Source: a phage
Length of the DNA stretch: 64,000 nucleotides
NCBI GenBank assembly: GCA_011884725.1
Contig: GCA_011884725.1_3919.1
Direction: 5' to 3' (one strand)
In this document: in pieces, positions 1-64,000 of the stretch
How the letters are laid out: each line of letters starts with the position of its first letter
How positions within the stretch are numbered: the stretch's first letter is position 1
Notes under the pieces: model-generated
The model's input: only the letters and a program-made list of their open reading frames with translations
What the model was told of the DNA's origin: nothing
Database searches by the model: none
Translations under genes and position numbers: made by a program

Positions 1-153
1 AAAAAACAGTATGGTAAGTGGTCTACACAGATAACTTTTAAGAAGAGGGTTTACTTCTTCGGCTACTATGACACTATTGATGAAGCAGCAGAGGTTGTAA
101 ATAGGGAACGCCAACGTTTACACAAAGAGTTTGCTAATAAAGGTGATGAATGA
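1..153 (+). CDS. C-terminal fragment of AP2-domain (homing-endonuclease-associated DNA-binding) protein; 5' end outside window
   Basis: In-frame translation ...KWSTQITFKKRVYFFGYYDTIDEAAEVVNRERQRLHKEF ends at TGA 151-153; YxGxFxTxEEA pattern typical of AP2 domains at C-termini of HNH/GIY-YIG homing endonucleases. Confidence 0.5.
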   Translation, partial: KKQYGKWSTQITFKKRVYFFGYYDTIDEAAEVVNRERQRLHKEFANKGDE

Positions 154-650
154 GAAAAATAAAAGGTTTTGGCAATTGCCCTGAATATGGACATTGGGTT
201 TCACTATGTGGTGAAGTTGACCCAGCAAAGCACTTTGGTTTTGTCTACCTAGTGTACTGCAAAAAGACTGGACAGTACTATTTGGGTAAGAAACAACTTA
301 ATAGTGTGACCAAAAGAAAAGTTGCTGGCAAGACTCGGAAGAAGGTAGTCACTAAGGAAAGTGATTGGATGACTTATGAGACTTCTTCTGAGTATATTAA
401 AAAAGATATTGAGAGCTTTGGAAAAGAATTTTTTGACTTTTACATTATTCAGACCTACTACACAAAAGGTGGCCTAGTCTATGGTGAAGCAAACCTTCAA
501 CATAAATTCGATGTAATGACAAAAAGGATTGACTCTAAGCTCAGACTCTTCTACAATGCCAATATTGCAGCAATTAAGTTTATTACTAAAGAAACTTATG
601 AAGATGCTGAAAAAAGAATCCATAAGGTAATGAAAGCAAACTGTGCTTGA
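150..650 (+). CDS. hypothetical protein, possible GIY-YIG-like endonuclease
   Basis: ORF track; N-terminal FVYLVY...GQYYLGKK resembles GIY-(10-11)-YIG spacing; ATG overlaps upstream stop (ATGA). Confidence 0.35.
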   Translation: MRKIKGFGNCPEYGHWVSLCGEVDPAKHFGFVYLVYCKKTGQYYLGKKQLNSVTKRKVAGKTRKKVVTKESDWMTYETSSEYIKKDIESFGKEFFDFYIIQTYYTKGGLVYGEANLQHKFDVMTKRIDSKLRLFYNANIAAIKFITKETYEDAEKRIHKVMKANCA

Positions 651-656
651 TAACTA

Positions 657-920
657 TTGAGAGAGAATAAAATGTTTAATAAAAGCAAAGCTGTGAGTCA
701 TGTAGCAAAAGTTGACAGTAAGATTGAAGAACTTGAGCGCATTCTTGCAAATGCTAGAGAGTCGATAATTAAAGAAGTTGAAGCTGTTGAATCTCAAATG
801 CAGCACCTAATGCTTAAACGCCAAGAGCTACGTGAACATCTGGAATATATTGAAACACGAGAGCTAAAGGTTAACAGATATTTTAAGGAGTCCAAATGTT
901 TAACTCAAGAGAATCAGTAA
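657..920 (+). CDS. hypothetical protein (coiled-coil)
   Basis: ORF track, 87 aa. Confidence 0.5.
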   Translation: MRENKMFNKSKAVSHVAKVDSKIEELERILANARESIIKEVEAVESQMQHLMLKRQELREHLEYIETRELKVNRYFKESKCLTQENQ

Positions 921-1651
921 AAAACTGGAATCTTCGTTGCGGAAAAACTCAAAAACAACCATACAGTAATGAGTATTGGGAGTCTTTGAAATCTCAATCT
1001 CTGTGTATGCTTGAAGAAGCAAAAGAGCTTGTAAAAGCAATTGAAGAGAAAGACCCCATTGAGACACTGGATGCTCAGGCAGATTTGCAATATGTTCTTG
1101 ACGGTTTGATTTATCTGTCACAACATGACCACAATGGTGCTATGGAAGCTGTTTGCCATAATAATGACCTGAAGTATACAGACGACTATGAAGAAGCTTT
1201 AAAACGTCTTGCAGATATTGAGAAGCGTACTGGTCAAGAGTGTATTATCAGAATGTCAGTAGTTGATGGTAAAGAGTGGTATGCGATTGTCCGTGCAGCC
1301 GATGGGAAGATTATGAAGCAATCAAATCTCCCTAAAGTACAGCTTGGTGAATACATTGTAGAACTTGAAAGCCAAGAACTTTTTGTGGTAGTATCTGAGA
1401 CATGCGTTATCTGCAAAGGTATTGTAGGTAGCTTAAAGGATTTGGGTGTAGATGGTTTTGTAGAAGTTAATCCAATTACCTCTAAAGCAGATAAAGATTT
1501 CTGTAAAGAGAATGGACTATGGATTGCAGATATTGTCTACTATGATGGTGAGCAGTTCCATGTAACCTCATACCCGAAACTGAATTATGATGCTAATAAC
1601 CTGAAGTGCTGGTTAAAAGGGGTTGGTTATAATGGATTCACAGAACATTAA
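896..1651 (+). CDS. hypothetical protein, possible MazG-like NTP pyrophosphohydrolase N-domain
   Basis: AGGAG 5 nt upstream of ATG 896; EEAKELVKAIEEKD...LDAQADLQYVLDGLIY resembles the MazG EExxE...D motif pattern. Confidence 0.4.
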   Translation: MFNSRESVKNWNLRCGKTQKQPYSNEYWESLKSQSLCMLEEAKELVKAIEEKDPIETLDAQADLQYVLDGLIYLSQHDHNGAMEAVCHNNDLKYTDDYEEALKRLADIEKRTGQECIIRMSVVDGKEWYAIVRAADGKIMKQSNLPKVQLGEYIVELESQELFVVVSETCVICKGIVGSLKDLGVDGFVEVNPITSKADKDFCKENGLWIADIVYYDGEQFHVTSYPKLNYDANNLKCWLKGVGYNGFTEH

Positions 1652-1955
1652 TAAAGAAGGTGTGGCTCAGAAGAGCCACTTCTCAAACTACAATATCTCT
1701 ATGACGGTGTTTATGAATGACCCGTTACTTGAGAAGTATGGTGAGACTCCAGATACACTTCTGGATAATGAACAAGTTTTAAAAGCAGTTCTGTACAAAT
1801 ACGGGATTGATATTGAGAAAGAGTATTCTTTTGAAATCTGTCAACACAGGAATACTTTTGGTAAAGTTGTAATGGCTCCACTCTTCATGGGTGTAGAAAG
1901 AACTGACTATGGTTGGTTATATCTAAAAAGAAACTTGGAGAAATACCGTGTCTAA
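1623..1955 (+). CDS. hypothetical protein
   Basis: ORF track, 110 aa. Confidence 0.45.
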   Translation: MVIMDSQNINKEGVAQKSHFSNYNISMTVFMNDPLLEKYGETPDTLLDNEQVLKAVLYKYGIDIEKEYSFEICQHRNTFGKVVMAPLFMGVERTDYGWLYLKRNLEKYRV

Positions 1956-2280
1956 AGCAAAAAAGTTATCTTATGATGACATTATCTCAGGTGCTAAATT
2001 AGGTGTTGATAGTATCGGACAAGATGTTAAGCACGGAGACACAGTTATGTACTGTGACGACCGAAGAGGCAGAAGTGCAATCTTGTTTGGAAGAGTTGTT
2101 TGCAAGATGCGAGGTAATTACGTTGTTGAAGACATGAATGTGGATGTCACAAAACAGCTTGAAATAATTATGAATAGTAATATATCATGGTTCGTCAATT
2201 GTATGCACACTTCGTCAGTCACAAAGGTAAGTGATAAGTTTTACGATATGTGGCAGAATGAGCAAATTTTCAAGATTTAA
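1948..2280 (+). CDS. hypothetical protein
   Basis: ORF track, 110 aa; followed by hairpin 2285-2304. Confidence 0.5.
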   Translation: MSKAKKLSYDDIISGAKLGVDSIGQDVKHGDTVMYCDDRRGRSAILFGRVVCKMRGNYVVEDMNVDVTKQLEIIMNSNISWFVNCMHTSSVTKVSDKFYDMWQNEQIFKI

Positions 2281-2284
2281 ACTA

Positions 2285-2304
2285 GGGAGCCTCTTCGGAG
2301 GCTC
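2285..2304 (+). terminator. hairpin GGGAGCCTCTTCGGAGGCTC (TTCG loop), no clear U-run
   Basis: Direct read between the 1948 ORF and nrdA. Confidence 0.35.
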
Positions 2305-2326
2305 TTCTCATCTGTAGGATTCAAAA

Positions 2327-4561
2327 ATGATTAAGACAATTAAAAAATCAAACGGTACAGTAGTCAGCTTTGACCCAGAAAGACTGAATAAGTGGGCATC
2401 ATGGGCAGATAAGCGTGGAATTATCTGGTCAGAAGTCACTATGGAAGCCATGAAGCGTGTCTATGAGGGTTGCACTACAAAAGAGATGCACCAAGCCATG
2501 ATTGATGTTTGTGTTGATAAGCAAACTCAAGAGTACTCAGATATGGCTGGACGGCTACTTCTGGGGATTATCTACAAAGAAGCCTTTGGAGGCTTTACTA
2601 AGGTTCCTACGCTGGTTACCTTCGTTAAAAATATGGAGAGAGCAGGGCTTTGGGAGAAGATGGACTATTCTCAGGAAGAGCTTGAATATCTGCAAGGGTA
2701 CATTGTGCACTCAAAAGATATCTCTTACGGCTATGCAGTCCTGAAACAGTTCAGAGACAAGTATGGTATCCGTGATATTAAAACGGGAAGACTTTTTGAG
2801 TCACCACAATTTATGTTTATGGGTATGGCTATGAAAGCCTTCGAGAAGCAACCAAAGCACCGCAGACTGCAAGATGTTATCAAGCTGTACACTTACTTAT
2901 CTGACCTGAAGATTAACGCTCCTACGCCTTATCTGAATGGTTTACGTGCTACTAAGTCAGGTTATGCGTCATGCTGTTTGATTAAGGCGAATGATACTGC
3001 TGAATCTCTCGGTATTGCTGCAAAGGTTGCTTATGATATGACTACAAAGCAAGCTGGTATTGGTATGCTGATGGAGACTCGGACTATTGGTGATGGTATC
3101 CGTCAAAACACTATCGAACACATGGGTAAGCTGCCTTATTACAAGCTTGTACGTTCATCTGTAGAGGCAAATAAACAGAAGAGTCGTGGTGGTTCAGCTA
3201 ACAACTTCTACACCGCTCTAGACCCGCAGATTGAAGATTTACTACGTTTGAAGCACCCTACAACGGTTCCTTCTAAACGTATTAACGAGATGGACTACTC
3301 ATTTGGTACAAATGATTATTTCTGGCAGTGTGTTCAGTATGATACAGATTGGTTGCTATTCTCTTACAAAGATGCACCAAAACTTTATGATATGTTCTAC
3401 ACCGCATCTGCTGATGAGTTCGCTATGGCAGTTGGTCACGCAGTACATTCTGGTGTTAAGCACAGACGAGTAAAGGCTCGTGAAATTGCTAAACTGTTTA
3501 TCCAGCAGCGTTACGCAACAGGTCGTGTGTATCCATTCTTCACAAATAATGCAAATACACATACACCATTTAAAGAACCTTTGAAGATGTCAAATCTTTG
3601 TATGGAAATTGTATTGCCAGTATATGGCTTTGAGAAGGAGACAAACCTTTACAGAGATGATGCTGTGAAAGAGGATGGTGAGGTAGCTCTTTGCTTCCTA
3701 GCTAGTTTGGTTGCAGGGAGAATTTCAGAAGATGAATACGCTGACGTTGCTTATTATGCTCTTGCAATGGTTGACTCCGTTATTGACCTTATGGATTATC
3801 CGTATCCGTCGATGCGTAACCATGTTCAGAAGCGTCGTTCTGTTGGTATTGGCCTTACGAATGTGGCTCATTACCTTGCGAAGAACTACGTGAACTATTC
3901 TTCAAGAGTAGGTAAGACGAAGCTTCATGAGCTTGCTGAAATGCACTCTTACTACTTACACGAAGCTTCTTTAAGACTTGCTAAAGAACGTGGTGTGCCT
4001 GAGTATATGCAGTTCACTAAGTATCCTGAAGGATGGGTTCCTCCAAAGACAGCTAACAGGAAGATTGATGAGAAGCATGATGCAAAACTAAGATATGATT
4101 GGGATGACTTAGCACAACGTATCAAAGAGAACGGTGGAATCCGTAACTCTGTATTAGAGGCTTACATGCCTAATGAGAGTTCTTCTCTGGCGACTAATAC
4201 AACTAACGGCTTGTACCCAATTCGTGACTTTATTTTAACTAAAAAGTCTGCAACTGGTAACGTACTGTTTATTGTTCCAGATTATGAAGAGTTGAAGTAT
4301 GTATATGAAATTGCTTGGGATATTGATACCTTTGACCTGATTGATTGTTATGCAATTGTTCAAAAGTTCACTGGTCAAGCTATCTCTTCAGACTTCTATG
4401 TTGACTATGCAAAGTCTAAGAAGGTATCATTGGCTCAAGCTCTGAAGTACATGATTTATGCCAACTCTGTAGGTATGAAAACCATGTACTACCTTAACAG
4501 TCGCATTGGTGTAGGTAAATCTGCACTGCAAGATGCTTATTGCGAGGGTTGTGGTGTTTAG
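2327..4561 (+). CDS. nrdA: ribonucleoside-diphosphate reductase large subunit (class Ia)
   Basis: 744 aa; N-terminal ATP-cone-like segment; active-site-like SNLCMEI; C-terminal CEGCG cysteine pair; immediately upstream of the small subunit. Confidence 0.9.
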   Translation: MIKTIKKSNGTVVSFDPERLNKWASWADKRGIIWSEVTMEAMKRVYEGCTTKEMHQAMIDVCVDKQTQEYSDMAGRLLLGIIYKEAFGGFTKVPTLVTFVKNMERAGLWEKMDYSQEELEYLQGYIVHSKDISYGYAVLKQFRDKYGIRDIKTGRLFESPQFMFMGMAMKAFEKQPKHRRLQDVIKLYTYLSDLKINAPTPYLNGLRATKSGYASCCLIKANDTAESLGIAAKVAYDMTTKQAGIGMLMETRTIGDGIRQNTIEHMGKLPYYKLVRSSVEANKQKSRGGSANNFYTALDPQIEDLLRLKHPTTVPSKRINEMDYSFGTNDYFWQCVQYDTDWLLFSYKDAPKLYDMFYTASADEFAMAVGHAVHSGVKHRRVKAREIAKLFIQQRYATGRVYPFFTNNANTHTPFKEPLKMSNLCMEIVLPVYGFEKETNLYRDDAVKEDGEVALCFLASLVAGRISEDEYADVAYYALAMVDSVIDLMDYPYPSMRNHVQKRRSVGIGLTNVAHYLAKNYVNYSSRVGKTKLHELAEMHSYYLHEASLRLAKERGVPEYMQFTKYPEGWVPPKTANRKIDEKHDAKLRYDWDDLAQRIKENGGIRNSVLEAYMPNESSSLATNTTNGLYPIRDFILTKKSATGNVLFIVPDYEELKYVYEIAWDIDTFDLIDCYAIVQKFTGQAISSDFYVDYAKSKKVSLAQALKYMIYANSVGMKTMYYLNSRIGVGKSALQDAYCEGCGV

Positions 4562-4616
4562 TTTTAACAACTATGAGGGTCGTAAAAGACCCTCTAAAAA
4601 TAACTTTGGAGAGACC

Positions 4617-4874
4617 ATGAAAGATTTAATAGAAAAACATGAGCGACCAATATACTTGCTCTACAAACCCCGCAAAGCATTATACTATGTGAGCAGCACA
4701 GGTATCATGATAAAGCAGAATGATGACTTATGGGTCACTGGAGCCTCTTACATCTCTACAGCAGATGGTAAAATCTACGCAAGACCTTATGAGATGTTTA
4801 ACAAAGAAAATTGGGAAGTTTTAGACAGAAAACAAGCCTTAGAAATGATAAAGAAAGGAGAAATCACGCTATGA
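4617..4874 (+). CDS. hypothetical protein
   Basis: ATG 4617 preceded by GGAGAG; the track ORF from 4533 overlaps the nrdA end, so the start was trimmed. Confidence 0.45.
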   Translation: MKDLIEKHERPIYLLYKPRKALYYVSSTGIMIKQNDDLWVTGASYISTADGKIYARPYEMFNKENWEVLDRKQALEMIKKGEITL

Positions 4875-5944
4875 TTAACCAGCACCCAATATTTTTAGGT
4901 GGTGAGAGAAAAACTTTTGACTCACTCAATAAGCACTACCCAAAAATCTTTGAACTTTATAAACAACAAAAAGCACAAGACTGGTCAGAAGATGAGTTCC
5001 CTTTTGAACAATCACGTCTTGATTTTGAGAGTGTCCCAGCATCAATGTCAGGTGTAATGCTTGAGATTCTTAAGTGGCAATGGGAAGCAGATACTCAAGT
5101 TGCTAAGAGCTTGGCATTTGCCTTTGCACCCTTTATCTCTGATGACATCTACGCAACTGCAATTATGAAGCAGTCTGAGATTGAGAACCTTCATGCTTTG
5201 ACTTACTCAGAGATTGTAAGGCAATGTATTAAAAACCCTGAAACAATCTTAGATGAGATTAACCAGAATGTTGCTGTACAAGACCGATTAAAAACTGTGA
5301 ATCGTGTTCTTGAAGAATTACTGGATGAAGGTATAAACTATCGCCTGAGTTATGTCCGTGATTCACTTCTGGACAAAGACCCTCTACACTTCCATAAAGT
5401 GATTCTGAAAGGTCTATTTGCAGTGACTGCACTGGAAGGTATATCTTTTATGGCATCCTTTGCATGTACTTTTGCACTTGATGCTCAAGATAAATTTCAG
5501 GGTATTGCTCAAGCTGTCCAGAAAATTATGCTTGATGAAATCCTTCACACTAAAATTGATATTGAAGTTTTAAAAGAAACTTTAAGAGATGATGAGTGGC
5601 AAAAAGCTTTCCAACAAATTCTTCCAGAGATTAAAGTAATCTTAGATGAAGTAGTTGAAAGTGAAGAAAAATGGTCGTATTATATCTTCTCCGAAGGACG
5701 TGCTGTAGTTGGTTTAAATACAAAGCTTCTTCATGAGTGGGTTTACTATAATGCTGCCCCACTGTATGATATGTTTGGCATTCCCAGAGATTTTGTAGCT
5801 CCTAAAGAACCACCTTTGAAGTATATGATTAAGAAGATGGAAATTGATAAAGAGCAGAATGCTAATCAGGAGCAACAGAACGGTGCGTATTTATTGAATA
5901 CTGTTGTAGATGATTTGAATAGTGGATTTTTAGAGGTTCCTTAA
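4871..5944 (+). CDS. nrdB: ribonucleoside-diphosphate reductase small subunit (class Ia)
   Basis: Start taken at ATG 4871 (AAAGGAG upstream; track start 4811 is a TTG); ferritin-like diiron-type protein (EILHTK) following nrdA. Confidence 0.85.
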   Translation: MINQHPIFLGGERKTFDSLNKHYPKIFELYKQQKAQDWSEDEFPFEQSRLDFESVPASMSGVMLEILKWQWEADTQVAKSLAFAFAPFISDDIYATAIMKQSEIENLHALTYSEIVRQCIKNPETILDEINQNVAVQDRLKTVNRVLEELLDEGINYRLSYVRDSLLDKDPLHFHKVILKGLFAVTALEGISFMASFACTFALDAQDKFQGIAQAVQKIMLDEILHTKIDIEVLKETLRDDEWQKAFQQILPEIKVILDEVVESEEKWSYYIFSEGRAVVGLNTKLLHEWVYYNAAPLYDMFGIPRDFVAPKEPPLKYMIKKMEIDKEQNANQEQQNGAYLLNTVVDDLNSGFLEVP

Positions 5945-6186
5945 TGACTTATGTAATTTACTCCAAAACTGGATGCCCTCAGTGTGAGACTGCAAAGAAT
6001 TTTGCGAAAGCTCGTGGTATTGACCATGTTGTGAGAATGTTAGGGCAGGATTATGAACTGTCAGACCTGATGGATATTGCACAGATGCCAGTTCGTCAGA
6101 TGCCATTCATCATGAAAACTGATGGACAAAACCTAAAGCCTGTTGGGACGCTACAGAATTTTATGGCAGAGGTGAATAATGCTTAA
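5944..6186 (+). CDS. glutaredoxin-like protein (NrdH/Grx-type redoxin)
   Basis: 80 aa with CPQC active-site motif near the N-terminus, adjacent to nrdB. Confidence 0.75.
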   Translation: MTYVIYSKTGCPQCETAKNFAKARGIDHVVRMLGQDYELSDLMDIAQMPVRQMPFIMKTDGQNLKPVGTLQNFMAEVNNA

Positions 6187-6385
6187 ACGCATTTGGGAAG
6201 GTTTGGTTGTTGATGCACCAGCTATTGTGATTGGTATGCTGATTGTTAACCTATTTACTGATTTTGAACAAGGTTCGTTGTTTGGGGCCATGTTACTATG
6301 GGTTATCTTTGAAATATTAGAGATACAGTTAGGCATCACTGAAAAACTAAGAAAACTCGTTTCGAAGTTTTCTAAAAAGATTTAA
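6179..6385 (+). CDS. hypothetical small membrane protein
   Basis: ORF track; hydrophobic; followed by terminator 6393-6415. Confidence 0.45.
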   Translation: MLKRIWEGLVVDAPAIVIGMLIVNLFTDFEQGSLFGAMLLWVIFEILEIQLGITEKLRKLVSKFSKKI

Positions 6386-6392
6386 AATGAAA

Positions 6393-6415
6393 GGGTCTCT
6401 TCGGAGACCTTTTTA
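6393..6415 (+). terminator. rho-independent terminator GGGTCTC-TTCG-GAGACC + TTTTT
   Basis: Direct read. Confidence 0.65.
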
Positions 6416-6433
6416 GCATGTAAAGGGGCAATA

Positions 6434-8578
6434 ATGAACAAAGTACAGATTATTAAAAAGAATGGCTCACTTGAAGAACCTGATATCAAAAAAGTTTTAG
6501 CGGCAGTAACAAAGTCAGCTAACAGGGTTGGGTATAGAGAACTTCCACCAGATGTTACCCAAGCTCTTGAGTCAGCATTTATGAGGATTCTGGTAAAGTC
6601 CACTAAGCAGAATAATTTACTAATCTCGGTAAATGATATTCACAGTATTGTTGAGGGTGCTTTGGCAGAAGTTAATCACGAGATTTATGAGTCTTACTCA
6701 ACATATAGAAATTACCGTAAAGAGGTTGCTCAAAATTGGGATGAGCTTTACCAAAAGACCAGAGACACACTCTTCTTAGGTGACCGTGAAAATGCTAACT
6801 TTGACAGCAGTTTAATTTCTACAAAGGGTTCAATTATTCGTGGTTATCTGACTAAAGAAATCTTTAAACAATACTATTTAACACCAGAGGAACTTGAAGC
6901 CATTGAAAAAGGGTTTATCTACATCCATGACTTAAGAGACTTAATTTTTGGTGGTATTAACTGCTGCTTGTTTGACATTGGTAAAGTACTGAAAGGTGGC
7001 TTTGAAATGTCTGGCATCGAATACTGTGAACCGAAGTCTGTACTGTCAGCCTTACAAGTTATCGGTGATGTAGTTCTTTCAGCAACTGCACAGCAATTTG
7101 GTGGCTTTACTTTAGCAGAGATTGATAAGGTACTTGTACCATATGCTAAGAAGTCTCTACGCTATCATGCTGAGAAAGCATCATCTTATGGTATTCCTAA
7201 AGAGCATTACCACAATTATGTAATGGAGCAGTTACAAATTGAACTGACTCAGGGTTTTCAGTCACTTGAGATGAAACTAAATACCGTACCTTGTAGCCGT
7301 GGTGATTTTGCATTCACAACTTTAACATTTGGTTTACTTGACTCAGATATGTCTAATGAGGATAATCGACTCCAATACATGATTGCAAGTACTCTCCTAG
7401 ATGTTCGTATGAATGGACAAGGCAAGAGCAAAAAACCTGTTGTATTCCCTAAACTGGTTTATATTTATGACCAGAAGAGACATGATGAAAATATCTGTCA
7501 AGGTCACCTGTACAGTAAAGCTATTGAGTGTTGCTCTAAAGCGATGTACCCAGATTTCTTAAGTGTGTCTGGTCATGGTGCTGTAGCAGAGGCTTTTGAG
7601 CGTTCTGGTAAGGTAATTTCACCGATGGGTTGCAGAGCCTTCTTATCTCCATATTTTAATGAGGATGGGGAAGAGTTTTACGTTGGTCGTGCTAACATTG
7701 GTGCTGTATCTTTGAACTTGCCAATGATTTACCAGTACTCTAAAGAGAATGGTTTAGATTTCTGGAAAGAGCTTGATAAGTACCTAGAGATGATTCGCAA
7801 CTTCCACAAGAAACGCTACGAAATGATTGCTAATATGCCAGCAAGTTCTAACCCTCTTGCGTTCACACAAGGTGGTCTGTACAAAGGAACTAAGAAACCT
7901 ACTGACAAGGTTGGTTGGGATATTGTGAAGTCCTTCACAGCTTCTTTTGGTGTTACTGCGCTTGATGAGTTGTCTGTTCTTGCTGAAGGTAAACGACTTC
8001 ATGAAGTTGGAAGCTATAGTTTTGCATATGATGTTCTGGCATACATTAACATGAAAACCGAAGAGTTTAAAAATGAAGATGGCTTCTTATATGCCGTCTA
8101 TGGTACTCCAGCAGAATCACTATGTGGGACTCAGCTAAAACAGTTCAGAGATATGTTTGGGGTTATCAAAGGTGTTTCCGATAAGGAATACTTTACAAAC
8201 AGTTTCCATATGAATGTTGCAGCAGACATCTCACCATTTGAGAAGCAGGACTTAGAAGAGCCATTCTTCCATATCTGTAGAGGTGGTAGAATCCAGTATG
8301 TAAGAGTAGCTAACCCAGAAAACTTATCAGCACTTAAGAGTTGTATTACAAGAGGGATGTTGAAAGGTTTCTATCAGGGACTTAACTTTGACTTAGCAAT
8401 CTGTGAGCATTGTGGTAACAGACCAAAGGCTGATGTTGAAGAATGTGAGGTTTGTCATTCACATGATATCTCTGTGATTAACAGGGTGTGCGGGTACTTG
8501 TCATTCACAAAAATTAAAGGTCAGTCTCGAATGAATGACGCTAAGATGGCAGAAATTAAGGATAGGGTTTCTATGTAG
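6434..8578 (+). CDS. nrdD: anaerobic ribonucleoside-triphosphate reductase (class III)
   Basis: 714 aa; C-terminal glycyl-radical-like RVCGYL and CxxC...CxxC zinc ribbon (CEHCG...CEVCHS). Confidence 0.9.
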   Translation: MNKVQIIKKNGSLEEPDIKKVLAAVTKSANRVGYRELPPDVTQALESAFMRILVKSTKQNNLLISVNDIHSIVEGALAEVNHEIYESYSTYRNYRKEVAQNWDELYQKTRDTLFLGDRENANFDSSLISTKGSIIRGYLTKEIFKQYYLTPEELEAIEKGFIYIHDLRDLIFGGINCCLFDIGKVLKGGFEMSGIEYCEPKSVLSALQVIGDVVLSATAQQFGGFTLAEIDKVLVPYAKKSLRYHAEKASSYGIPKEHYHNYVMEQLQIELTQGFQSLEMKLNTVPCSRGDFAFTTLTFGLLDSDMSNEDNRLQYMIASTLLDVRMNGQGKSKKPVVFPKLVYIYDQKRHDENICQGHLYSKAIECCSKAMYPDFLSVSGHGAVAEAFERSGKVISPMGCRAFLSPYFNEDGEEFYVGRANIGAVSLNLPMIYQYSKENGLDFWKELDKYLEMIRNFHKKRYEMIANMPASSNPLAFTQGGLYKGTKKPTDKVGWDIVKSFTASFGVTALDELSVLAEGKRLHEVGSYSFAYDVLAYINMKTEEFKNEDGFLYAVYGTPAESLCGTQLKQFRDMFGVIKGVSDKEYFTNSFHMNVAADISPFEKQDLEEPFFHICRGGRIQYVRVANPENLSALKSCITRGMLKGFYQGLNFDLAICEHCGNRPKADVEECEVCHSHDISVINRVCGYLSFTKIKGQSRMNDAKMAEIKDRVSM

Positions 8579-8585
8579 CATACAA

Positions 8586-9143
8586 ATGAATTACGAACTA
8601 ATATATAATGCAATTATTAAGAAGGCACATTCTGAAAGGGGTGTGCCTCTTACATACTACAAATGTCAAGGTAAGGGTTATGAAAGACACCATATCATAC
8701 CAGTATGTCTAGGTGGCGATAAAATTAGTGGAGATAATATTGCTTTACTTACACCTAGAGAGCATTATATAGCTCATAAATTACTGGTTAAGATGTATCC
8801 AAACAATCATAAGTTATGGTTTGCATGGAACAGGTTAGCTCATGATGGCCTAGATAGGAAAATATCATCCAGAGACTATGAAAAGGTAAGGGCTTTGAAC
8901 TCGAAAGCTCTATCTATTGTGAATAAAGGTAGGGTTTTCACTGAAGAACATCGAAGACGATTAGGAGAATCTCAAATAGGCAATACAAAATCAAAAGGTT
9001 GTAAAAGGTCTATAGAAACAAGGAAGAAGATGTCAGAAGCCGGAAAAAAGCCAAAGAAAAAGAAAACTTGCCCTCATTGTGGTATGACTGGTGGTGCTGG
9101 TAACATGACTCGATATCATTTTGACAATTGTAAGAAAAAATAA
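8586..9143 (+). CDS. HNH homing endonuclease
   Basis: ATG 8586 just after the nrdD stop; HNH motif YERHHIIPVCLGGDKISGDNIALLTPREHYIAHK; basic C-terminus with CPHCG zinc-finger-like pair. Confidence 0.75.
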   Translation: MNYELIYNAIIKKAHSERGVPLTYYKCQGKGYERHHIIPVCLGGDKISGDNIALLTPREHYIAHKLLVKMYPNNHKLWFAWNRLAHDGLDRKISSRDYEKVRALNSKALSIVNKGRVFTEEHRRRLGESQIGNTKSKGCKRSIETRKKMSEAGKKPKKKKTCPHCGMTGGAGNMTRYHFDNCKKK

Positions 9144-9307
9144 CCTTATGTAAAACTTGACAAGGTGGTGTGGGTCTTGATAGGCTTACATCACCTTTTT
9201 TATTGGATGTTAGATATGGCAGAGAGTATTATTGGGTTGTTCATAGGTTCTGTCTTACTAGGGTTCTTTTTAGGACTCTCTTATTGTGAATTAAGAGGCA
9301 AGTTAAA

Positions 9308-9508
9308 ATGTTTAAAATATCAAAAGCGTTGATATACATTCTCCACATTCTAATCTTCTTCTTTGGGGTTAGTGTTATGGTATGGGGTTTTTCAGACCCA
9401 CAATGGAGTTTCGCATATCAGGGTCAGATGGATTTATGGTCATGCTTCAAACCATTTTTAGGGTTAGTCATAGCATTCAGTGCATTGCCAACTAAGGTGA
9501 AATTATGA
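9308..9508 (+). CDS. hypothetical small membrane protein
   Basis: ORF track, 66 aa, hydrophobic. Confidence 0.4.
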   Translation: MFKISKALIYILHILIFFFGVSVMVWGFSDPQWSFAYQGQMDLWSCFKPFLGLVIAFSALPTKVKL

Positions 9509-9900
9509 TTAAGTTGAACAAAAAACAGTTAGAGTGGATTAAAGATTATGCCTCAGAGTGTGGCTCTTGCGAAAAGAATCACGTAAGATATTCAACATTC
9601 CATACGACCTTCACATTGTACATCAGCGACAACGTTCTAAGTGATTCCGTAGAAGATGGTGTAGCGTTACCTAATGAATTGCTTGACAAATTAGCTGTAG
9701 TCTCTGGAACTTGGTCTGAAGAAGACGGTCATGAATTATCTAACGATGTTGTCTTCTACACTCTTGAAAATATTATGAATCCAGAGTACATTATGCTAAT
9801 GACTTGTGCACAAGATTGTGTGCCATTACAAAACTTCATTAAAGAACACTGCGAAGAATTTATTACTAAACAGGTTCCTTGTCAGGTGGTGTTTGAATGA
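9505..9900 (+). CDS. hypothetical protein
   Basis: ORF track; start overlaps upstream stop. Confidence 0.5.
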   Translation: MIKLNKKQLEWIKDYASECGSCEKNHVRYSTFHTTFTLYISDNVLSDSVEDGVALPNELLDKLAVVSGTWSEEDGHELSNDVVFYTLENIMNPEYIMLMTCAQDCVPLQNFIKEHCEEFITKQVPCQVVFE

Positions 9901-10196
9901 GTAAAACAATTCGAAGAAAAGGTTTAAAGAACGTTCATGGACTCTATGAGTGGAGAAATGAGGTACGTAACAGAGAAAATGCTTCAGATGTCTACTTCCA
10001 TTCTGATATGATGTCCAGAAAAGGTGGCTCTTACGACTTCACAAGCCAGCCTTGTAGAGAGATTAAGAAGGCCACTAAACGTCTTACAAGAACACAAATA
10101 AGGCAGCTTTCTAAGACATCCTTCTTAGATGAAGATTTTGATATTGATAGCAAGTCTCCAAAGAAAGCCGCTAAGAACACTTATATGTATTGGTGA
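9897..10196 (+). CDS. hypothetical protein
   Basis: ORF track; start overlaps upstream stop. Confidence 0.5.
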   Translation: MSKTIRRKGLKNVHGLYEWRNEVRNRENASDVYFHSDMMSRKGGSYDFTSQPCREIKKATKRLTRTQIRQLSKTSFLDEDFDIDSKSPKKAAKNTYMYW

Positions 10197-10205
10197 GGTA
10201 ACTAG

Positions 10206-10691
10206 ATGAATTACATGGAGATTCGACCATTTGACACAGCTAATGGTGAAGGGGTTCGTGTAAGCCTCTTCGTAGCTGGTTGTAAGCATCACTGTGAAGG
10301 TTGCTTTAATAAGGAATCTTGGAAGTTTAATGCTGGTAAAGAGTTCACTTATGCAAACCTTTATGGCATCATTAAGTTAATGGATGATAATGCCATCAGT
10401 GGGCTGTCAATACTTGGTGGAGAACCTCTGGATGATAGAAACATTCAAGAGGTTACCAACATATGCAAACGTATTAAAACCGTTTACCCAGAAAAATCTA
10501 TCTGGCTCTGGACAGGTTTTCAGTTACATGAAAAAATTCACCTTGATGTGATGAAATATGTTGACGTGGTGATTGATGGTAAGTATGATTCATCTAAACC
10601 AACAGTTAAACCATATCGTGGTTCTGATAACCAAAACCTCTGGAGAAAAGAGTATGGGTGGCAAGGTGATTGTCAGTGGAGAGCAGAGTGA
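10206..10691 (+). CDS. nrdG: anaerobic ribonucleotide reductase activating protein (radical SAM)
   Basis: 161 aa with CKHHCEGCFNKESW (CxxxCxxC radical-SAM cluster motif); downstream of nrdD. Confidence 0.85.
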   Translation: MNYMEIRPFDTANGEGVRVSLFVAGCKHHCEGCFNKESWKFNAGKEFTYANLYGIIKLMDDNAISGLSILGGEPLDDRNIQEVTNICKRIKTVYPEKSIWLWTGFQLHEKIHLDVMKYVDVVIDGKYDSSKPTVKPYRGSDNQNLWRKEYGWQGDCQWRAE

Positions 10692-10791
10692 TTATTCTGG
10701 CAAATGGACTAAGGTATAACTCCAATTGGTATCACTGAAGAAGAACTTCATAAGTTCTGTATTAAACTTTAATGAGAGAGAGAGACTAAAA

Positions 10792-11058
10792 ATGGGAATT
10801 TTAGGTAATATGAAAGCTGGCTTCTTGAAGGCACTGGCAAAAGCAGCAGCAATTGTTTCTATGACTGGAAAGCAGGTCGGTGTAGATGCTTCAGCGGTTG
10901 CACAGGTTCTTACAAGCCAAATTGAACAGCAGCCTTACATCTATGTAGGCCGTGGCAAAGGTGGTAAGAAACAAGCCCACCGTCCGTCTGGTGCAGCAGC
11001 TATTAAACGAGCAGCTAAGAAAGCTCGTAACCGTAAACGTAATAAGAAGGCTAAATAA
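10792..11058 (+). CDS. hypothetical highly basic protein
   Basis: ATG 10792 in track ORF frame; Lys/Arg-rich C-terminus (KKARNRKRNKKAK). Confidence 0.45.
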   Translation: MGILGNMKAGFLKALAKAAAIVSMTGKQVGVDASAVAQVLTSQIEQQPYIYVGRGKGGKKQAHRPSGAAAIKRAAKKARNRKRNKKAK

Positions 11059-11060
11059 TC

Positions 11061-11381
11061 ATGAGCAAAGTTTATAACACTCGTAAATTACAGATTTTCT
11101 TACTGTGCCAGTTTATGGCTAGAGAGCATAACTCCTACTATTGTGGTACAGGATTCATTAGTGATAATGATGGCTCATATCTCCCATTCAAAGAGGCTGT
11201 AAAACTCTTCAATGAAGAGAAAAGCTCTGAGAAAGATATTGAAAAAGTTAAATTAACCTACAGTAAGAAAGATAAGAAGATTATCTGCCTAGATAACTTT
11301 GTGAAAGTTACCAAAGAAACTAAAGAGTTAATGGAAGAAAGTGAAATTCCATTCACAAGAATCTTGAAAGTAGCTCAGTAA
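11061..11381 (+). CDS. hypothetical protein
   Basis: ORF track; followed by terminator 11395-11420. Confidence 0.5.
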   Translation: MSKVYNTRKLQIFLLCQFMAREHNSYYCGTGFISDNDGSYLPFKEAVKLFNEEKSSEKDIEKVKLTYSKKDKKIICLDNFVKVTKETKELMEESEIPFTRILKVAQ

Positions 11382-11394
11382 GCAGATACTATAA

Positions 11395-11420
11395 GGGAAC
11401 TGTAAAGGTTCCCTTTTTAT
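11395..11420 (+). terminator. rho-independent terminator GGGAAC-TGTAAAG-GTTCCC + TTTTT
   Basis: Direct read. Confidence 0.65.
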
Positions 11421-11432
11421 TTTGGAGATAAT

Positions 11433-11948
11433 ATGTATCTGTCAAATCTGAAACGTTCTGCTGCAATGTCAGTGTTAAGACTCAGTTTTGAGGAACGTCA
11501 AGAGTTCATTGACTCCCACCAATACGACCCTTCCAACTCCAATCACATGATTCTCTGGAATCGTGAGAGTACTCGTGAAAGAGCATTATTTCGATATTAT
11601 CCACACTACACCATAGACAACCTGTATGAATGTTTTGTTGTGAAGAACACCATTACAGTACTCAATAAACTTTGCAGATACACAGGCAGTCAATCCTTCA
11701 CATTAGGCCACCACAAACCTGTTACAAAAGGTGGTGAACATCACTGTGCAAACTGGTTTATTCAGACTAAAGCTGATAACCAGAAGCAAGGAGATAGCCT
11801 TTTAAGTGCCCCTAAGATGACCTATGAAGAGCAAGAGAAATATATCAAAAATAATATGCCAGATGTGCTTGACAACAACTATACAGATTTGGCAATATCT
11901 CTCCTGTTGAAGTTCGAGACAGTTTATAGGGCAACTTATAATGGCTAA
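11433..11948 (+). CDS. hypothetical protein with HNH-like nuclease motif
   Basis: GGAG upstream of ATG; LGHHKPVTKGGEHHCANWFIQTKADNQKQG resembles an HNH core. Confidence 0.45.
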   Translation: MYLSNLKRSAAMSVLRLSFEERQEFIDSHQYDPSNSNHMILWNRESTRERALFRYYPHYTIDNLYECFVVKNTITVLNKLCRYTGSQSFTLGHHKPVTKGGEHHCANWFIQTKADNQKQGDSLLSAPKMTYEEQEKYIKNNMPDVLDNNYTDLAISLLLKFETVYRATYNG

Positions 11949-12219
11949 AGAAAAGTGGGAGATTTTACCATTAGTCAGTGAAGGAGGTAATGGTTGTGAA
12001 ATGTACATGATACGTGGTCATGTTCCAGAGCCAATTGCACTTGAGATGGTAAACAACTTTACAGATGGTTCTTACAAAGACTTAGGCGAACCAACTGTCA
12101 AGCAACAATGGGTTAAACCTGTACCAGACAGCACAGGTAACTGTAGTGTACTTTATCACGTTGTAGACCCTGCAAAATGCAAATCTGCAATGGCAGTAAC
12201 AAACGTAACTTTTGATTGA
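11941..12219 (+). CDS. hypothetical protein
   Basis: ORF track, 92 aa. Confidence 0.45.
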   Translation: MAKEKWEILPLVSEGGNGCEMYMIRGHVPEPIALEMVNNFTDGSYKDLGEPTVKQQWVKPVPDSTGNCSVLYHVVDPAKCKSAMAVTNVTFD

Positions 12220-12230
12220 GAGAGAAAACT

Positions 12231-13112
12231 ATGAAAACATCTATCCGTGTTACAGTTCATTCACCAACTAAAGGGACTCATGAAGAAGAGTTTAACATCG
12301 TCCAATTCCCTTCTGGTGAGATTGGTGGACACTTTTCGCCAGAGTTTGTTGATTTTACTGCTTATGCAGCATCATCCATCAGCAATGTGATTATGATTGT
12401 AAAAGGTTATGACAAGGACACATTGTTTGCTGTGGCACTTGCTAAAGAAGCAATTGATGATTTAATTCCTCATGATTATGCTTTAAAGACTGTCATCTTT
12501 TACTACTTACCAAATGCACGATATGACCGTCACATGTTTAAAGGTGACGCAGCAGCTTTAAAGGTTTTTGCTAAACAGATTAATGCAATGGGATTTGGCG
12601 CAGTCTGTGCAGTTGACCCTCACAGCTATGTACCAGATAACCTGTTTAACTGCTTCCAGAGTATTCCTCAAAAGGAAATTGCAGTCCACTATGCAAATGA
12701 CCCACTGGTTGATTACTTAGTAGCCCCAGATGCAGGTGCTGCTAAGAAGGTTGCAGAGACCGCTAAAGAGGTGGATAAACCATATATCACAATGTCTAAG
12801 GTGCGTAACCTTAAGACTGGTGAAATTACTGGTATGCGAATCCTTGATGATGTTGATTTGACAGATAAAACCGTCATGATTCTGGATGATATCTGTGATG
12901 GTGGTCGAACCTTCATAGAAGCAGCTAAACATCTTCGTGAAGCAGGTGCAAAACGTGTGGAACTCTATGTAACACACGGTATCTTCTCTAAAGATGTTGA
13001 AAACCTTCTTGACAATGGCATTGACCACATCTACACTACAAACTCTTTAGGGGAAGCTAAAGACCGTGGCTTAACACATTATGGTCAAGTTACTGTAGCA
13101 AACCTTGATTGA
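12231..13112 (+). CDS. ribose-phosphate pyrophosphokinase family protein (Prs-like; candidate ADP-ribose pyrophosphokinase Adps of NARP1)
   Basis: ATG 12231 (track start 12216 is a TTG); PRPP-binding motif MILDDICDGGRTF; adjacent to NAMPT-family gene. Confidence 0.75.
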   Translation: MKTSIRVTVHSPTKGTHEEEFNIVQFPSGEIGGHFSPEFVDFTAYAASSISNVIMIVKGYDKDTLFAVALAKEAIDDLIPHDYALKTVIFYYLPNARYDRHMFKGDAAALKVFAKQINAMGFGAVCAVDPHSYVPDNLFNCFQSIPQKEIAVHYANDPLVDYLVAPDAGAAKKVAETAKEVDKPYITMSKVRNLKTGEITGMRILDDVDLTDKTVMILDDICDGGRTFIEAAKHLREAGAKRVELYVTHGIFSKDVENLLDNGIDHIYTTNSLGEAKDRGLTHYGQVTVANLD

Positions 13113-13121
13113 AACTTTATA

Positions 13122-13142
13122 GGGGCTTAAAAGCCCCATTTT
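13122..13142 (+). terminator. terminator-like hairpin GGGGCT-TAAA-AGCCCC + ATTTT
   Basis: Direct read between Prs-like and NAMPT-like genes. Confidence 0.5.
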
Positions 13143-13157
13143 GAGAGAGATTAAAAG

Positions 13158-14939
13158 ATGACTAAATCACTTTATGCAGTACCAGCAGGTTTAAACGCAG
13201 ATGCTTACAAATCTGGTCATGTTTACCAGTACCCTAGTGCAACAGAGTACTTGATGTTCAACCTGACACCACGTAGTGACAAATGGTTTAACAGCCCCTT
13301 AGCAATTGATGGTGTAGTAGCTTTTGGTATTCAACGTTTCGTTAAAGATTACTTGATAGACCACTGGAACGCCACTTTCTTTGAACGTGATAAAAAAGAA
13401 GCCATTGATGAAATCTTAGAAGTCATGAATGGTGTTCTGGGTAAAGATGCTATCGGTCGAGAGCATTGGGAAGCACTTCACGACTTAGGCTATCTACCAG
13501 TTGAAGTATACGCTGTAGAAGAAGGTACAGTTGTTCCTATGCGTGTACCAATGATTGTCTTCCAGAACACTGTTTCAGGTTTCCATTGGGTAGCGGGATA
13601 TCTGGAAGATGCTTTCTCTGCTGAGATTTGGAAGGCTTGTACCATTGCAACTATTGCATTGCATTATAAACGCATCTGTAAGAAGTGGGCTGACCTTACT
13701 TGCGACAATGACTTACATTTACCTTATCAGTGCCATGACTTTGCTATGCGTGGTATGTCCGGCTTTACTGATGACGCATTTAACGCTGTAGGCCACTTAA
13801 CCAGCTTTAAAGGGACTGATAGCTTCCCTGCTGTATATACAGCTAAACGCATCTACGGACAGTCTTACCCAGTCTCTGATATTGGTGGTTCTGTACCAGC
13901 CACTGAACACTCTGTAATGTGTGCAAACATTGCTTGGGAAGGTGGTAATGAGTTGGTTGAAGAAGAAAGACGCTTTAAAGGTGAGTTGCAAACCTTCCGT
14001 CGCTTCTTAACAGAAACTTATCCAACTGGTATTGCAAGTGTTGTTTCAGACACTTATAACTTCTGGAGAACTGTGTCAGAAATCTTACCAGCACTCCGTA
14101 AAGAAATTATGGAACGTGATGGCAAACTGGTAATTCGTCCTGACTCTGGAGACCCTGTACACATTGTCACAGGTTATAAAGCAATCCACTTAGAGTGTGC
14201 TAAAAAGGCTTATTATGAGCACCTAAGCAATCTGGAAGCCAGTGACACAATGCTGAATGCTGTTCTGAACATGAAGCTTGAAAACATCAGTTATGGTATT
14301 GCTGGATGGCTACTGTCAGAAGGCTACGAAATGGTTGTTGACAGAGAAGACTTTGAAGTTGCTGATACAGTGATGTTGAAGAACGCTTATATGGTTGGTT
14401 CTGCAAACGTTGTAACACGCCCTGTAGCAGAGATTGATGGAGCTATTAAGACCTTGTATAACATCTTTGGAGGAACTATTAACTCTAAAGGTTTTAAGGT
14501 ACTGGATGAGCACATTGGCCTTATCTATGGCGACTCTATCACGTTGGAACGTGCAAACGAAATCCTGAAGCGTCTGTATGAAATGGGGTTTGCAAGCTCT
14601 AACGTGGTGTTTGGTGTGGGCTCTTACACTTACCAGTACATGACTCGTGACACCTTTGCATTTGCTGTCAAAGCAACTCTTGCAAGCATTGGTGGCAAAG
14701 AGATTATGCTTGCAAAAGACCCTAAAACAGATAGTGGTGTTAAGAAATCTGCCTTTGGTGGTGTAGCACCTATGTGGGATGGTGAGAATTTGAAAGCTGT
14801 AGATGGCTATGGATTCCAGAGCTTTGCAGATGCACTTGAACATCCAGCTTGTGCTTTACGTTTAGTCTTTAGCGACTCTGAGCAGTACGGTTACACAACT
14901 CTTGGTGATATTCGAAATAATATTGACAAGCAGCTTTAA
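13158..14939 (+). CDS. nicotinamide phosphoribosyltransferase family protein (NAMPT/NadV-like; candidate Namat of NARP1)
   Basis: 593 aa; segments match NAMPT signatures recalled from human NAMPT (DAYKSGHVYQYP, CHDFAMRGMSG, SFKGTDSF, VPATEHSV, VVSDTYNFW, IRPDSGDP). Confidence 0.8.
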   Translation: MTKSLYAVPAGLNADAYKSGHVYQYPSATEYLMFNLTPRSDKWFNSPLAIDGVVAFGIQRFVKDYLIDHWNATFFERDKKEAIDEILEVMNGVLGKDAIGREHWEALHDLGYLPVEVYAVEEGTVVPMRVPMIVFQNTVSGFHWVAGYLEDAFSAEIWKACTIATIALHYKRICKKWADLTCDNDLHLPYQCHDFAMRGMSGFTDDAFNAVGHLTSFKGTDSFPAVYTAKRIYGQSYPVSDIGGSVPATEHSVMCANIAWEGGNELVEEERRFKGELQTFRRFLTETYPTGIASVVSDTYNFWRTVSEILPALRKEIMERDGKLVIRPDSGDPVHIVTGYKAIHLECAKKAYYEHLSNLEASDTMLNAVLNMKLENISYGIAGWLLSEGYEMVVDREDFEVADTVMLKNAYMVGSANVVTRPVAEIDGAIKTLYNIFGGTINSKGFKVLDEHIGLIYGDSITLERANEILKRLYEMGFASSNVVFGVGSYTYQYMTRDTFAFAVKATLASIGGKEIMLAKDPKTDSGVKKSAFGGVAPMWDGENLKAVDGYGFQSFADALEHPACALRLVFSDSEQYGYTTLGDIRNNIDKQL

Positions 14940-14954
14940 AAGTATATGATAAGA

Positions 14955-14976
14955 GGCTCCTACGGGAGCCTTTTTA
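14955..14976 (+). terminator. rho-independent terminator GGCTCC-TACG-GGAGCC + TTTTT
   Basis: Direct read after the NAMPT-like gene. Confidence 0.7.
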
Positions 14977-14992
14977 ATTTCTGGAGAAAATT

Positions 14993-15328
14993 ATGAAAAT
15001 CAAAGAGATGAACATCAACATTGTCTTAGAAGAGCGTTGGGAGAACATCAAGAAGCCTGAAAATGGTCATAAGTTCCTCAATAAAATCTTAGTAGCAGCT
15101 AAAGAAGAACTGACTGGCAAGGTTGCAGCAGCAATCACAATAAAGGTCTGTGTAAAAGGTCTTCCAGACAATCACCAATTTGCACTTGACGAGTTTAAAG
15201 AAAGCTTCTACAATCCAAACAAACAGATGCTTGAAAGTAACTTTGCAGTATCTACAAGTATCGTCCATGACAGAAGCTTTATCCTTTACAAGAATATGAG
15301 AGGTGAGTCATGCAAGCATATTGGATAG
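14993..15328 (+). CDS. hypothetical protein
   Basis: ORF track; GGAGA upstream. Confidence 0.5.
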   Translation: MKIKEMNINIVLEERWENIKKPENGHKFLNKILVAAKEELTGKVAAAITIKVCVKGLPDNHQFALDEFKESFYNPNKQMLESNFAVSTSIVHDRSFILYKNMRGESCKHIG

Positions 15329-15486
15329 AAATTTTACTGTCACTTGGTAGTGTAGCAGTATTTGTTTACCTTCTTTGCAAGTACTATGCAGAGCACAAAA
15401 AATGTGACTACTGTAATGGAGAAGGCTATACAAGAGCAGGTTGTTGCCCTATGTGTGGCGGTTCTGGTAAAATGTTTAATAAGTAA
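15310..15486 (+). CDS. hypothetical small membrane protein with CxxC...CxxC zinc-ribbon-like tail (58 aa, below ORF-track cutoff)
   Basis: ATG 15310 after AGGTGAG; MQAYWIEILLSLGSVAVFVYLL...CDYCNGEGYTRAGCCPMCGGSG; stop 15484-15486. Confidence 0.4.
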   Translation: MQAYWIEILLSLGSVAVFVYLLCKYYAEHKKCDYCNGEGYTRAGCCPMCGGSGKMFNK

Positions 15487-15514
15487 TTTAACAGTAAACT
15501 AAGAGGAAAGTATT

Positions 15515-17881
15515 ATGCGCATGGTAAACGACCACGCAGAAGTGATTAAGAGTTCAACTTCTTTAGAGACGTCTCAAGCACAGATTACAATGACACCTGA
15601 AATGTTCAGCCTTTTGAGTTCTGGTGTATATACCTTTAAAGAAAGGGCAGTGATTCGTGAACTGTCATGTAACGCAGTAGATGCTCAGAAAGAAGCTGGA
15701 AAAGAGAACATCCCGTTCCATGTGCATTTACCTACTCGTTTTGAGCCTTACTTTGAAGTCCGTGATTTTGGAACTGGATTGACTCATGATAAAGTTATGA
15801 GTTTGTACCTAAACTACGGGGCTTCTACGAAGAATGACTCTAATGACTACATTGGTGCAATGGGTATCGGCTCAAAATCCCCATTTGCAATTGCTCAGTC
15901 ATTCACAGTGTCTAGCTATGTTGACGGTGTTGTTAATAAGTACTCTGTTTATCTTGAGAATGGTATCCCTCAAGTAACTAAGCTTACCACTAACCCAACA
16001 AAAGAGCCTAATGGTTTAGCTGTACGTGTAGCAGTTGCTGACCACCGTATCTCAAAGTTCTTTGAAGAAGCGGGTCACGTATACTCATACTTTGCTGTAA
16101 AACCAGAAAGTAATATCGAGTATGATGATGTATTAGCAGATATGAACGTCATTGCCCGTGAAGAAGGTGTTTACGATGCCATGATTCATAAGCAAAGCTG
16201 GCGTTCTAGTGGTAACAGGACAGAGTTTAATGTGGTGATGGGTAATATTGCCTATCCAGTGAACATGGAAGCATTACTTGGTGATGATTTCTTCAAAGTC
16301 TTGCCAGAGTTTTTCCGTAGGAGCGTAGACCTTGTAAACATCTACATGCCTATTGGTTCAGTTGCTATTGCAGCTTCTCGTGAAGCATTGCAGATGAATG
16401 ACACGACAAAAAATGTTATCATTGAGGCCACTAAAAAGATAACTGAAGCAATTACAAAGGATGTTATCAAGAAAGTTAATAGTCAACCTACACTTATGGA
16501 TGCTGCACAGGCTTATGCTGAGTTACGTTTGAACTCACGAGAGATGTTTAATGCTGTGTGTCCAAAGCTAGAGTGGGGAGGCGTTAAGCTTGATTCTCTG
16601 GAAGAAGAATTACTAAACATTCGTCGTGGAATTATCTACGCAGAAGACGGCTCAGTCATTTATGAACGTGACGGTAAAGGTAATATTAAGGTTGATAGGA
16701 ATGGGAACAATATCCCTAAAGTAGATTATCTTTATGACCCAGTTGCTTATGTCAAGTTCAACTCTTTAGAGAGTAAGATTCGTGCAACATCACTTTCCTA
16801 CACTCAAGAGGCAAGTATGTTCAATATCTTTGGCGCAATGCGTAAAAGCCAAATTGAACAGTTTTTGTTTGTTATAAATGACCGTCGAAATAAAAACGGT
16901 ACTGAGAAGACTGTAGGACGCAACCAAATCTTGCGTGGTGCATGTCGAGACTATGCCAGTGAATCAAGTCTGTTTCACAGATACAATGGTATTGTCTTTG
17001 TATTCTCTACAGAGAAAGAGCTAGACGACTTAATCAATCTGCACAAACTTGATAAAAGCTTGTTAAAGATTGTGAAGATGTCTGATAAGGAACATCATTA
17101 TCAGCGTAAAGAAGCTGTAAGAGGCGTTGTAAAACTTTGGAAAGCTGTTCCAGCAGAAGGTGTAGCTTCCTATAAAGAGGTTTCAGAGGACTTTGATACA
17201 ATTGAAGAACCTCAGCTTTACATTAAGGCAGTCGGTGACACAGTTGATGGTGAATGTTTTTGCTCATCTCCAGAAGATGTAGCTAAGTCAGTTGCTAATG
17301 TTACAGGTAAGACAGTCTATGTTTTCCGAAAAGCAAATTGGAAAAAGATACCAGAAGACTGGATTGAAGTAGATGAGAAACTCTTGAACGACAGCTTAAC
17401 TGATGTTCATTGGATTAATCATAACAGGTATATGACACGTATCTATATGAATGGTGTCCTCGACCTTACAAGCAGTTGGATTATTGCCAGAAACTTTACG
17501 TTCAATAACAGGAAGATTTCTCGTGGCTATTGTTATTCGCGGGATACAAACAAAACTATCTTCTTAGAAGGTAATGAAGATGCTGTAGAGGCAATGTTTG
17601 GTAAAATCCAATACGTTGCTGCACCTTTTGCATACACTTACACTATTAGTGTGTTGCAAGATTTAAAAAGATGTCTTGATAATGATACAAAGCTGTACAA
17701 GAAAATTAAGAAAGCTGGTGACCGTATGGTCATCAAGGTGACAAACTACCTTTCAAAAAGAAAACAAGAAAACTTCTTGCTTTCTCATTTAGATTGGAAT
17801 AAAGTGTCACCCATCGAAGTGAGTAAGTTCTTAGGCTTTGATGTGAAGTGTGTTCCAGAAGGGACTACAATTTACGATTAA
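15515..17881 (+). CDS. rIIA: rIIA protector-from-prophage-exclusion protein (GHKL ATPase fold)
   Basis: 788 aa; N-terminal RELxxNAxDA, DFGTGL, GxGxGSKSPF motifs and overall resemblance to T4 rIIA as recalled; directly upstream of rIIB. Confidence 0.8.
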   Translation: MRMVNDHAEVIKSSTSLETSQAQITMTPEMFSLLSSGVYTFKERAVIRELSCNAVDAQKEAGKENIPFHVHLPTRFEPYFEVRDFGTGLTHDKVMSLYLNYGASTKNDSNDYIGAMGIGSKSPFAIAQSFTVSSYVDGVVNKYSVYLENGIPQVTKLTTNPTKEPNGLAVRVAVADHRISKFFEEAGHVYSYFAVKPESNIEYDDVLADMNVIAREEGVYDAMIHKQSWRSSGNRTEFNVVMGNIAYPVNMEALLGDDFFKVLPEFFRRSVDLVNIYMPIGSVAIAASREALQMNDTTKNVIIEATKKITEAITKDVIKKVNSQPTLMDAAQAYAELRLNSREMFNAVCPKLEWGGVKLDSLEEELLNIRRGIIYAEDGSVIYERDGKGNIKVDRNGNNIPKVDYLYDPVAYVKFNSLESKIRATSLSYTQEASMFNIFGAMRKSQIEQFLFVINDRRNKNGTEKTVGRNQILRGACRDYASESSLFHRYNGIVFVFSTEKELDDLINLHKLDKSLLKIVKMSDKEHHYQRKEAVRGVVKLWKAVPAEGVASYKEVSEDFDTIEEPQLYIKAVGDTVDGECFCSSPEDVAKSVANVTGKTVYVFRKANWKKIPEDWIEVDEKLLNDSLTDVHWINHNRYMTRIYMNGVLDLTSSWIIARNFTFNNRKISRGYCYSRDTNKTIFLEGNEDAVEAMFGKIQYVAAPFAYTYTISVLQDLKRCLDNDTKLYKKIKKAGDRMVIKVTNYLSKRKQENFLLSHLDWNKVSPIEVSKFLGFDVKCVPEGTTIYD

Positions 17882-17886
17882 AGTGT

Positions 17887-17916
17887 TTGACAAGGGGCTT
17901 TGAAGCCCCTTAGAAT
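17887..17916 (+). promoter_or_regulatory. promoter-like TTGACA-18-TAGAAT with GGGGCTTTGAAGCCCC hairpin in the spacer, upstream of rIIB
   Basis: Direct read; hairpin may instead terminate rIIA transcripts. Confidence 0.35.
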
Positions 17917-17960
17917 AGCCTTACAAAATGATTTATTAACTAACAAGAGAGAGTAATAAG

Positions 17961-19070
17961 ATGACTACTAAAACTAAAGCACAGATTGACGCAGAAATTT
18001 ACGAACTGGTTAAAGAAGGTAAGCTTACTAAAACAGCTATTGCACAGAAGTTCAATACTTCAACCCGTTCAGTTGGTCGTGCTGTAGAGCGTCATGAAGC
18101 AACCTTAAAAGGTAAGAAGAAGGTGACTTCTACACCAGCTAAGAAGACCCTAAAACAAGTTGCTAAGTCAGTTAAAAAGAAAGCTGACAAACCAGTTGAA
18201 AAGGCCGTTAAAGACGCTGTACAGAAAGCTCCAGTAAATAAACTGCATGAAGCTATGCAGAAAGATGACAAGATTGAGTACATGATTACTGGTGACTCTG
18301 TAATTATGACTTACGGTTCAGAATCTGAAATTGTTGAGTCTACTCATCCGAACTATCAAGAGATTGTAGTTCATGTTGTGAAAGGTGAGTTCAAGAAAGC
18401 ATTTGAACTGATGAACATTCGTAAGTCTATCGAAAACTTCACTCAGGGTGCTATCACAATCAAAGGTGACAAGCTCTTCTACGGTGCTGTTGAGATGCGT
18501 TCTACTCTGGTTGACCGTATTCTTCACATGATGAAAACTGGTGATAAAGGTTTTGAACGACTTGTAATGTTCTTCGAAAAACTGATGGAAAACCCATCTA
18601 AAGATTCTGTAGAACAACTTTGGGGATTTGTATCTCACCTTGATGTTGAAATTGATGAAGAAGGTTACATCATTGGTTGGAAGAAAGTCTCTACTCGTGA
18701 AGGCAAGCTGGTTGACTCTCACACCTACAAAGTGCCTAATGATTTGGGTAACATTGTAGAGATGCCACGTTGGATGGTTGATAACAACCGTAACGTAACT
18801 TGCTCTCAAGGTCTTCATGTTGGCGCTTGGGATTATGTTCGTTGCTTCTCAGGTGATACCATCCTGAAGGTTCGTGTCCATCCACGAGATGTTGTATCCG
18901 TACCAACTGATTACAACGATATGAAGATGCGTTCCTCTCGTTATGAAGTTGCAGCAATCGTTGATAATCAACGTAAAGTGCTGAAAGCATGGGATGGTAA
19001 GACTGAAGCTTTGCATGTCATCGTTGGCACTGCTGGTGAACTTATCTCTCAACGTAAACGTGAAATCTAA
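17961..19070 (+). CDS. rIIB: rIIB protein
   Basis: 369 aa; C-terminal region (LFYGAVEMRSTLVDRIL, CSQGLHVG, VRVHPRDVVSVPTDYNDMKMR) resembles T4 rIIB as recalled. Confidence 0.8.
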   Translation: MTTKTKAQIDAEIYELVKEGKLTKTAIAQKFNTSTRSVGRAVERHEATLKGKKKVTSTPAKKTLKQVAKSVKKKADKPVEKAVKDAVQKAPVNKLHEAMQKDDKIEYMITGDSVIMTYGSESEIVESTHPNYQEIVVHVVKGEFKKAFELMNIRKSIENFTQGAITIKGDKLFYGAVEMRSTLVDRILHMMKTGDKGFERLVMFFEKLMENPSKDSVEQLWGFVSHLDVEIDEEGYIIGWKKVSTREGKLVDSHTYKVPNDLGNIVEMPRWMVDNNRNVTCSQGLHVGAWDYVRCFSGDTILKVRVHPRDVVSVPTDYNDMKMRSSRYEVAAIVDNQRKVLKAWDGKTEALHVIVGTAGELISQRKREI

Positions 19071-19086
19071 TAAGTAATTTCTTAAA

Positions 19087-19109
19087 AGGCTGCTTCGGCG
19101 GCCTTTTTT
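19087..19109 (+). terminator. rho-independent terminator AGGCTGC-TTCG-GCGGCCT + TTTTT
   Basis: Direct read after rIIB. Confidence 0.7.
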
Positions 19110-19140
19110 ATTTGTATTTTGTGCAGAGTGCTGTATAATT
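19110..19140 (+). promoter_or_regulatory. promoter-like element with TGTATAAT (extended -10-like)
   Basis: GTGCAGAGTGCTGTATAATT upstream of the 19171 gene; similar TTGTGCAGGTAGCTGTATAGG at about 23590. Confidence 0.4.
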
Positions 19141-19170
19141 GTTGTCACGATAAACTAAACAGGAGAACCA

Positions 19171-19719
19171 ATGAAGAAATTGATTCTAGGCTTGTGCTTA
19201 ATGTTTACAGCACACTTATCTTATGCAGTTGACTGCCCAGAGCTATCAATTAGCCAAAAAGTTAACATGTTAAAAGCTTACCAGTATGGTGAGAATAATA
19301 TGGGGAAAGGCTGGGGTATTACTCTAGCAGCTATAGCCTTACAAGAGTCAGAGTTAGGTCTGAAGGTAGAGAATAAAAAGACCCACGACTATGGTATTTT
19401 CCAGAATCACTTGAAGACTGTTGTAAAGCGTAACAAAATTAGTCCTAATGTGGCTAAAAAGAAACTCTTAAAAGATTTTGACTATGCAGCAAAAGAGACA
19501 CATAAAGAGCTTGAGTTTTGGACTAAGGTACATGGTCACCCGAAGTCAAAGAAGACTTTACAAAAAGTTTTAGCATCATATAATGCTGGGTATTCGTACA
19601 AAATCCCTAAAGCTAAGAAATACTCTCAAGATGTCTATAACAATATGAAAGTTATCGCTCAATGTGAATTTGCAACAAACATTTCTAAGGTAAATCATGA
19701 AAAAATTAAGAAAGTCTGA
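19171..19719 (+). CDS. secreted protein, possible lytic transglycosylase (SLT-like)
   Basis: Signal-peptide-like MKKLILGLCLMFTAHLSYA; LQESELG...YGIFQN resembles the SLT catalytic E-S...GLMQ pattern; promoter-like TGTATAAT upstream. Confidence 0.4.
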   Translation: MKKLILGLCLMFTAHLSYAVDCPELSISQKVNMLKAYQYGENNMGKGWGITLAAIALQESELGLKVENKKTHDYGIFQNHLKTVVKRNKISPNVAKKKLLKDFDYAAKETHKELEFWTKVHGHPKSKKTLQKVLASYNAGYSYKIPKAKKYSQDVYNNMKVIAQCEFATNISKVNHEKIKKV

Positions 19720-20392
19720 TGAAGTCCTGTGCCATGCTTATGACTTGCATCCTCATGAGTTAGGTCTTGATTCCTGTGTATGGACTCCAGAACAGTGCAG
19801 GGATTTTGAAGACACTGCAAGAGAAGTTGTATGTTCACTTGAAGAGTTCCACACATCAGAGCCAATTGTGAATGTTGTAGATAAAGCGACTGGACAAACT
19901 ATAGGTGTAAGGCGTGACAGCTTAGTCATAGTCAATAGAGACCTTGTAGAAAAAGGTAACCTTATCTTAGCAGACATTGATGGTGTTCTTACAAATTTTA
20001 ATCACGAAGATTACTCAACAGAATTGATTGATGGGTCATTTTCACAGTACACTAATTTGCTTGACTCTGTAAGTGCAAAGCCAACGTATGTTTTCAATAT
20101 CATTGATGCAATTGCTAATCATGCTGCCATTGGACTCTTGACAGCTAGAGGTGAATCTCAGAGAATACCTACTGAGATGTTTTTAAGGCATAACATAGAG
20201 CATGATTACATGCTTTTTATGCGTGGTTTTGGAACTAACTCTATAAGTGCAGAAAGTTTAAAAGTGAGGATGATTCAGTCTTGCATTCTTCCTTATTTTA
20301 ATATAGTATGCTTTATAGAAGATACAGAGAAGAATGTTCAGAAGGTAAACAGAATCCTTCCACACATTAAAACCATGTTAGTTAAACATTGA
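19697..20392 (+). CDS. HAD-superfamily phosphatase-like protein
   Basis: ILADIDGVLTNF matches HAD motif I (DxDGT/V). Confidence 0.45.
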   Translation: MKKLRKSDEVLCHAYDLHPHELGLDSCVWTPEQCRDFEDTAREVVCSLEEFHTSEPIVNVVDKATGQTIGVRRDSLVIVNRDLVEKGNLILADIDGVLTNFNHEDYSTELIDGSFSQYTNLLDSVSAKPTYVFNIIDAIANHAAIGLLTARGESQRIPTEMFLRHNIEHDYMLFMRGFGTNSISAESLKVRMIQSCILPYFNIVCFIEDTEKNVQKVNRILPHIKTMLVKH

Positions 20393-20403
20393 GAGAAAAA
20401 CTT

Positions 20404-20868
20404 ATGAACAATATCATTACGGTAGCACTGGACGATACGGCAAACAAATCTGAAGTAGTTCGTAAAATGATTCAAGGTAACTTTGAAGGTAAAATTTTCC
20501 GTGCTGTTAATGTAAAAGCTGATGGCAGTATTCGTGAATACCGTGCATTGTTGAATGTTAAAAAGCACGTAAAAGGTGCTGGTTCAACGACTGCACACAA
20601 AGAAAACCTGATGACTATCTATGATATGGGTAAGGCTTCAGAGTTAGGTGCTGAAGGTATCGTTAAAGAAGGTGCTCCGTATCGCTCTTTCAATCTGGAA
20701 ACTACTCTTATGCTTTCCTTTACGAGTGGTTCTAAAACAATCACTTATCTCTTTACTGATGCTGCAACGGTATCTGCTATTAAGGATAGCACTGTCAAAG
20801 CTGGCGTAGTTGCTGCTGCAAAAGCTTCTTCGATGGCTGCAAATATCCTTGCTAAAGTCCTCGGTTAA
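20404..20868 (+). CDS. hypothetical protein
   Basis: ATG 20404 (track start 20389 is a TTG); followed by terminator 20891-20911. Confidence 0.5.
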   Translation: MNNIITVALDDTANKSEVVRKMIQGNFEGKIFRAVNVKADGSIREYRALLNVKKHVKGAGSTTAHKENLMTIYDMGKASELGAEGIVKEGAPYRSFNLETTLMLSFTSGSKTITYLFTDAATVSAIKDSTVKAGVVAAAKASSMAANILAKVLG

Positions 20869-20890
20869 GGTTAAGATACAGGCTCCTTCG

Positions 20891-20911
20891 GGAGCCTTTT
20901 TCATTTCAGGA
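20891..20911 (+). terminator. rho-independent terminator GGCTCC-TTCG-GGAGCC + TTTTT
   Basis: Direct read. Confidence 0.7.
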
Positions 20912-20920
20912 GATTGTTAA

Positions 20921-21268
20921 ATGACATTTAAAGAGTTCTGTCAAGCTACTTTCATAATTGTTTTCTTAGTTGGGGCAGGTGTCTGGGGAGGATACTCTTA
21001 CAGAGACTACCAAGTTGCTGAAGCTGAGTTAAGCAATGAGAAACTAATAAGTGTTGCTAAAGATGCTTATCAGGAAGGTTTAGCCACACTGAGCACCAAT
21101 TACAAAAATGATTTGAAAGATGTGCTTGCTAAGAATAAGCATACAAAAGAGGTACTAACATATGAAAAAACTAAGCCAGAGTTTTATAATGTTTGTGTTA
21201 CTGATAATTATGTCAGGGTGTTCAACGAACAAAGTGAACAGTACATTCAAAAACTCCCAAGTAAGTGA
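20921..21268 (+). CDS. possible i-spanin (Rz-like): N-terminal TM then coiled-coil
   Basis: AGGAGA upstream; N-terminal hydrophobic segment FIIVFLVGAGVWGG then charged helical region; an embedded lipoprotein ORF overlaps its 3' end in another frame. Confidence 0.4.
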   Translation: MTFKEFCQATFIIVFLVGAGVWGGYSYRDYQVAEAELSNEKLISVAKDAYQEGLATLSTNYKNDLKDVLAKNKHTKEVLTYEKTKPEFYNVCVTDNYVRVFNEQSEQYIQKLPSK

Positions 21269-21431
21269 GAGTGACAAGTACACTCAAGAAGAGTCAAGAT
21301 TCACTGTCAAAGGTAATACTGGTAGTGATGTGGCAGCAGCCCTTGAGTTTTATCGTGATGGTTTTTACCAGTGCACAATCAAAGCTAATAACCTTATTGA
21401 TATGATTTTATTAGGAAATAAACAGCAATGA
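21162..21431 (+). CDS. possible o-spanin (Rz1-like) lipoprotein
   Basis: MKKLSQSFIMFVLLIIMSGC lipobox-like signal; starts inside the preceding ORF in a different frame (overlapped spanin architecture). Confidence 0.4.
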   Translation: MKKLSQSFIMFVLLIIMSGCSTNKVNSTFKNSQVSESDKYTQEESRFTVKGNTGSDVAAALEFYRDGFYQCTIKANNLIDMILLGNKQQ

Positions 21432-21697
21432 CAGAGAATGAAGATACTTTTTACGTAGAGGGTTACTTACTGTTACCACGACCAAAAGAAACTTATATGC
21501 GAATTGACTTCTTACCAACCATTATGGATAATGTGATGTGTCATATCTTTATGCAAGGTGTCACAGCACAGCTTAAGCACGTTGGTAAAGAGTGCAAAAT
21601 AAAGGTTGACACTCATCCAGAAATCAAAGAGAATCACTACACATGGTTCTTACCAGACTCTAAAGAAATCTTAGCAGTTCTCAAAACGAGGAAATGA
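21428..21697 (+). CDS. hypothetical protein
   Basis: ORF track. Confidence 0.45.
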   Translation: MTENEDTFYVEGYLLLPRPKETYMRIDFLPTIMDNVMCHIFMQGVTAQLKHVGKECKIKVDTHPEIKENHYTWFLPDSKEILAVLKTRK

Positions 21698-22008
21698 TTA
21701 TGCAATTCCAGCCAACAAATCGTGGATTTTCTTATGCAGAATTTAAAGATGCTAAAGGGGAAATTTGTACTTTACAAGAGAGTTCATCATATGAACCATG
21801 TATTTGGTTAGGTGCTAAAGAGGTCTCTGTTCAGTACCTAGATGGTGGCTGGAAAACACTTGATATCCCAGCATTAGTAGGCAAAGATTTTGTAGGTAAC
21901 CAAAGAATGAAACTCAACCAAGAACAGGTGAAAGAGTTATTGCCATACCTTCAGTACTTTGCTGAAAATGGTGAATTACCAACAGAGGAACTTACAAATG
22001 CAGATTAA
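21694..22008 (+). CDS. hypothetical protein
   Basis: ORF track; GAGGAA upstream. Confidence 0.5.
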   Translation: MIMQFQPTNRGFSYAEFKDAKGEICTLQESSSYEPCIWLGAKEVSVQYLDGGWKTLDIPALVGKDFVGNQRMKLNQEQVKELLPYLQYFAENGELPTEELTNAD

Positions 22009-22324
22009 TGGAAGAGACTTTGTAGCCGTTTACTACGAGAAAGATAAAGAAGTTGGCGTAGCACAAGTATCTTATGGTAATGGTAAGTGGTTGTATGGGA
22101 CAATCGCAGTAGTCGGAACAAGAAGTGATACAAAAACTTTTAAAGATTGTGTTGACCTTCTTGAAGAATCCATCCACAATCATTGGTGTCTGATATGGAT
22201 GACTGACAACGAAGTGATAGAACGCTTCAAAAAGATTGGTATCAACATTGATAGTATTGAGCATGTTGATTTATATGAGCTAACTGAGAAGGTAAACTAT
22301 GAAAGTAATACTAGCCAGAGATAA
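21998..22324 (+). CDS. hypothetical protein
   Basis: ATG 21998 with AGAGG upstream (track start 21959 is a TTG). Confidence 0.45.
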   Translation: MQINGRDFVAVYYEKDKEVGVAQVSYGNGKWLYGTIAVVGTRSDTKTFKDCVDLLEESIHNHWCLIWMTDNEVIERFKKIGINIDSIEHVDLYELTEKVNYESNTSQR

Positions 22325-22532
22325 AAAGACACGTAAGATTGTAAGTTCAGCAGTATTCAAAGGGAGACATGAAGTCGTCCCGTTTACAGGAGAAGATGTG
22401 TTAACTTACAAGAAGGTGATGAAACGTGAGTGCAGTAACCATTTCCGTGACTTCTTCTCTGAACCATTAGGAGACTTTAAAAGTCGCTGTGGTAAAGGCA
22501 TCATCACTCAAGAGGTAATTATTCATGGCTGA
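22299..22532 (+). CDS. hypothetical protein
   Basis: ORF track. Confidence 0.45.
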   Translation: MKVILARDKKTRKIVSSAVFKGRHEVVPFTGEDVLTYKKVMKRECSNHFRDFFSEPLGDFKSRCGKGIITQEVIIHG

Positions 22533-22686
22533 CTTCTGCAAAGACTGTGCTATCGAAATGTTCGGACGTGATACAGGTGACTTAAAAGGTCTTATCACTG
22601 AAGATGACTTTAAAGCTGGCTATGCAATGCCAGTAATCTGTGAAGGTTGTGGATGTATCTGGGTAGACCATGAGGGCAACGTGTAA
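22525..22686 (+). CDS. hypothetical small Cys-rich protein (53 aa, below ORF-track cutoff)
   Basis: ATG 22525; MADFCKDCAIEMFGR...VICEGCGCIW; stop 22684-22686. Confidence 0.35.
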   Translation: MADFCKDCAIEMFGRDTGDLKGLITEDDFKAGYAMPVICEGCGCIWVDHEGNV

Positions 22687-22724
22687 AACCTTCAGAAGAT
22701 AAAGAATCTTGGGAGAGATGTTAA

Positions 22725-23504
22725 ATGGGTATTGTAAAAGTTGTGAAAGGTAACTTACTAGCTGCCTTCAAAAACACAGACATTGAGTTAATTGCTCATG
22801 GTTGCAACTGCCGTAACCTCATGGGTGCTGGAATCGCTCAAAAAATTGCTAAGATTTTCCCAAAAGCTGAAGAAGCTGACCGGAAATTCCATAAAAAGTT
22901 TGGCTACAGCGCTCATGATATCGGATACCAGATGATTGGTGAGGTGTCACATGCTCGAACGGAGTATGGTTACATTTTTAACCTATATACACAGTTGGAT
23001 GTTGGGAAGTGTGCATCATACCGATACTTAGTGGAGTCACTAGAAAAACTCCGTAAATTTTGCTGGATGCACAACATTCGTAAGATTGGTTTACCCATGA
23101 TTGGTGCAGGTATCGGTGGTTTAGACGCACAAGCTGTGAAAAGCCTCATTAATAGCGTTATGTACAACGTTGATGTGTACCTATACGTCTATGATGAAGC
23201 AATGGCAACTGTAGTTACCCCTAAGTATGCCACCTCAGCACCACAATTCTATGATGGTGTCGTGCTAAGTGACGGTAAGTCTAACCATGTTACCCTCTAT
23301 CAGCTTGTTGATGGTAAGGTCGAGGCTAGTTACCCTCTGGTTAGTGAGATGGGTATGTGTAATAGTGAAATGTTCTCAATTGACCCGTTTGGTAGATACG
23401 AAGGGGTGTTCTTTGATAGCTACCCAGCAGCATACATCTACACAACAAATCAGGATGAAGTTCACTACTTGCTGTATTCTAAAAAGTTCAAATTCATAAA
23501 CTAA
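22725..23504 (+). CDS. macro-domain-like protein (possible ADP-ribose binding/processing)
   Basis: N-terminal VKGNLLAAFKNTDIELIAHGCNCRNLMGAGIAQKI resembles the macro-domain GD(I/L)...AIVNAAN...GGGV pattern; assignment is tentative. Confidence 0.4.
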   Translation: MGIVKVVKGNLLAAFKNTDIELIAHGCNCRNLMGAGIAQKIAKIFPKAEEADRKFHKKFGYSAHDIGYQMIGEVSHARTEYGYIFNLYTQLDVGKCASYRYLVESLEKLRKFCWMHNIRKIGLPMIGAGIGGLDAQAVKSLINSVMYNVDVYLYVYDEAMATVVTPKYATSAPQFYDGVVLSDGKSNHVTLYQLVDGKVEASYPLVSEMGMCNSEMFSIDPFGRYEGVFFDSYPAAYIYTTNQDEVHYLLYSKKFKFIN

Positions 23505-23537
23505 TTAGTGCTTCACAGCACCTATAATTAATCTAAG

Positions 23538-23584
23538 AAGGCCGCCTAACCCATTGAAAAATTTAAGGTAAGGCAGCCTTTTTC
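23538..23584 (+). terminator. terminator-like long hairpin AAGGCCGCCT...AGGCAGCCTT + TTT
   Basis: 10 bp arms with one mismatch, after the macro-domain gene. Confidence 0.4.
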
Positions 23585-23830
23585 ATTTTCAATTTGTGCA
23601 GGTAGCTGTATAGGTCTGCACAGGTGTCTCAAAAAATCTCATCGCCGGATAGAAAAATCATTTTCAAAACGTGCAGACTCCGCTCAGGTCGGGCAAGAAA
23701 AATCATTTTAGAATTGTGCAGGTAGGTTTTTATGGGGAGCCAGACCAACCCCTCTCCCCCTATTACTCCCCCTCTCCCCAAAAGTCAAGAGAAAAATTTG
23801 TAGCGGATTGAAAAATAATTCTTGATTTGT
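23580..23830 (+). repeat. four degenerate direct repeats (about 25 bp, ATTTT(C/A)AA...TGTGCAG core) plus CT-rich tract CCCCTCTCCCCCTATTACTCCCCCTCTCCCC
   Basis: Copies read at about 23583, 23653, 23697, 23807; only a probable antisense ORF here. Confidence 0.55.
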
Positions 23831-23932
23831 GTTCTGTTTTGTGGTAGTCGTGTGCGCACGTTTCATTACAGTTTTTCCAAAAATATTTTTAAAATTTTTC
23901 TTGACTCTTTGAACGGGGTTATCTAGTATTTG

Positions 23933-23992
23933 CATCAACGGGGAGGGAATGACCTTCCCCACTAAATAAAGTCCTAAACTGGAGATTCAAAA
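23933..23992 (+). repeat. type-A intergenic cassette: hairpin GGGGAGGGAATGACCTTCCCC plus conserved leader ...TAAAGTCCTAAACTGGAGATTCAAAA-ATG
   Basis: Direct read; hairpin 23940-23960; same cassette recurs at 25501-25552, 26352-26416, 27571-27640, 28712-28779 and degenerate at 29041-29109. Confidence 0.8.
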
Positions 23993-24376
23993 ATGGCATA
24001 CCGTGCACCTAAATTCATCAACAAAGACAACTTTCGCAACGCACTGGAGAAGTCACTTGATGAGAATTTTAAAGGTAACGTTATTGTTGTTCACTCATTT
24101 AATTTCAAGTATGATATCAATGGGAATAAAATCAACCATTACACGGCAACAATGCTAGATGGTACTCTTTCAAGTGAAAAAGCCATTTTACATGCACTTG
24201 CTGGACGTGGTAAAAACCTGATAAGATGCGATAAGAGACGTTATCAGGGTGGCGCATATGGTTACGATGATGCTGTTTATCATCTTGAAAATATGGGCTA
24301 TCAAGTAGAAAAAGCTGGAGTGTCTCAAATAATTGGTAGTGATGGTTACGTAACTATCTTCAAAATTAACAAATAA
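23993..24376 (+). CDS. hypothetical small protein (array gene 1)
   Basis: ORF track; conserved type-A cassette and GGAG-N9-ATG upstream. Confidence 0.55.
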   Translation: MAYRAPKFINKDNFRNALEKSLDENFKGNVIVVHSFNFKYDINGNKINHYTATMLDGTLSSEKAILHALAGRGKNLIRCDKRRYQGGAYGYDDAVYHLENMGYQVEKAGVSQIIGSDGYVTIFKINK

Positions 24377-24461
24377 AGTACTTTACAGGGGGCTTATAGT
24401 TCGATAAAGTAAGCCCCAGATAAAGAGCTTTACCACTAAATCCTAAATTGGAGATTCAAAA
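24377..24461 (+). repeat. type-B intergenic cassette: AAGTACTTTACA, hairpin GGGGCTTA...TAAGCCCC, then AGATAAAGAGCTTTACCACTAAATCCTAAA(C/T)TGGAGATTCAAAA-ATG
   Basis: Direct read; hairpin 24388-24417; recurs at 24757-24840, 25824-25910, 26619-26707 with variable loop sequence. Confidence 0.8.
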
Positions 24462-24752
24462 ATGGCTACTATCAAAAACGTTGTAATCCCTGTAAAAACT
24501 CGTGATGACGCTCGCATCATGGCGAAAAAGTTAGGCGGGAAAGTGGTTGACAACGGAAAACAATCTGCTGTAAGATGGGGTGTGAAGGCTGATAAACAGT
24601 TGAAGTTAAAAAATTCACCAATAAATCTTTTTACATGTGTAAACACTATCGGAAAGACAAATGTATACACGAAAAAGGCATATATTAGACGCGTAGCCTT
24701 AACATCTCCAACTCGTACAATGAGAAGTCATGCAAAGCTGAAAATTAACTGA
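24462..24752 (+). CDS. hypothetical small protein (array gene 2)
   Basis: ORF track; type-B cassette and GGAG leader upstream. Confidence 0.55.
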   Translation: MATIKNVVIPVKTRDDARIMAKKLGGKVVDNGKQSAVRWGVKADKQLKLKNSPINLFTCVNTIGKTNVYTKKAYIRRVALTSPTRTMRSHAKLKIN

Positions 24753-24840
24753 TAAAGTACTTTACAAGGGGCTTAAAAGTTGATACCTTAAGCCCCAGAT
24801 AAAGAGCTTTACCACTAAATCCTAAACTGGAGATTCAAAA

Positions 24841-25137
24841 ATGAAATTATCAAATAAAGTTCGTGAAAATCTAAGCAAATTACTCAACAAAATTGATTTC
24901 ATTGAAACATCAAGAAATAGCCATGATGTTATGGAATGGTTACACGGCAAAATAAAAGGTCGTCGTGTAGTGATTTGCTTATGGAATAGTTGCAGGGAGT
25001 ATAAAAAACCTGTATTGCAAGTCAATATCTATGATGATAATCTTAAAAGTCCTGTCAAATCTAAAAGCGATTTACTAGATTCTTATGAGATAACTGTAAA
25101 TGGCAAAGTGTCACGTAAAGAGGAAGCACCATGTTAA
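24841..25137 (+). CDS. hypothetical small protein (array gene 3)
   Basis: ORF track; type-B cassette upstream. Confidence 0.55.
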   Translation: MKLSNKVRENLSKLLNKIDFIETSRNSHDVMEWLHGKIKGRRVVICLWNSCREYKKPVLQVNIYDDNLKSPVKSKSDLLDSYEITVNGKVSRKEEAPC

Positions 25138-25463
25138 TGACTGGTATCACTGCAATCATTGCCATTTTCGCGCTCTATAAGGCATATAAAGCCTATAATC
25201 TAGCAAATAAGGCAATCACACAACAGGTTAGTAATAGCCTTGTAATGAGCTTTCTAGAGCGGTTGAGCGATGAACAATTAAAGCGGTTAGAAATGAGCTT
25301 CAGATTCAGGGCGAGAACTTATCAAATCAGCGACATTTTCAAAGATGATTTTCAATTAGTCGATGATTATAATTCTCTGATAAATGCTTTAAATATTAGT
25401 GACTTAAAAGACTATCATACTGTAATTGTTCAAGAGTTGAGCAAACGAAAACAAAACTGTTGA
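25131..25463 (+). CDS. hypothetical small membrane protein (array gene 4)
   Basis: ORF track; start overlaps upstream gene; hydrophobic N-terminus. Confidence 0.45.
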   Translation: MLMTGITAIIAIFALYKAYKAYNLANKAITQQVSNSLVMSFLERLSDEQLKRLEMSFRFRARTYQISDIFKDDFQLVDDYNSLINALNISDLKDYHTVIVQELSKRKQNC

Positions 25464-25488
25464 CACTGATTTTTAGATAGATTAAATT
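25460..25488 (+). promoter_or_regulatory. sigma70-like promoter TTGACA-17-TAAATT inside type-A cassette
   Basis: Hexamers read directly; an identical roughly 60 bp segment including this promoter recurs at 26324-26352. Confidence 0.5.
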
Positions 25489-25552
25489 ACACATCAACGG
25501 GGAGGGAATGACCTTCCCCACTAAGTAAAGTCCTTAAACTAGGAGATTCAAA

Positions 25553-25825
25553 ATGTATACTACTAACAACGGTCGCACTTTAAATGTCACTCTACGTCAC
25601 TATGTCGACGGTGTGATGCACTTTGAGGATTTACAGGCTGAGCAACATATCTTAAATTGGCAAGTCGCAGGACTCCAAAAAACTGCTACCGGATACGGCA
25701 AAAAGATTCCAACTAGCTGGAAAGTTCACTATGAAGGCCGTTTGCGCAGAATTTATCAGGATGTATGTAACAATAGCACATCAAGTTACATCATAGTAAA
25801 AGGTAAAAAACTGCATTTAGTATAA
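25553..25825 (+). CDS. hypothetical small protein (array gene 5)
   Basis: ORF track; type-A cassette with TTGACA-17-TAAATT promoter upstream. Confidence 0.55.
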   Translation: MYTTNNGRTLNVTLRHYVDGVMHFEDLQAEQHILNWQVAGLQKTATGYGKKIPTSWKVHYEGRLRRIYQDVCNNSTSSYIIVKGKKLHLV

Positions 25826-25910
25826 AGTACTTTACAGGGGGCTTATTAGTCTGTACAGTAAGCCCCAGATAAAGAGCTTTACCACTCAATCCTAAATTGG
25901 AGATTCTAAA

Positions 25911-26315
25911 ATGACTATTAATAATCGTGAGTTGTCAATCTTAAAAGCACGTTTAACCGTTAATCGAATCAATGTTATTACATCATCAGCACCGGATGAA
26001 ACATTGCACAACATTATCGGAAAGATTCAAAGCGTTATCTTAGACGTTGAAAACGTAAAAAACTCATTGGCTGACGTTGCAGCAGGTATCACGCTAGACG
26101 GTGCACAATATGAAATGGCCGACATGTTAGGCAAATCTAAGGTAATGAATAAAGAGTTAGACTTGAAAATGTTTAGATTTGCCGTGAAAGTGTGGCTATC
26201 TGTTGAGTATGATGCTAATTTTGCAATCGCTGATTTCTTTGCCACTTGGTTACAACGTAATTTGGCAAATCATGACTTTCGTGACATCTGCGACGCAATT
26301 TATGCAGAACTCTAA
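25911..26315 (+). CDS. hypothetical small protein (array gene 6)
   Basis: ORF track; type-B cassette upstream. Confidence 0.55.
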   Translation: MTINNRELSILKARLTVNRINVITSSAPDETLHNIIGKIQSVILDVENVKNSLADVAAGITLDGAQYEMADMLGKSKVMNKELDLKMFRFAVKVWLSVEYDANFAIADFFATWLQRNLANHDFRDICDAIYAEL

Positions 26316-26323
26316 AAATTTTA

Positions 26324-26352
26324 TTGACACTGATTTTTAGATAGATTAAATT
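26324..26352 (+). promoter_or_regulatory. sigma70-like promoter TTGACA-17-TAAATT (second copy)
   Basis: Same sequence as 25460-25488. Confidence 0.5.
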
Positions 26353-26416
26353 ACACATCAACGGGGAGGGAATGACCTTCCCCACTAAGTAAAGTCCTTA
26401 AACTAGGAGATTCAAA

Positions 26417-26614
26417 ATGGCTATTATCAACGGTTTAACCATTGAAACCACGCACATCAAAGACATTAAAGTTGGTGATGTAGTTCTTTCCCACGGCGTA
26501 GAAAAAACAGTCACTGCAAAGGGTATCAAAGATGATTCTTTCATGGGTAGAACTCTCTTCGGTGATTCTTATTGCTTAGGTTATCTTGCAGTTTTAAAAG
26601 TTGTCAAAAATTAA
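26417..26614 (+). CDS. hypothetical small protein (array gene 7)
   Basis: ORF track; type-A cassette with promoter upstream. Confidence 0.5.
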   Translation: MAIINGLTIETTHIKDIKVGDVVLSHGVEKTVTAKGIKDDSFMGRTLFGDSYCLGYLAVLKVVKN

Positions 26615-26707
26615 CTGATAAAGTACTTTACAAGGGGTTTATAGTTCGATAAAGTAAGCCCCAGATAAAGAGCTTTACCACTAAATCCTTAAACTAGGAG
26701 ATTCAAA

Positions 26708-27250
26708 ATGAAATGCTTTCACGGTACTACTCAAGAAAACTTTATCAACCTGATTAATAACGGTGATAAACCATCAGGTGTATGGAATTGTTCGGATATG
26801 GACGGCAATTTTTACGTGTACCCAGAAAATAAACTCTATGGTGATGATGAGGAAGAGATAGCATCGGAAGGTATCCAGCAAGCTCTAGGAAATGCCACTA
26901 TCACGGCAGCTTTTCAGATGAAAACTCAAAATATTGTTATCTTAGAACTTGACATTCCAGAGGATGAGCTAAATGATGATTATTCTTGTGATAACATGTC
27001 AAATATAGCAAGCTTTACAGAGTACTTTGATGTAAATTGGATTAAAAAGGTCTATACAACAGAGTTCAACGCTATGTATTCACCTTTTTGTCTCCCTTCA
27101 CTGGATAACCCAAATTTAAATTATCTTGATGAAACATTGGAGCTACTTGCTAAAAGTATCCAACAATCCGACAGTATTCAGGTTTTTTGTGACATCATGG
27201 ATACACTGACAGAAAACATTGTAGAGAGTGATTTAAAGGTCTTTTTCTAA
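26708..27250 (+). CDS. hypothetical acidic protein (array gene 8)
   Basis: ORF track; type-B cassette upstream. Confidence 0.55.
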   Translation: MKCFHGTTQENFINLINNGDKPSGVWNCSDMDGNFYVYPENKLYGDDEEEIASEGIQQALGNATITAAFQMKTQNIVILELDIPEDELNDDYSCDNMSNIASFTEYFDVNWIKKVYTTEFNAMYSPFCLPSLDNPNLNYLDETLELLAKSIQQSDSIQVFCDIMDTLTENIVESDLKVFF

Positions 27251-27316
27251 AAACCTATACATTCACCTTATAAACACTGATTAACCCCTTACAGGGGCTT
27301 TTAGAGGGCTTAAATC

Positions 27317-27550
27317 ATGCTTACAACCATTTATCTCATCCTTTCTATCTGTAGCGGTCATTCATGTGACTTTAAAGGGCTTGAAGAGTTTACAGGAAGT
27401 AAAGAAAATGCTATTCAGGTTTGCCAGATAGCAAGACAAGACTATCCCGCCAGTGATGATATACAATGCTACTTTAAGACAGAAGATGAAGAAGGAATCT
27501 ATTTCGACAGTGTTGATGGTCAATATGAAATTATCATTGAAAAAGACTAG
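27317..27550 (+). CDS. hypothetical small protein (array gene 9)
   Basis: ORF track; short hairpin 27285-27297 upstream. Confidence 0.45.
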   Translation: MLTTIYLILSICSGHSCDFKGLEEFTGSKENAIQVCQIARQDYPASDDIQCYFKTEDEEGIYFDSVDGQYEIIIEKD

Positions 27551-27640
27551 ACAAGCCTGATAAAAGTCTGTAAATTACACATCAACGGGGAGGGAATGAC
27601 CTTCCCCACTAAATAAAGTCCTAAACTGGAGATTCTAAAA

Positions 27641-27982
27641 ATGGCTTATGTAACCGTAATTACTGATAAAGAGAATTCATCTTGGTCAACTCAGGTTAGT
27701 GACAAGATGTCACCTATGCAGTGCCTAAAATACTTTGAGCAGTGGAATAAAGGCGAGGATGTAAGCCCATTTCAAGTGATGCAGGTTATCCATGTAGATA
27801 ACGAAGGGAATAAAACGGTTTTAAATAGTGAGTACTACGCAAGCCGTTTTGAAACTAGAAGTAAAACAATGAAGCTTTTACGTGAATCCGGTTATGCCCA
27901 TATCGCCGCGCTAATCTGGGATGACCTGCTAAAAAGTCAGCGTATCAGCTATGTAAAACCTGAAAAAATATTCATCAGTTAA
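27641..27982 (+). CDS. hypothetical small protein (array gene 10)
   Basis: ORF track; type-A cassette upstream. Confidence 0.55.
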   Translation: MAYVTVITDKENSSWSTQVSDKMSPMQCLKYFEQWNKGEDVSPFQVMQVIHVDNEGNKTVLNSEYYASRFETRSKTMKLLRESGYAHIAALIWDDLLKSQRISYVKPEKIFIS

Positions 27983-28014
27983 TCAATAACTTATAAAAAA
28001 CTTTTAAAAAAGTG

Positions 28015-28043
28015 TTGACAACACCCCTTGACAATAGTACATT
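28015..28043 (+). promoter_or_regulatory. sigma70-like promoter TTGACA-17-TACATT with A-rich upstream tract; second TTGACA 13 bp downstream
   Basis: Direct read: AAAAAAGTGTTGACAACACCCCTTGACAATAGTACATT. Confidence 0.4.
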
Positions 28044-28183
28044 TGTTCGAGGGGGTTTATCTAAAAGGGATTCACTTAAAAGATTCTTTATAGATAAACT
28101 TAAAAAATTGCTTGCAATCATCTTCCAAAAACTTTATAGTTTATCTCAAGCAATAATGCTTTCCTAAACTGGAGATTCAAAAA

Positions 28184-28714
28184 ATGAACAAGTTCAAAGC
28201 TATCAACTACATTCGCTCAAATAGTGTCATGTCTAAGCCTGTTAAGGATACCTACGAATTCCGTTGCAATGGTGAACACTTTGCTACCATCACCAAATCA
28301 AACAACGGGGCTTATTATATCCATCGTCGTAATGTTTCTACGGTTGTAGTTTCTAACTTTATGCAAGCTGTAGCGGAACTCCTCCCGCTCTTCTTAGAAA
28401 AGTATGCCGTACAGTGTGAAAGTGTTCGTGAATGCACTAAAACAGTGTTAAACGGTTATCGTATGGCTTACGAGCGCTCTTTAAAGAATCTCAATAAATA
28501 CTACAAAGCACCGGAAGGCACTTCATCCACAGCCTACGGGGTAGGGGGCTTCAATGTCAGCCTTTACGAAGTGGAAGAAATCGAGCTTTATGACCATCGC
28601 CCAAATGGTTACGCTAAGACACTGGGAGAGGGGTTAATGCTGAATATCAAGAACTTAGAAAAAACTTTAAGAGAAATTGAAAAAGATATTGACGAGACAA
28701 TCAAAAGTCTGTAA
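28184..28714 (+). CDS. hypothetical protein (array gene 11)
   Basis: ORF track; tandem TTGACA promoters at 28015-28043 and the conserved leader upstream. Confidence 0.55.
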   Translation: MNKFKAINYIRSNSVMSKPVKDTYEFRCNGEHFATITKSNNGAYYIHRRNVSTVVVSNFMQAVAELLPLFLEKYAVQCESVRECTKTVLNGYRMAYERSLKNLNKYYKAPEGTSSTAYGVGGFNVSLYEVEEIELYDHRPNGYAKTLGEGLMLNIKNLEKTLREIEKDIDETIKSL

Positions 28715-28779
28715 ATTATCAATCAACGGGGAGGGAATAACCTTCCCCACTAAGTAAAGTCCTAAACTGGAGATTCAAA

Positions 28780-29043
28780 ATGGAACACGTAGAACTGACC
28801 ACACTCTTACAAATCGCAACCGACAAGGAAGACGTAGCATTATTTCACCGTATAGAGAGTGATTTGTTCAATGGTGAAATCATCAAAGAATCTTACGAAG
28901 TTGTCGGATTCAAAGATGGTAAAGCATTTGGCTTTTTTGACCTCGACAAAAGCAAAGCGGTTACAAAGTACGATGTTCTATCTTGTGAGATTCTTACAAA
29001 ATACAACGAAAAAAGGCTTGCAACCTACGCCAACATGCAGTAA
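28780..29043 (+). CDS. hypothetical small protein (array gene 12)
   Basis: ORF track; type-A cassette upstream. Confidence 0.55.
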   Translation: MEHVELTTLLQIATDKEDVALFHRIESDLFNGEIIKESYEVVGFKDGKAFGFFDLDKSKAVTKYDVLSCEILTKYNEKRLATYANMQ

Positions 29044-29109
29044 ATTACTAATCAACGGGGAGGGATGACCTCCCTACTAAACAAAGTCCTAAACTGGAGA
29101 ATCTAAATT

Positions 29110-29358
29110 ATGTCAACTATCCGCGTAACTGTTAATGCTTATGGCTGCCACCAACTTGATGCAAAATTCGATATCGGTGGAACAGATAACACCTTTGACC
29201 TTATCAAAATGCTGATTCAGCAGGTGATACCAGATTATAACCCTACTGATGACTTCTGGAAAGATGCCGTAAAAGAAGCCATAAACGAGGAATCTCACTA
29301 CCATTATTGGGGTGACTTGATTATCTCTCTGTACTACAGCAAACAAGGTTACAACTAA
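29110..29358 (+). CDS. hypothetical small protein (array gene 13)
   Basis: ORF track; degenerate type-A cassette upstream; followed by terminators 29369-29422. Confidence 0.5.
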   Translation: MSTIRVTVNAYGCHQLDAKFDIGGTDNTFDLIKMLIQQVIPDYNPTDDFWKDAVKEAINEESHYHYWGDLIISLYYSKQGYN

Positions 29359-29368
29359 TCGACGCAGC

Positions 29369-29422
29369 GGGGCTAAATAGCCCCAGATACCTGAAAAGCT
29401 CCTTCTCATAGGGGCTTTTTTA
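29369..29422 (+). terminator. tandem terminator hairpins (GGGGCT-AAAT-AGCCCC; AGCTCC...GGGGCT + TTTTTT) ending the rightward small-gene array
   Basis: Direct read. Confidence 0.55.
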
Positions 29423-30992
29423 CGTCTATAAAGAGACTCTATACAGTCCCTTTCCTTTCCTTCCTAGAATCTATCCCACTAATTCGATAGAGACTATCTC
29501 ATACCTTAAAAAGCAATAACTCTATAGTCTACTCTATAACCTCTTATCAAATCAACTTAAATATAAGCCCATAACCCGAAAGGGAAGGGCAACCACTAAA
29601 ACGCTCTATAAAGCTCTATAACAGCCTTATCAATCTAACTTAAGCAATCATATTAACCTACTCTAAAAAGCCCTTTATAGAGCTTCCCAGAGCCTTAAAA
29701 GAATCTTATAAGGGTGTAAGCTTTATTATCTCGTTAGCTATCTTGTGAACTACTAAAAAGGGCTTGTTAGTGTCTTAAAAGTATGTTATAGGGGCTATAA
29801 AGTTACTTCAAAGTTACGTAAAAGGGGCTATAAAGTTACGTAAATGCTAGCCCCCTTAACATTTTCTTAACAATTTCTTAACAATCCCTACATAGTTATG
29901 CTTTTAAGGCACTTGTTAGAGACTTGTTAGCCCCTTGTTAAATCTCTGTTAAGACCACGTAAAAGCCTTGTAAGAGTCTTTAGCATAGCCTTTAAAGCCT
30001 CTGTAAAGCCCTATAAAGAGGTGTCTGTATAGTTGGGGTGTAATTACTAGGAAGAGACTTAAAAGAGCTTACAAGGAGCTATAGAGAGCTTTTAAGAGGG
30101 CTATTTAGAGAATCACTAAGAGGGAAAGGGAACGATAAGAAAAGAGATAGTGACCATGTTAATAGCTTGTTAAAAAGATTAAACACTTGTTAGGAACTTG
30201 TTAATTATCCCTACAAAATAACTCTTTAAAATTAACTTGTTAGCTCTTGTTAGTCATCTGTTAAGATTCTGTAAAGCCTATGTATCAACTGTTAAGAAAC
30301 TGTTACACCCTTGTTAGTTCTGTTAAGAATCTGTTAAGACCTCTGAAGAGATGTTAAGAAGATGTGAGAACTGTTAAGGAATTGTTAATGATATTTTAAA
30401 ATTTTGCAAAGTACTTGTAAGGGAGTTGTTAAGGGCTACCAAGCAGATATACATCTTCTACAGATATTTTTCAGTCCCTTCAAAGACCCTAAAAAATGAC
30501 TTGATAGTCCTATTTTATAAAAATTTTAAAATTCTGAATAATTACCTATACAGTCTTTTAAAAATACAGGTAATAACAGGCTTATAAGATACCTTGTTAG
30601 TACCGTGTTAGACCTTGTGAGATAAGGTCTGTAAAGATATTCCTGTTAAGTTTGTTAAAACAGTCTATATAGAGGCTTAGTATTTCCTAGTGAACACCTA
30701 TAGAGGGTAACATAGCTAACCTAGAGATTAAGAGGTGTATAGGAGCTTCTAAGAGGGTGTAGAGAGATGGTTAAGGTGATTGTATAGGTTGTTAAGAAGG
30801 CTTGTTAGAAGAGTGTTTAGAAGGGCTATACAGAGGGGCTATTAAGACCACTAGATAGATACTAAGATACTATATAGTACTATATAACTATATAGAGAGT
30901 AAGATTAAGAAGGTTGTTAAGAAGGGTAGATATTTTATTCACATATGATGGTGACCCAGCGGTTGGGACAACCGATAAATTTTATAAAAATT
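29423..30992. repeat. ORF-free region densely packed with short degenerate repeats (CTATA(A/G)AG family in the left part; (C/T)TGTTA(A/G)G family in the right part)
   Basis: No ORF of 60 aa or more on any frame; about 30 copies of TTGTTAG/CTGTTAAG-like octamers and about 12 CTATAAAG-like copies counted by eye; bounded by convergent terminators. Confidence 0.75.
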
Positions 30993-31022
30993 AAAAAGCC
31001 CCCGATTAAGGAGGCTCTTAAG
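30993..31022 (-). terminator. minus-strand terminator-like hairpin GAGCCTCC-TTAATC-GGGGGCTT + TTTTT
   Basis: Reverse complement read; downstream of the last leftward gene. Confidence 0.45.
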
Positions 31023-31027
31023 ATATT

Positions 31028-31576
31028 TTAAATCAGTGTTTCCAGAACTGTTTTCAATGATGACTTGGTTGTCTGATAAAAATGAGTAAATCCATTGTTA
31101 TTATCGAATACCTGCATCATGATATCATCTCCCTTGATTGGGTACACTCGGATATCATAGTGAAAACCATTAAAGACACAAGAACCACTACAGAATGCTC
31201 TAAAGTCATCTACTGAGATATACTCTTCATGACCTGTGATTTTTATACAAACGCCTTTACTCGGTCTCTTAGGGTTGATATCTTCCATCACAGACATACT
31301 CTGTCCACCAAGAGATACCATAGTGACCACTTTACGGTTCTTCTGTTTAAAGTACATCTTAACTTTCTGCAAAGTGTCTTCATAGAATGGATAAGACCTT
31401 TCTACAAAGATTCCTTCAAGTGGCTCTTTACCATTTTCAACTTCTCGGTTATGCCGTACTGCAAAGATAATTTGTTCGAACCAGTCAAGATTTTCTTCGG
31501 AGAGTGCTTCCCGAACATCCTTCCAGTCAAGTACTAAGTAGTTACCTTCAACTTCTTTTAAGTTATCTTTTTCCAT
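31028..31576 (-). CDS. hypothetical protein
   Basis: ORF track frame; start set to internal ATG 31576 (GGTG 8 nt upstream), which avoids a 62 bp overlap; track start 31651 is also possible. Confidence 0.4.
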   Translation of the reverse strand: MEKDNLKEVEGNYLVLDWKDVREALSEENLDWFEQIIFAVRHNREVENGKEPLEGIFVERSYPFYEDTLQKVKMYFKQKNRKVVTMVSLGGQSMSVMEDINPKRPSKGVCIKITGHEEYISVDDFRAFCSGSCVFNGFHYDIRVYPIKGDDIMMQVFDNNNGFTHFYQTTKSSLKTVLETLI

Positions 31577-31589
31577 ATCTATCACACCA

Positions 31590-32054
31590 TTATCGTAAAA
31601 CTTGATATTCTGGTACTGCGAATTTATTACTATTGTTCTTGATGAGGTCATCCTCTGAAACTAAAAATGTAATCCCACATAAGTGTCTGTAACGACTATC
31701 ATACTCGAATATCTTAAACAGATATTTACCATCATGATAAACCTGTTGCACTTCACCTTCTGCAACAGTCTCGCCTGTAATAAAATTTTTTAGTTTATAC
31801 ACATTACCAACTTTAGGTACTGTTTTCATCTCAGGCTCTTTTAGTGCTACACCTATTTTTGCATCACCGAGTAAATGAGAACTCTCAAAAGCTACGTGTT
31901 TCATATAAGCTTCTGAGCATTCCCAAATAAAACAATGTACAAGAACCTTAGCAGCATGTCTTGAGCAGTTCAACTTATCACAAATTTCTGTGTACATCTC
32001 ATCTTTAGTAGAATTGTCAAGCATTGCTCTTTGCACTACTTCTTTAATTTTCAT
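31590..32054 (-). CDS. hypothetical protein
   Basis: ORF track. Confidence 0.45.
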   Translation of the reverse strand: MKIKEVVQRAMLDNSTKDEMYTEICDKLNCSRHAAKVLVHCFIWECSEAYMKHVAFESSHLLGDAKIGVALKEPEMKTVPKVGNVYKLKNFITGETVAEGEVQQVYHDGKYLFKIFEYDSRYRHLCGITFLVSEDDLIKNNSNKFAVPEYQVLR

Positions 32055-32472
32055 AAGCTCTCCGAATAACCCTATTAAGCATCTCTAAAGTCAGCTTTCC
32101 AGACTCTAAATGTGGCATAACAAGCTTTAAAGCTTTTTCAACATCATGCACAACATCTATTATACCTTCTTCATAGGCTTCTACAAGGATATCTTTTACG
32201 TTTTGTTGGTTATCTTTTTGTGGTATTGCTAGACGCATATCAAACTCATTTGCTTGAGGGTGGTCACTACCATGCCAGTAACCATCTTTGTTAAAGCTGA
32301 TGTAGTCACCGTGGTAAAAGTGTACACCATTAGCTTTAAACTTCTCCAGCACAAGGCATTGAATTGGGTATTCAGTATTCCACTCCCTGACTCCTATAAC
32401 CTTCACTGTTGCGATGTACTCCTGTGTTTTTGCATCTACGATGTCAAGTTCTTGACCAGCTATGATTTGCAT
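32044..32472 (-). CDS. hypothetical protein
   Basis: ORF track. Confidence 0.45.
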   Translation of the reverse strand: MQIIAGQELDIVDAKTQEYIATVKVIGVREWNTEYPIQCLVLEKFKANGVHFYHGDYISFNKDGYWHGSDHPQANEFDMRLAIPQKDNQQNVKDILVEAYEEGIIDVVHDVEKALKLVMPHLESGKLTLEMLNRVIRRAYEN

Positions 32473-32526
32473 ATTCTCTACCTTCTAAGTTTCTACAAAG
32501 GGGCTATCAAGTAACCCCTCAAGTTA

Positions 32527-32751
32527 TTACTCAGACTTTTCAGTCTTCTTGTCGGATTTCTTACTAGTCTTCTTCTCAGCTTTCTGTTCAGGCTCCTTCT
32601 CAGAAGTTGCCTTAATAACCATATCAAGAAGCTCTGATAAGTCACTCTTCAGTAAAGTAACAGGCTGCTCATTGTAGAAGTTTTTGTCAAGATAGACTTT
32701 GAACTCTTCAATAGATGGAAATCCAAAAATTGGTACAGGTGTCTTAGTCAT
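32527..32751 (-). CDS. hypothetical small protein with Lys-rich C-terminus
   Basis: ORF track. Confidence 0.4.
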   Translation of the reverse strand: MTKTPVPIFGFPSIEEFKVYLDKNFYNEQPVTLLKSDLSELLDMVIKATSEKEPEQKAEKKTSKKSDKKTEKSE

Positions 32752-32827
32752 TACTTAGTTTCTCCATAAGCATCTTTCAAGATTGCCTTGTTAATCATTT
32801 CAGCGATTGCAAAACGAACACATACAG

Positions 32828-33331
32828 CTATAATTGTAGGTTGCATTCTTTACTTACCTCTTCAAGTTTAACCTCAGAGTCCTTAAGTCGTTTCTTATGA
32901 ACTCTGAATCTCATTAGTGAGATGATGATACCAACTAAAGGGACAGCATACAAGTACCAAACATCATATACCTTTGCAGTAATCTGTGTAATTGTCAAAT
33001 CTTGAGCTATGCAGCTAATTGCTGATACTGCCAGTAGCATTGCTAAGAAGAACGCCAGTACCATAACAATACTTAGGCATCCTCTAGCATGGTGTTCATG
33101 CTTAATGCACTTATTCTTTTCGTCAACAACCCTGTTGTAGTCATTTGTAAAGTCTCTGTAGAAAGCTTTCAAGTATTCTTGAGTGTAGCCTTCAAAGCAA
33201 CCTGTACCATACCAATAATCACCACCGAAATGTGCTATGATACCAGTATCTCCATTTGGTTTGGTTACTTTCAAAGAAGTATGATGGCGAGTGTCCTGAT
33301 AATCTATCTTATATCTTTCTTCGTAAATCAT
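32828..33331 (-). CDS. hypothetical membrane protein
   Basis: ORF track; internal hydrophobic stretch LSIVMVLAFFLAMLLAVSAISCIA. Confidence 0.45.
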   Translation of the reverse strand: MIYEERYKIDYQDTRHHTSLKVTKPNGDTGIIAHFGGDYWYGTGCFEGYTQEYLKAFYRDFTNDYNRVVDEKNKCIKHEHHARGCLSIVMVLAFFLAMLLAVSAISCIAQDLTITQITAKVYDVWYLYAVPLVGIIISLMRFRVHKKRLKDSEVKLEEVSKECNLQL

Positions 33332-33546
33332 TTTTCAATCCCTCTCAATCGTTTGTTCCACTCAAGGTCAACAAGTCTTTGCAGGACTTTCCCTCTAGGT
33401 GTTACACCTTTTAAATCTGCATTGTAACAATGGTAAAAATCACCTTCAGTATGTCTACCATAGCATTTTCTGATGTTCTGACTTCTACGATACTGCTCTA
33501 ATAGGGACAGTTTGTAGTAATCTTCAACTGTAGTTAGTTTTTTCAT
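33328..33546 (-). CDS. hypothetical protein
   Basis: ORF track; 4 bp overlap with downstream gene. Confidence 0.4.
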   Translation of the reverse strand: MKKLTTVEDYYKLSLLEQYRRSQNIRKCYGRHTEGDFYHCYNADLKGVTPRGKVLQRLVDLEWNKRLRGIEK

Positions 33547-33629
33547 TCTTTCACCACGTATCTTCTCAAGAAACTAAAAAGGGAACTACCTCTCGATAGC
33601 TCCCATCATAGTTAATGTTGTATATTCGG

Positions 33630-34211
33630 TCAAGAGTATTTTTTAGGCAGTAATGCACTGCGCTTATTGCTCTCTTCACTCAATAGTGCGATAAATTCAT
33701 CACCTTTACCCTTCCACGGGCTGAATGTCGGAATGTGCTCTCTGATAGCATCAATCACTGTTTTAAGGGCGTTGTTCTTTAACCACCAATCAGATACCGC
33801 TGAAGCTACAATGTAGTAAGCACCGTCATCTGTGAAGATTGGCTCAGAGATACATGGCGAAATCATAGTGGTAATGATAGAACCATTATTCATGTAGTAT
33901 GTTCTTTTTTCAACCTTATCAAGAAGCTTATGAAGGTCTGCAAAGAGACTCACCACCTCTTTATGGTCAATATCTTTTTCAAGATTTGCTCTATATTTCA
34001 ATAGTGCAGCATCGACCTCTTTGTCATTGAATTTGAAGTATTGAACTTCTTCATTCACACATACACTGATGTTGTTGGTGTTTATCGTCAATTTGCACAG
34101 TTTGACTGGAGAGTTAATGTTGGTCTGAAAAAGTGCTACACAGCCTTCTACATTCCCGAAATGTTTGACTAATGTAACTTCTGGTTGGATGTGCTCATGT
34201 TCTTCTGACAT
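33630..34211 (-). CDS. hypothetical protein
   Basis: ORF track. Confidence 0.45.
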   Translation of the reverse strand: MSEEHEHIQPEVTLVKHFGNVEGCVALFQTNINSPVKLCKLTINTNNISVCVNEEVQYFKFNDKEVDAALLKYRANLEKDIDHKEVVSLFADLHKLLDKVEKRTYYMNNGSIITTMISPCISEPIFTDDGAYYIVASAVSDWWLKNNALKTVIDAIREHIPTFSPWKGKGDEFIALLSEESNKRSALLPKKYS

Positions 34212-34555
34212 TATAGTTTCCTCATTAAATACTTTTTAAGTTGTGTGTTAGGTTTCTCAAAAACTTCTATAGAAGATATTTTGACAGATTCACCACGCAT
34301 ACCAGTATGTTTGAATATATAGTACTCTAACATCCCTATGTACTTTGCTGGTAAGTCATGCTTGACATACACCGTTACAGAATCTTCAAATTCAACGACC
34401 TTTGTACCATCTTTGTAGTTAAACTCTTTAGGATGGTCGTAGTTATCGATATCGTACATTAAAAAGAGTCTTTTACGTTGTAAGTCAAGCTTATTTGTTA
34501 AAGACTCTTTGATATCTGAGAAGTTTTTGTACACTGTGACATGGAGCTTACTCAT
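34211..34555 (-). CDS. hypothetical protein
   Basis: ORF track; 1 bp overlap with neighbour. Confidence 0.45.
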   Translation of the reverse strand: MSKLHVTVYKNFSDIKESLTNKLDLQRKRLFLMYDIDNYDHPKEFNYKDGTKVVEFEDSVTVYVKHDLPAKYIGMLEYYIFKHTGMRGESVKISSIEVFEKPNTQLKKYLMRKL

Positions 34556-34841
34556 CGTTAAACTCTCTGACGAAGAAATAGTTGACTTTGTTATTACCTA
34601 CCATAAGGTCAAAGCAGGTATTTTCAAAAGGTTTGTTGTAGGCATCATATGAAACATATGGGTCAGCTACTTGCTTAGTGCTTAACTTCTTACTTGATGG
34701 GTTTAAGAGGCCACCATACAGCTTCTTGATAGCCTCTTCTACAACAGACCAGATAATTTCGTCAGTAATTTCTTCGTACAGGTCAAGTTCACGCTCTAGT
34801 GAGAAGTCACAAATAGGGAAAATAACCTGTACTTTACTCAT
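34548..34841 (-). CDS. hypothetical protein
   Basis: ORF track. Confidence 0.45.
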   Translation of the reverse strand: MSKVQVIFPICDFSLERELDLYEEITDEIIWSVVEEAIKKLYGGLLNPSSKKLSTKQVADPYVSYDAYNKPFENTCFDLMVGNNKVNYFFVREFNDE

Positions 34842-35239
34842 TAACGAATCACCTGTGAGACTTGAATTGCTTCAGTTACTGACAAGTCACCTACTTTCTC
34901 TTCTTTGATAAAGGTGAAGGTAAGTTCAACAGGCTCTCGCTCTTCTTGCTCAACTGGAACACCATTAAGCTCATCAAAGATTGATTGGGTTGTCCAATCT
35001 TCACCACCATCTGGGTAGTGGATTGCGTAAAGAGGGAACTCCCTGTCAAACCAACCAAATACAGGACAACCATCTTCATCATCTCGTACTCGATGAAGTG
35101 TGCTTCCAGACCCTGTAAACTGAAGGAATAAATCTCCGTTGCACTTGTATATTACTGCATCGGCAAAACCTATATCTTCTCGACCATCATAGCCAAACGT
35201 GTCAACTTTTACTTGGATATCTCTAACATCTTTATTCAT
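34841..35239 (-). CDS. hypothetical protein
   Basis: ORF track. Confidence 0.45.
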   Translation of the reverse strand: MNKDVRDIQVKVDTFGYDGREDIGFADAVIYKCNGDLFLQFTGSGSTLHRVRDDEDGCPVFGWFDREFPLYAIHYPDGGEDWTTQSIFDELNGVPVEQEEREPVELTFTFIKEEKVGDLSVTEAIQVSQVIR

Positions 35240-35630
35240 AAAAACCTCTCTCTGCTTGTTCGATTTTTGCTCTTAAAGTTTCGCAATGATGTAGATGGTA
35301 GTTAGCTTCTTGTTCATGTGTTGCTAACTGCCTTTCAAGAACAGTTTTATAGTAACCTGCAAGTTGCTCTTTTGTCAATGGGTGCTCTGAAATAATATCA
35401 AGTCCACTTTCACCAAGAGGATTGAATTGTCCATGCTCATTGACATTGTAAGTCTCAAACTTGAACATACCATTGTTCACAGACTCAATAGGTGACAGTT
35501 CAACAAGCTCTACAGTAAACCGTGTATACACCTTGTCGCCTCTTGAAACTACATTGTTTCCAATGATGCGTACAAGCGAACCATTACGAGTGTATTTAAA
35601 AGTCCCAAAATCACTAGCCCAAAGCTTCAT
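35232..35630 (-). CDS. hypothetical protein
   Basis: ORF track. Confidence 0.45.
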   Translation of the reverse strand: MKLWASDFGTFKYTRNGSLVRIIGNNVVSRGDKVYTRFTVELVELSPIESVNNGMFKFETYNVNEHGQFNPLGESGLDIISEHPLTKEQLAGYYKTVLERQLATHEQEANYHLHHCETLRAKIEQAERGFYE

Positions 35631-35649
35631 AGTTTTCTCCTTAGAAAAT

Positions 35650-35671
35650 AAAAAAGGCTCCCGAAGGAGCC
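35650..35671 (-). terminator. minus-strand rho-independent terminator GGCTCC-TTCG-GGAGCC + U-run (plus strand shows AAAAAA-GGCTCCCGAAGGAGCC)
   Basis: Direct read just downstream of the lysozyme gene on the minus strand. Confidence 0.65.
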
Positions 35672-35681
35672 TATGAAGATA

Positions 35682-36146
35682 TTACTTTGGATATACACTG
35701 TCAAGATAAATGTCAGCTTCCATTCTACGTCTATTTTTCAAGCCGTTTGAAGTTACCTTCTTACCTTTGACTGTAATCTTGTTCCACCACTGCATAGCTT
35801 CTGCACAACCTACCTTATTACCAGCATTGTGGCGCTTGATAAATGTAGAGTCCTGCATAGCTGTGATACCGATGTTATATGTTTCACTTACAAGTGCATC
35901 GAACTCATTCTGAGAAGTTGGAGCCTTGATAGCTTTGTTCACTGCTGCAACAAACTTTTCAACATCTGCGAGAAGATACTGTTCAGCTTGTTCAGCCGTG
36001 ATTTTCATACCCATCTTAACAGGTTTCCCGTCAATACGGATTGTACCATACCCGATTGTTGGGATTCCGGCAGAGTCTTCGTAAGCCTCTAACTCCAGAC
36101 CTTCGAAGAACTTAATAGCGTCTAAACCTTTTCTTGAGAGTTGCAT
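35682..36146 (-). CDS. endolysin, T4 e-type lysozyme (glycoside hydrolase family 24)
   Basis: 154 aa; FEGLELEAYEDSAGIPTIGYGT matches the catalytic Glu/Asp/Thr region of T4 lysozyme; minus-strand terminator immediately downstream. Confidence 0.8.
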   Translation of the reverse strand: MQLSRKGLDAIKFFEGLELEAYEDSAGIPTIGYGTIRIDGKPVKMGMKITAEQAEQYLLADVEKFVAAVNKAIKAPTSQNEFDALVSETYNIGITAMQDSTFIKRHNAGNKVGCAEAMQWWNKITVKGKKVTSNGLKNRRRMEADIYLDSVYPK

Positions 36147-37279
36147 TACGCCTCCCCTGCTGGGTTAACTGTAACTGTTGCTGCATTGGATGTTACAGAG
36201 CCACCTGCACCAGTAACTACACAGGTGTAGCTTCCTGCATCAGCAGCGGTTGCACCTTCTTTGGTGTAAGTTGCAGTAGTTGCATCGAGGATGTCTTCCT
36301 CACCTTTCTTCCATTGGTAACCTGTCGCACCTGTTGCCACAACATTCAGCGTTAAGGTCTCACCTTCAGTGATTTCTTGATTGGTTGGCTGTTGAGTGAT
36401 AACTGGTAAAGCTTTCACAGTAACGGTTGCAGGGTTAGAAGTGACAGAACCACCTGCACCTGTTACAACGCAAGTGTATGAACCTGCATCTGCTGGCAGA
36501 GCACCAGACTTACTATAGGTTGCATCTGTAGCCGAAGGAATGTCAGAGCTATCTTTCTCCCACTGATAACCTGTTGCACCTGTTGCAGTCACTTCCAAGT
36601 TGATGTTTCCACCCTCATTGACGGTCTGGCTAGAAGGTTGTTGTGTAATCACAGGCAGTGCGTTGACAGTAACTGTTGCCGCATCTGAGGTAACGCTTGT
36701 CCCAGCCTCTCCAGATACAACACAAGTGTATGAACCAGCATCAGAAGGTTCTACAGACTGTTTTGTGTAGGTTGCAGATGTGGCGCTAGTGATATCCTCA
36801 CCATCCTTTTTCCATTGATATCCAGTGGCATTAGTTGCAATAACACTTAGGGTAAGTGTACCACCTTCATTTACTGTTTGATTGGTTGGTTGCTGAGTGA
36901 TTGATGGTGGCTTGATAGCGTCCTTCAACTTAGCATTCAACATTGAGAATGGTTTAACTCTTGCCAGCCATTCACAATAAACTGTATCAACGTCTTTACC
37001 ATTGATAATTGCATATTGTAAGTCCATGAAGAAGTCAGAAGTTCTCATTTGAGCACCAACACTGTAAAGCAACTCATCACTAAATGGAACTTTGTAGTCT
37101 GGTTTATAGTCAAACTTCTCAACTTCTGCAATATCAGCTTCAGGCCAATACGAGCTATAGGTAAGTGGTAAAATAGCCTCTTGATATGTTCTAAAATCAT
37201 ATCTCTTACCAGCCTTTACGTTTGCAATGAAGCCCTTCACAAACTCTTTGAAGTCTGGGTAAGTCTTTGCTTTAATCAT
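36146..37279 (-). CDS. Ig-like repeat protein (Hoc-like candidate capsid decoration/adhesin)
   Basis: N-terminal domain paralogous to the adjacent 123 aa ORF, then three tandem Ig-like repeats each ending ...ADAGSYTCVV(T/S)G(A/E)(G/A)G(S/T)VTS(N/D)(A/P)ATVTV. Confidence 0.55.
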   Translation of the reverse strand: MIKAKTYPDFKEFVKGFIANVKAGKRYDFRTYQEAILPLTYSSYWPEADIAEVEKFDYKPDYKVPFSDELLYSVGAQMRTSDFFMDLQYAIINGKDVDTVYCEWLARVKPFSMLNAKLKDAIKPPSITQQPTNQTVNEGGTLTLSVIATNATGYQWKKDGEDITSATSATYTKQSVEPSDAGSYTCVVSGEAGTSVTSDAATVTVNALPVITQQPSSQTVNEGGNINLEVTATGATGYQWEKDSSDIPSATDATYSKSGALPADAGSYTCVVTGAGGSVTSNPATVTVKALPVITQQPTNQEITEGETLTLNVVATGATGYQWKKGEEDILDATTATYTKEGATAADAGSYTCVVTGAGGSVTSNAATVTVNPAGEA

Positions 37280-37647
37280 TTCTTTTCAGCCTCTAAATGT
37301 GCGTTTAGTCTAAAATAACCTTTGTGATTCGGAGATACATCACCAACGACAATACCTTTAACCTTATAGCCTTTACCAATTACATACTGGATATCCATAA
37401 GGAATCTTCCAAGACCAACAATATGGAACATTGGGTATAATAGATTCTCAGAGTCTGGAATATTGATTTCAGGTTTGTAGGTACGCTGTTCGCTTGTTGG
37501 TGTAATATCTTCTTCAGGCCATTTACTGAGTCTCCATGTCAAAGGTGTTGGGATAACATCATTAAGGTTGTACCTTTCACCATTTTGCACGGAATTGATA
37601 TAGGATTGTAGGAAGCAATAAAAGTCTTTTGCACTCTTAGCTTTCAT
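37276..37647 (-). CDS. hypothetical protein, paralog of the N-terminal domain of the Ig-repeat protein
   Basis: Alignable with N-terminus of the 36146-37279 protein (KAK..F..F......V..G.RY...WPE.DI...YKP...LLY...MD.QY). Confidence 0.5.
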   Translation of the reverse strand: MKAKSAKDFYCFLQSYINSVQNGERYNLNDVIPTPLTWRLSKWPEEDITPTSEQRTYKPEINIPDSENLLYPMFHIVGLGRFLMDIQYVIGKGYKVKGIVVGDVSPNHKGYFRLNAHLEAEKK

Positions 37648-37694
37648 TAAATATCCTTATAAATAGTTAAAGGGGCATAAGCCCCTATTCACAC

Positions 37695-38285
37695 TTAAGC
37701 TTTGGTCTTAAGTAGGTTCTTAAGTTTTTTAAGATTCATACTCTCATCAAACTTAAAACCAAATCCATTGACATAATCAATGAACTCGGATTTCTTACTG
37801 AGTGACAATGCGTAACTCATATCAAAGTTCTTGCTTGTTTCTGCGTCTGGACTAGAGTTCACATCAAATGAAATTTCCGTAGGCTCTTGCTTACTTTTTC
37901 TCATATTATCAACCAACAAACATGTATAGTTTGCTGGATAGAAATTTACACTACCATCAACGTAGCTATACTTATTATTATGGACAAGGTTGGAAAATAC
38001 CTTAAGGAATGTTTCTGAGTCGTGGCAAACAAGTTTGAATTGGCTGCTCTCTCCAAGCGCAACTAATGAATACGGACTTTCACTATCGAAGTGATAATTT
38101 GGATTCGATGCCGTTACTGTTACACGCATCAAGTTATTAGCAATAGTCTTCTGTTTAAAAGAATTTTGAACATAGTGAAGACCTCTATCACACTGATTGA
38201 CTAGCTCTTTAAGTAGGTCATTTGCATAAGGTGAGTTAATTGATACAGAGCCATCACTATTGTAATTAAAACTTACTGTTAACAT
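37695..38285 (-). CDS. hypothetical protein
   Basis: ORF track. Confidence 0.45.
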   Translation of the reverse strand: MLTVSFNYNSDGSVSINSPYANDLLKELVNQCDRGLHYVQNSFKQKTIANNLMRVTVTASNPNYHFDSESPYSLVALGESSQFKLVCHDSETFLKVFSNLVHNNKYSYVDGSVNFYPANYTCLLVDNMRKSKQEPTEISFDVNSSPDAETSKNFDMSYALSLSKKSEFIDYVNGFGFKFDESMNLKKLKNLLKTKA

Positions 38286-38512
38286 TTTTCAGTTCTCCTG
38301 CGATTTATAATTTTGCTGCAATAGAGAAACGAAGTAAACTCACTGGAAGAAACCATTAAGTGTTGTTCACTAGATTGAGCCATTGCCCTGAAATACATTC
38401 CAGTCAAAGCATCATAGTGACTATTCTTTCCAATTGAGGTTATATAGCCATGACTCTTTGCAGTTTGATATAAATCTATAATATCTGCGATTTCTAATTG
38501 GGAACTACACAT
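38279..38512 (-). CDS. hypothetical protein
   Basis: ORF track. Confidence 0.4.
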   Translation of the reverse strand: MCSSQLEIADIIDLYQTAKSHGYITSIGKNSHYDALTGMYFRAMAQSSEQHLMVSSSEFTSFLYCSKIINRRRTEKC

Positions 38513-38676
38513 AGATAATCCTCTTGTCTTCTGTAATTTTGAAAGAACAGGTACAGACCAATTTCAGAGGATGAATAGTAGATTAACTCTACCCTTTTTG
38601 ATTCCTTACAGTGATTGGTATTCTTACCTTTCTTCGGTTTATTTGATTTTCTCATTAAGTCTCCTTTGTAGAACAA
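38494..38676 (-). CDS. hypothetical small basic protein
   Basis: ORF track; first gene of the leftward block. Confidence 0.35.
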   Translation of the reverse strand: MFYKGDLMRKSNKPKKGKNTNHCKESKRVELIYYSSSEIGLYLFFQNYRRQEDYLCVVPN

Positions 38677-38904
38677 GGCAGACCTACAGCTTTAACTAAG
38701 ATGGTACAGTAATCCATACAACAAGTCAAGAACTATTGCAAGTTAAAAAAGTTGTTGACAAAGTACTTGACAAGGTGTAGGCTTATAAATACTTAGAAGA
38801 TAACTTAAAAGGTTCCTCTAAAAAGGCTATTTAAACAGATATCTTTCTGGATATCTATCTTTTATCTTAAAAGCCTTTTAAGAGGTCTTATAAGAGGCAT
38901 ACCA

Positions 38905-39276
38905 ATGAAAAACAGAACAAACAAAGGCCAGTTTAAAAAAGGCCAGTCTGGAAACCCATCTGGAAGACCGAAAGGCTCACGTAACAAAAGTTCACTCGTA
39001 AAAGCTCAACTGACCATTGATAATTCTGCTGAGTTTGCTGCAAAGTTGTTTGAAGCGATTGTTACAAGGGACGCTGCTAAGCTTGCAGAGTTCGGGTTAA
39101 ACACAGACGATGTAACCATCAAGAGCATGATTGAAGTCGGTAAAACCATCATGACTCACTCAGCAGGTGAGATGAAAGCAATTGCAGCAGACACTAAGAA
39201 GACCCCTGATAACGGTGGTCAGTCTCAGACAGATAACAAACCAACGTTCTCTGCTGTTGCAACCCTCAAAAAATAA
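38905..39276 (+). CDS. hypothetical protein with N-terminal GNPSGRPKG motif
   Basis: ORF track; AGAGG upstream; basic Gly/Pro-rich N-terminus. Confidence 0.5.
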   Translation: MKNRTNKGQFKKGQSGNPSGRPKGSRNKSSLVKAQLTIDNSAEFAAKLFEAIVTRDAAKLAEFGLNTDDVTIKSMIEVGKTIMTHSAGEMKAIAADTKKTPDNGGQSQTDNKPTFSAVATLKK

Positions 39277-39288
39277 TTTTAAAAGGTG

Positions 39289-39318
39289 TTGACAGACTCT
39301 ACAAAGTTGCTCTAAAGT
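39289..39318 (+). promoter_or_regulatory. sigma70-like promoter TTGACA-18-TAAAGT flanked by perfect 9 bp inverted repeat TGACAGACT / AGTCTGTCA
   Basis: Direct read upstream of the vWA gene; inverted-repeat arms at 39290-39298 and 39316-39324. Confidence 0.5.
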
Positions 39319-39357
39319 CTGTCACATCAAACAACAAATGAGAGAAGAGAGTAAAAT

Positions 39358-40773
39358 ATGAGCGAATTATTTAAACATGCGCACCTTCATGCAGGTCGAA
39401 CTGAAAATGGTGCTGTAAACCATACTTCATCAATGTCTGCTCTTGTAGACTTTTACAAAGCTGCTGGTTCAAGCCGTAGCAATGTAGAAATCTTACCAGA
39501 CCTGTTCTACAAAGCTTTGCGTGAGGATGTTGATGTTGCAGTTCGTATTTTACTGCATATGCGAGATGTACGAGAAGGTATGGGTGAGCGTAAAGCCTTC
39601 AGAACTGTTTTACTTCAAGCGATTGAAGACAAAGTTTTAGAGCCTACGCAGGTTCTTCGCATTATGGATAAGATTGCAGAACTTGGTCGTTTTGATGACT
39701 TCAAAATCTTTGTAGGTACTCGTTTCGAGACAGATGCCTTCAAGCATTTAGAAGCAGCATTACTAGACCCTGCAACAGCAGGTTTGGCAGCTAAGTGGTT
39801 ACCACGAGTCAAACCACGTCATAAGCAGTTTGTAAAACGTTTCTGCAAGTTTGCCAACTTGAGCGAGAAAGAGTACCGCACACTGTTGTCTGCACTATCT
39901 GATACAGTTGAGCAAAAAATCTCTGCTAATGAGTTTGGTAAGATTGACTACAGTAAGATTCCTTCACTTGCTGCTGCACGCTACCAAAAACTGTTTAACC
40001 GTAAAGATGGAGAGCGATACAAAGCTTACATCGAGTCCTTATCAAAGGGTGAGGCTAAGATTAATGCTGGTGCTGTTTACCCATACGATGTGATTAAATC
40101 TGTCAAGCATGGTAATGCAGATGTTGCTAATGAGCAGTGGAAAGCACTACCAAACTGGATGGCAGAAGGTGAAAACATCTTGTGTATGTCTGATGTATCA
40201 AGTTCAATGTCTTGGGTGAATTTTGGCTCCATTACTGCTCTGGATATTGGTGTATCACTTGCCTTGTATGTAGCAGAACGCAATACAGGCTGCTTTAAGA
40301 ATGAGTTGATGGTTTATTCAACAAACCCTCACTTCATCGAACTGAGTGGTGATTTACGAAACCGTCATCGTCAGGTGATGCGACACGTTGAATATGGCTC
40401 AACTAACTTACAAGCAGCTTTTGACCGCATTCTTGAAACAGGTAAAAGAAACAACTTGACTCAGAAAGATATGCCAAGTAAGCTTATCATCTTCTCCGAT
40501 ATGGAGTTCAATCAGGTTGATGGAGCTAACGGTCGTACAAACTTTGAAGCAATTCAGAGTAAGTACAAAAAAGCTGGATATGAGATGCCACAACTGGTAT
40601 TCTGGTACTTAGCAAACCGTAATGGTACTTGCGAAGTGTCTGTTAAGGATAACGGTGTAGCAATGGTATCTGGTTTCTCTCCAGCCACTTTAAAAGCTCT
40701 GCTTGGTGGTGAGAAGTTTGACCCAATCAGCGTAATGCTCAAAGCAGTAATGATTGACCGTTATATCTGGTAA
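39358..40773 (+). CDS. vWA-domain protein with MIDAS motif
   Basis: 471 aa; C-terminal half has DxSxS (CMSDVSSSM) and a later IIFSDMEF acidic motif typical of von Willebrand A domains; helical N-terminal half. Confidence 0.55.
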   Translation: MSELFKHAHLHAGRTENGAVNHTSSMSALVDFYKAAGSSRSNVEILPDLFYKALREDVDVAVRILLHMRDVREGMGERKAFRTVLLQAIEDKVLEPTQVLRIMDKIAELGRFDDFKIFVGTRFETDAFKHLEAALLDPATAGLAAKWLPRVKPRHKQFVKRFCKFANLSEKEYRTLLSALSDTVEQKISANEFGKIDYSKIPSLAAARYQKLFNRKDGERYKAYIESLSKGEAKINAGAVYPYDVIKSVKHGNADVANEQWKALPNWMAEGENILCMSDVSSSMSWVNFGSITALDIGVSLALYVAERNTGCFKNELMVYSTNPHFIELSGDLRNRHRQVMRHVEYGSTNLQAAFDRILETGKRNNLTQKDMPSKLIIFSDMEFNQVDGANGRTNFEAIQSKYKKAGYEMPQLVFWYLANRNGTCEVSVKDNGVAMVSGFSPATLKALLGGEKFDPISVMLKAVMIDRYIW

Positions 40774-40791
40774 AAAGTTTTAAAAAGGGTA

Positions 40792-40820
40792 TTGACAATG
40801 TGTTTAATACCCTTTAATAT
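40792..40820 (+). promoter_or_regulatory. strong sigma70-like promoter TTGACA-17-TAATAT overlapping 9 bp inverted repeat AAGGGTATT / AATACCCTT
   Basis: Direct read, about 120 bp upstream of the first tRNA; inverted-repeat arms 40785-40793 and 40806-40814. Confidence 0.6.
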
Positions 40821-40882
40821 GTTCTACATAGAAACGAAATGAGAGCTTTTCTAAGATACTGAAAAATATTTTAAAAAAGTTC

Positions 40883-40917
40883 TTGACAACCACTAAAAAA
40901 TAATGTTAAAGTGGTTA
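40883..40917 (+). promoter_or_regulatory. promoter-like TTGACA with inverted repeat AACCACT / AGTGGTT; -10 weak
   Basis: Direct read; same A-rich-GT-TTGACA upstream pattern as the other promoters. Confidence 0.3.
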
Positions 40918-40938
40918 CATAGAGTTTGAAAAGTTTAT

Positions 40939-41015
40939 CTCTGTTTAGCTCAGCTTGGTAGAGCGTTCCGTTTGGGGCGGTAAGGCCGGAGGTTCAAGTC
41001 CTCCAACAGAGACCA
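40939..41015 (+). tRNA. tRNA-Pro (anticodon TGG)
   Basis: Acceptor CTCTGTT/AACAGAG, C1:G72, T-arm GGAGG-TTCAAGT-CCTCC, anticodon loop TTTGGGG, A73, encoded CCA. Confidence 0.75.
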
Positions 41016-41022
41016 AATTAAT

Positions 41023-41100
41023 GTTCCAGTAGACAAAATGGTAAAGTCACCACTCTTTCAAAGTGGATATCTGAGGGTTCAAATCCCTTCTGGAACGCCA
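41023..41100 (+). tRNA. tRNA-Glu (anticodon TTC)
   Basis: Acceptor GTTCCAG/CTGGAAC, anticodon stem CCACT/AGTGG loop CTTTCAA, T-loop TTCAAAT, G73, CCA. Confidence 0.75.
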
Positions 41101-41191
41101 GTTTTGACAGAAGACCAATTACAGCAAACTTAATCTTATTCATCTGAAGGTAAATCGGACAAAGAAGAGATTTGGTCTGGTCATTAAGAAT

Positions 41192-41268
41192 TGCGGGTAT
41201 AGAGAAAGGGCGTCTCACATGTCTCATTAGCATGGTATCGGCAGGTTCGACTCCTGCACCCGCCTCCA
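41192..41268 (+). tRNA. tRNA with CAT anticodon (Met or Ile2 type), atypical 5' region
   Basis: T-arm GCAGG-TTCGACT-CCTGC, 3' acceptor ACCCGCC, anticodon stem CATGT/GCATG loop CTCATTA; 5' acceptor has a 1:72 mismatch or an extra nt before the D-stem. Confidence 0.5.
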
Positions 41269-41352
41269 AATTTACAGAAGACCGTTTACAGCAAAATTGA
41301 ATGAAATTTTTAGCGGAAAAATTGAAAGATACGGTCTGGTAATACTAAACAT

Positions 41353-41426
41353 GGTTAGGAAGCACATAAGGTATGTGCGGTCGCCTGTTAAGCGAATGGC
41401 ACAGGGTTCGAATCCCTGACTAACCG
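41353..41426 (+). tRNA. tRNA-Asn (anticodon GTT)
   Basis: Acceptor GGTTAGG/ACTAACC, anticodon loop CTGTTAA, T-arm CAGGG-TTCGAAT-CCCTG, G73, no encoded CCA. Confidence 0.7.
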
Positions 41427-41438
41427 CAAAATTGAAAT

Positions 41439-41526
41439 GTGTCGTTATCCCGTAGATGGTAGCGGTGGGGACTGTAAATCCCTTGTCATTGAGACTCGGT
41501 AGGTTCGACTCCTACACGGCACACCA
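41439..41526 (+). tRNA. tRNA-Tyr (anticodon GTA), long variable arm
   Basis: 88 nt; acceptor GTGTCGT/ACGGCAC, anticodon loop CTGTAAA, T-arm GTAGG-TTCGACT-CCTAC, A73, CCA. Confidence 0.75.
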
Positions 41527-41531
41527 ATAAA

Positions 41532-41608
41532 GGCTATGTAGTTTAACTGGAGAAAATACTCCCCTGTCACGGGAGATGATGTGAGTTCAAGTCTCATCGT
41601 AGCCGCCA
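41532..41608 (+). tRNA. tRNA-Asp (anticodon GTC)
   Basis: Acceptor GGCTATG/CGTAGCC, anticodon stem CTCCC/GGGAG loop CTGTCAC, T-loop TTCAAGT, G73, CCA. Confidence 0.8.
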
Positions 41609-41837
41609 AATTATAATAAGTATTTCAAAATGATGTTTTGAGAGGGCTATTTAGCCCCTCCCTTAAAGAGTTCTTACGAGTATTCTTTAAAGGAGCAGAA
41701 GACCAAATACAGCAAGAATGTATGATATTTTCAAGCCAATCCAATTTTGAAAAAATTTAAAACTTGGTCTGGCTCAACAAATTTACAGAAGACCGTTTAC
41801 AGCAAAACTTAAACAATCTATTTCTCGGTAAAGAAAA

Positions 41838-41892
41838 GGCGAAGGTTCGATTCCTTCACTCGGCAGATGTCGAGTTGGTGTAATGGTAGCAC
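41838..41892 (+). pseudogene. tRNA remnant: 3'-half-like T-arm segment followed by 5'-half-like acceptor/D-arm segment, no intact cloverleaf
   Basis: GAAGG-TTCGATT-CCTTC-ACTCGGCA then GTCGAGTTGGTGTAATGGTAGCAC; no complementary acceptor partner found in correct order. Confidence 0.4.
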
Positions 41893-42065
41893 TTAAGATG
41901 ATAAACAACGGTCTGGTAATTATCTTTGTAGATAAGTTATTAAGCTTACCTGTGAGTATGCGACCACAAAGGGTGAAAGGGTAAATTCTAGATTTAAACC
42001 CAAAAAGGCACATCGCTACAGACCTTAAGCAAGTCTGGGTAGCTTATCTACAAAGATAATTTAAT

Positions 42066-42141
42066 GGAAGTGTAGCAGAATGGTGATGCGGCAGACTTTT
42101 AATCTGACAGGCGATGGGTTCGAATCCCTCCACTTCTACCA
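42066..42141 (+). tRNA. tRNA-Lys (anticodon TTT)
   Basis: Acceptor GGAAGTG/CACTTCT, anticodon loop CTTTTAA, T-loop TTCGAAT, A73, CCA; weak T-stem shared with the CTT Lys tRNA. Confidence 0.65.
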
Positions 42142-42145
42142 ATAT

Positions 42146-42222
42146 GGTTCAGTCGCAGATAAGGTAATGCAAGGGTCTCATAAGCCCTATGAATGTGGGT
42201 TCGATTCCCATCTGAACCTCCA
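42146..42222 (+). tRNA. tRNA-Met (anticodon CAT)
   Basis: Acceptor GGTTCAG/CTGAACC, anticodon stem AGGGT/GCCCT loop CTCATAA, T-arm GTGGG-TTCGATT-CCCAT, CCA. Confidence 0.75.
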
Positions 42223-42223
42223 A

Positions 42224-42299
42224 GCTGGTATAGTTAAGAAGGTTATAACACTCCCCTGATAAGGGAACATCGGTGGTTCGATTCCACCTACCAGTACCA
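42224..42299 (+). tRNA. tRNA-Ile (anticodon GAT)
   Basis: Acceptor GCTGGTA/TACCAGT, anticodon loop CTGATAA, T-arm GGTGG-TTCGATT-CCACC, A73, CCA. Confidence 0.7.
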
Positions 42300-42314
42300 A
42301 TTTCAATAAAGTTG

Positions 42315-42343
42315 TTGACATTGAGATGTGACTACTTTATAGT
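42315..42343 (+). promoter_or_regulatory. strong sigma70-like promoter TTGACA-17-TATAGT inside the tRNA cluster
   Basis: Direct read; followed by about 200 bp without ORF or tRNA before tRNA-Arg. Confidence 0.55.
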
Positions 42344-42545
42344 AACCTTAGTTTTCGTTGCGTAGCGTCTATTTTGCAAATTTAAAATAAATGCAAACGA
42401 CAATGTTTTTCTGGCAGTAGCTTGATAGGCTAAACACCAGTGAGGTCTTCCAATCCCTCATCAAAGAATTTGGCGTACTCGCCCACGGTATGATTAATAA
42501 GGTGGGCATCTTTAAGGGCTTTCTAAGAGAGTCTTTAAAGATAAT

Positions 42546-42622
42546 GCACCCTTAGTTCAATTGGATAGAGCAACGGTCTTCTAAATCGTTAGTTACAGGT
42601 TCGAATCCTGTAGGGTGTACCA
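42546..42622 (+). tRNA. tRNA-Arg (anticodon TCT)
   Basis: Acceptor GCACCCT/AGGGTGT, D-arm GTTCAATTGGATAGAGC, anticodon stem ACGGT/ATCGT loop CTTCTAA, T-loop TTCGAAT, A73, CCA. Confidence 0.8.
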
Positions 42623-42764
42623 AATAGTTAGCAGATTACTTAGACGGCCTTAGCGGGTCTTCCTGTAGGGAGGTGGTCTGTATCTCATGTTTTCCAGAAC
42701 ATGTAAATAATCTGAGAAGAAGCTTGACAGTGTTGAGATAACAGGGTAAGCTTCGAATTATAAT

Positions 42765-42847
42765 ATGGGACGATGTTAAGACTCTAAGGCATGAGCAACG
42801 GCCTCCAAAACCGTTTCAAAGGGGTTCAACTCCTCCGTCCCATGCCA
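42765..42847 (+). tRNA. tRNA-Trp (anticodon CCA) with enlarged D region
   Basis: Perfect acceptor ATGGGAC/GTCCCAT, anticodon stem ACGGC/ACCGT loop CTCCAAA, T-loop TTCAACT, G73, CCA; about 7 extra nt between acceptor and anticodon stem. Confidence 0.55.
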
Positions 42848-42860
42848 AAGTCTTATTAGG

Positions 42861-42948
42861 GGTAGGTAGCGGCTAATGGTAGCCAAACTGTCTTGAAAAC
42901 AGTTGCCACTGTAGAGATACGGTGAGGGTTCGACTCCTTTACTTACCG
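42861..42948 (+). tRNA. tRNA-Ser (anticodon TGA), long variable arm
   Basis: 88 nt; acceptor GGTAGGT/ACTTACC, anticodon stem ACTGT/ACAGT loop CTTGAAA, T-loop TTCGACT, G73. Confidence 0.7.
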
Positions 42949-43104
42949 CCTAATAAGATTTACTCCGTCCATGCTTGTTCGCATTGTCGGTTTATCCCTC
43001 GTGTATTGTCGTACACTGTCAAAGCACCTAGTAGGTGTCACGGAGAAGAGATAATATCAAGCTCTCCAAAGGTTCTAGTCACCGGATTAAACAAGACTAT
43101 GCAA

Positions 43105-43124
43105 AGACCTATTTAGGTCTTTTT
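43105..43124 (+). terminator. terminator-like hairpin AGACCT-ATTT-AGGTCT + TTTT inside tRNA cluster
   Basis: Direct read. Confidence 0.45.
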
Positions 43125-43204
43125 AGAGGGCTTCTAAGGTTATTAGTCGCTTGTTGTGGAACCTTGTTGCTTAGGTTCTTAGAAGTTCTCTAAAAAGATT
43201 TAAT

Positions 43205-43282
43205 GGGAGATTGACGGTAATTGGTAAACCTACCATCCTTAGAAGTTGGTGTTTGAGGGTTCGAATCCCTTGTCTCCTACCA
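43205..43282 (+). tRNA. tRNA with Leu-type anticodon TAG but short variable arm
   Basis: Acceptor GGGAGAT/GTCTCCT (two G-U pairs), D-loop AATTGGTAAA, anticodon loop CTTAGAA, T-arm GAGGG-TTCGAAT-CCCTT, A73, CCA. Confidence 0.5.
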
Positions 43283-43289
43283 AATTAAT

Positions 43290-43365
43290 GCAGGTGTAGC
43301 AAAATGGTTATGCGGCTGACTCTTAATCAGTAAGACGATGGGTTCAATTCCCTCCACCTGTACCA
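43290..43365 (+). tRNA. tRNA-Lys (anticodon CTT)
   Basis: Acceptor GCAGGTG/CACCTGT, anticodon stem GCTGA/TCAGT loop CTCTTAA, T-loop TTCAATT, A73, CCA. Confidence 0.65.
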
Positions 43366-43371
43366 AACATT

Positions 43372-43447
43372 GGGGATGTAGTTTACATGGTTAAAACATA
43401 AGTTTTGCAAACTTAAGTACAGGGTTCAATTCCCTGCTTCTCCACCA
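43372..43447 (+). tRNA. tRNA-Ala (anticodon TGC)
   Basis: G3:U70 pair in acceptor, anticodon stem TAAGT/ACTTA loop TTTGCAA, T-arm CAGGG-TTCAATT-CCCTG, A73, CCA. Confidence 0.7.
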
Positions 43448-43453
43448 ATTAGT

Positions 43454-43528
43454 GCATCCATAGTTTAAACGGGAAAATTACAGTCTTCCAAACTGAGGTT
43501 GAGGGTTCGATTCCCTCTGGATGCTCCA
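43454..43528 (+). tRNA. tRNA-Gly (anticodon TCC)
   Basis: Perfect acceptor GCATCCA/TGGATGC, anticodon loop CTTCCAA, T-arm GAGGG-TTCGATT-CCCTC, U73, CCA. Confidence 0.8.
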
Positions 43529-43534
43529 AACAAT

Positions 43535-43611
43535 GCTGCTTTCGTATAATTGGCTATTACACATCCCTTGTAAGGATGGAAATGCAGGTTCGAGTCCTGT
43601 GAGCAGCACCA
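43535..43611 (+). tRNA. tRNA-Thr (anticodon TGT)
   Basis: Acceptor GCTGCTT/GAGCAGC, anticodon stem CATCC/GGATG loop CTTGTAA, T-loop TTCGAGT, A73, CCA. Confidence 0.8.
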
Positions 43612-43707
43612 ATTCAGAGGTCAAGTGAAAGACCGCTTTGAGTCAACTGAAGACCGTAACAAATACCACGGAGTTGAGTTAGCGGCACAACTTCAGACCT
43701 CTTTCAT

Positions 43708-43782
43708 ACTCGCTTAGTTTATATGGTAAAACATCACCCTTACAAGATGAAGAAAAAGGTTCAAGTCCTTTAGTGAGTACCA
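43708..43782 (+). tRNA. tRNA-Val (anticodon TAC)
   Basis: Acceptor ACTCGCT/AGTGAGT, anticodon loop CTTACAA, T-arm AAAGG-TTCAAGT-CCTTT, A73, CCA. Confidence 0.65.
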
Positions 43783-43783
43783 T

Positions 43784-43861
43784 GTTCCAGTATCCCAATT
43801 GGCAGAGGATGCAAGCTCAAACCTTGTATTAGTGACGGTTCGAATCCGTCTTGGAACACCA
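43784..43861 (+). tRNA. tRNA with Leu-type anticodon CAA but short variable arm
   Basis: Acceptor GTTCCAG/TTGGAAC, D-loop AATTGGCAGAGGA, anticodon stem GCAAG/CTTGT loop CTCAAAC, T-arm GACGG-TTCGAAT-CCGTC, A73, CCA. Confidence 0.55.
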
Positions 43862-43866
43862 ATTTT

Positions 43867-43942
43867 GCAGGATTAGTTCAAATGGAAAGAGCAACAGTCT
43901 ACGAAGCTGTTAATAGGGGTTCGAATCCCTTATCCTGCGCCA
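43867..43942 (+). tRNA. tRNA-Arg (anticodon ACG)
   Basis: Perfect acceptor GCAGGAT/ATCCTGC, anticodon stem ACAGT/GCTGT loop CTACGAA, T-loop TTCGAAT, G73, CCA. Confidence 0.8.
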
Positions 43943-43959
43943 GATAAAAAGGTGATACT

Positions 43960-44202
43960 ATGCAAACATTAACAGTAGTTGAACATGAAAACTGTGAGAG
44001 TATTGAGTTTGTCAGGGTCATTGGTGTTGAACACCACATTTTCTTAAAAGTGGGATACTTATGTGACCCCGCTAGAGTAGAAAGATTTATACGTGATTGT
44101 TTTGGTGGTAGACATCTGAAGAGTGTTATTTTTGAGACAGTTTTACCAGAAGGTTTAGAAACGAATAATAACATTTACCTCCTTACGAGGATTAGACAAT
44201 GA
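43960..44202 (+). CDS. hypothetical protein (inside tRNA cluster)
   Basis: ORF track; AAAGGTGA upstream. Confidence 0.5.
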   Translation: MQTLTVVEHENCESIEFVRVIGVEHHIFLKVGYLCDPARVERFIRDCFGGRHLKSVIFETVLPEGLETNNNIYLLTRIRQ

Positions 44203-44756
44203 GATACTTAAAGTATGCTTCATGGATTTTCTTAGCTTTGTTAGAGCCATTTGCAGCAATCTTAGCAGTTATCTTAGCACCTTTTGTAGTTCCATTCTAC
44301 AGTGAGAAGAAAGGACACTTACCTTTCGGGTTCAGATGGATGGAGACATATGACAACCCAATTGATGGTGATGAAGGTCACGTTAAAAGATGGGCTAATA
44401 TTAGATGGATTGGTAAACTAGGTGTCTACATGCAAAGAGTCGGATGGCTCTGGAGAAACAAAGCTTATAACTTCTCTTACCATGTATTAGGAAGAGATGT
44501 AAGAGATGTTACTAAGTGGAAAGGTAATATCAACGTAAGTTCTAACCCTGAAGATAATCAGACTGGTTATCTCCTAATGTGGAACAGTAATGCTTGGGGA
44601 TTATTCGCTTTTATCCCATCAATTAAAGTCTTCGGTAAACAGTTTTACTGGAGAATTTATGTTGGATGGAAACTTAAAAGTGTTGTCCCAGAAGAAAGAG
44701 CATTCTCAAGGGAAAGAGTTATGTTGGCATTCTTTATTCATCCACTGAGAAAGTAA
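44199..44756 (+). CDS. hypothetical membrane protein (inside tRNA cluster)
   Basis: ORF track; N-terminal hydrophobic segment WIFLALLEPFAAILAVILAPFVVPF; Trp-rich. Confidence 0.5.
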   Translation: MRYLKYASWIFLALLEPFAAILAVILAPFVVPFYSEKKGHLPFGFRWMETYDNPIDGDEGHVKRWANIRWIGKLGVYMQRVGWLWRNKAYNFSYHVLGRDVRDVTKWKGNINVSSNPEDNQTGYLLMWNSNAWGLFAFIPSIKVFGKQFYWRIYVGWKLKSVVPEERAFSRERVMLAFFIHPLRK

Positions 44757-44764
44757 AGATTTAA

Positions 44765-44840
44765 AGGGGATTAGTTTACAAGGTTAAAACCTCGGTCTTT
44801 GAAATCGAAGAAGTTGGTTCAATTCCAACATCCCCCGCCA
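44765..44840 (+). tRNA. tRNA-Gln (anticodon TTG)
   Basis: Anticodon stem TCGGT/ATCGA loop CTTTGAA, T-arm GTTGG-TTCAATT-CCAAC, unpaired 1:72 and G73, CCA. Confidence 0.7.
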
Positions 44841-44842
44841 AT

Positions 44843-44921
44843 GCTCCATTACTCCAATTGGCAGAGAGGCCAGACTTAAAATCTGTGTTATGTATCGGTT
44901 CGAATCCGATATGGAGTACCA
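44843..44921 (+). tRNA. tRNA with Leu-type anticodon TAA but short variable arm
   Basis: Acceptor GCTCCAT/ATGGAGT, D-loop AATTGGCAGAGAG (paralogous to the CAA tRNA), anticodon loop CTTAAAA, T-arm ATCGG-TTCGAAT-CCGAT, A73, CCA. Confidence 0.55.
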
Positions 44922-44926
44922 AATTT

Positions 44927-45002
44927 AGCGGTATAGCATAACTGGCAATGCAGCAGTCTCTGAAGCTGTCCTATTAAGGTTCAAATCCTTATGCCGCTGC
45001 CA
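44927..45002 (+). tRNA. tRNA-Gln (anticodon CTG)
   Basis: Acceptor AGCGGTA/TGCCGCT, anticodon stem GCAGT/GCTGT loop CTCTGAA, T-arm TAAGG-TTCAAAT-CCTTA, G73, CCA. Confidence 0.7.
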
Positions 45003-45033
45003 CTTCTAAGGATTCTTACGAGAGTCCTTAAAT

Positions 45034-45109
45034 GTGGCCTTATCATAAATGGTAATGACCCATGCTGTGAACATGGTCTATACGGGTTCAAATCCCGTAG
45101 GTCACCCCA
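45034..45109 (+). tRNA. tRNA-His (anticodon GTG)
   Basis: Acceptor GTGGCCT/AGGTCAC, perfect anticodon stem CCATG/CATGG loop CTGTGAA, T-loop TTCAAAT, C73, CCA. Confidence 0.8.
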
Positions 45110-45114
45110 ATTTA

Positions 45115-45191
45115 TAGTCCAAGTAGCTTATATGGTTAAAGCGCGTGTCTGAAAAACATGAGAAGAGGGTTCAAATCCCACTGGACTACCA
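45115..45191 (+). tRNA. tRNA-Phe (anticodon GAA)
   Basis: Acceptor TAGTCCA/TGGACTA, anticodon stem CGTGT/ACATG loop CTGAAAA, T-loop TTCAAAT; exact 3' end ambiguous by 2 nt. Confidence 0.65.
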
Positions 45192-45207
45192 ATTTCAAAG
45201 GTGCTTA

Positions 45208-45942
45208 ATGAAAGAGATGACAGAACAAGGTAAGGAGATTTTCAATCTCTTAAAAACCGGTAAAGGGTTTTCTAACCCCCTTATTACTGGTGCAGCAGTT
45301 CTCGGTGGAACCGTAGCTGCCTCTACATCACTTGTAAGCTCTATTAGCTCTGTATCAGACCCTACAGTAAAGGATAAGCTTGTTGCTGCTGGACTTACAA
45401 CAGTTCTGCTTAACAGCTTTACCACGAGTCTGACAAGCACTACATCAACTACCAAAACACTAACAGATTACGGTCAAAAGTCCATTGATGAGTTTTCATC
45501 ACGTATGCAGGTAGCAAAAGGTTACTCTAATGTTATGGGTGCAGCAGGTGAACAAGTTGGCTGTACACCATTTAGTGGTATTATGGGTGTTGCTACAGAG
45601 TATGGTCAAAAAACTATTGATACGATTAACAGTGTACTAGATAGTGTTAATGGTGTGTTAAGTGACTTACAAGATGCTATTGACAAAGGTCTTGATACTA
45701 TTTCTGATTTAGCTGAGCAAGCTGTTAGTAAGATTAATGAAGGTATTTCAAAAATTACAGCTTATGCAGATGAAGTTGTGCAGATGATTGAAGAAGAAGC
45801 TGCTCTTATTGCAGAGTACCTTAAAACGAATATCAATGGGTTCTTAGCAGGTATCTTACCAGACTGGTTTGATGATGCTTGTAAAACTGGTGTAATTGAC
45901 ACTATTGCAACACCAGAAATGAAGAACGCATTACAGAAATAA
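45208..45942 (+). CDS. hypothetical Ser/Thr-rich protein
   Basis: Start set to ATG 45208 (track ORF start 45145 lies inside the tRNA-Phe gene); stop 45940-45942 sits 2 nt before a tRNA. Confidence 0.45.
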   Translation: MKEMTEQGKEIFNLLKTGKGFSNPLITGAAVLGGTVAASTSLVSSISSVSDPTVKDKLVAAGLTTVLLNSFTTSLTSTTSTTKTLTDYGQKSIDEFSSRMQVAKGYSNVMGAAGEQVGCTPFSGIMGVATEYGQKTIDTINSVLDSVNGVLSDLQDAIDKGLDTISDLAEQAVSKINEGISKITAYADEVVQMIEEEAALIAEYLKTNINGFLAGILPDWFDDACKTGVIDTIATPEMKNALQK

Positions 45943-45944
45943 AT

Positions 45945-46037
45945 GGAAGATTAACCCTAAAAGGTAAGGGAGCAGTTTGCTAAACTGCCAGTAGCTGAGA
46001 AATCGGTGTACCAGTTCAAGTCTGGTATCTTCCTCCA
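45945..46037 (+). tRNA. tRNA-Ser (anticodon GCT), long variable arm
   Basis: 93 nt; perfect acceptor GGAAGAT/ATCTTCC, perfect anticodon stem GCAGT/ACTGC loop TTGCTAA, T-arm ACCAG-TTCAAGT-CTGGT, CCA. Confidence 0.7.
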
Positions 46038-46041
46038 ATTT

Positions 46042-46117
46042 GAATCCGTGACAGAAACGGCTATGTGCCTGTCTGCAAAACAGGTTTATAAGGGTTCGAG
46101 TCCCTTCGGATTCTCCA
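46042..46117 (+). tRNA. tRNA-Cys (anticodon GCA)
   Basis: Perfect acceptor GAATCCG/CGGATTC, perfect anticodon stem CCTGT/ACAGG loop CTGCAAA, T-arm AAGGG-TTCGAGT-CCCTT, U73, CCA. Confidence 0.8.
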
Positions 46118-46339
46118 AGTTATTTTACTCTCTCTCAATTAAAATAATAATAATGCCCTGCTATAAGTATTCTTCCTTTCGCTACCGAAGAGTATTTTTA
46201 GACAGGGCTTTTTTACAGAGTTATACTTTATAGGAAGACTTATACAGTATGTCTCTGACGTACATTGTGGTTTCTCCTTGACGGTCTCTGTGCCGTCTTT
46301 TTTAAGGGGAAACATGATTAACTATTTGGAGAAAACATA

Positions 46340-46540
46340 ATGAGCGAGACCGTTTATAAAGAACTTTATGAAGCTAATAAAAAGCTAGAATTTATGCAGA
46401 ATACTATCATGGCAATTGCAGACAGATTGTCTGTAGCAACAGGTATTGATATTAAAGAAGCATCTATGGATGCACTTCTTGATGCTGTTGATGCAAAGTT
46501 CGAAGTTAAGAAAGAAGAGACTGCTACAGACTCTGAATAA
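46340..46540 (+). CDS. hypothetical small acidic protein upstream of terminase
   Basis: ORF track; GGAGAA upstream. Confidence 0.45.
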   Translation: MSETVYKELYEANKKLEFMQNTIMAIADRLSVATGIDIKEASMDALLDAVDAKFEVKKEETATDSE

Positions 46541-46561
46541 TTCTATTTGCGGAGGTGCTTA

Positions 46562-48163
46562 ATGGACTTAAATGCTGTTAAGCAGAAGCGAGTGGAAGAT
46601 GTTAGGAAAGTCCTAGCTGGAGAGTTGGGGCTTTCTGATGAAGTAAAAGAAATTATTAAATCATTCGGTAAAGACCCCTCTAAATTCCTTCCAACTCAAA
46701 TTCTGACTTTATTAAGATACACACCAGACCAAGTTCGCCTTATCTTTAAATTGATGACTGATAAGAATTATGTAGCCCCTCAGCCGGGTTCTCAAGAGGT
46801 CTTTTTAAATACTAATGCTGACTTGGTTCTCTATGGTGGTGCTGCGGGTGCTGGTAAGACTGCTGCATTGTTAATGGACTCTTTAAGGTTTATTGATGAC
46901 CCTAATTATAATGCTGTATATTTCCGTCGAAATACAACACAGCTACAAGGTGGTTTGTGGCCTGCTGCAAAGAAACTATTTGGTAAGTTTGGTGGGGTTC
47001 CTCACGAGCAGAAGATGACTATCACATTCCCTTCTGGGGCAACTATCAAGTTTACCTATCTAGAGCTTGAAAAGCACGCTGAAGGTCATCAGGGTATTGA
47101 GTATTCAGCTATTTACTTTGACGAAGGTACTCACTTCTCTGCTTCACAGATTTCATACCTACAGACTCGTCTACGTTCTGGGGCTGAAGGTGATTCATAC
47201 ATGAAGATTTCTATGAACCCAGACAGAGACCACTTTATTTACGATTGGGTAGAACCATTCTTAGATGAAGAAGGTTACCCAGACCCTGAAAAGTGTGGTC
47301 GTATTCGTTGGTATGTAATGAATGATGGTGTTATGGTTTCTGATTGGGAGAGAGACAAGATTCTTGAAATGTTTCCTCTTGAGATTCCTCAAACATATAC
47401 ATTCATCTCTGGTACGATTGATGATAACCCAATTCTTGACTTCTTAGAACCTAAATATCGTGGTAAGTTGGAAAACAACACCCCTGTAAACGTTGCAAGA
47501 CTTCGTTTCGGTAACTGGAAGGCTCGTGCAGAAGGTTCAAACTATTGGCAAAGACAATGGTGTGAAATTGTTGATTCACTCCCAGAAGATGTATTCGATG
47601 TCAGAGCATGGGACTTAGCAGCAACTTTACCATCTGAGATTAACCCTAACCCAGACTGGACAGCAGGTGTTAAGATGGGTAAATCTAAAAAAGACGGTTG
47701 CTATTATATCATTGATGTAGTAAGATTTAGAGATAGACCCTCTGGAGTCGAAACACAAATTAATTTGACTGCTGAAAGTGACGGTAAGCGAACTGGTATT
47801 TTTATCCCTCAAGACCCAGGCGCTGCTGGTAAATCCTACGCAACATCCCTCATCAGGAAACTTGCCGAGAAAGGTTATCGAGCAAGAGCTAAACCAACAA
47901 ATAAAGACAAAGTTACCCGATTTGCGGGGTTTTCTGCTGCTTCTGAAGCTGGACTTGTAAAAGTCTTGAGAGGTAGTTGGAACGAAGCTTACTTTCAAGA
48001 ACTTGAAGGTTTTTGTGGTGATGGTAAAACTAAAGATGACCAAGTGGATGCTACCAGTGATGCTTTCAACAGTCTTAACGAAGTTAAATTATTCAAGCCA
48101 CCATCAATGGGTGCTCACACAGACTTAGTGAGAGGAAACCCATATGAGGGGCTTAGACGTTGA
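46562..48163 (+). CDS. terL: terminase large subunit
   Basis: ATG 46562 with GGAGG upstream (track start is a TTG); Walker A YGGAAGAGKT; size and position before the portal gene. Confidence 0.8.
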   Translation: MDLNAVKQKRVEDVRKVLAGELGLSDEVKEIIKSFGKDPSKFLPTQILTLLRYTPDQVRLIFKLMTDKNYVAPQPGSQEVFLNTNADLVLYGGAAGAGKTAALLMDSLRFIDDPNYNAVYFRRNTTQLQGGLWPAAKKLFGKFGGVPHEQKMTITFPSGATIKFTYLELEKHAEGHQGIEYSAIYFDEGTHFSASQISYLQTRLRSGAEGDSYMKISMNPDRDHFIYDWVEPFLDEEGYPDPEKCGRIRWYVMNDGVMVSDWERDKILEMFPLEIPQTYTFISGTIDDNPILDFLEPKYRGKLENNTPVNVARLRFGNWKARAEGSNYWQRQWCEIVDSLPEDVFDVRAWDLAATLPSEINPNPDWTAGVKMGKSKKDGCYYIIDVVRFRDRPSGVETQINLTAESDGKRTGIFIPQDPGAAGKSYATSLIRKLAEKGYRARAKPTNKDKVTRFAGFSAASEAGLVKVLRGSWNEAYFQELEGFCGDGKTKDDQVDATSDAFNSLNEVKLFKPPSMGAHTDLVRGNPYEGLRR

Positions 48164-48179
48164 TAGCTAGGTGAGAAGA

Positions 48180-49646
48180 ATGGCAGATATTACAGAAACA
48201 CAAGAAAGCTTACCACCATTTAGAATGGGTGAAGTAGGTTCTTTGGGTCTGAAGGTTAAGAATGGAAGAATCTATGAAGAACCTCGTCAGGCACTAAGGT
48301 TCCCTGAAAGTATTAAAACTTTCCAATTAATGATGCGTGACCCTGCTGTAGCAGCATCTGTAAATATTATTAAGATGTTTGTCAGAAAAGTCAACTGGAG
48401 ATTCGTACCTCCAAAGGGAAAAGAGCAAGACCCTAAAATGCTTGAAAGAGCAGACTTCTTTAATTCTTTAATGGATGACATGGAGCATGATTGGGCAGAT
48501 TTTATTAATTCTGTAATGTCATTCTGCACTTATGGGTTCTGTGTTAACGAGAAAGTTTATAAGAAGCGTCAGGGTAAAAAAGGAAAGTACCAGTCTAAAT
48601 TTGATGATGGTCTAATTGGATGGGCTAAATTACCAATCAGAAACCAATCAACACTTGATAAGTGGTATTTTGACGAAGACTTTAGAAAAGTTACAGGTGT
48701 TAGGCAGAATCTGAGAAATGTTTCACATATTGCTGGAGCAATTAATCTCGGAGAAAGACCACTAACAAGAAAACTTCCACGAGCTAAATTCATGCTGTTC
48801 AAGTATGACGATGAATATGGAAATCCAGAAGGTCGTTCACCATTACTTAATGCTTATGTACCGTGGAAGTATAAAGTACAGATTGAAGAGTATGAAGCTG
48901 TTGGTGTTTCAAGAGACTTGGTAGGTATGCCAAAGATTGGTTTACCACCAGATTATCTGGATGAAAATGCAGAACCTGAAAAGAAAGCTTTCGTACAATA
49001 CTGCAAAACTGTTGTCAACGATATGATTGCTAATGACAGAGCAGGTTTAATCTGGCCTAGATATATCGACCCAGATACTAAAGAGGATATTTTCGAGTTC
49101 TCATTAGTTTCTAGACAGGGTGCTAAAGCATACGATACAGGTTCTATTATTGACAGATACTCCAAGCAGATTATGATGGCATTTATGTCAGATGTTCTTG
49201 CTATGGGTCAGTCAAAATACGGTTCATTCTCTCTTGCAGATTCTAAGACAAGCTTATTAGCGATGTCAGTAGATATTCTGCTGAAGCAAATTAAGAACGT
49301 AATTAACCGTGACTTAGTTGCACAGACTTATGCTCTTAATATGTGGGATGATGAAGAACATGTACAAATCACATATGATGATATCGAAACTCCAGACCTT
49401 GAAGCAATTGGTTCTTATATTCAGAAGACTGTTGCAGTAGGTGCTTTGGAAGTTGACAAAGAACTATCTAACAAGCTTAGAGAGCATATTGGTCTTCCTC
49501 CTGCTGATGAGTCTCAGCCAGTATCTGAAAAGCTTTCTCCAAATAGCCAAAGCCGTTCAGGAGATGGTTATAAGACCGCTGGAGAAGGTACTGCAAAGAC
49601 ACCTTCAGCGAAAGACCCAAGCACAGCAAATAAGGCAAATAAATAA
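48180..49646 (+). CDS. portal protein
   Basis: About 490 aa directly after terL, with acidic C-terminus; assignment by position and size. Confidence 0.6.
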   Translation: MADITETQESLPPFRMGEVGSLGLKVKNGRIYEEPRQALRFPESIKTFQLMMRDPAVAASVNIIKMFVRKVNWRFVPPKGKEQDPKMLERADFFNSLMDDMEHDWADFINSVMSFCTYGFCVNEKVYKKRQGKKGKYQSKFDDGLIGWAKLPIRNQSTLDKWYFDEDFRKVTGVRQNLRNVSHIAGAINLGERPLTRKLPRAKFMLFKYDDEYGNPEGRSPLLNAYVPWKYKVQIEEYEAVGVSRDLVGMPKIGLPPDYLDENAEPEKKAFVQYCKTVVNDMIANDRAGLIWPRYIDPDTKEDIFEFSLVSRQGAKAYDTGSIIDRYSKQIMMAFMSDVLAMGQSKYGSFSLADSKTSLLAMSVDILLKQIKNVINRDLVAQTYALNMWDDEEHVQITYDDIETPDLEAIGSYIQKTVAVGALEVDKELSNKLREHIGLPPADESQPVSEKLSPNSQSRSGDGYKTAGEGTAKTPSAKDPSTANKANK

Positions 49647-50146
49647 TGGCTGAAGTTATCTCTATTTCAAATGCTACACGAGTGCATTCGTATAGAGGTG
49701 TTCTTATTATCACTGACAAATTATCTGTAGAGGTTGGCTCAAGGGTCAGCCTTTCAGGTTATGTAAGTGATGGTGAAACCTCTGACGTTTTCACTATTTG
49801 CAGGTTACTTGATGCTCCAATGAGTGGGAAACCGTTTATTTCAGGAAATTGTAGTGAAATTGTTAAAATTCCATTTGACAGTTCATGCCTTTTGGGTGTA
49901 AAGTTATATAACTGCGAGAATAAACGTATCAATGTTAATAGCATTGAAGCCGCTTTCATTACCCTCGACACTGCATTTCAATCTCCAATGACAGTTAATA
50001 AAGAAACAAACAGACTTGAATACATTTTTTCACAAAATGATTACAAAGTACTTGTCAAAGGTAAAGTATATGATATGATTGTAAATGTGGTAGATGAATC
50101 TGGTAACCATTCAACAGTCCTTAAACAAAAAGTAAGGTTTAATTAA
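49646..50146 (+). CDS. hypothetical head-module protein
   Basis: ORF track. Confidence 0.45.
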   Translation: MAEVISISNATRVHSYRGVLIITDKLSVEVGSRVSLSGYVSDGETSDVFTICRLLDAPMSGKPFISGNCSEIVKIPFDSSCLLGVKLYNCENKRINVNSIEAAFITLDTAFQSPMTVNKETNRLEYIFSQNDYKVLVKGKVYDMIVNVVDESGNHSTVLKQKVRFN

Positions 50147-50478
50147 TGGGAACATTAACTATTGATGGTAAGAATAAAATCCTCGCCACGCTAACCCCAA
50201 CGACTATTATTTTACACAATGTAGACCCAACGGCAGACCCTACAGCAAATAAGGTTACTCAGCCAGTGGCTATTTATTTTTCTGAACCGGATAACGGCTT
50301 AATTGCCTCAGAAGACACAGTTAATATTACTGTTCCAGCTTCTGCAACGGTCTCACACTATAGCTTGTGGGATGCTAACGATAAATGCGTGGCAACTGGT
50401 GCTCTTAGCAAACCTCAATTCTTTGCTGAAGAAGGTATTTATGTTATCTCTTCAGTCTCTGTAGATTTAAACAAATAG
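50146..50478 (+). CDS. hypothetical head-module protein
   Basis: ORF track. Confidence 0.45.
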   Translation: MGTLTIDGKNKILATLTPTTIILHNVDPTADPTANKVTQPVAIYFSEPDNGLIASEDTVNITVPASATVSHYSLWDANDKCVATGALSKPQFFAEEGIYVISSVSVDLNK

Positions 50479-50489
50479 GGTGAGTAAAA

Positions 50490-51836
50490 ATGAGTTCGAA
50501 TATCTTCAGACTTGCTGATAGATTATTCAACCAACCTTTACTAGCCACTGAATCATTAGCTCACTCAGCAGCAACTTATGTGAATAACAGATTGCTGGGT
50601 GATGTCCAAGCAGCAGTAAACTTTGATAAACCCAAAGGTGACGCAAGAAGTCTTTTAAAAGTAAAAGATGACATTGCTATTATCCCTATTATGGGTGGTT
50701 TAACTCATCGTATGACGTTCATTGATGCAATGTGTACAGGTGGATTAAGCTCTTATGAGGGTTTACGTAGAGGCTTTGACGAAGCTTTAGCAGATGAGTC
50801 AATCAAGACTATTGTTCTGCATATTGATTCTGGTGGTGGTGAAGCTTCAGGTTGCTTTGAATTAGCACGTCACATCATGGCTTCAAGAGGCCAAAAGAAA
50901 ATTATTGCTTATGTAGATGAGTTCGCTTGTTCCGCTGCATATGCTCTTGCATCTTCTGCTGAAGAAATTATTGCATCACCAGATGCAGATGTTGGTTCTA
51001 TTGGTGTAATCATGGTTCATCAGGAATTAACTAAGGCATTTGAAAAGAATGGCGTAACAATTAACGTCATCAAAGCTGGTGAGTTTAAAGGTATGGGTTC
51101 ACCATTCCAAGCACTTTCAGAAGAAAGCAAAGAAAGACTTCAAAAGAGAATTAATGATACCTACGCAACCTTTACAGGTTTTGTAGCTGAAGCTCGTAAT
51201 ATCTCTGAAGAAGCTGTAAAGAATACTGAGGCGAATGTTTATTCTGCTCAGGAAGCTCTTGAACTTGGTTTAATTAACTCAATCATGTCTCAAGATGATT
51301 TCTTAAATTACTTACAAGGTTCTGAAGAGGCTCCTGTAAGTTTAAACGTTAACAATTCAGGTGAAGAAATGACTGAACAAGAAAAGCAAGAACTAGAAGC
51401 TTTGCGTCTTCAGGTTGCTCAAATGAAAGCTAAAGAACAGGAAGCTGCTTTGTCAGATTTGACTAATAAGATTTCTGCTTCTGCTGAAGCTTTTGGATTT
51501 GATGCAAAAGAAGCTGCAACGACTATTTTAGGTGCTGGTCTTGATAACCCTCTGAGTGTTCTGTTTATGAATGCTATGGAAGGTGCTAACCAGAAACTTA
51601 ATGAAACTATCGCGTCCCATGCTTCTGCAATGGAAGAAAAAGAATCAGAAATTACCAAGCTGAAAGAAACTGCTGGTGCTGTTCTTGAACATTCCAACGC
51701 TATGGAAGAAGTGGGTAATGACGGCGAAGCTGATTTAGTTGAAGAAGAAAAAGAACCAGCTAAGAATGCTTCCGAAGACACCGCTGAACAACGCAAACTG
51801 GCTCTCCAGAATGCTCTAAAATCTCTTATCAAATAA
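50490..51836 (+). CDS. prohead protease (S49/ClpP-like) fused to scaffolding-like coiled-coil domain
   Basis: N-terminal peptidase-like region (IPIMGGL..., IDSGGGEASG, FACSAAYALAS) then Glu/Ala/Lys-rich helical C-terminus. Confidence 0.65.
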   Translation: MSSNIFRLADRLFNQPLLATESLAHSAATYVNNRLLGDVQAAVNFDKPKGDARSLLKVKDDIAIIPIMGGLTHRMTFIDAMCTGGLSSYEGLRRGFDEALADESIKTIVLHIDSGGGEASGCFELARHIMASRGQKKIIAYVDEFACSAAYALASSAEEIIASPDADVGSIGVIMVHQELTKAFEKNGVTINVIKAGEFKGMGSPFQALSEESKERLQKRINDTYATFTGFVAEARNISEEAVKNTEANVYSAQEALELGLINSIMSQDDFLNYLQGSEEAPVSLNVNNSGEEMTEQEKQELEALRLQVAQMKAKEQEAALSDLTNKISASAEAFGFDAKEAATTILGAGLDNPLSVLFMNAMEGANQKLNETIASHASAMEEKESEITKLKETAGAVLEHSNAMEEVGNDGEADLVEEEKEPAKNASEDTAEQRKLALQNALKSLIK

Positions 51837-51847
51837 GGAACACAATA

Positions 51848-52225
51848 ATGGCATATCAAGGTTTTACTAAGTTAGGTAAAAGAGAACCTCTGAATGATAT
51901 CATTCTTTGGGAACAGGTTACCCCAACAGGCCACTCTCGTAAAGAGTACACCCCACAGGCATCTACAGAATATCGTGTAGGTGAAGTTCTGAAAGCAGAT
52001 GGTACTAAAGTTGCAGCAGGGGAAGAAGCTCAGGCTGATTCTGTATGTATCGTTAACTTTTATGCAGACCTGCAACTGTCTTACCACGGTCAGTTGAAAG
52101 TTGTTGGTATTTACCGTGACGCAGAACTGAAAGACATGCTGACTCTTGAGTCTGGTGTTAATGCCGAGAGCGTCAAGACAGCTCTGGCTGCTAAAGGTAT
52201 TGATTTCGTACCAACTGGCCTGTAA
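51848..52225 (+). CDS. possible head decoration protein
   Basis: 125 aa between protease and capsid gene; assignment by position only. Confidence 0.35.
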   Translation: MAYQGFTKLGKREPLNDIILWEQVTPTGHSRKEYTPQASTEYRVGEVLKADGTKVAAGEEAQADSVCIVNFYADLQLSYHGQLKVVGIYRDAELKDMLTLESGVNAESVKTALAAKGIDFVPTGL

Positions 52226-52258
52226 TAACAATAATAAGACATTCTGGAGAATTTTACA

Positions 52259-53365
52259 ATGTTGACTAATTCTGAAAAAAGCAGATTTTTCCTTGCTGAC
52301 CTGACTGGTGAAGTCCAGTCTATCCCAAATACTTATGGGTATATTTCCAACTTAGGTCTGTTCCGTTCAGCACCAATCACCCAAACTACTTTCCTTATGG
52401 ACTTGACTGATTGGGATGTTAGCTTGCTTGATGCGGTAGACCGTGATAGCCGTAAAGCAGAGACTAGCGCACCTGAGCGTGTTCGTCAAATCAGCTTCCC
52501 AATGATGTACTTCAAAGAAGTTGAAAGCATTACTCCTGATGAAATTCAGGGTGTACGTCAGCCAGGCACTGCAAACGAACTGACTACTGAAGCTGTAGTA
52601 CGTGCTAAGAAGCTGATGAAGATTCGTACCAAGTTCGATATTACTCGTGAGTTCCTGTTTATGCAAGCTCTGAAGGGTAAAGTTGTTGATGCTCGTGGTA
52701 CTCTGTATGCTGACCTGTACAAGCAGTTCGACGTTGAGAAGAAGACTGTTTACTTCGACCTTGACAACCCTAATGCTGACATCGACGCTTCTATTGAAGA
52801 ACTGCGTATGCACATGGAAGACGAAGCTAAGACTGGCACTGTAATCAACGGTGAAGAAATTCACGTAGTTGTTGACCGTGTATTCTTCAGCAAGCTGACT
52901 AAACACCCTAAGATTCGTGATGCCTATCTTGCACAGCAGACCCCACTGGCTTGGCAACAGATTACTGGTTCTCTGAGAACTGGTGGTACTGACGGCGTTC
53001 AGGCTCACATGAACACTTTCTACTACGGTGGTGTTAAGTTTGTCCAGTACAACGGTAAGTTCAAAGACAAGCGTGGTAAGGTTCATACTCTGGTGAGCAT
53101 TGATGGTGCTGGTGCAGAGGTTGGTGTAGGACACGCTTTCCCTAACGTTTCTATGCTGGGTGAAGCAAACAACATCTTCGAAGTGGCTTATGGCCCATGC
53201 CCTAAGATGGGTTACGCAAATACACTTGGTCAGGAACTGTATGTATTCGAATACGAAAAAGACCGTGATGAAGGTATTGACTTCGAAGCTCACTCTTACA
53301 TGCTGCCATACTGTACTCGTCCTCAGTTGCTGGTAGACGTTCGTTCTGACGCTAAAGACGAATAA
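52259..53365 (+). CDS. major capsid protein
   Basis: 368 aa after protease/scaffold; GGAGA upstream; assignment by position and size. Confidence 0.6.
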   Translation: MLTNSEKSRFFLADLTGEVQSIPNTYGYISNLGLFRSAPITQTTFLMDLTDWDVSLLDAVDRDSRKAETSAPERVRQISFPMMYFKEVESITPDEIQGVRQPGTANELTTEAVVRAKKLMKIRTKFDITREFLFMQALKGKVVDARGTLYADLYKQFDVEKKTVYFDLDNPNADIDASIEELRMHMEDEAKTGTVINGEEIHVVVDRVFFSKLTKHPKIRDAYLAQQTPLAWQQITGSLRTGGTDGVQAHMNTFYYGGVKFVQYNGKFKDKRGKVHTLVSIDGAGAEVGVGHAFPNVSMLGEANNIFEVAYGPCPKMGYANTLGQELYVFEYEKDRDEGIDFEAHSYMLPYCTRPQLLVDVRSDAKDE

Positions 53366-53386
53366 TATTCTTAAGGAGGGTTATGA

Positions 53387-53836
53387 ATGTGTTATACAGG
53401 CGACCCAGCCAATAACCCTCTTGATAGAGTAAGAATCCTCTGCACAGACACCAATAATGATGAAATTCTTATTGAACAGTCTGTGCTAGAGTGGTTCTAT
53501 CTAGAATCTGGAAAGGATGAAAAGAAAGCAGCCATCAAAGCTCTTAAATATTTACTCTTTCAAGTAGCCAAGATGGGAGATGAGAAGGTTGGTGGTGTTT
53601 ATTTACGTAACTCTTCCAGATTCAAATCTCTGAAAGCTGTTTATGATGACCTTGTTAAAAGCTCTGTTTCAGGACTACCCTATGCAGGTGGTATTAACCA
53701 GTGCGATATTGATATGCGTCGTCAGAATCCTTGCTCTGTCAAGAAATACACAGAATATGGTGATGCTGCCAGATACGAAGGCAGAGATTACTGCAACCGT
53801 GTTAATGGCGTATTTATTATCGAGCGAGATGAATAA
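53387..53836 (+). CDS. hypothetical head-tail joining protein
   Basis: ORF track; position between capsid and tail genes. Confidence 0.4.
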   Translation: MCYTGDPANNPLDRVRILCTDTNNDEILIEQSVLEWFYLESGKDEKKAAIKALKYLLFQVAKMGDEKVGGVYLRNSSRFKSLKAVYDDLVKSSVSGLPYAGGINQCDIDMRRQNPCSVKKYTEYGDAARYEGRDYCNRVNGVFIIERDE

Positions 53837-54318
53837 TGGTTAAAAGGGTTATTCACCCCGCTAGAGCAAAATTAGTCGGGGCTATGAAGAACTTGCAAAC
53901 GGCTAATGCTCAAGTTGGGTATTTTCAAGAACAAGGTCAACATAGCTCTGGTTTTTCTTATCCTGCTTTAATGTATTTGCAAGAAGTTATTGGGGTTCCC
54001 TCAGCTTCTGGTAAAGTATATCGTAGGTTGTTTGAAATCACTATGATGCTAAACAGACAGACCTTGTTAGAGCAGACTAAGAAGAATCTATATAAGCAAC
54101 TTAGCAGTCTCAACACAGACCCTTCAAATACCCTAGAAGCATTTGCAAAGAATGCTCAAAAGGCAATTAAAAGAGGTTTTGGTAATTCTGCTATCCTCCC
54201 TCCTAACGCACCTTCCACAGTCAAGAAAAAAGGCTTTAATGCACCTCTTGTTGAGACAGGTGACTTAAGGGATAACCTTGCTTATAAAATTTCTACTAAG
54301 AAGGGTATTAAGAAATGA
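53836..54318 (+). CDS. hypothetical head-tail joining protein
   Basis: ORF track. Confidence 0.4.
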   Translation: MVKRVIHPARAKLVGAMKNLQTANAQVGYFQEQGQHSSGFSYPALMYLQEVIGVPSASGKVYRRLFEITMMLNRQTLLEQTKKNLYKQLSSLNTDPSNTLEAFAKNAQKAIKRGFGNSAILPPNAPSTVKKKGFNAPLVETGDLRDNLAYKISTKKGIKK

Positions 54319-54716
54319 GACTCTTAAACAGACACAGCTTTGTAGTAAAGCGTAAAGTCTCTGAAGACGGTTATTACAATGATGATGGTGATTGGGTAGC
54401 TTCACAAGATATTGTAGAGGTTAACTGCAAAGGTAATATCCAGCCATATATCAAAGGTTCTGTAAAGAACGGTACACAGATTGCTTTACCGGAAGGTATC
54501 AGGCTTACCGATACAAGAATCCTGTATACTACATATAAACTTAGAACTTCAGATGATGTAGAGTGGAATGAGTCTGACATTGTTATGATTGATGGTCATG
54601 AGTATGAAGTATTTATGACTATGGATTGGTCACAGCAATTAGCTCATACGTCCCATTATGAATATATCATTATTAGAAGGGATAAAATGAATGCAGTTAG
54701 AAACAGCAGAACTTGA
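54315..54716 (+). CDS. hypothetical head-tail joining protein
   Basis: ORF track. Confidence 0.4.
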   Translation: MRLLNRHSFVVKRKVSEDGYYNDDGDWVASQDIVEVNCKGNIQPYIKGSVKNGTQIALPEGIRLTDTRILYTTYKLRTSDDVEWNESDIVMIDGHEYEVFMTMDWSQQLAHTSHYEYIIIRRDKMNAVRNSRT

Positions 54717-55290
54717 AAAAGGTCTAGTTAGAACCTTAGTGGATGTTATTGGTCACAGACTAGCTCGTGATAAAAATAATAGACCAAATGTAATTAGAGC
54801 TTACCCTTCTGATAACTCAAATGACAAAGGTTTAAAACCTGACCAGCCATTTATTACCGTATATTGTCAAGATGCTGCAACACCTTATGGTTGGGTTCTT
54901 GATAAGTTTGTTGAGGATGATGTAGTTTGCTACAGAATTGCTTTTCAGATTCCAGTATTAATTACGGTAAATGGTAAAGGTGCTCACAGTATTATGCTTG
55001 AGCTTAAACAACGATTAGAGATGAGTTCAGTCAGAGATTTAATTCTTGAAGAGACAGGAGCTACAGTTTTAGACACTGGAGCTATCCCGAATGACTATAC
55101 CTATCTCAATACAGATTTCGAAAATTCTGCGCCTCTTGTTGTAACTCTTGTAAAAAATTCAGTCCTGAAAGATGAACGTGGGGGAATTATTGAACGTGTC
55201 ATTGTTGATGGTGAATTAGTTTACGAAGAAGGACAAGAGCCACCAGAATATACTATCCATCTAGATGTAGACTCCAAAGGGGTAAAATAA
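54691..55290 (+). CDS. hypothetical tail completion/terminator protein
   Basis: ORF track. Confidence 0.4.
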   Translation: MQLETAELEKGLVRTLVDVIGHRLARDKNNRPNVIRAYPSDNSNDKGLKPDQPFITVYCQDAATPYGWVLDKFVEDDVVCYRIAFQIPVLITVNGKGAHSIMLELKQRLEMSSVRDLILEETGATVLDTGAIPNDYTYLNTDFENSAPLVVTLVKNSVLKDERGGIIERVIVDGELVYEEGQEPPEYTIHLDVDSKGVK

Positions 55291-56643
55291 ATGTGGAATC
55301 CAATTGTTAATGTAGATATTACATTGAACACCGCAGGAACTACAAGAGAAGGTTTTGGGCTACCACTATTTTTAGCTTCAACAGATAACTTTGAAGAAAG
55401 AGTCCGTGGTTACACTTCCTTAACTGAAGTTGCTGAAGATTTCGATGAAAACTCTGCTGCATATAAGGCTGCTAAACAACTTTGGAGTCAGACTCCTAAA
55501 GTAACTCAGCTTTATATTGGTAGACGTGCTATGCAGTACACTGTATCAATTCCTGATGAGGTTACTGAGAGCACCGACTATTCTTTAACTGTAGCTGTGA
55601 GCGGTGGAGTTTCTCAGCCATTCCAGTACACTTCACAGTCAGAAGATACTGCTGAGAAGGTGCTACAGCAGCTTAAAACTCAGATTGAAGCAGAGCCTTC
55701 TGTAAAAGACCTTGTTACCGTCAATGTAACTGGTGCTGGTGGTTCAGCAACAATGGTAATCACCAAAGCGGGTGACAATGACTTCGTGAAGGTTACCACT
55801 ACAGCACAAACAGTGTCAATTGCAAGTACAACTGCTGACACAGCATCGACTGCTCTGGCAGCTATTGAGGCTTATTCAACTGACTGGTATTTCATTGCAG
55901 CAGAAGATAGAACTCAACAGTTTGTCTTAGCAATGGCTTCTGAGATTCAAGCTCGTAAGAAGATTTTCTTTACAGCTAACTCTGATGTAACAGCCCTACA
56001 AGGTACAGAATTATCCAGTGCAAATGATGTTCCAGCACAACTTGCTAAGAATAAGTACACTCATACAGTTTGCTTGTGGCATCACACAGCAGCAGAAGAT
56101 TATCCAGAAATGGCATACATTGCTTATGGTGCTCCTTATGATGCAGGTTCAATTGCTTGGGGTAACGCACAGTTAACTGGTGTAGCTGCTTCTCTACAGC
56201 CATCTAATCAGAGACCTCTGACAAGTATTCAGAAGTCAGCTTTAGATGCACGTCACTGTAACTTTATTGACCTTGATGGTGGTGTTCCAGTGGTTCGTAG
56301 AGGGATTACTTCTGGTGGGGAATGGATTGATATCATCCGTGGTGTTGACTGGTTAGAATCAGACCTGAAAACTTCTCTGAGAGACTTGCTAATTAACCAG
56401 AAGGGTGGTAAGATTACTTATGATGATACTGGTATTACCCGTATTCGTCAAGTCATTGAAACCTCTCTGCAAAGAGCAGTCAACAGAAACTTCCTGTCAT
56501 CTTACACAGTTAATGTTCCTAAAGCCTCTCAAGTTGCTTTGGCAGACAAGAAAGCTCGTATCCTGAAAGACGTTACCTTCTCAGGTATCTTAGCAGGGGC
56601 TATCTTGGATGTTGACTTGAAAGGTACAGTGGCTTACGAATAA
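55291..56643 (+). CDS. tail sheath protein
   Basis: 450 aa immediately before a roughly 150 aa tube-sized gene and chaperone/tape-measure genes (Mu/P2-like order). Confidence 0.6.
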   Translation: MWNPIVNVDITLNTAGTTREGFGLPLFLASTDNFEERVRGYTSLTEVAEDFDENSAAYKAAKQLWSQTPKVTQLYIGRRAMQYTVSIPDEVTESTDYSLTVAVSGGVSQPFQYTSQSEDTAEKVLQQLKTQIEAEPSVKDLVTVNVTGAGGSATMVITKAGDNDFVKVTTTAQTVSIASTTADTASTALAAIEAYSTDWYFIAAEDRTQQFVLAMASEIQARKKIFFTANSDVTALQGTELSSANDVPAQLAKNKYTHTVCLWHHTAAEDYPEMAYIAYGAPYDAGSIAWGNAQLTGVAASLQPSNQRPLTSIQKSALDARHCNFIDLDGGVPVVRRGITSGGEWIDIIRGVDWLESDLKTSLRDLLINQKGGKITYDDTGITRIRQVIETSLQRAVNRNFLSSYTVNVPKASQVALADKKARILKDVTFSGILAGAILDVDLKGTVAYE

Positions 56644-56658
56644 TAGAGGTAAATTGGA

Positions 56659-57105
56659 ATGGCTATGTATCAGCAATATTCCCCTAAAGACGTTGTGTGT
56701 AGCTGGAATGGTATTGCCATTGAAGGCTTTGCCCCAGACTCATTCTTACGTCTACAGAGAACATCACCACTTGTGACACCAGTTGTAGGTGCAGGTGGTC
56801 AAGTTGCTCTGACAAGAAATGCAGACAAGACAGGTACTATTGAGATTGAGCTAATGCAGACTTCTCTCTCTAACCAGATGCTTTCTGCAATTCAAGCTAA
56901 ACAAGACAATATGGAACTTGAAGAAGATATCTCTTCTAACTTCGTAATCTACGACCCATCAGGCTCTGTTCTGGCAACTGGTATTAATGCTTGGTTGCAG
57001 GAATTACCACAGATTGAACTTGGTCGTGACCAGAACTCTAAGACTTGGATTTTTGGTTGTGAGAAGCTAGACTACACTTCTACAATTCCAGCGTCAAGTG
57101 TTTAA
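56659..57105 (+). CDS. tail tube protein
   Basis: 148 aa after sheath; strong terminator follows at 57119-57150. Confidence 0.55.
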   Translation: MAMYQQYSPKDVVCSWNGIAIEGFAPDSFLRLQRTSPLVTPVVGAGGQVALTRNADKTGTIEIELMQTSLSNQMLSAIQAKQDNMELEEDISSNFVIYDPSGSVLATGINAWLQELPQIELGRDQNSKTWIFGCEKLDYTSTIPASSV

Positions 57106-57118
57106 TAAATCCTATAAG

Positions 57119-57150
57119 GGGGAGACTTTAAAAGGTCTTCCCCTTTTTTG
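57119..57150 (+). terminator. rho-independent terminator GGGGGAGAC...GTCTTCCCC + TTTTTT after the tail tube gene
   Basis: Direct read; 9 bp G/C-rich stem. Confidence 0.7.
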
Positions 57151-57178
57151 TTTCTTTTAAAAATATTAAGGAATCACA

Positions 57179-57577
57179 ATGAAAACAGAATCTAGAGTAA
57201 TTAATGGTAAGAAAGTAAATATCGTTCTGCTTGGGGCAAGAGATGGTATTAAGATGTCTATGAAGTTGGGTAAAATTGTTGTTCCAACATTTGCACAGAT
57301 GCTGTCAAGCCTGACTGATAAAGATAAGAAAGAAGCTCCAATGGTTCCATTTAAAGAACTTGTTGAAGCTTGTTTTGACAGAATTGAAGAAATCAACCTT
57401 GAAGAAATGGCTACCATGTTATTTCAAGGGGCAACTGTTGATGACTTCCCACTTAATATTGATACATACTTCCAAGCAAACTACGGTGAATTTATTGATT
57501 ACTTAGCATTTGCGCTGGAGGCAAACTTCGGAAGTTTTTTCGAAGCAAGCATTTTCAAAAGCCTAACTTCTCAGTAA
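57179..57577 (+). CDS. tail assembly chaperone
   Basis: Small acidic ORF directly upstream of the tape measure gene. Confidence 0.45.
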   Translation: MKTESRVINGKKVNIVLLGARDGIKMSMKLGKIVVPTFAQMLSSLTDKDKKEAPMVPFKELVEACFDRIEEINLEEMATMLFQGATVDDFPLNIDTYFQANYGEFIDYLAFALEANFGSFFEASIFKSLTSQ

Positions 57578-57579
57578 AC

Positions 57580-57818
57580 ATGGGTAACACTCTACAGACA
57601 CCACTAACTGATGCTGCTGTAGAGGCAACCTATGAAGAAGCAGACGAGATGAAATTTGTGCTTGCTATTTATGGTATGGAAGGGTGTAAAGAAACACTTG
57701 ACCAACTCTTTGCTATGACATTCTCTGATTTATTATCATTGAGACAATTTCTTGAAATTCAGAGGTCGTATAAAGAGGAAATTGCTTACAACGAACTTAG
57801 AAGAGCAGGAAAAATGTA

Positions 57819-57819
<1 letters not shown>
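57580..57819 (+). CDS. hypothetical protein (possible second tail assembly chaperone)
   Basis: ORF track. Confidence 0.4.
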
Positions 57820-63203
<5,384 letters not shown>

Positions 63204-63204
<1 letters not shown>

Positions 63205-64000
63205 TGGCAGGATTAACTACAACAGGATTACAAACTCTAAGATATCAGGAAATTTTTGATAATATCAAATCAAGACTTCTTAGAGATATCTCACCAAACC
63301 TTGACGTTTCTGAAGATAGCCAATTAGGTCTCTTCCTAGCTTCAATTGCAAGGTCTTTAGCAGATACTCATGAGATTCTATCAGAAATCTACGATGGGGG
63401 TACAATTGATAAGGCTGAAGGCTTTAACCTTGATGATATTACAGCTTTAAATGCGGTATACAGATACGTTGCTCAGGCAACAAGAGGTCAAGTTGAGTTT
63501 ACTGGAACTACTGGTGCTACCATTCCTTCAACAACAAGATTAAGAAGTACTGCCGGAAACATCTTTTATCCAGTTAACAACATTACCCTTACTCCGTCAT
63601 ATTGTGTTGAAGCTGTTCTTGAAGTTAACTCTTTACGAACTGATGCAGATTATGTTATTATTATTGATAACGTTATTTTCTCATATAAACCAACCTCATC
63701 AGACACAATTACCACACTCCTAACTAAATTAGCAGAGGCTATTAATGGTGGTATTGTAGCAAAAGCAGAAGTTATCAATGATGGAGCCGCATTAAGAGTC
63801 TATAAAGATGAGGGTGATATCATTGCAAGAACAAACCCTATGGTTGTCACTGCAACAACGTTTCTGACCTTTACAAAGATTACAACTATCTCAGATGTAG
63901 TAGCTGAAGAGGTTGGTGCTATCCCTGCTTTAGCTGGAACTCTTATTGAGATTGAGACAACTGTTGATGGTCTTGACAGTATTTATAACAGGTATGACTT
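63204..64000 (+). CDS. baseplate J-like protein (partial, 3' end outside window)
   Basis: ATG 63204 overlapping upstream stop; open to window end; position after gpW-like gene. Confidence 0.45.

Follow-up and report, generated by a model that had tools for sequence, protein, structure and literature searches.

A PeSL-like reading of the promoter and stem-loop cassettes among the small genes of a Felix O1-like phage

The PeSLs of T4-type phages, as published, extend from the stop codon of one gene to the start codon of the next and are composed of an AT-rich stretch, a sigma-70 promoter, a stem-loop in which a G-run faces a C-run with G-T pairs, and a Shine-Dalgarno (SD) sequence with the ATG. 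The cassettes described here, which lie in a 64,000-nucleotide stretch of phage DNA (the window), agree with this layout, although they belong to the Ounavirinae and their sequences are unrelated to those of the PeSLs. Both the Felix O1 paper and the GenBank record of wV8 had earlier recorded these as "direct repeats" and had offered no interpretation.

The small-gene array and its cassettes

The segment from 23505 to 29422 belongs to a Felixounavirus (Felix O1/wV8-like) and comprises its small-gene array; all features given below are on the + strand. A sequence-only reading of the window had placed the array between a macro-domain gene and rightward terminators, and both neighbors were found. 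The macro-domain gene (22725-23504; Pfam Macro, E 7e-07) encodes a protein with only 42% amino acid identity to its wV8 homologue. The array is bounded by an intrinsic terminator after this gene (23535-23583; a hairpin of −19.3 kcal/mol, then UUUUUC), the counterpart of t13 in the Felix O1 paper, and by one that closes it (29393-29420; an 11-bp stem, then a U-run), the counterpart of t23. It holds 13 ORFs of 65-180 aa (the lower limit of 53 aa given earlier belongs to an ORF upstream of the macro gene). As had been claimed, no Pfam domain was found in any of the 13, and comparison of all 13 showed them to be mutually unrelated. The single joint cluster among them is an ORF-calling artefact (cf. 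PHROGs). Homologues of array genes in Felix O1 show RT-PCR peaks 5 or 25 min after infection.

Ten of the 13 genes are preceded by a cassette, six of type A and four of type B, which is the number expected from the sequence-only reading. Their order along the array is A B B (none) A B A B (none) A (leader only) A A, and the proposed alternation of the two types is therefore seen in the middle of the array but not in the rest. For nearly every gene the compact cassette occupies the whole intergenic space. The type-A core AACGGGGAGGGAATGACCTTCCCCACTAA occurs five times with at most one mismatch (0 expected), with a sixth, degenerate copy at 29054, and the type-B core CCCCAGATAAAGAGCTTTACCACT occurs four times exactly (0 expected). 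Both types end in a common leader of ~34 nt with GGAG-N8-ATG; the leader sequence TCCTAAACTGGAGATTCAAAA is found eight times with at most two mismatches and the variant TCCTTAAACTAGGAGATTCAAA in three further copies. Every core and leader copy lies on the + strand inside 23900-29110, and none was found elsewhere in the 64 kb. Within the window, pairwise identity is 88.8% over 62 nt for the type-A copies and 89.3% over 85 nt for the type-B copies, compared with 51.8% (maximum 57.4%) for coding stretches of equal length from the 13 genes, so the description of unrelated genes between conserved flanks (~89% versus ~52%) was accurate. No Rfam family matched the cassettes, and the motif was found only in Ounavirinae genomes.

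The array opens with type-A cassette 1 (23874-23992), in which an AT-rich stretch and the first promoter of the array (TTGACT-17-TAGTAT, 23901-23929) are followed by a hairpin (23940-23960) and the leader (23972-23992); g1 (23993-24376, 127 aa, phrog_4495) comes next. In type-B cassette 1 (24374-24461), TTTACA-17-TAAAGT (24382-24410) straddles the three-part hairpin (24374-24432), and the leader runs up to g2 (24462-24752, 96 aa). Type-B cassette 2 (24750-24840) has TTTACA at 24761 and, 17 nt on, TACCTT (24784-24789), with its hairpin at 24750-24814 and a leader before g3 (24841-25137, 98 aa). The end of g3 is overlapped by 7 nt by g4 (25131-25463, 110 aa), which is without a cassette; the two look like a coupled two-gene unit. 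Type-A cassette 2 (25460-25552; TTGACA-17-TAAATT, 25460-25488; hairpin 25499-25519; leader variant 2) precedes g5 (25553-25825, 90 aa), and type-B cassette 3 (25823-25910; TTTACA-17-TACAGT, 25831-25859; hairpin 25823-25881; leader) precedes g6 (25911-26315, 134 aa). Leader variant 2 recurs in type-A cassette 3 (26316-26416; TTGACA-17-TAAATT, 26324-26352; hairpin 26363-26383), ahead of g7 (26417-26614, 65 aa), and in type-B cassette 4 (26612-26707; TTTACA-17-TAAAGT, 26627-26655; hairpin with a U.G pair, 26616-26680), ahead of g8 (26708-27250, 180 aa). The sequence-only reading took the ORFs as candidates for counter-defence functions; one weak lead toward such a role is g8, whose predicted fold resembles an ADP-ribosyltransferase.

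The spacer between g8 and g9 (27251-27316) has no cassette; it contains a small CCCCU/AGGGG hairpin followed by CUUUU, and its own SD sequence. This hairpin, labelled a terminator in the wV8 GenBank record, is a weak fold (z 0.0). Downstream of g9 (27317-27550, 77 aa), type-A cassette 4 (27548-27640; TAGACA-17-TAAATT, 27548-27576; hairpin 27587-27607; leader) leads into g10 (27641-27982, 113 aa). The 201-nt spacer that follows (27983-28183) has an AT-rich 5-bp hairpin and two promoter-like sequences (TTGACA-17-TACATT, 28015-28043; TTGCAA-17-TATAGT, 28112-28140), with only the common leader (28162-28183) in front of g11 (28184-28714, 176 aa). Type-A cassette 5 (28689-28779; TTGACG-17-TAAATT, 28689-28717; hairpin 28728-28748; leader), whose −35 box and stop codon lie within the 3′ end of g11, is followed by g12 (28780-29043, 87 aa). 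The degenerate type-A cassette 6 (29018-29109; TTGCAA-17-TAAATT, 29018-29046; 7-bp hairpin 29057-29075; leader) precedes the last gene, g13 (29110-29358, 82 aa; 99.6% nucleotide identity to wV8). At 29369-29384 the apex of a type-B hairpin recurs in truncated form (GGGGCUAAAUAGCCCC, then AGAUA), without a leader.

Promoters and hairpins of the two cassette types

A promoter had at first been noticed in some type-A copies; a −35/−10 pair is in fact present in all six type-A and all four type-B copies of the window. Across 15 genomes, a sigma-70 signature was found at a fixed position in each of 91 type-A and 76 type-B copies. Because promoter-like matches are frequent in AT-rich DNA (37 found versus 24.7 expected), the case for these promoters rests on positional conservation. 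In the 91 type-A copies the −35 box reads T98 T85 G96 a78 c68 a60 (percent), followed by a variable 17-nt spacer and a −10 box of T100 A100 A86 A80 t65 T100, and the signature persists even where the −35 box lies inside the upstream ORF. Directly after the predicted start site is a GC hairpin (~ −18 kcal/mol) whose position is constant while its stems and loops vary widely; GNRA loops are found in Michonne and SUSP1.

Among 63 distinct type-B copies, five of the six positions of TTTACA are invariant and the sixth is conserved in at least 90%. Exactly 17 nt downstream, in a loop that is otherwise variable, the T, the A and the sixth-position T are invariant. A long hairpin, in which internal loops separate three stems of 6+5+9 bp, is formed between and around the two boxes. 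Its folding energy is −24 to −27 kcal/mol, and none of 200 shuffled sequences folds as well. In the alignment, 97.1% of cells are paired, compared with at most 56% in slid controls, and both sides have changed in four pairs (26 cells), a level reached in 0 of 500 shuffles; the compensatory changes lie in the lower and upper helices. The G.U pairs of the hairpins are compatible with the + (mRNA) strand only. No U-tract follows the cassette hairpins, which are thus not canonical terminators.

Gene content and mosaic junctions among related phages

The gene content of the array was compared across some two dozen related loci, drawn from 15 complete genomes and from 13 IMG/VR stretches that are partly redundant with them. 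As the sequence-only reading had anticipated, the gene set is not fixed, and all of the differences are in whole units of gene plus cassette. Missing genes include g1 (Felix O1 and Alf5), g2 (REP8, Alf5 and Felix O1; a tandem duplicate in Michonne), g7 (Felix O1, Si3 and L048; replaced by the unrelated n19 in Michonne and SUSP1) and g12 (LinBro, VpaE1, Alf5, Felix O1 and Si3). The g3-g4 pair is present in nearly all of the genomes, with g4 alone in L036, and wV8, Michonne and SUSP1 have a type-B cassette and one or more extra genes in front of g10. At nearly every difference a single cassette remains, and its length is normal (62-103 nt). Deletions leave exactly one, in places a hybrid; in Felix O1 and Si3, for example, the 5′ half of the g7 cassette is fused directly to g10. 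In E9 and Michonne, some rearrangements resulted in tandem or 'empty' cassettes, for which simple homologous exchange offers no explanation. The genomes compared are all essentially collinear in gene order; 'shuffling' here means mainly that genes are gained, lost or duplicated and alleles exchanged, with few positional shifts. Little speaks for true re-ordering: n10, n19 and x9/n17 occupy different slots, and the x9 pair are distant homologues only.

The window is itself a mosaic, wV8-like, then E9-like, then wV8-like again. Identity to wV8 is 96-100% up to the ATG of g10, and this tract ends at type-A cassette 4. From the leader of g11 (28163) to the linker before g13 (29082), identity to E9 is 99.8%, and the wV8-like tract resumes from 29102, which places the boundary between E9-like and wV8-like sequence at 29082-29102, in type-A cassette 6. 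The g11 gene is one of two divergent alleles, with 99.8% nucleotide identity to E9, ~77% to 11 other genomes, and 76% amino acid identity to wV8. All three mapped junctions lie inside cassettes. Together with the hybrid cassettes, they support the proposal of PeSL-like modular shuffling.

The leader carries a further trace of exchange between slots. Leader variant 2 consists of two linked insertions: both were found in 61 of 166 leaders, and just one of them in none. The variant is absent from the two outgroup genera, is found in both cassette types, and is polymorphic in 10 slots; it is derived, and its spread has taken it to at least 10 slots. Two non-orthologous type-A copies resemble each other more if they come from one genome than if they come from different genomes (a difference as large arose in only 14 of 2000 permutations), a modest signal of concerted evolution.

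A proposed role for the cassettes and its alternatives

We propose that at this locus a Felix O1-like myovirus has a hyperplastic array of early genes whose cassettes serve as per-gene expression units and as portable recombination homology, much like PeSLs. To this explanation as a whole we assign a probability of about 0.75. In type A, a sigma-70 promoter (TTGaca-17-TAaaTT), 7 nt plus AAC, and a GC-rich hairpin would yield transcripts that begin 1-3 nt before the hairpin and so carry a 5′-terminal stem-loop. In type B, the 20-bp three-part hairpin between and around the boxes of a TTTACA-17-TAnnnT promoter would be present only in read-through RNA from upstream, where it would act as an attenuator or a 3′-end stabiliser. 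The common leader would supply a strong GGAG-N8-ATG ribosome site. Since the cassettes are ~90% identical and the genes between them unrelated, they would provide portable homology at which recombination can take place, both inside one genome and between genomes in a co-infection; this mechanism has been proposed for the PeSLs of T4-type phages. The outcomes seen in the sequence comparison are precise losses, gains or duplications of gene-cassette units, swaps of alleles at gene boundaries, and gene conversion among cassettes.

One alternative is that the hairpins act mainly on RNA, as operon punctuation, and are conserved for mRNA processing or stability and not for attenuation or recombination. 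The interrupted type-B hairpin would then serve as a processing site of the RNase III type, comparable to those between cistrons in the early region of T7, and the role of the type-A hairpin would be to protect 5′ or 3′ ends. A stem-loop near the 5′ end protects against RNase E (as in ompA), and the type-A hairpin, 1-3 nt from the predicted 5′ end, is in such a stabilising position. The stable three-stem fold of type B, its compensatory changes, the strand preference of the G.U pairs and the missing U-tracts also suit this idea. On the other hand, the lower stem doubles as stop codon and −35 box, which is another cause of conservation, and covaries at one pair only, in five sequences; no Rfam match speaks for it either. 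We regard it as possible, though as the main explanation doubtful, and it is compatible with our proposal. The same compensation bears on the idea that the near-palindromes beside the type-B hairpin, TAAAGTACTTTA and TAAAGAGCTTTA, are DNA operators through which a dimeric phage or host regulator shuts off the early array. The former forms a perfect 12-bp palindrome that shares positions with the −35 box, and a similar second unit follows immediately after the predicted start; expression of the array also falls in the early or middle period. However, where the units vary, a change in one is matched by a compensatory change in the other (G-C to U-A, in five sequences), and the palindrome in each is broken. 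This fits RNA pairing and not two operators, and no candidate regulator was identified; we consider operators improbable.

One could also envision that the cassettes are purely expression signals under purifying selection, and that content changes are random illegitimate indels filtered by selection. Selection alone would enrich whole-gene indels in surviving phages wherever the breaks occurred. Moreover, conservation in the cassettes is highest at the promoter and SD positions, orthologous cassettes (84-96% identical between genomes) are conserved no better than the genes, and a few events left the tandem or half cassettes of E9 and Michonne. Yet this does not explain the hybrid cassettes, the spread of the linked double insertion over both cassette types, or three mosaic junctions that all fall within cassette stretches of ~20 nt, and functional selection does not account for genome-specific hairpin variants common to several slots. 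We think it unlikely, if slightly less so than operators. Least probable is an integron-like array, in which a site-specific recombinase would insert or excise gene cassettes at the imperfect hairpins. The locus recalls such arrays in that its small ORFs are unrelated, that an imperfect inverted repeat follows each of them, and that whole units are gained and lost, and the PeSL authors left site-specific recombination possible. However, each unit here has its own promoter, unlike the promoterless cassettes of integrons; conservation is in sequence and not in structure alone; the junctions are scattered over leader, linker and hairpin with no single crossover point; the motif is confined to the Ounavirinae; and Felix O1 is described as virulent, with no recombinase reported in its genome paper.

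If the proposed PeSL-like reading is correct, a system of this kind would now be known in another phage lineage, the Ounavirinae, which are not T4-type phages.

The array, its borders and its cargo

A megablast search with the array (positions 23505 to 29422, + strand) matched 259 phage records, nearly all of them from Felixounavirus (Felix O1, wV8 and their relatives), with weaker matches in Mooglevirus and Suspvirus; the window is thus from a Felixounavirus. Two GenBank records, GU169904 ('Staphylococcus phage SA1') and MG065664 ('Campylobacter phage A132'), contain a Felix O1-type array at ~87% identity and are probably chimeric or mislabelled. The left neighbour of the array is a macro-domain gene (22725 to 23504; Pfam Macro), and the right neighbour is a 1.6-kb non-coding stretch that lies ahead of the annotated terminal repeat in a related record. 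The array itself is bounded by intrinsic terminators at 23535 to 23583 and 29393 to 29420, which are t13 and t23 of Felix O1. Elsewhere in the window, 24 tRNA genes are clustered at 40939 to 46114 on the + strand (Rfam), which is typical for Felix O1-like phages.

At 23583 to 23781, within the 488-nt non-coding stretch before the first cassette, AAAAATCATTTTnnAAnnGTGCAG(GTAG) occurs three times, together with the inverted repeat TGTGCAG...CTGCACA and an unusual tract rich in C, CCAACCCCTCTCCCCCTATTACTCCCCCTCTCCCC. On the other side, the region from 29420 to 31030 is 1.6 kb without ORFs, in which the short motifs CTTGTTAA/G, CTGTTAAGA and CTATAAAG occur on both strands, in an 11-nt phase at 29901 to 29972. 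The annotation of phage Pr103Blw has a 'short direct terminal repeat' ~460 nt past the array. The region may be where the genome ends or is packaged, with protein-binding sites in arrays.

The 13 ORFs, all on the + strand and numbered g1 to g13 in order, encode 127, 96, 98, 110, 90, 134 and 65 aa (g1 to g7) and 180, 77, 113, 176, 87 and 82 aa (g8 to g13). The sequence-only reading had put their sizes at 53 to 180 aa; the upper limit is correct and the lower is not, the real range being 65 to 180 aa. Pfam found a domain in 0 of the 13 ORFs, and a PHROGs scan placed g1 to g10 in ten separate families, each of unknown function. The joining of g5 and g7 into one family by the first clustering was rejected, given alternative upstream ATGs inside the cassette and the disagreement of both the PHROG assignments and the sequences. 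At the g3/g4 junction (25131 to 25137), the start of g4 lies inside the end of g3 with a 7-nt overlap, and g4 has no cassette. All 15 genomes mapped first have the two genes side by side, and one IMG/VR locus (L036) has g4 without g3; in this arrangement they behave as a putative translationally coupled two-gene module.

Homologues of g8 (180 aa) were found in Ounavirinae only; they keep Y36/Y38 and E80 without exception and an N-terminal FHGT motif almost without exception. The predicted fold is ADP-ribosyltransferase-like, and g8 sits near the macro-domain gene. A knockout screen in phage Bas63 showed a fitness effect that depended on the host for g107, the g8 homologue of this phage, and the authors of that study noted that it slightly resembles the NAD-binding domain of RNA 2'-phosphotransferase; their text discusses no array gene other than this homologue.

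Two cassette types and a common leader

The observation of a cassette array of small unrelated ORFs is confirmed. The type-A core has five copies at no more than one mismatch and a degenerate sixth, the type-B core has four exact copies, and the common leader has 11 copies in two variants; across the 64 kb, none of the three was found outside the array. When the 10 cassettes of the window were aligned and scored against the ORFs, pairwise identity within a type was ~89%, compared with 52% for coding stretches of equal length. Types A and B have only their last ~34 nt in common, at 74% identity. The alternation of A and B that had been described is partial, the order being A B B - A B A B - A (leader only) A A. 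For comparison we used the homologous loci of 14 GenBank genomes from three genera, to which 13 IMG/VR stretches were later added; copies across genomes were collected by anchored extraction, and 15 genomes yielded 91 of type A and 76 of type B.

In the 91 type-A copies, the -35 element reads T (98%), T (85%), G (96%), a, c, a and is followed by a variable 17-nt spacer and a -10 element of T (100%), A (100%), A (86%), A (80%), t (65%) and T (100%). The -35 is still -35-like within the last codons of an upstream gene, for example at the end of g11, and an AT-rich run lies ahead of it at 23874 to 23900 and 26318 to 26323. Downstream of the -10 come a 7-nt stretch ending in a nearly invariant ATC, then AAC, and then a hairpin of ~8 bp (about -18 kcal/mol) that is constant in position and diverse in stem and loop, with GNRA tetraloops in Michonne and SUSP1. 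Because transcription usually starts ~7 nt from the -10, the predicted type-A transcripts would begin 1 to 3 nt 5' of the hairpin.

The type-B cassette is built differently. Among 63 distinct copies, five positions of TTTACA are invariant and the sixth is conserved in at least 90%, and exactly 17 nt downstream the T, the A and the sixth-position T of the -10 are invariant inside an otherwise variable loop. These invariant positions around the loop (TTTACA-17-TAnnnT) imply that the predicted type-B promoter straddles the hairpin. The hairpin has three stems (6+5+9 bp) and a folding energy of -24 to -27 kcal/mol, which 0 of 200 shuffled sequences matched. In the type-B alignment 97.1% of the cells pair, and in four pairs (26 cells) both partners have changed; the observed pairing was reached in 0 of 500 shuffles, and slid controls were at most 56% paired. 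Compensatory changes include, in REP8, C-G to U-A and G-C to U-A, with U.G intermediates. The frequent G.U pairs of the hairpins fit the + (mRNA) strand only.

The sequence-only reading had noted a promoter in some type-A copies; a -35/-10 pair is present in every copy of both types. Promoter-like matches are common in the AT-rich DNA of the window (37 found, 24.7 expected), and the argument for promoters therefore rests on positional conservation. The cassette hairpins were also considered as intrinsic terminators, and this was rejected: the terminator scan picked up none of them, and no U-tract follows them, the next sequence being ACTAA... or AGATAAAG.... True intrinsic terminators are found at the two ends of the array only. 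An Rfam search of the whole window at the gathering threshold returned tRNAs only, and a permissive search of the locus gave no match to a cassette.

GGAG-N7-10-ATG is present in all 166 leaders scored (N8 in 110). The leader has two forms, CCT-AAACT-GGAG (n=105) and CCTT-AAACT-AGGAG (n=61), as exemplified at 23972 to 23992 and, with the two insertions, at 25534 to 25552. A single insertion was found in 0 of 166 leaders, so that the two insertions, 6 nt apart, are perfectly linked. At the RNA level (UCC..GGA versus UCCU..AGGA), a small helix containing the Shine-Dalgarno sequence would gain a U-A pair. The linkage could reflect structural covariation or simple co-conversion.

Exchange of gene and cassette units

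Gene order is collinear across genomes, and the differences consist of whole gene-plus-cassette units bounded by cassettes. REP8 is without g2; Alf5 without g1, g2 and g12; Felix O1 without g7 to g9 and g12; Si3 without g7 to g9, g11 and g12; and LinBro and VpaE1 without g12. Extra cargo families (n10, n13, n15, n17, n19, n20, n37, n38 and n43) are present in wV8, Michonne, SUSP1 and several uncultivated genomes, and g2 is tandemly duplicated in Michonne. The pan-array comprises ~24 gene families with presence/absence differences. In nearly all cases, a content change left one cassette of normal length (62 to 103 nt). True re-ordering is rare: n10 lies 5' of g10 in wV8 and 3' of it in the compared locus L060, n19 has three alternative positions with respect to g7, and x9/n17, a pair of distant homologues only, lies at the array start in two Salmonella phages and in mid-array in Michonne.

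Some junctions fall within cassettes. Felix O1 and Si3 have a hybrid: the promoter half of the g7 cassette, with the 3' end of g6 ahead of it, continues directly into the leader and start of g10. The g10 cassette is of type A in the window and of type B in wV8, where the corresponding type-A cassette precedes an extra gene. In E9 (L004, 2471 to 2571) two type-B cassettes stand in tandem without a gene between them, the first cut within its leader, and in Michonne (L010, 3320 to 3500) a complete leader and ATG are fused to the next type-B cassette, beside the tandem duplication of g2. In the window, a truncated type-B apex hairpin (GGGGCTAAATAGCCCC, then AGATA) without promoter boxes or leader lies at 29369 to 29384, between g13 and the terminator, and looks like a remnant cassette at the array end. 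Such degraded cassettes near rearrangements parallel the half-PeSLs reported near indels of T4-type phages (PeSL, promoter-early stem-loop).

The window is a mosaic of its relatives. Genes g1 to g9 are 96 to 100% identical to wV8, and this tract ends at the ATG of g10. An E9-like tract runs from ~28163, in the leader 5' of g11, to ~29082, in the post-hairpin linker 5' of g13; within it g11 is 99.8% identical to E9, compared with ~77% for 11 other genomes. From 29102 on, the terminator included, the sequence is ~99.7% wV8-like once more, and the g13 of E9 is very divergent. The g11 protein has two alleles, 76% identical, of which the window has that of E9. The macro-domain protein is 42% identical to that of wV8, yet the DNA from 23658 on is 96 to 100% wV8-like; this macro-domain allele is common to the window and Si3 only. 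Allelic replacement seems to have affected the segments 22725 to 23504, beside the array, and 28184 to 28714, inside it.

Traces of exchange among the cassettes of one genome were also found. Hairpin variants are common to several slots of one genome (four in REP8, three in LinBro, three in Bas63 and four in Michonne), and non-orthologous copies are closer within than between genomes, a difference that 14 of 2000 permutations reached. Orthologous cassettes are no more conserved between genomes than genes are. The two-insertion leader is absent from two outgroup genera, is present in both cassette types, and is polymorphic at 10 slots among the Felixounavirus genomes. As judged from sequence comparison, these data show that exchange, loss and gain happen at gene-plus-cassette units and that every gene is equipped with a conserved promoter signature, a hairpin and a strong ribosome site of its own.

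Proposed mechanism, alternatives and known systems

We propose that host sigma-70 RNA polymerase would fire at each cassette early in infection. RT-PCR in Felix O1 detected homologues of array genes at 5 or 25 min. The type-A hairpin may cap the 5' end of its own transcript, and both hairpins may attenuate or stabilise read-through RNA arriving from upstream. The ~90% identical cassettes would offer short homology to the recombination machinery in replication and co-infection. Against cassette-driven exchange, however, it may be said that selection alone would favour whole-gene indels. The palindromic units flanking the type-B hairpin could be viewed as operators; we rank this low because variation is compensatory between the units and not within them. 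An integron-like system would likewise set unrelated small genes between imperfect inverted repeats (attC) with gain and loss of whole units. Integron cassettes, however, are promoterless, with a common promoter and an adjacent integrase, whereas here a conserved promoter signature belongs to every cassette, conservation extends to the sequence and not just the structure, and junctions fall at varying positions; we rank this model low because of the separate promoters and the variable junctions. No recombinase is known from these phages.

One could also envision that the invariant leader and the two hairpins provide RNA-level control of the whole early array, beyond promoter punctuation, and/or that recombination between cassettes releases mini-circles, which we consider rather unlikely. 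In the first version, host RNase III or a RegB-like phage nuclease so far unrecognised would cleave read-through transcripts, either at the GGAG of the common leader or at the three-part type-B hairpin, and the array genes would then all be switched off or stabilised together; the linked leader insertions would reflect a selected small helix sequestering the Shine-Dalgarno sequence. In the mini-circle version, cassette recombination would free gene-plus-cassette circles carrying ORFans between co-infecting Ounavirinae, as reported for PeSLs. The early region of T7 has inter-cistronic RNase III sites, which are interrupted hairpins between early genes transcribed by host RNA polymerase. They resemble the cassettes in having no U-tract and possibly hairpin-protected 3' ends, but they have no promoter, are not near-identical repeats and show no link to gene-content variation. 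Compared with the shape of such a site (an interrupted hairpin of ~20 bp), type B has 6+5+9 bp and some covariation, and no Rfam model matches it. A 5'-terminal stem-loop of the ompA type protects mRNA against 5'-end-dependent decay. The type-A hairpin is alike in lying 1 to 3 nt from the predicted 5' end of its own transcript, although that start is only predicted and the hairpin would also lie inside read-through transcripts.

To return to cassette-bounded exchange of promoter-bearing units, PeSLs, known from T4-type phages, are the nearest counterpart, and the locus would extend this known principle. PeSLs have been described in RB49/phi1, T4/PST and KVP40/nt-1 (Arbiol et al. 2010, PMC2839356; Comeau et al. 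2014, PMC4122927). The proposed PeSL-like recombination is supported here, as every sequence-level PeSL feature is present: an AT-rich stretch, a predicted promoter of sigma-70 type with N17 spacing, a stem-loop of a G-run and a C-run that includes G-T pairs, a Shine-Dalgarno sequence and a start codon. The cassettes are likewise concentrated in a hyperplastic ORFan region, where they bound the indels and replacements that distinguish relatives, and degraded or half copies occur close to indels. The PeSL stem-loop lies between the -35 and -10, as in type B, or elsewhere, a promoter straddling the hairpin being the commonest layout (PMC2839356), and the type-B TTTACA-N17-TAnnnT resembles the T4/PST consensus TTTACW-N17-TAYWAT. 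Unlike PeSLs, the cassettes form two discrete, highly uniform types with one common leader, all on one strand of a single array of 5.5 kb; the predicted start lies upstream of the type-A hairpin, and the type-B hairpin is long and three-part. For PeSLs, promoter and terminator or attenuator activity was shown in reporter fusions, and mini-circles excised by recombination between flanking cassettes were also demonstrated (PMC2839356), whereas the promoters and hairpins of the present cassettes are predicted from sequence. The lineages also differ (Ounavirinae, ~88 kb with terminal repeats, versus the T4-type myoviruses of Straboviridae), which is a taxonomic boundary of the original description and not a mechanistic feature. 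In IMG/VR, the type-B motif was found only on contigs of Ounavirinae size (54 to 94 kb).

The repeats themselves have been recorded before. Of the direct repeats of Felix O1 (Whichard et al. 2010, PMC3185647), the 57-bp one is type B and the 39-bp one the promoter part of type A, and DR_1 to DR_9 of the wV8 record (EU877232) are the cassette sequences described here. Both sources list them without a promoter, hairpin or recombination reading, and the wV8 paper mentions neither repeats nor promoters. The literature covered, which was of limited reach, held no regulatory or recombination reading, no PeSL-like account and no transcript maps for Felix O1-like phages.

These findings suggest that T4-type phages are not alone in using the PeSL strategy, in which a standard promoter-hairpin-leader unit serves each accessory gene and also provides homology for recombination. 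The cassettes have no apparent sequence relationship to T4-type PeSLs, as judged without an alignment of the two sets, which points to an independent origin. The Felix O1 group is widely used in Salmonella and E. coli typing and biocontrol, and for many Felixounavirus genomes the map adds ten unannotated predicted promoters in 5.5 kb and a defined accessory locus of ~24 interchangeable ORFan families. It also points to natural, tolerated insertion sites with ready-made predicted expression signals for phage engineering. The sequence-only reading had offered the ORFs as anti-defence candidates, and the array is a place to seek host-takeover or counter-defence functions.

Follow-up and report, generated by a model that had tools for sequence, protein, structure and literature searches.

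Bipartite Direct Repeats in a Deeply Conserved Non-Coding Region at the Border of the Early Small-Gene Array of Felix O1-Like Phages

Introduction

Iteron and operator arrays of phages and plasmids, such as those of the lambda origin and T4 oriE, consist of several direct repeats of about 20 bp that share one orientation, a conserved core, and neighboring A/T tracts. In the lambda origin, four such iterons, flanked by A tracts, are combined with an AT-rich stretch and a palindrome. The PeSL cassettes of T4-like phages are composites of a stem-loop and a sigma-70 promoter (PMC2839356, PMC4122927), and degraded PeSLs have been described near indels (PMC4122927). In phage T5, the injection-stop signal lies at 7.9% of the genome, within untranslated repeats that are more strongly conserved than the neighboring ORFs (bioRxiv 10.1101/866236). 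Type III antitoxin genes follow the order promoter, repeats, terminator (PMC5086642); ToxI arrays consist of tandem units of about 37–45 nt, each with an A-rich site, and a phage-borne pseudo-ToxI sets a precedent for such arrays in phages (PMC3475682). For Felix O1-like phages, the genome paper of Felix O1 states that the timing of transcription and the start of replication are not known (PMC3185647), and our literature search retrieved no transcriptome or footprint of any of these phages. Here, we describe a repeat array in a non-coding gap of a Felix O1-like phage, which shares traits with several of these systems.

Results

The Gap Is a Non-Coding Mosaic Junction

The window, i.e., the whole stretch of 64,000 nucleotides analyzed here, belongs to a Felix O1-like phage (Ounavirinae). 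Positions 23505–23992 form a 488-base gap that, exactly as delimited in the original prediction, fills the interval between the ORFs 22725–23504 and 23993–24376. The left ORF, a macro-domain "phosphatase" gene, belongs to the rIIB-to-macro-domain operon, whose promoter follows the rIIB terminator and which ends at the terminator at 23537. The right ORF is the first gene of the early small-gene array, which extends as far as the right genome terminus. A recognizable DNA-binding domain was found in none of the eight neighboring gene products, and no initiator gene is adjacent to the gap.

The gap had been called non-coding before, and we came to the same result for both strands. The ORFs annotated here (wV8 gp013 and a minus-strand CDS in BPS17L1) run through the repeats in frames that differ between phages and between repeat units, their starts are missing or consist of a TTG within a −35 hexamer, indel lengths are not divisible by three, and this window as well as ESh20 has truncated versions. 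Comparison of relatives further revealed a mosaic junction, at which the left allele, the tract type (see below), and the first downstream gene occur in most combinations. Relatives have one or two extra small genes inserted at this junction, and a mosaic boundary with wV8-type phages lies at the second repeat (R2), the BLAST matches of about 200 relatives beginning at 23658.

The left edge of the gap carries a predicted hairpin:

23537–23582, + strand: intrinsic terminator of the upstream operon; stem AAGGCCGCCTAACC / GGTAAGGCAGCCTT, 14-nt loop, T5 tail

It corresponds to "t13" in the Felix O1 paper (PMC3185647). The consensus structure, built from nine distinct versions, has 13 pairs, two of them with compensatory double changes, and its sole broken cell is the C.A of this window. 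Hairpin, U run, and covariation thus agree with an intrinsic (Rho-independent) terminator.

Three Bipartite Repeats Are Confined to the Gap

Downstream of the terminator stem, we identified three repeats and a tail specific to the first of them:

23578–23604, + strand: repeat R1; T5 shared with the terminator tail, TCATTT (23583–23588), N7, GTGCAG (23596–23601), GTA
23605–23622, + strand: R1-specific tail; GCTGTATAGG, a degenerate −10, and the inverted partial copy CTGCACA (23616–23622)
23652–23678, + strand: repeat R2; G, A5, TCATTT (23658–23663), N7, GTGCAG (23671–23676)
23697–23726, + strand: repeat R3; G, A5, TCATTT (23703–23708), N7, GTGCAG (23716–23721), GTAGG

Each unit is bipartite, consisting of A5 or T5, TCATTT, N7, and GTGCAG, with half-sites 13 bp apart from start to start, which is not a whole helical turn. 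The units of the window agree mainly over a 22-bp core. TCATTT-N7-GTGCAG starts at 23583, 23658, and 23703, always on the plus strand and at spacings of 75 and 45 bp; in 300 Markov resamples, the motif occurred on average 0.06 times per 64 kb and at most twice. The longer repeat consensus yielded two matches (0.02 expected). Within the window, the strict motif is found in the gap only, and the complete Felix O1 genome contains it four times, each time in the gap and on the plus strand. The one relaxed copy outside the gap is part of the promoter after the rIIB terminator (19104–19139).

The original prediction had counted four repeats. The repeats are real; this phage, however, has three clear copies, and the presumed fourth at 23810–23831 (GAAAAATAATTCTTGATTTGTG) holds the A5T/AT-rich part only, lacks GTGCAG, and represents the upstream and −35 part of the promoter-like site P2 (see below). 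The earlier description as an iteron-like element agrees with the anatomy, i.e., bipartite, genome-unique direct repeats in the same orientation, each abutted by a run of A or T. As in iterons, several equally oriented direct repeats occupy a single locus, apart from one relaxed extra copy at 19110. Like the arrays of the lambda origin and T4 oriE, these repeats are nearly confined to one place of the genome, and they adjoin a small palindrome and an AT-rich stretch with predicted promoters. Unlike iteron arrays, they are irregularly spaced (37–75 bp), lack a pronounced unwinding element, and include one copy within an ordinary promoter.

The Array Is Better Conserved than Its Flanking Genes

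We built a unit logo from 122 units (84 distinct) of 32 distinct sequences. TCATTT is invariant, and GTGCAG is invariant save for one variant each at two positions. The tract ahead of TCATTT is always A4–5T or T5, and both forms occur at equivalent ranks. Such exchange of A5 for T5 is what a signal in the groove shape or bending of double-stranded DNA would allow, whereas an RNA signal would not be expected to tolerate it. Four copies are present in 26 of the 32 sequences and three in the other six, which include the lineage of this phage; the last unit, R3, is found in all relatives. Unit spacing is neither constant nor helix-phased (37–39, 39–45, and 73–75 bp).

The array occupies the same locus in five lineages, with three to five same-orientation copies, while the identity of the flanking protein falls to 31–43%. 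Between Felix O1 and the Citrobacter phage Maleficent, the flanking genes share 63–68% DNA identity, whereas the islands formed by the repeats and the following block share 87–97%. In an Erwinia Kolesnikvirus, four tandem units of 37–39 bp with GTGCATAG are located at the same locus (flanking protein 43% identical), and five units were found in a more distant contig (31%). The absence of the repeats from related phages had been named as a ground for giving up the original prediction; they are present there. The gap is the best-conserved non-coding element of an otherwise highly variable part of the genome, and we conclude that it is a deeply conserved non-coding control region. The nearly invariant half-sites and the exchangeable A/T tracts suggest that the repeats are probably an array of functional protein-binding sites on duplex DNA, whatever their output.

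The Repeats Share Descent with a Terminator–Promoter Cassette

The relaxed motif copy belongs to the following cassette:

19088–19139, + strand: rIIB terminator and promoter; GGCTGCTTCGGCGGCC followed by T6, ATTT-N7-GTGCAG (19110–19126), 7 nt, TATAAT (19134–19139)

The likeness of GTAGCTGTATAGG to an element near 19115, which had been noticed before, turned out to be genuine homology: 19088–19139 (terminator, T6, ATTT-N7-GTGCAG-N7-TATAAT) aligns base for base with 23565–23614 (terminator, T5, CATTT-N7-GTGCAG-N7-TATAGG). In this alignment, the R1 tail GCTGTATAGG is paralogous to GCTGTATAAT at 19130–19139. The motif occupies about −38 to −20 of the rIIB-terminator promoter. The arrangement is kept in Felixounavirus and Mooglevirus contigs, where GTGCAG at about −25 to −20 is invariant and its neighbors vary; in the Erwinia phage, a promoter-embedded copy near rIIB is absent. 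The R1 tail TATAGG lacks the T at −7 and has decayed to TAGGGG or GAGGGG in close relatives, and the inverted partial copy CTGCACA is unconserved (CTGTACA in BPS17L1, finno, and Si3).

The shared descent raises the alternative that the units are recombination debris, i.e., terminator–promoter cassettes degraded when slippage and loss of genes reshaped a hyperplastic region and kept merely as homology patches for module exchange, like the "half PeSLs" of T4-like phages. The units resemble a terminator 3′ arm with its T5CATTT tail and the upstream half of the rIIB-terminator promoter, a T5(C/T)ATTT tail is common to three plus-strand terminators, and the mosaic junction with its extra small genes would suit such an origin. 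Neutral remnants, however, are not expected to hold two (nearly) invariant hexamers at a fixed spacing in 84 distinct units, to persist as three to five equally oriented copies where the flanking protein has diverged to 31–43% identity, or to be better conserved than the flanking genes. We consider this alternative unlikely.

As in T4-like phages, the neighboring small-gene array contains composites of stem-loop and sigma-70 promoter that separate its small, variable genes; its downstream spacers fit the PeSL layout, e.g., with TTTACA-17-TAAAGT around the hairpin GGGGCTTA...TAAGCCCC at 24382–24410. The units descend from terminator tail and promoter, and the gap, too, is a junction shaped by recombination and indels. 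Unlike PeSLs, the units have neither stem-loop nor −10, form tandem clusters without genes in between, and are conserved far more deeply than the surrounding cassettes and genes.

Promoter-Like Sites Flank the Array

Promoters were called by consensus scoring only (PWM scan and tool scan); in this genome, PWM scores of 8–10 bits occur by chance about once per 280–470 bp. To the right of the repeats, the following elements were assigned:

23760–23788, − strand: leftward promoter-like site P(L); −35 TTGACT (reverse complement of 23783–23788), 17-bp spacer, −10 TAATAG (reverse complement of 23760–23765)
23810–23850, + strand: weak rightward promoter-like site P2; UP-like GAAAAATAATTC, −35 TTGATT (23822–23827), 17 bp, TG-extended −10 TAGTCG (23845–23850)
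23849–23860, no strand: alternating purine–pyrimidine GC-rich 12-mer; CGTGTGCGCACG, with palindrome GTGCGCAC
23878–23929, + strand: predicted promoter P1 of the small-gene array; UP element CAAAAATATTTTTAAAATTTTTC, −35 TTGACT (23901–23906), 17 bp, −10 TAGTAT (23924–23929)
23940–23992, + strand: 5′ leader of the first small gene; hairpin GGGGAGGGAATGACCTTCCCC (23940–23960), Shine-Dalgarno GGAG (23981–23984), ATG at 23993

P1 has the features of a sigma-70 promoter, namely hexamers at 17 bp, an A/T-rich upstream region (22 of 25 positions) with a near-consensus UP element, and a constant position in each of the 32 distinct relatives. It scored 9/12 in the tool scan and 12.3 bits in the PWM scan, with a predicted start at about 23936. 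In its near-consensus UP element, TTGACT, 17-bp spacer, and TAGTAT, P1 resembles the T7 A1–A3 and T5 early promoters; unlike these tandem promoters, it is the only one of its kind here, and the repeats upstream are not promoters. The leader matches "DR_6", an annotated repeat of phage wV8 that recurs before another array gene. P2 scored 4.3 bits, and its block is 76–100% identical across genera. In the 12-mer, direct reading shows that the alternation persists while the sequence changes by lineage (CGCGCGCAC, CGCATACGTGCG, TGCGTACACGCG). P(L), which would point into the repeat array, is weak in this window (6.2 bits, T at −7 missing). In the relatives designated type B (see below), the same −35 is combined with a good −10 (TAGCCT with TG, 12.3 bits), and the Erwinia phage has a leftward site TTGACG-18-TATACT (13.2 bits). 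By consensus, the gap thus appears to hold one strong promoter, at 23901–23929, besides promoter-like sites placed back to back.

The proposal of a control region therefore stands in part: a predicted first promoter of the array and two weaker promoter-like sites were found, while the repeats themselves, which had been suggested to form a multi-promoter region, are not promoters. Judged by −35- and −10-like hexamers at a distance of 16–18 bp with A at −11 and T at −7, all units of the window score below 4.3 bits on the plus strand (12.3 for P1), the positions of putative −10 hexamers are unconserved among the 84 distinct units, and no Erwinia-phage unit has a −10. Tandem promoters, one per repeat, that drive the small-gene array would be suggested by weak −35-like hexamers (TTTTCA, TTTCAA) after the A/T tract, by TAGAGT, TATATT, or TATAGT 17 bp past R1 in some relatives (8.3–9.6 bits), and by the paralogous cassette at 19104–19139, itself a predicted promoter. 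Scores in this range, however, lie in the chance band given above, and polymerase could not occupy all units at a spacing of 37–45 bp. Hence, one promoter per repeat is very unlikely.

A CT-Rich Tract Adjoins the Array

Next to R3 lies the unusual tract that the original prediction had quoted exactly:

23732–23780, no strand: CT-rich tract; most C-rich 45-mer of the window

The 45-mer contains 25 C (window mean 8.1, sd 2.6). At 23749–23779, direct reading reveals a perfect homopyrimidine mirror repeat, CCCCTCTCCCCC-TATTACT-CCCCCTCTCCCC, i.e., a sequence of the H-DNA/i-motif type, and the minus strand of the same positions carries the sole canonical G-quadruplex (G4) motif of the 64-kb window, defined as four runs of three or more G joined by loops of up to 7. 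By sequence pattern, the stretch could thus adopt G-quadruplex or H-DNA structures. The corresponding tract is also the sole G4 motif of the 86,155-bp Felix O1 genome. The core CCCCTCTTACTCCCC is kept as far as Mooglevirus. About 14 of the 32 sequences have an unrelated G-rich segment (type B) in place of the CT tract (type A), so that the G-rich strand switches between the types and the tract is dispensable in any one fixed form.

A replication origin would assign roles to these elements: the repeats would be iterons for an initiator or helicase loader, A/T tracts would bend the DNA, the leftward promoter would activate or prime the origin, and the G/C-skewed tract would stabilize an open or R-loop state. 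Same-orientation repeats that are restricted to the gap bar one relaxed copy and adjoined by A tracts recall the lambda-type arrangement, the promoter-like site of type-B relatives and the Erwinia phage is aimed into the array, and the genome has its sole G4/H-DNA motif beside it. On the other hand, a marked unwinding element is missing: by nearest-neighbor stability, the least stable segment in 23776–23910 ranks only in the top 7–11% of the window, and the least stable DNA of the window is located at 30445–30950, beside the terminal repeat. The absence of an initiator gene next to the gap, the flip of the G-rich strand, the irregular spacing, and the copy that is clearly part of an ordinary promoter likewise argue against an origin, which we therefore judge to be unlikely.

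Searches for RNA, Terminus, and Host-Factor Signals

At gathering thresholds, Rfam families gave nothing in the gap, the only matches being tRNAs at 40.9–46.1 kb; at E-values up to 5, matches were at chance level. Folding of either strand was no better than that of shuffled sequences (z −1.0 to −1.5). These results bear on the possibility of a leftward non-coding RNA with repeated modules, formed on the minus strand by promoter, repeats, and a bidirectional terminator, which might sponge up a protein or mimic a type III antitoxin against abortive-infection toxins. This minus-strand order, in which a promoter-like site and a terminator bound the units as in ToxI arrays, is present in type-B relatives and the Erwinia phage, whose units are regular (37–39 nt); every unit reads AAAUGA on the minus strand, containing the A-rich AAAU cut by ToxN-type nucleases, and E. 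coli and Salmonella often carry ToxIN plasmids. The array nevertheless differs from ToxI: local alignment to the verified ToxI repeat of pECA1039 was no better than to shuffles (z < 1), the units of this phage are degenerate, only loosely alike, and unevenly spaced (75 and 45 bp) where near-identical repeats of one length (about 34–45 nt) would be expected, A5 and U5 would not be interchangeable in RNA, and the leftward −10 is weak in this window. No matching array was detected in plasmids, 5,426 E. coli genomes, or genomes of enterobacterial species. A repeated RNA is thus quite improbable. A scan of a genome collection for two adjacent units returned 41 matches, none of them enterobacterial; the ten loci inspected were tandem repeats from unrelated bacteria, several plainly coding. 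A viral scan for such arrays mainly yielded tail-fiber-like coding repeats, plus one divergent relative.

Neither a genome terminus nor a pac region lies in the gap, since the annotated terminal repeat of Pr103Blw (581 bp) has its counterpart (89% identity) at 29850–30440, 6 kb to the right. Two records that end inside the gap, the 41.6-kb record of FSL SP-107 and that of Andreotti, had led us to consider a terminus; the ends of the latter are inverted-duplication artifacts. The ends of the UAB_Phi87 record are in the tRNA region and uninformative on the terminus. With the right physical end at 30440, the gap begins 6.9 kb (about 8% of the genome) from it. As in the T5 injection-stop region, conserved complex untranslated repeats, better conserved than nearby ORFs, here bound an early-gene block, and they might mark the inner end of a first-entering early-gene segment as a checkpoint for DNA entry. 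Unlike the T5 region, the gap lies outside the short terminal repeat and lacks large inverted repeats as well as DnaA boxes (TTWTNCACA), no unit of this window coming within two mismatches; the Erwinia-phage variant CTATGCACA is the only unit form within one mismatch. Two-step injection has no support in any Felix O1-like phage, and the distance to the terminus should vary among relatives because the number of array genes varies. A checkpoint of this kind is extremely improbable.

Sites for CRP, Fis, IHF, Fur, ArgR, the MarA box, sigma-54, sigma-E, sigma-32, and ops/RfaH were compared by eye with the units, and none fitted all of them.

Discussion

The reading that best accounts for the array is that of an operator- or iteron-like element derived from a terminator–promoter cassette. 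The units would have arisen by tandem duplication of a cassette comprising a terminator tail and the upstream half of a promoter, of which the promoter after the rIIB terminator would be the intact form, alone of its kind. One sequence-specific protein, either phage-encoded or associated with RNA polymerase, may bind each unit in the manner of an operator or iteron. Acting at the single promoter site and at the three to four clustered sites past the operon terminator, this factor would control the crossing of the boundary, both by polymerases that read through from the left and by leftward transcripts that start in the back-to-back promoter region on its right. The pyrimidine mirror repeat/G4 tract might add a further barrier or structural element.

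Our confidence differs between the parts of this reading. Binding of the repeats by a protein is the more probable part, as outlined above. For its output, we infer transcriptional rather than replicative control, and the step to factor-bound repeats that set transcription across the boundary is plausible but carries somewhat more doubt than confidence. The same tentative wording applies to the whole gap, which may be a cis-acting control region at the border of the rIIB-to-macro-domain operon and the early small-gene array. Several observations count against the operator- or iteron-like reading, namely the irregular spacing of the units and the 13-bp separation of the half-sites, the replacement of the CT tract in about 14 of 32 sequences and the lack of a promoter-embedded copy in the Erwinia phage, and the missing DNA-binding domain among the eight neighbors together with promoter calls made by consensus.

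Felix O1-like phages are widely used in the typing of Salmonella and E. coli, in biocontrol, and in therapy. For work on them, the gap supplies a defined 22-bp probe for capturing a binding factor, and it calls for a correction of the annotation, as wV8 gp013 and a BPS17L1 "hypothetical protein" overlie the repeats. It also marks a safe or unsafe spot for engineered insertions, because relatives gain and lose genes just to its right. Finally, there is a small chance that the array, the mirror-repeat/G4 tract, and the leftward promoter together form a single-copy site devoted to genome handling throughout the subfamily. If true, this would be either a replication origin or a T5-like checkpoint at which entry of the remaining DNA pauses during expression of the terminal 8%, the early small-gene array.

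Repeat units in the gap and their neighborhood

The non-coding gap (23505–23992) is the exact interval between the ORF of the macro-domain gene and that of the first gene of the early small-gene array. A megablast search with 23300–24200 matched 232 phage records, nearly all of them Felix O1-like myoviruses of Escherichia and Salmonella, with BPS17L1, ECML-1, and pSJ21 as top matches (94% each). In annotated relatives, rIIA, rIIB, polynucleotide kinase, spanins, small genes, and the "phosphatase"/macro-domain gene lie left of the gap, and a series of small hypothetical genes with annotated direct repeats between them lies to its right.

Features of the gap and its flanking genes
22725–23504, ORF, macro-domain gene (Macro domain detected)
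23537–23582, intrinsic terminator with a long stem, t13 of the Felix O1 paper (PMC3185647)
23583, 23658, and 23703 (starts), plus strand, repeat units R1, R2, and R3 (TCATTT-N7-GTGCAG)
23732–23780, C-rich segment (CT tract)
80-bp block right of the CT tract, leftward promoter-like site, TTGACT, 17 bp, TAATAG (6.2 bits, without the −7 T)
80-bp block, rightward promoter-like site, TTGATT, 17 bp, TG-extended TAGTCG (4.3 bits)
23878–23929, rightward promoter-like site P1, near-consensus UP element and TTGACT-17-TAGTAT (12.3 bits)
23993–24376, ORF, first small gene of the array

The sequence quoted in the original prediction is present in the window. R1 shares the T5 tail of the terminator; R2 starts 75 bp after R1, and R3 45 bp after R2. 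For TCATTT-N7-GTGCAG, 0.06 matches were expected on both strands (maximum of 2 in 300 Markov resamplings of the window), and a longer repeat consensus gave two matches versus 0.02 expected. The strict motif has no copy elsewhere in the 64 kb, and all four copies in the complete Felix O1 genome (86,155 bp) lie in the homologous gap. The predicted number of four repeats holds for the family but not for this phage, because most relatives have four and this lineage three; the supposed fourth copy (23810–23831) has just GAAAAAT.ATT in common with the repeats and lacks GTGCAG.

Further right, small-gene spacers from 24377–24461 up to ~29800 contain composite cassettes (TTTACA, hairpin GGGGCTTA...TAAGCCCC, TAAAGT, SD), and strong TTGACA promoters are found at 25460, 26324, 28015, and 28689. 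As PeSL-like terminator/promoter modules, they correspond to DR_1 to DR_9 in the wV8 annotation. In finno (L003 2183–2390) and warpig (L016 ~1225–1432), an unannotated 68-codon ORF (MLYSREL...) within a long intergenic gap of the records is a homolog of the first array gene as annotated in Felix O1 and Si3. A plus-strand cluster of 24 tRNA genes occupies 40939–46114 of the window.

Conservation across relatives

GenBank phages and IMG/VR contigs together yielded 32 distinct versions of the region. In 84 distinct units, TCATTT was invariant, GTGCAG had a single variant at each of two positions, the seven bases in between were semi-conserved (TCAAWWY), and the run preceding TCATTT was A4–5T or T5 in every unit. 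Felix O1 and Citrobacter phage Maleficent, a member of another genus, share 68% and 63% DNA identity in the flanking genes, and 87–97% in 30-base windows across the repeats and the following block. In an Erwinia Kolesnikvirus, found by tblastn with the phosphatase (43% identity across 58% of the protein), the same locus comprises, from first to last, a terminator, four tandem 37–39-bp units (T5/A5)TCATTTT.AATTTGTGCATAG, a short C-rich tract, and strong back-to-back promoters (leftward TTGACG-18-TATACT, rightward TTGACT-17-TATATT). A more distant contig, with a phosphatase 31% identical, carries five units in the same place. Given these same-locus arrays, the repeats are clearly conserved in related phages, down to the 31%-identity lineage, contrary to the outcome that the original prediction had named as speaking against it.

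Most combinations of left allele, tract type, and first gene are represented, and additional genes are inserted directly right of the conserved block in relatives. Both observations, together with the cassette ancestry of the units described below, would suit repeats that are debris of recombination; this explanation is at odds with the depth of conservation, and we regard it as unlikely. A sharp mosaic boundary lies at 23658, from where ~200 relatives match solely rightward, and the macro-domain gene and left third of the gap in this phage form a divergent allele, which is ~52% identical in DNA to that of wV8/Felix O1 type. Outside phages of this kind, an Ignavibacteria MAG (CAVVVP010000010.1, 1290–1420 of the extracted stretch) has a tandem array of five 32-bp repeats, CTCATTTTCCATTTGTGCAAGGGG, in an apparent mobile element, with a Mu Gam-like gene ~340 bp downstream; 18 of 19 positions are identical to the Erwinia-phage core, which is borderline for chance.

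Origin of the repeat unit

A sequence that follows some of the repeats had been likened to a promoter-like element at 19115, and this comparison proved useful. The rIIB terminator is followed by GGCGGCC-TTTTTT-ATTT-GTATTTT-GTGCAG-AGTGCTG-TATAAT (19088–19139), and the gap terminator by GGCAGCC-TTTTT-CATTT-TCAATTT-GTGCAG-GTAGCTG-TATAGG. The former is a complete promoter, with the next gene start 32 nt downstream and the motif spanning roughly −38 to −20; in Felixounavirus and Mooglevirus contigs its GTGCAG is invariant and the flanking spacer bases are variable. Moreover, in each unit of the array, the stretch preceding the A/T tract resembles the 3′ arm of the terminator (TCAGGTAAGGAGGGC vs. 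TCAGGTCGGGCAAGA), and T5(C/T)ATTT is the tail common to three plus-strand terminators. Based on the rIIB-promoter match, the terminator-arm likeness, and the shared tail, the array units appear to go back to a tandemly duplicated cassette that joined a terminator tail to the upstream half of a promoter; the −10 would have been lost and the two hexamers retained under strong constraint.

The proposal of a multi-promoter region, with one promoter per repeat, was not borne out: −10 positions are not conserved, and scores of 8–10 bits, which R1 attains in some relatives, arise about once every 280–470 bp of this genome in a promoter scan. Coding was rejected as well. wV8 gp013 (5902–6066 of the record stretch) and BPS17L1 FDJ21_gp012 (3409–3636, minus strand) overlie the repeats and the CT tract; their frame varies by phage and unit, and they are very probably not genes. 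Database ORFs across the repeats start at a TTG within a −35 hexamer or have no start, and in this window they are cut short. The repeats were also rejected as a known or structured RNA, since no Rfam family matched and folding did not surpass that of shuffles (z −1.0 to −1.5). A ToxI mimic was rejected too: the 36-nt ToxI repeat, confirmed by 100% matches in pECA1039 as well as 49 Escherichia and 12 Salmonella plasmids, aligned to the gap no better than to shuffles. No similar array was found in plasmids, 5,426 E. coli genomes, or any enterobacterial species genome. A leftward RNA carrying the repeats would fit the minus-strand order promoter–repeats–terminator of some relatives; however, it does not agree with the A5/T5 interchange, the weak −10 of this window, or the absence of a host counterpart from these genome and plasmid searches, making it quite improbable.

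Other elements of the gap

Thirteen pairs of the terminator stem are retained in nine distinct versions, two via compensatory double changes; the sole broken cell in this alignment is a C.A of this window. The CT tract is unusual, as had been noted: no other 45-mer in the window is as rich in C as the one here (25 C; mean 8.1, sd 2.6), and the minus strand of the tract carries the window's sole canonical G-quadruplex motif. In the whole Felix O1 genome, too, the corresponding tract has the only such motif. By direct reading, 23749–23779 is a perfect homopyrimidine mirror repeat, CCCCTCTCCCCC-TATTACT-CCCCCTCTCCCC. In ~14 of the 32 distinct relatives, the tract is swapped for an unrelated segment, G-rich on the plus strand, that supplies the leftward promoter with a good −10. 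Whatever its function, the tract can either be dispensed with or have its place taken by another kind of device; partly for this reason, we regard it as an accessory element beside the repeats. The 80-bp block to its right (76–100% identity across genera) carries the back-to-back promoter-like sites, followed by an alternating purine–pyrimidine GC 12-mer whose alternation is retained though its sequence differs among lineages. P1 was found in all 32 distinct relatives, and is followed by a leader hairpin, GGAG, and ATG; the piece with hairpin and GGAG is the counterpart of the annotated wV8 repeat DR_6.

Physical ends, stability, and assembly

A physical end of the genome in the gap was rejected. 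In Pr103Blw, a direct terminal repeat of 581 bp was annotated with PhageTerm (PMC8303462); its homolog in the window (89% identity), at 29850–30440, is full of CTTAACA/YTGTTAR repeats, and this homology places the ends there. In the divergent relative IMGVR_UViG_3300045988_063805 (reverse complement 5330–5800), five units are directly followed by a TTAACA-rich tract, similar to the motif of the terminal repeat in Felix O1-like phages, then a promoter and a gene; array and terminus region may be linked in this lineage. A DNA-entry checkpoint as in T5, for which analogy and the position ~8% from the right end are the only basis, is highly improbable.

The iteron-like appearance and an inward-pointing promoter would suit a replication origin at the array. 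However, the adjacent AT-rich DNA is only in the top 7–11% for instability in the window, and the least stable DNA instead adjoins the terminal repeat, so that we doubt an origin here. No DnaA boxes were found among the repeats in this window. The least stable duplex, at 30445–30950 (nearest-neighbor free energy, 60–150-bp windows), is a candidate unwinding region.

The Andreotti assembly (MN850610.1) breaks in the gap precisely where the CT tract starts, with inverted-duplication artefacts at the record ends, and the 41.6-kb FSL SP-107 record (KC139638.1) ends at ~23961, within the P1 leader hairpin. The gap region seems hard to assemble.

Proposed function of the array

The near-confinement of the bipartite motif to one locus in a single orientation, its conservation beyond that of neighboring genes, the A/T-interchangeable homopolymer tract, and the extra copy embedded in a promoter are most simply explained by one sequence-specific protein recognizing the repeats as double-stranded DNA. 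We therefore favor, as the probable reading of these sequence features, a functional protein-binding array on duplex DNA. More tentatively, and with somewhat less than even confidence, the predicted protein may influence transcription at this boundary, where it would bind a single site over the operon's promoter (19088–19139) and clustered sites just past the operon's terminator, toward which the leftward promoter points. The mirror-repeat/G-quadruplex tract might form a further barrier or play a structural part.

Among the elements listed in the Felix O1 paper are the terminator, some promoters, and repeats at least 24 bp long, but not this array, and the paper calls temporal control of transcription in that phage unknown (PMC3185647); a non-exhaustive search of other literature found no description of the array. 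It is of the direct-repeat operator/iteron type, with a predicted function. Its ancestry is unusual, as is its neighbor, the only G-quadruplex/H-DNA motif of the genome. The array is of moderate interest as a well-defined and deeply conserved element of these phages that is open to direct testing.

Follow-up and report, generated by a model that had tools for sequence, protein, structure and literature searches.

A non-coding region between convergent terminators as the probable terminus module of a Felix O1-like myovirus

We conclude, with a probability of roughly 0.9, that positions 29423–30992 of the 64-kb stretch of phage DNA analysed here (the window) are the direct terminal repeat (DTR)/terminus module, or concatemer junction, of a Felix O1-like myovirus. 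The repeat boundaries of relatives map to 29850 and 30440, so that the window holds one copy of a 591-bp DTR together with flanks of 427 bp and 552 bp (Table 1). These coordinates were transferred by homology from relatives that are 88–95% identical over the region. The region is not a new kind of element, the DTR itself being already known; its repeat architecture appears to be undescribed.

Table 1. Features of the terminus region, its flanking genes and the terminase locus (window coordinates).
Feature	Position	Strand	Basis
Gene directly before the region; 82-aa product of unknown function (PHROG 4559)	29110..29358	+	PHROG match, homologous CDS
Second hairpin, GGGGCTAAATAGCCCC, 5' of the rightward unit's terminator	29369-29384		
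Rightward unit's intrinsic terminator: stem AAGCTCCT..AGGGGCTT, then T6	29396..29421	+	Read from sequence
Left flank, 427 bp, non-coding, with CTATAAAG / CTTAAAAG / CTTATAAG-type octamers at ~10-11 bp spacing	29422..29849	+	
Left boundary box, TAGCCCCCTT	29848..29857	+	Agreement among at least 16 of 17 genomes
DTR, 591 bp, predicted to be duplicated at both ends of the packaged DNA	29850..30440	+	Homology to relatives' ends
Three TTAACA units, 11 bp apart, opposite in orientation to the other arrays	29856..29884	-	
Four-unit tandem array, spacing exactly 11 bp: CTTGTTAG, CTTGTTAG, CTTGTTAA, CTGTTAAG	29912..29953	+	
Central cluster of quasi-palindromic CT-W4-AG octamers: CTTGTAAG, CTTTAAAG, CTGTAAAG, CTATAAAG, CTTAAAAG, CTTTTAAG	29955..30110	+	
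Main field of YTGTTAR, 14 + oriented copies, mostly 9-11 or 20-22 bp apart	30164..30432	+	
Right boundary box, AGGGCTACC|AAGCAGATATACATC	30432..30455	+	
Right flank, 552 bp of unique non-coding DNA, after the terminal repeat at the virion left end	30441..30992	+	
Terminator-like hairpin CGGTTGGGACAACCG, then a T-rich tail	30960..30985	+	
Intrinsic terminator of the leftward unit	30994..31019	-	
Gene directly after the region; 207-aa product of unknown function (PHROG 4330)	31028..31651	-	
Large terminase subunit (TerL)	46547..48163	+	PHROG 979, E 8e-234
Portal gene, 3' of TerL	48171-49646		

A non-coding region between convergent transcription units

The source phage is a Felixounavirus, and the region matches at least 196 Felixounavirus records at 90–93% identity. 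An earlier note, made from the letters of this DNA, had described the region as free of open reading frames and as lying between convergent terminators, and both descriptions held. The longest ORF inside it has 53 aa (30426–30587, TTG start), the longest stop-free run has 69 codons, and 17 related genomes share no conserved ORF of at least 30 aa. The 914 bp at 29464–30377 are the longest stretch of the window without an open frame of at least 60 codons. GC content is 34.0% in the region versus 38.9% in the whole window. Some public Felix O1-like genomes carry spurious small-ORF annotations across this region.

The two intrinsic terminators face each other across the region, and their homologues are both annotated as terminators in phages AYO145A, Moogle and Mordin. 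A conserved block (29411–29425) lies at the terminator of the rightward unit. [quoted passage not shown] An additional terminator-like hairpin on the plus strand, close to the right edge, would halt rightward transcription before it became antisense to the next gene.

Physical genome ends of relatives map to the region

Exact (100%) terminal duplications are present in five GenBank records, namely ZX4221 (591 bp), vB_EcoM_D4 (581 bp), ECP2307 (592 bp), NBSal004 (694 bp) and Ro111lw (613 bp). All five duplications start with GCCCCCTTAACA and end with GTTAAGGGCTACC, aligning to window positions 29850 and 30440, and four independent relative records have identical end sequences. Published determinations include PhageTerm-derived DTRs of 613 bp in Ro111lw (PMC6454146) and 581 bp in Pr103Blw (PMC8303462), a DTR called by PhageTerm in vB_EcoM_D4 (PMC11737134), and a DTR of 608 bp in UAB_Phi87, determined by Bal31 digestion and run-off sequencing with discrete Bal31-sensitive end fragments (PMC4837284). 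The two boundary boxes of UAB_Phi87 are separated by 614 bp. SpeI cuts the genome of this phage into six fragments, and the published Bal31-sensitive ends (4322 + 2819 - 608 = 6533) are compatible only with the fragment of 6568 bp, in which the region lies; the end fragments predicted from our boundaries, 2747 and 4435 bp, deviate from the published values of 2819 and 4322 bp by 72 and 113 bp, respectively.

Two records depart from this picture. The start of the UAB_Phi87 record JN225449 corresponds to window position 44965, in a tRNA cluster, and as a physical left end it would exclude a terminus here; we rejected it because the record has no terminal duplication and because the SpeI map places the published ends in the fragment with the repeat region. 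The MET-P1-301 record has a shorter terminal overlap of 544 bp with other boundaries, which is probably an assembly overlap.

The relatives thus have unique, non-permuted ends with an exact repeat at both of them, and the repeat is present in a single copy per genome unit, as in the window, with conserved boundaries. A pac site was among the roles proposed in the earlier note. Packaging came closest of the candidates, but a headful pac site does not fit: the exact non-permuted repeat marks a site-specific terminus, the ends are fixed and the same in independent isolates, and discrete Bal31-sensitive end fragments are reported for UAB_Phi87 (PMC4837284). That the middle 591 bp are a terminal repeat was absent from the note's interpretation.

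TerL is the enzyme expected to cut both boundary boxes, and the TerL of UAB_Phi87 is reported to cluster with DTR-type terminases (PMC4837284). PHROG annotation and searches with a 66-aa ORF upstream of TerL yielded no candidate for a small terminase subunit or another DNA-binding protein. The 66-aa product is acidic and helical and has no Pfam, PDB or functional PHROG match, and it was not accepted as the small terminase.

Inverted boxes at the repeat boundaries

Transferred to the window, the left end of virion DNA would fall between 29849 and 29850 (TGCTA^GCCCCC) and the right end between 30440 and 30441. The two cut sites are located in inverted copies of one box, and the two edges of the DTR pair when the repeat is folded. 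Relative to the shared TAGCCC core, the cuts have different offsets, 4 nt apart. The minus-oriented TTAACA units next to the left box are the inverted counterpart of units at the right edge of the DTR. Both boxes occur exactly once per genome in 17 genomes from three genera, at a distance from each other of 569–694 bp that varies in ~11-bp steps. The right box was likewise found once per contig in 28 IMG/VR contigs, and its AAGCAGATATACA portion is kept even in Erwinia phage phiEa21-4.

Oriented repeats phased at 11 bp

The general octamer frame CTNNNNAG occurs 64 times in the region, compared with 11.5 ± 3.0 copies in shuffled controls (shuffle maximum 22). Of the 79 matches to YTGTTAR in the window, 26 fall within 29764–30920, 24 on the plus strand and 2 on the minus strand, whereas dinucleotide-shuffled versions of the region gave ~1.0 ± 1.0. 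CTATARAG matches the window 17 times, 9 of them in this region. The earlier note had assigned CTATA(A/G)AG to the left part and TTGTTAG/CTGTTAAG to the right part; this division holds, and the repeats and periodicity that it had noted were confirmed. When motifs were sought de novo by EM, the result was a quasi-palindromic yCTtwwaAGr frame of low information content and no single sharp motif, indicating that the two motif families share one frame.

Autocorrelation of the region peaks at a lag of 11 (z 10.1), with harmonics at 21–22 and 31–33, whereas coding controls have the 3-bp codon period only. In the left flank the periodicity amounts to z 3.2–3.4 at lags 10–11 and z 4.3 at lag 22. The window's highest peak near 11 bp in an A/T-indicator spectral scan also lies in the region, with a value of 13.2 that is only a moderate excess over the 99th percentile of 9.6. 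The right flank contains more plus-oriented YTGTTAR units (30594–30920) and a CTATATAG cluster at 30857–30898.

With this strand asymmetry, the region could be read as a source of non-coding RNA, for instance a protein-sponge RNA with ~25 UGUUA motifs on one strand; the plus-strand hairpin at its right edge and the richness of part of the field in A-R-N-like triplets point the same way. An untranslated RNA had also been considered in the earlier note. We hold it to be very unlikely. An Rfam scan of the region at E values up to 1 gave only a sub-threshold Phe-leader match on the minus-strand terminator, and a sigma-70 scan returned 10 promoter-like sites versus 7.6 ± 2.9, which is no excess and includes no strong site. 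A conserved TTGATA/TTGACA...TAAAAT stretch at 30500–30545 was not called a promoter because its spacer is 19–20 bp. RNA folding of three sub-regions produced weak z-scores (-1.5 to -1.9). Both flanking units terminate before the region, and a period of 11 bp and inverted boundary boxes are features of double-stranded DNA.

The earlier note's first candidate, an iteron-type replication origin, draws on the same arrays. They could, in addition or instead, form an origin or priming zone by the terminal repeat, with a phage initiator or helicase loader using the units as iterons. Oriented direct repeats, helical phasing and 34% GC do resemble iteron origins, the region sits at the turn of the cumulative GC skew, and T7 has secondary origins adjoining its terminal repeats. 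The skew turn, however, coincides with the switch in gene orientation and is therefore uninformative. Scans of the region for IHF, DnaA and Fis consensus sites gave nothing meaningful: no IHF sites, and one DnaA-like box without conservation in Mooglevirus. The genes on either side encode small proteins of unknown function and not an initiator, and the primase/helicase and polymerase genes are distant (UAB_Phi87 annotation). The existence of the region is already explained by the exact mapping of virion ends, and we judge an origin unlikely.

Conservation of the arrays across Ounavirinae

The TGTTA cores are 97.5% conserved, compared with 85–87% for the spacers and 85.0% for those directly adjacent, a difference matched by none of 2000 random placements, and their copy number is steady at 18–23 per DTR. 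These values fit the binding-site array suggested in the earlier note, with a function that is predicted from sequence. Outside the boxes, at least 16 of 17 genomes agree over a 30-nt block inside the main YTGTTAR field (30197–30226) and over two blocks of the right flank (30575–30618 and 30659–30675).

The same layout was found in Mooglevirus, Suspvirus and Erwinia phage phiEa21-4. The module is 70–86% identical to that of phiSUSP1, whereas the flanking protein there is only 51.5% identical, which suggests that selection acts on the module as a whole. In phiEa21-4 the syntenic gap has no BLAST-detectable DNA similarity to the region; its sequence repeats with a period of 11 bp (z 8.5), contains TGTTAAG arrays and has homologous boundary boxes at a distance of 439 bp.

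These data bear on whether the repeats are slippage-generated filler lacking sequence-specific function, so that only the two cut sites matter. The number of units in the four-unit tandem array differs among relatives in 11-bp steps, and such shifts between isolates, together with the DTR range of 569–694 bp, imply active expansion and contraction, as filler would undergo. Yet the cores are significantly better conserved than the spacers, three genera maintain copy number and orientation, the architecture recurs in a fourth that lacks BLAST-detectable similarity, and the region is conserved at least as well as the neighbouring genes. Filler is thus an extremely improbable explanation.

A different possibility is that the arrays bind a protein other than the terminase, such as an end-protection or ejection-control protein or a host nucleoid protein that is recruited or titrated, and that the DTR boundaries alone are the packaging signal. 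More than 1 kb of conserved arrays far exceeds the needs of a cut site, and the arrays fill approximately the first and last kilobase of the injected DNA; T5, for comparison, has a repeat-rich injection-stop region. The left-flank motif also differs between genera (CTATAAAG in the Felix O1 group versus CTTCTAAR in phiEa21-4), as expected for a co-evolving phage protein. Against this, no candidate protein emerged, we know of no two-step DNA transfer in Felix O1-like phages, and T7 demonstrates that such arrays accompany terminal repeats. We consider this alternative fairly unlikely, and note that the 1 kb of conserved flanks may have additional functions beyond the terminus model.

A possible packaging mechanism

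For the terminus module, the following mechanism can be proposed. During packaging from concatemers, TerL would recognise the two inverted TAGCCC(CC)TTAACA boxes at the repeat edges, each of which is continued by further TTAACA units 11 bp apart. It would cut the strand reading 5'-TGCT(A/T)^G, which is the top strand on the left and the bottom strand on the right. Such nicks, staggered by 591 nt, would leave 3' ends from which a polymerase could extend through the repeat with strand displacement, and each of the two neighbouring genomes would gain a full copy of the repeat, as has been proposed for T7. We give the staggered-nick step about even odds.

The ~60 CT-N4-AG octamers, including ~25 strand-oriented YTGTTAR copies, are phased at ~11 bp or one helical turn and would most likely serve as binding sites along a single face of the helix. 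There, an oligomeric packaging protein, either a putative small terminase or an accessory DNA-binding protein, possibly with host factors, may assemble and bend the DNA; once bound, it would mark the junction and confer polarity. Whether the arrays act in this way, as a recognition platform for the terminase or packaging machinery, we regard as evenly balanced.

A broader version of this model, offered tentatively and as less likely than not, covers all Ounavirinae. Each member would have an unusually large terminus module of 1.4–1.8 kb, in which ~60 phased, oriented octamers scaffold a putative small terminase-like protein and inverted boxes ~0.45–0.7 kb apart direct staggered nicks, while the flank motif would co-evolve with the protein and set the packaging specificity between genera.

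Discussion

Most public Felix O1-like genomes were deposited opened at an arbitrary point. The boxes GCCCCCTTAACA and GTTAAGGGCTACC|AAGCAGATATACA provide a simple sequence rule for locating the true ends and the DTR in any Ounavirinae assembly, which helps in the annotation of therapeutic phages as well as in engineering and rebooting genomes. To our knowledge, T7 aside, little is understood of the way in which terminases measure an exact terminal repeat and duplicate it. The combination of inverted cut-site boxes, phased arrays with conserved cores and natural 11-bp copy-number variants offers a tractable second system, and the module could be used as bait to recover this group's missing small terminase.

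The DTRs of the Felixounavirus phages UAB_Phi87, Ro111lw, Pr103Blw and D4 are the same element, with identical boundary sequences, the same length class and the same genomic position between the homologues of Felix O1 ORF23 and ORF24. In their accessible portions, the papers on these DTRs state no more about the repeat than that it exists and how long it is (PMC4837284, PMC6454146, PMC8303462, PMC11737134). As far as the available literature, including open-access text, extends, we found no description of the DTR position, the inverted boxes, the 11-bp arrays or the Ounavirinae-wide conservation.

The T7/T3 junction is similar in having an exact, short, non-permuted terminal repeat in a non-coding context, with many regularly spaced, oriented A/T-rich motifs ending in AAAG inside the repeat and on both sides of it. 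The T7 repeat of 160 bp lies amid 22 oriented copies of C[CAT]TAAAG that recur with a period of 13 bp (z 8.4). The short-repeat arrays flanking it were reportedly named SRL and SRR by Dunn and Studier in 1983. The resemblance of the T7 CCTAAAG arrays to those described here is architectural and not one of homology: the repeat is 591 bp here versus 160 bp, the period 11 bp versus 13 bp, and the motifs differ. The present phage is also a myovirus with a different genome layout, and both of its flanks are ends of transcription units, whereas the T7 left flank carries early promoters.

Arrays of short repeats flanking a cut site are likewise found at other terminase sites. At the R sites of lambda cosB, SPP1 pacL/pacR and the hexamers of P1 pac, such arrays are bound by a DNA-bending small terminase oligomer. 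Those sites produce cohesive or headful (permuted) ends, in contrast to the unique ends with an exact repeat found here. The type II partition centromere parC of plasmid R1, in which ten 11-bp iterons are bound by ParR, shares the geometry only, namely 11-bp tandem direct repeats that place sites on one helix face for cooperative binding; the present phage is lytic and has no ParR/ParM-like genes, and the function is another one. Iteron origins, such as those of lambda, P1 and plasmids, share oriented direct repeats in AT-rich non-coding DNA. In contrast to them, the region described here has no adjacent initiator and no IHF sites, its lone DnaA-like box is not conserved, no unwinding element was identified in it, and it is where the physical genome ends map.

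Repeat organization of the ORF-free region

All that the earlier note described in the region at 29423-30992 is present in the sequence. ORFs there do not exceed 53 aa, and stop-free runs do not exceed 69 codons. Nowhere else in the 64-kb window is there so long a stretch lacking a 60-codon open frame as at 29464-30377, and 17 related genomes share no ORF of 30 aa or more. GC content is 34.0%, compared with 38.9% for the window. YTGTTAR has 26 matches within 29764-30920, 24 of them on the + strand, against about one per strand in dinucleotide shuffles of the region, and CTATARAG is likewise concentrated here. In a de novo EM search the two families proved to be versions of a single 8-bp frame, CT-N4-AG, whose interior is A/T-rich (64 occurrences versus 11.5 ± 3.0 in shuffles). 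The tandem periodicity of 8-12 bp noticed earlier was borne out by autocorrelation, whose main peak fell at lag 11 (z 10.1), followed by harmonics at lags of 21-22 and 31-33; coding controls gave the codon period only. The middle third of the region shows the 11-bp period most strongly, and both outer thirds show it too; the highest peak of the window's A/T-content spectrum at periods near 11 bp falls in the region. A structured or sponge RNA is an unlikely product, given no Rfam match, no excess of promoter-like sites and weak folding z-scores.

In sequence, the region and its surroundings match those of Felix O1-like myoviruses (genus Felixounavirus). Among phage records, 257 match the region, 196 of them with 80-93% identity and query coverage of at least 80%. 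Every annotated relative has a gap of ~1.6 kb at the homologous position, flanked by a rightward small-gene block and a leftward block, with a terminator annotated on either side in some records. Small hypothetical CDSs are annotated within the module (the repeat and its non-coding flanks) in phiEa21-4 (17660-17881) and UAB_Phi87 (Phi87_32-34), and four 'hypothetical protein' features underlie the match in the LMP25/33/34 records. Such CDSs are probably spurious, since relatives do not conserve any of them as an ORF. A + strand, terminator-like hairpin (30960-30985) at the far right end stands back to back with a - strand terminator, although the region yielded no + strand promoter.

The region corresponds to the virion DNA ends of close relatives

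Four records (ZX4221, vB_EcoM_D4, ECP2307 and NBSal004) break at the same query base, and these identical break points were the decisive lead to a genome terminus. Comparison of each record's two ends identified exact terminal duplications, also in Ro111lw. All five start with GCCCCCTTAACATTTTC and end with TGTTAAGGGCTACC, aligning to window positions 29850 and 30440. Direct terminal repeats (DTRs) have been reported from PhageTerm analysis for Ro111lw (613 bp; PMC6454146), Pr103Blw (581 bp; PMC8303462) and D4 (PMC11737134), and by Bal31 digestion with run-off sequencing in UAB_Phi87 (608 bp; PMC4837284); short terminal repeats were inferred for Felix O1 itself (PMC3185647).

The UAB_Phi87 record (JN225449; 87,603 bp) is opened in the tRNA cluster rather than at the experimentally mapped ends and lacks a terminal repeat; the published genome size is 87,669 bp including DTRs (PMC4837284). 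We rejected the record start as a physical end, since the record, once rebuilt in full, proved to carry no terminal duplication, and its SpeI fragments point to the region. Among the fragments from its six SpeI sites, only the 6568-bp one, which carries the region, fits the Bal31-sensitive end fragments, whose published sizes of 4322 and 2819 bp sum to 6533 bp after subtraction of the 608-bp repeat. The UAB_Phi87 boundary boxes, the conserved sequences at the two DTR edges, lie 614 bp apart and predict end fragments of 2747 and 4435 bp, ~3% or less off the published values.

Record ends, published DTRs and the SpeI fit together indicate that the window, in which one DTR copy is found, holds a concatemer junction. 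The region is thereby shown to be the site of both unique ends of the virion DNA in close relatives, and the part duplicated is the 591 bp from box to box. Once the genome is packaged in linear form, its two terminal gene blocks are both read outward and stop at terminators ahead of the non-coding terminal DNA. Of the roles suggested in the earlier note, a packaging-related one stands, though not as a headful pac site. A replication origin received no positive support: the skew turn tracks gene orientation, DnaA and IHF boxes are either missing or unconserved, and no initiator gene adjoins the region.

Features of the window and terminal duplications of related records
Feature	Window position	Length
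Right-end unique non-coding DNA	29422-29849	427 bp
DTR	29850-30440	591 bp
Left-end unique non-coding DNA	30441-30992	552 bp
Large terminase	46547-48163	
Intergenic cassette	~23934, 25483, 26347, 27570, 28711, 29039	~70 bp
ZX4221 terminal duplication		591 bp
vB_EcoM_D4 terminal duplication		581 bp
ECP2307 terminal duplication		592 bp
NBSal004 terminal duplication		694 bp
Ro111lw terminal duplication		613 bp

Inverted boundary boxes and conserved arrays

A comparison of 17 genomes (Felixounavirus, Mooglevirus and Suspvirus) found a single copy of each boundary box in every genome. Box-to-box spacing ranges from 569 to 694 bp in steps of ~11 bp (569/570, 579/581, 591/592, 613/614, 625), so the arrays gain or lose whole units. 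Natural isolates thus vary in copy number of the 11-bp units: the NBSal004 repeat is ~100 bp above most, the 'heid' sequence has one additional TTCTTAACAA unit at the left edge, and REP11 has left-flank insertions of ~18 and ~54 bp.

The blocks spanning the cuts, TAGCCCCCTT at 29848-29857 and AGGGCTACCAAGCAGATATACATC at 30432-30455, rank among the best-conserved sequences. In the inward direction, on the strand with its 5' end at the terminus, both ends open with (GGTA)GCCC(CC)TTAACA and then more TTAACA units 11 bp apart, and both cuts fall after TGCT(A/T) and before G. This inversion of the boundary elements accounts for the only two - strand YTGTTAR matches (29867-29884) and for the pairing of the repeat's own two edges when it is folded.

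The module is 70-86% identical to that of phiSUSP1, compared with only 51.5% for the flanking phiSUSP1 protein and 47-84% for neighbouring coding DNA; judged from these alignments, conservation extends beyond the cut sites to the whole module. Within the arrays, TGTTA cores are 97.5% conserved, a value reached by 0 of 2000 random placements, versus 85.0% for positions within 3 nt of a core and 87.4% for other positions, and each repeat holds 18-23 copies. These conservation data contradict a reading of the repeats as neutral slippage filler. The arrays conserve cores over spacers, hold their copy number constant, keep a strand polarity and are spaced at one turn, as expected of a platform for cooperative protein binding on one face of the DNA.

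Erwinia phage phiEa21-4 (Kolesnikvirus) gave no BLAST match to the region. Its syntenic gap at 16472-17912 follows the same design, with low GC, an 11-bp period (z 8.5) and TGTTAAG arrays. The predicted repeat has TTAACA units toward the left edge and TGTTA units toward the right, between recognisable boundary boxes 439 bp apart that include AAGCAGATATACA; in the left flank, the octamer CTTCTAA(A/G) replaces CTATAAAG.

A model for terminus formation

In our model, the large terminase subunit (TerL) would recognise the two inverted boxes and cut one strand at each edge (top at the left, bottom at the right), the geometry expected of a site-specific enzyme acting on inverted sites. In the model proposed for T7, 3' ends are extended with strand displacement, so that both neighbouring genomes acquire a full repeat; the predicted cuts would have the geometry that this process requires. 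In our view, the phased arrays would recruit and orient the packaging machinery. Possibly, the flanks bind a non-terminase protein, for end protection, ejection control or as a recruited host factor.

This phage group has no annotated small terminase, and our analysis identified none. Directly upstream of TerL, in the usual small-terminase position, lies a 66-aa acidic, helical ORF (46340-46540) with no match in Pfam, PDB or functional PHROG; phiEa21-4 has a 60-aa ORF (gp45) at the matching position.

Other features of the window

A cluster of 26 tRNA genes (40939-46117, + strand), including two tRNA-Met and two each for Lys, Arg, Ser and Gln, separates a leftward early-type block from the terminase gene. 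GATC is completely avoided (0 sites versus ~205-224 expected in 64 kb; a Dam/MboI/DpnII-type site), and CCGG, CGCG and CTAG are also depleted. BLAST side-hits revealed an intergenic cassette repeated at 84-98% identity ahead of successive small + strand genes; it probably corresponds to the repeated promoter/terminator units listed for Felix O1 as 57-bp and 39-bp direct repeats (PMC3185647).

Comparison with known systems

In identity the element is essentially known: it is the DTR that earlier work described for Felixounavirus. A search of the accessible literature found no description of the DTR position, boundary boxes or array architecture; in its details the architecture, like its conservation across the subfamily, appears undescribed. 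Among well-studied systems, the T7 concatemer junction comes closest: as checked directly in the T7 sequence, its 160-bp repeat lies among 22 oriented C[CAT]TAAAG units that recur with a 13-bp period. The resemblance is architectural rather than one of homology. Looser parallels to the arrays are offered by the R1 parC centromere, with its 11-bp iterons, and by cosB and pac sites, with their repeated boxes.
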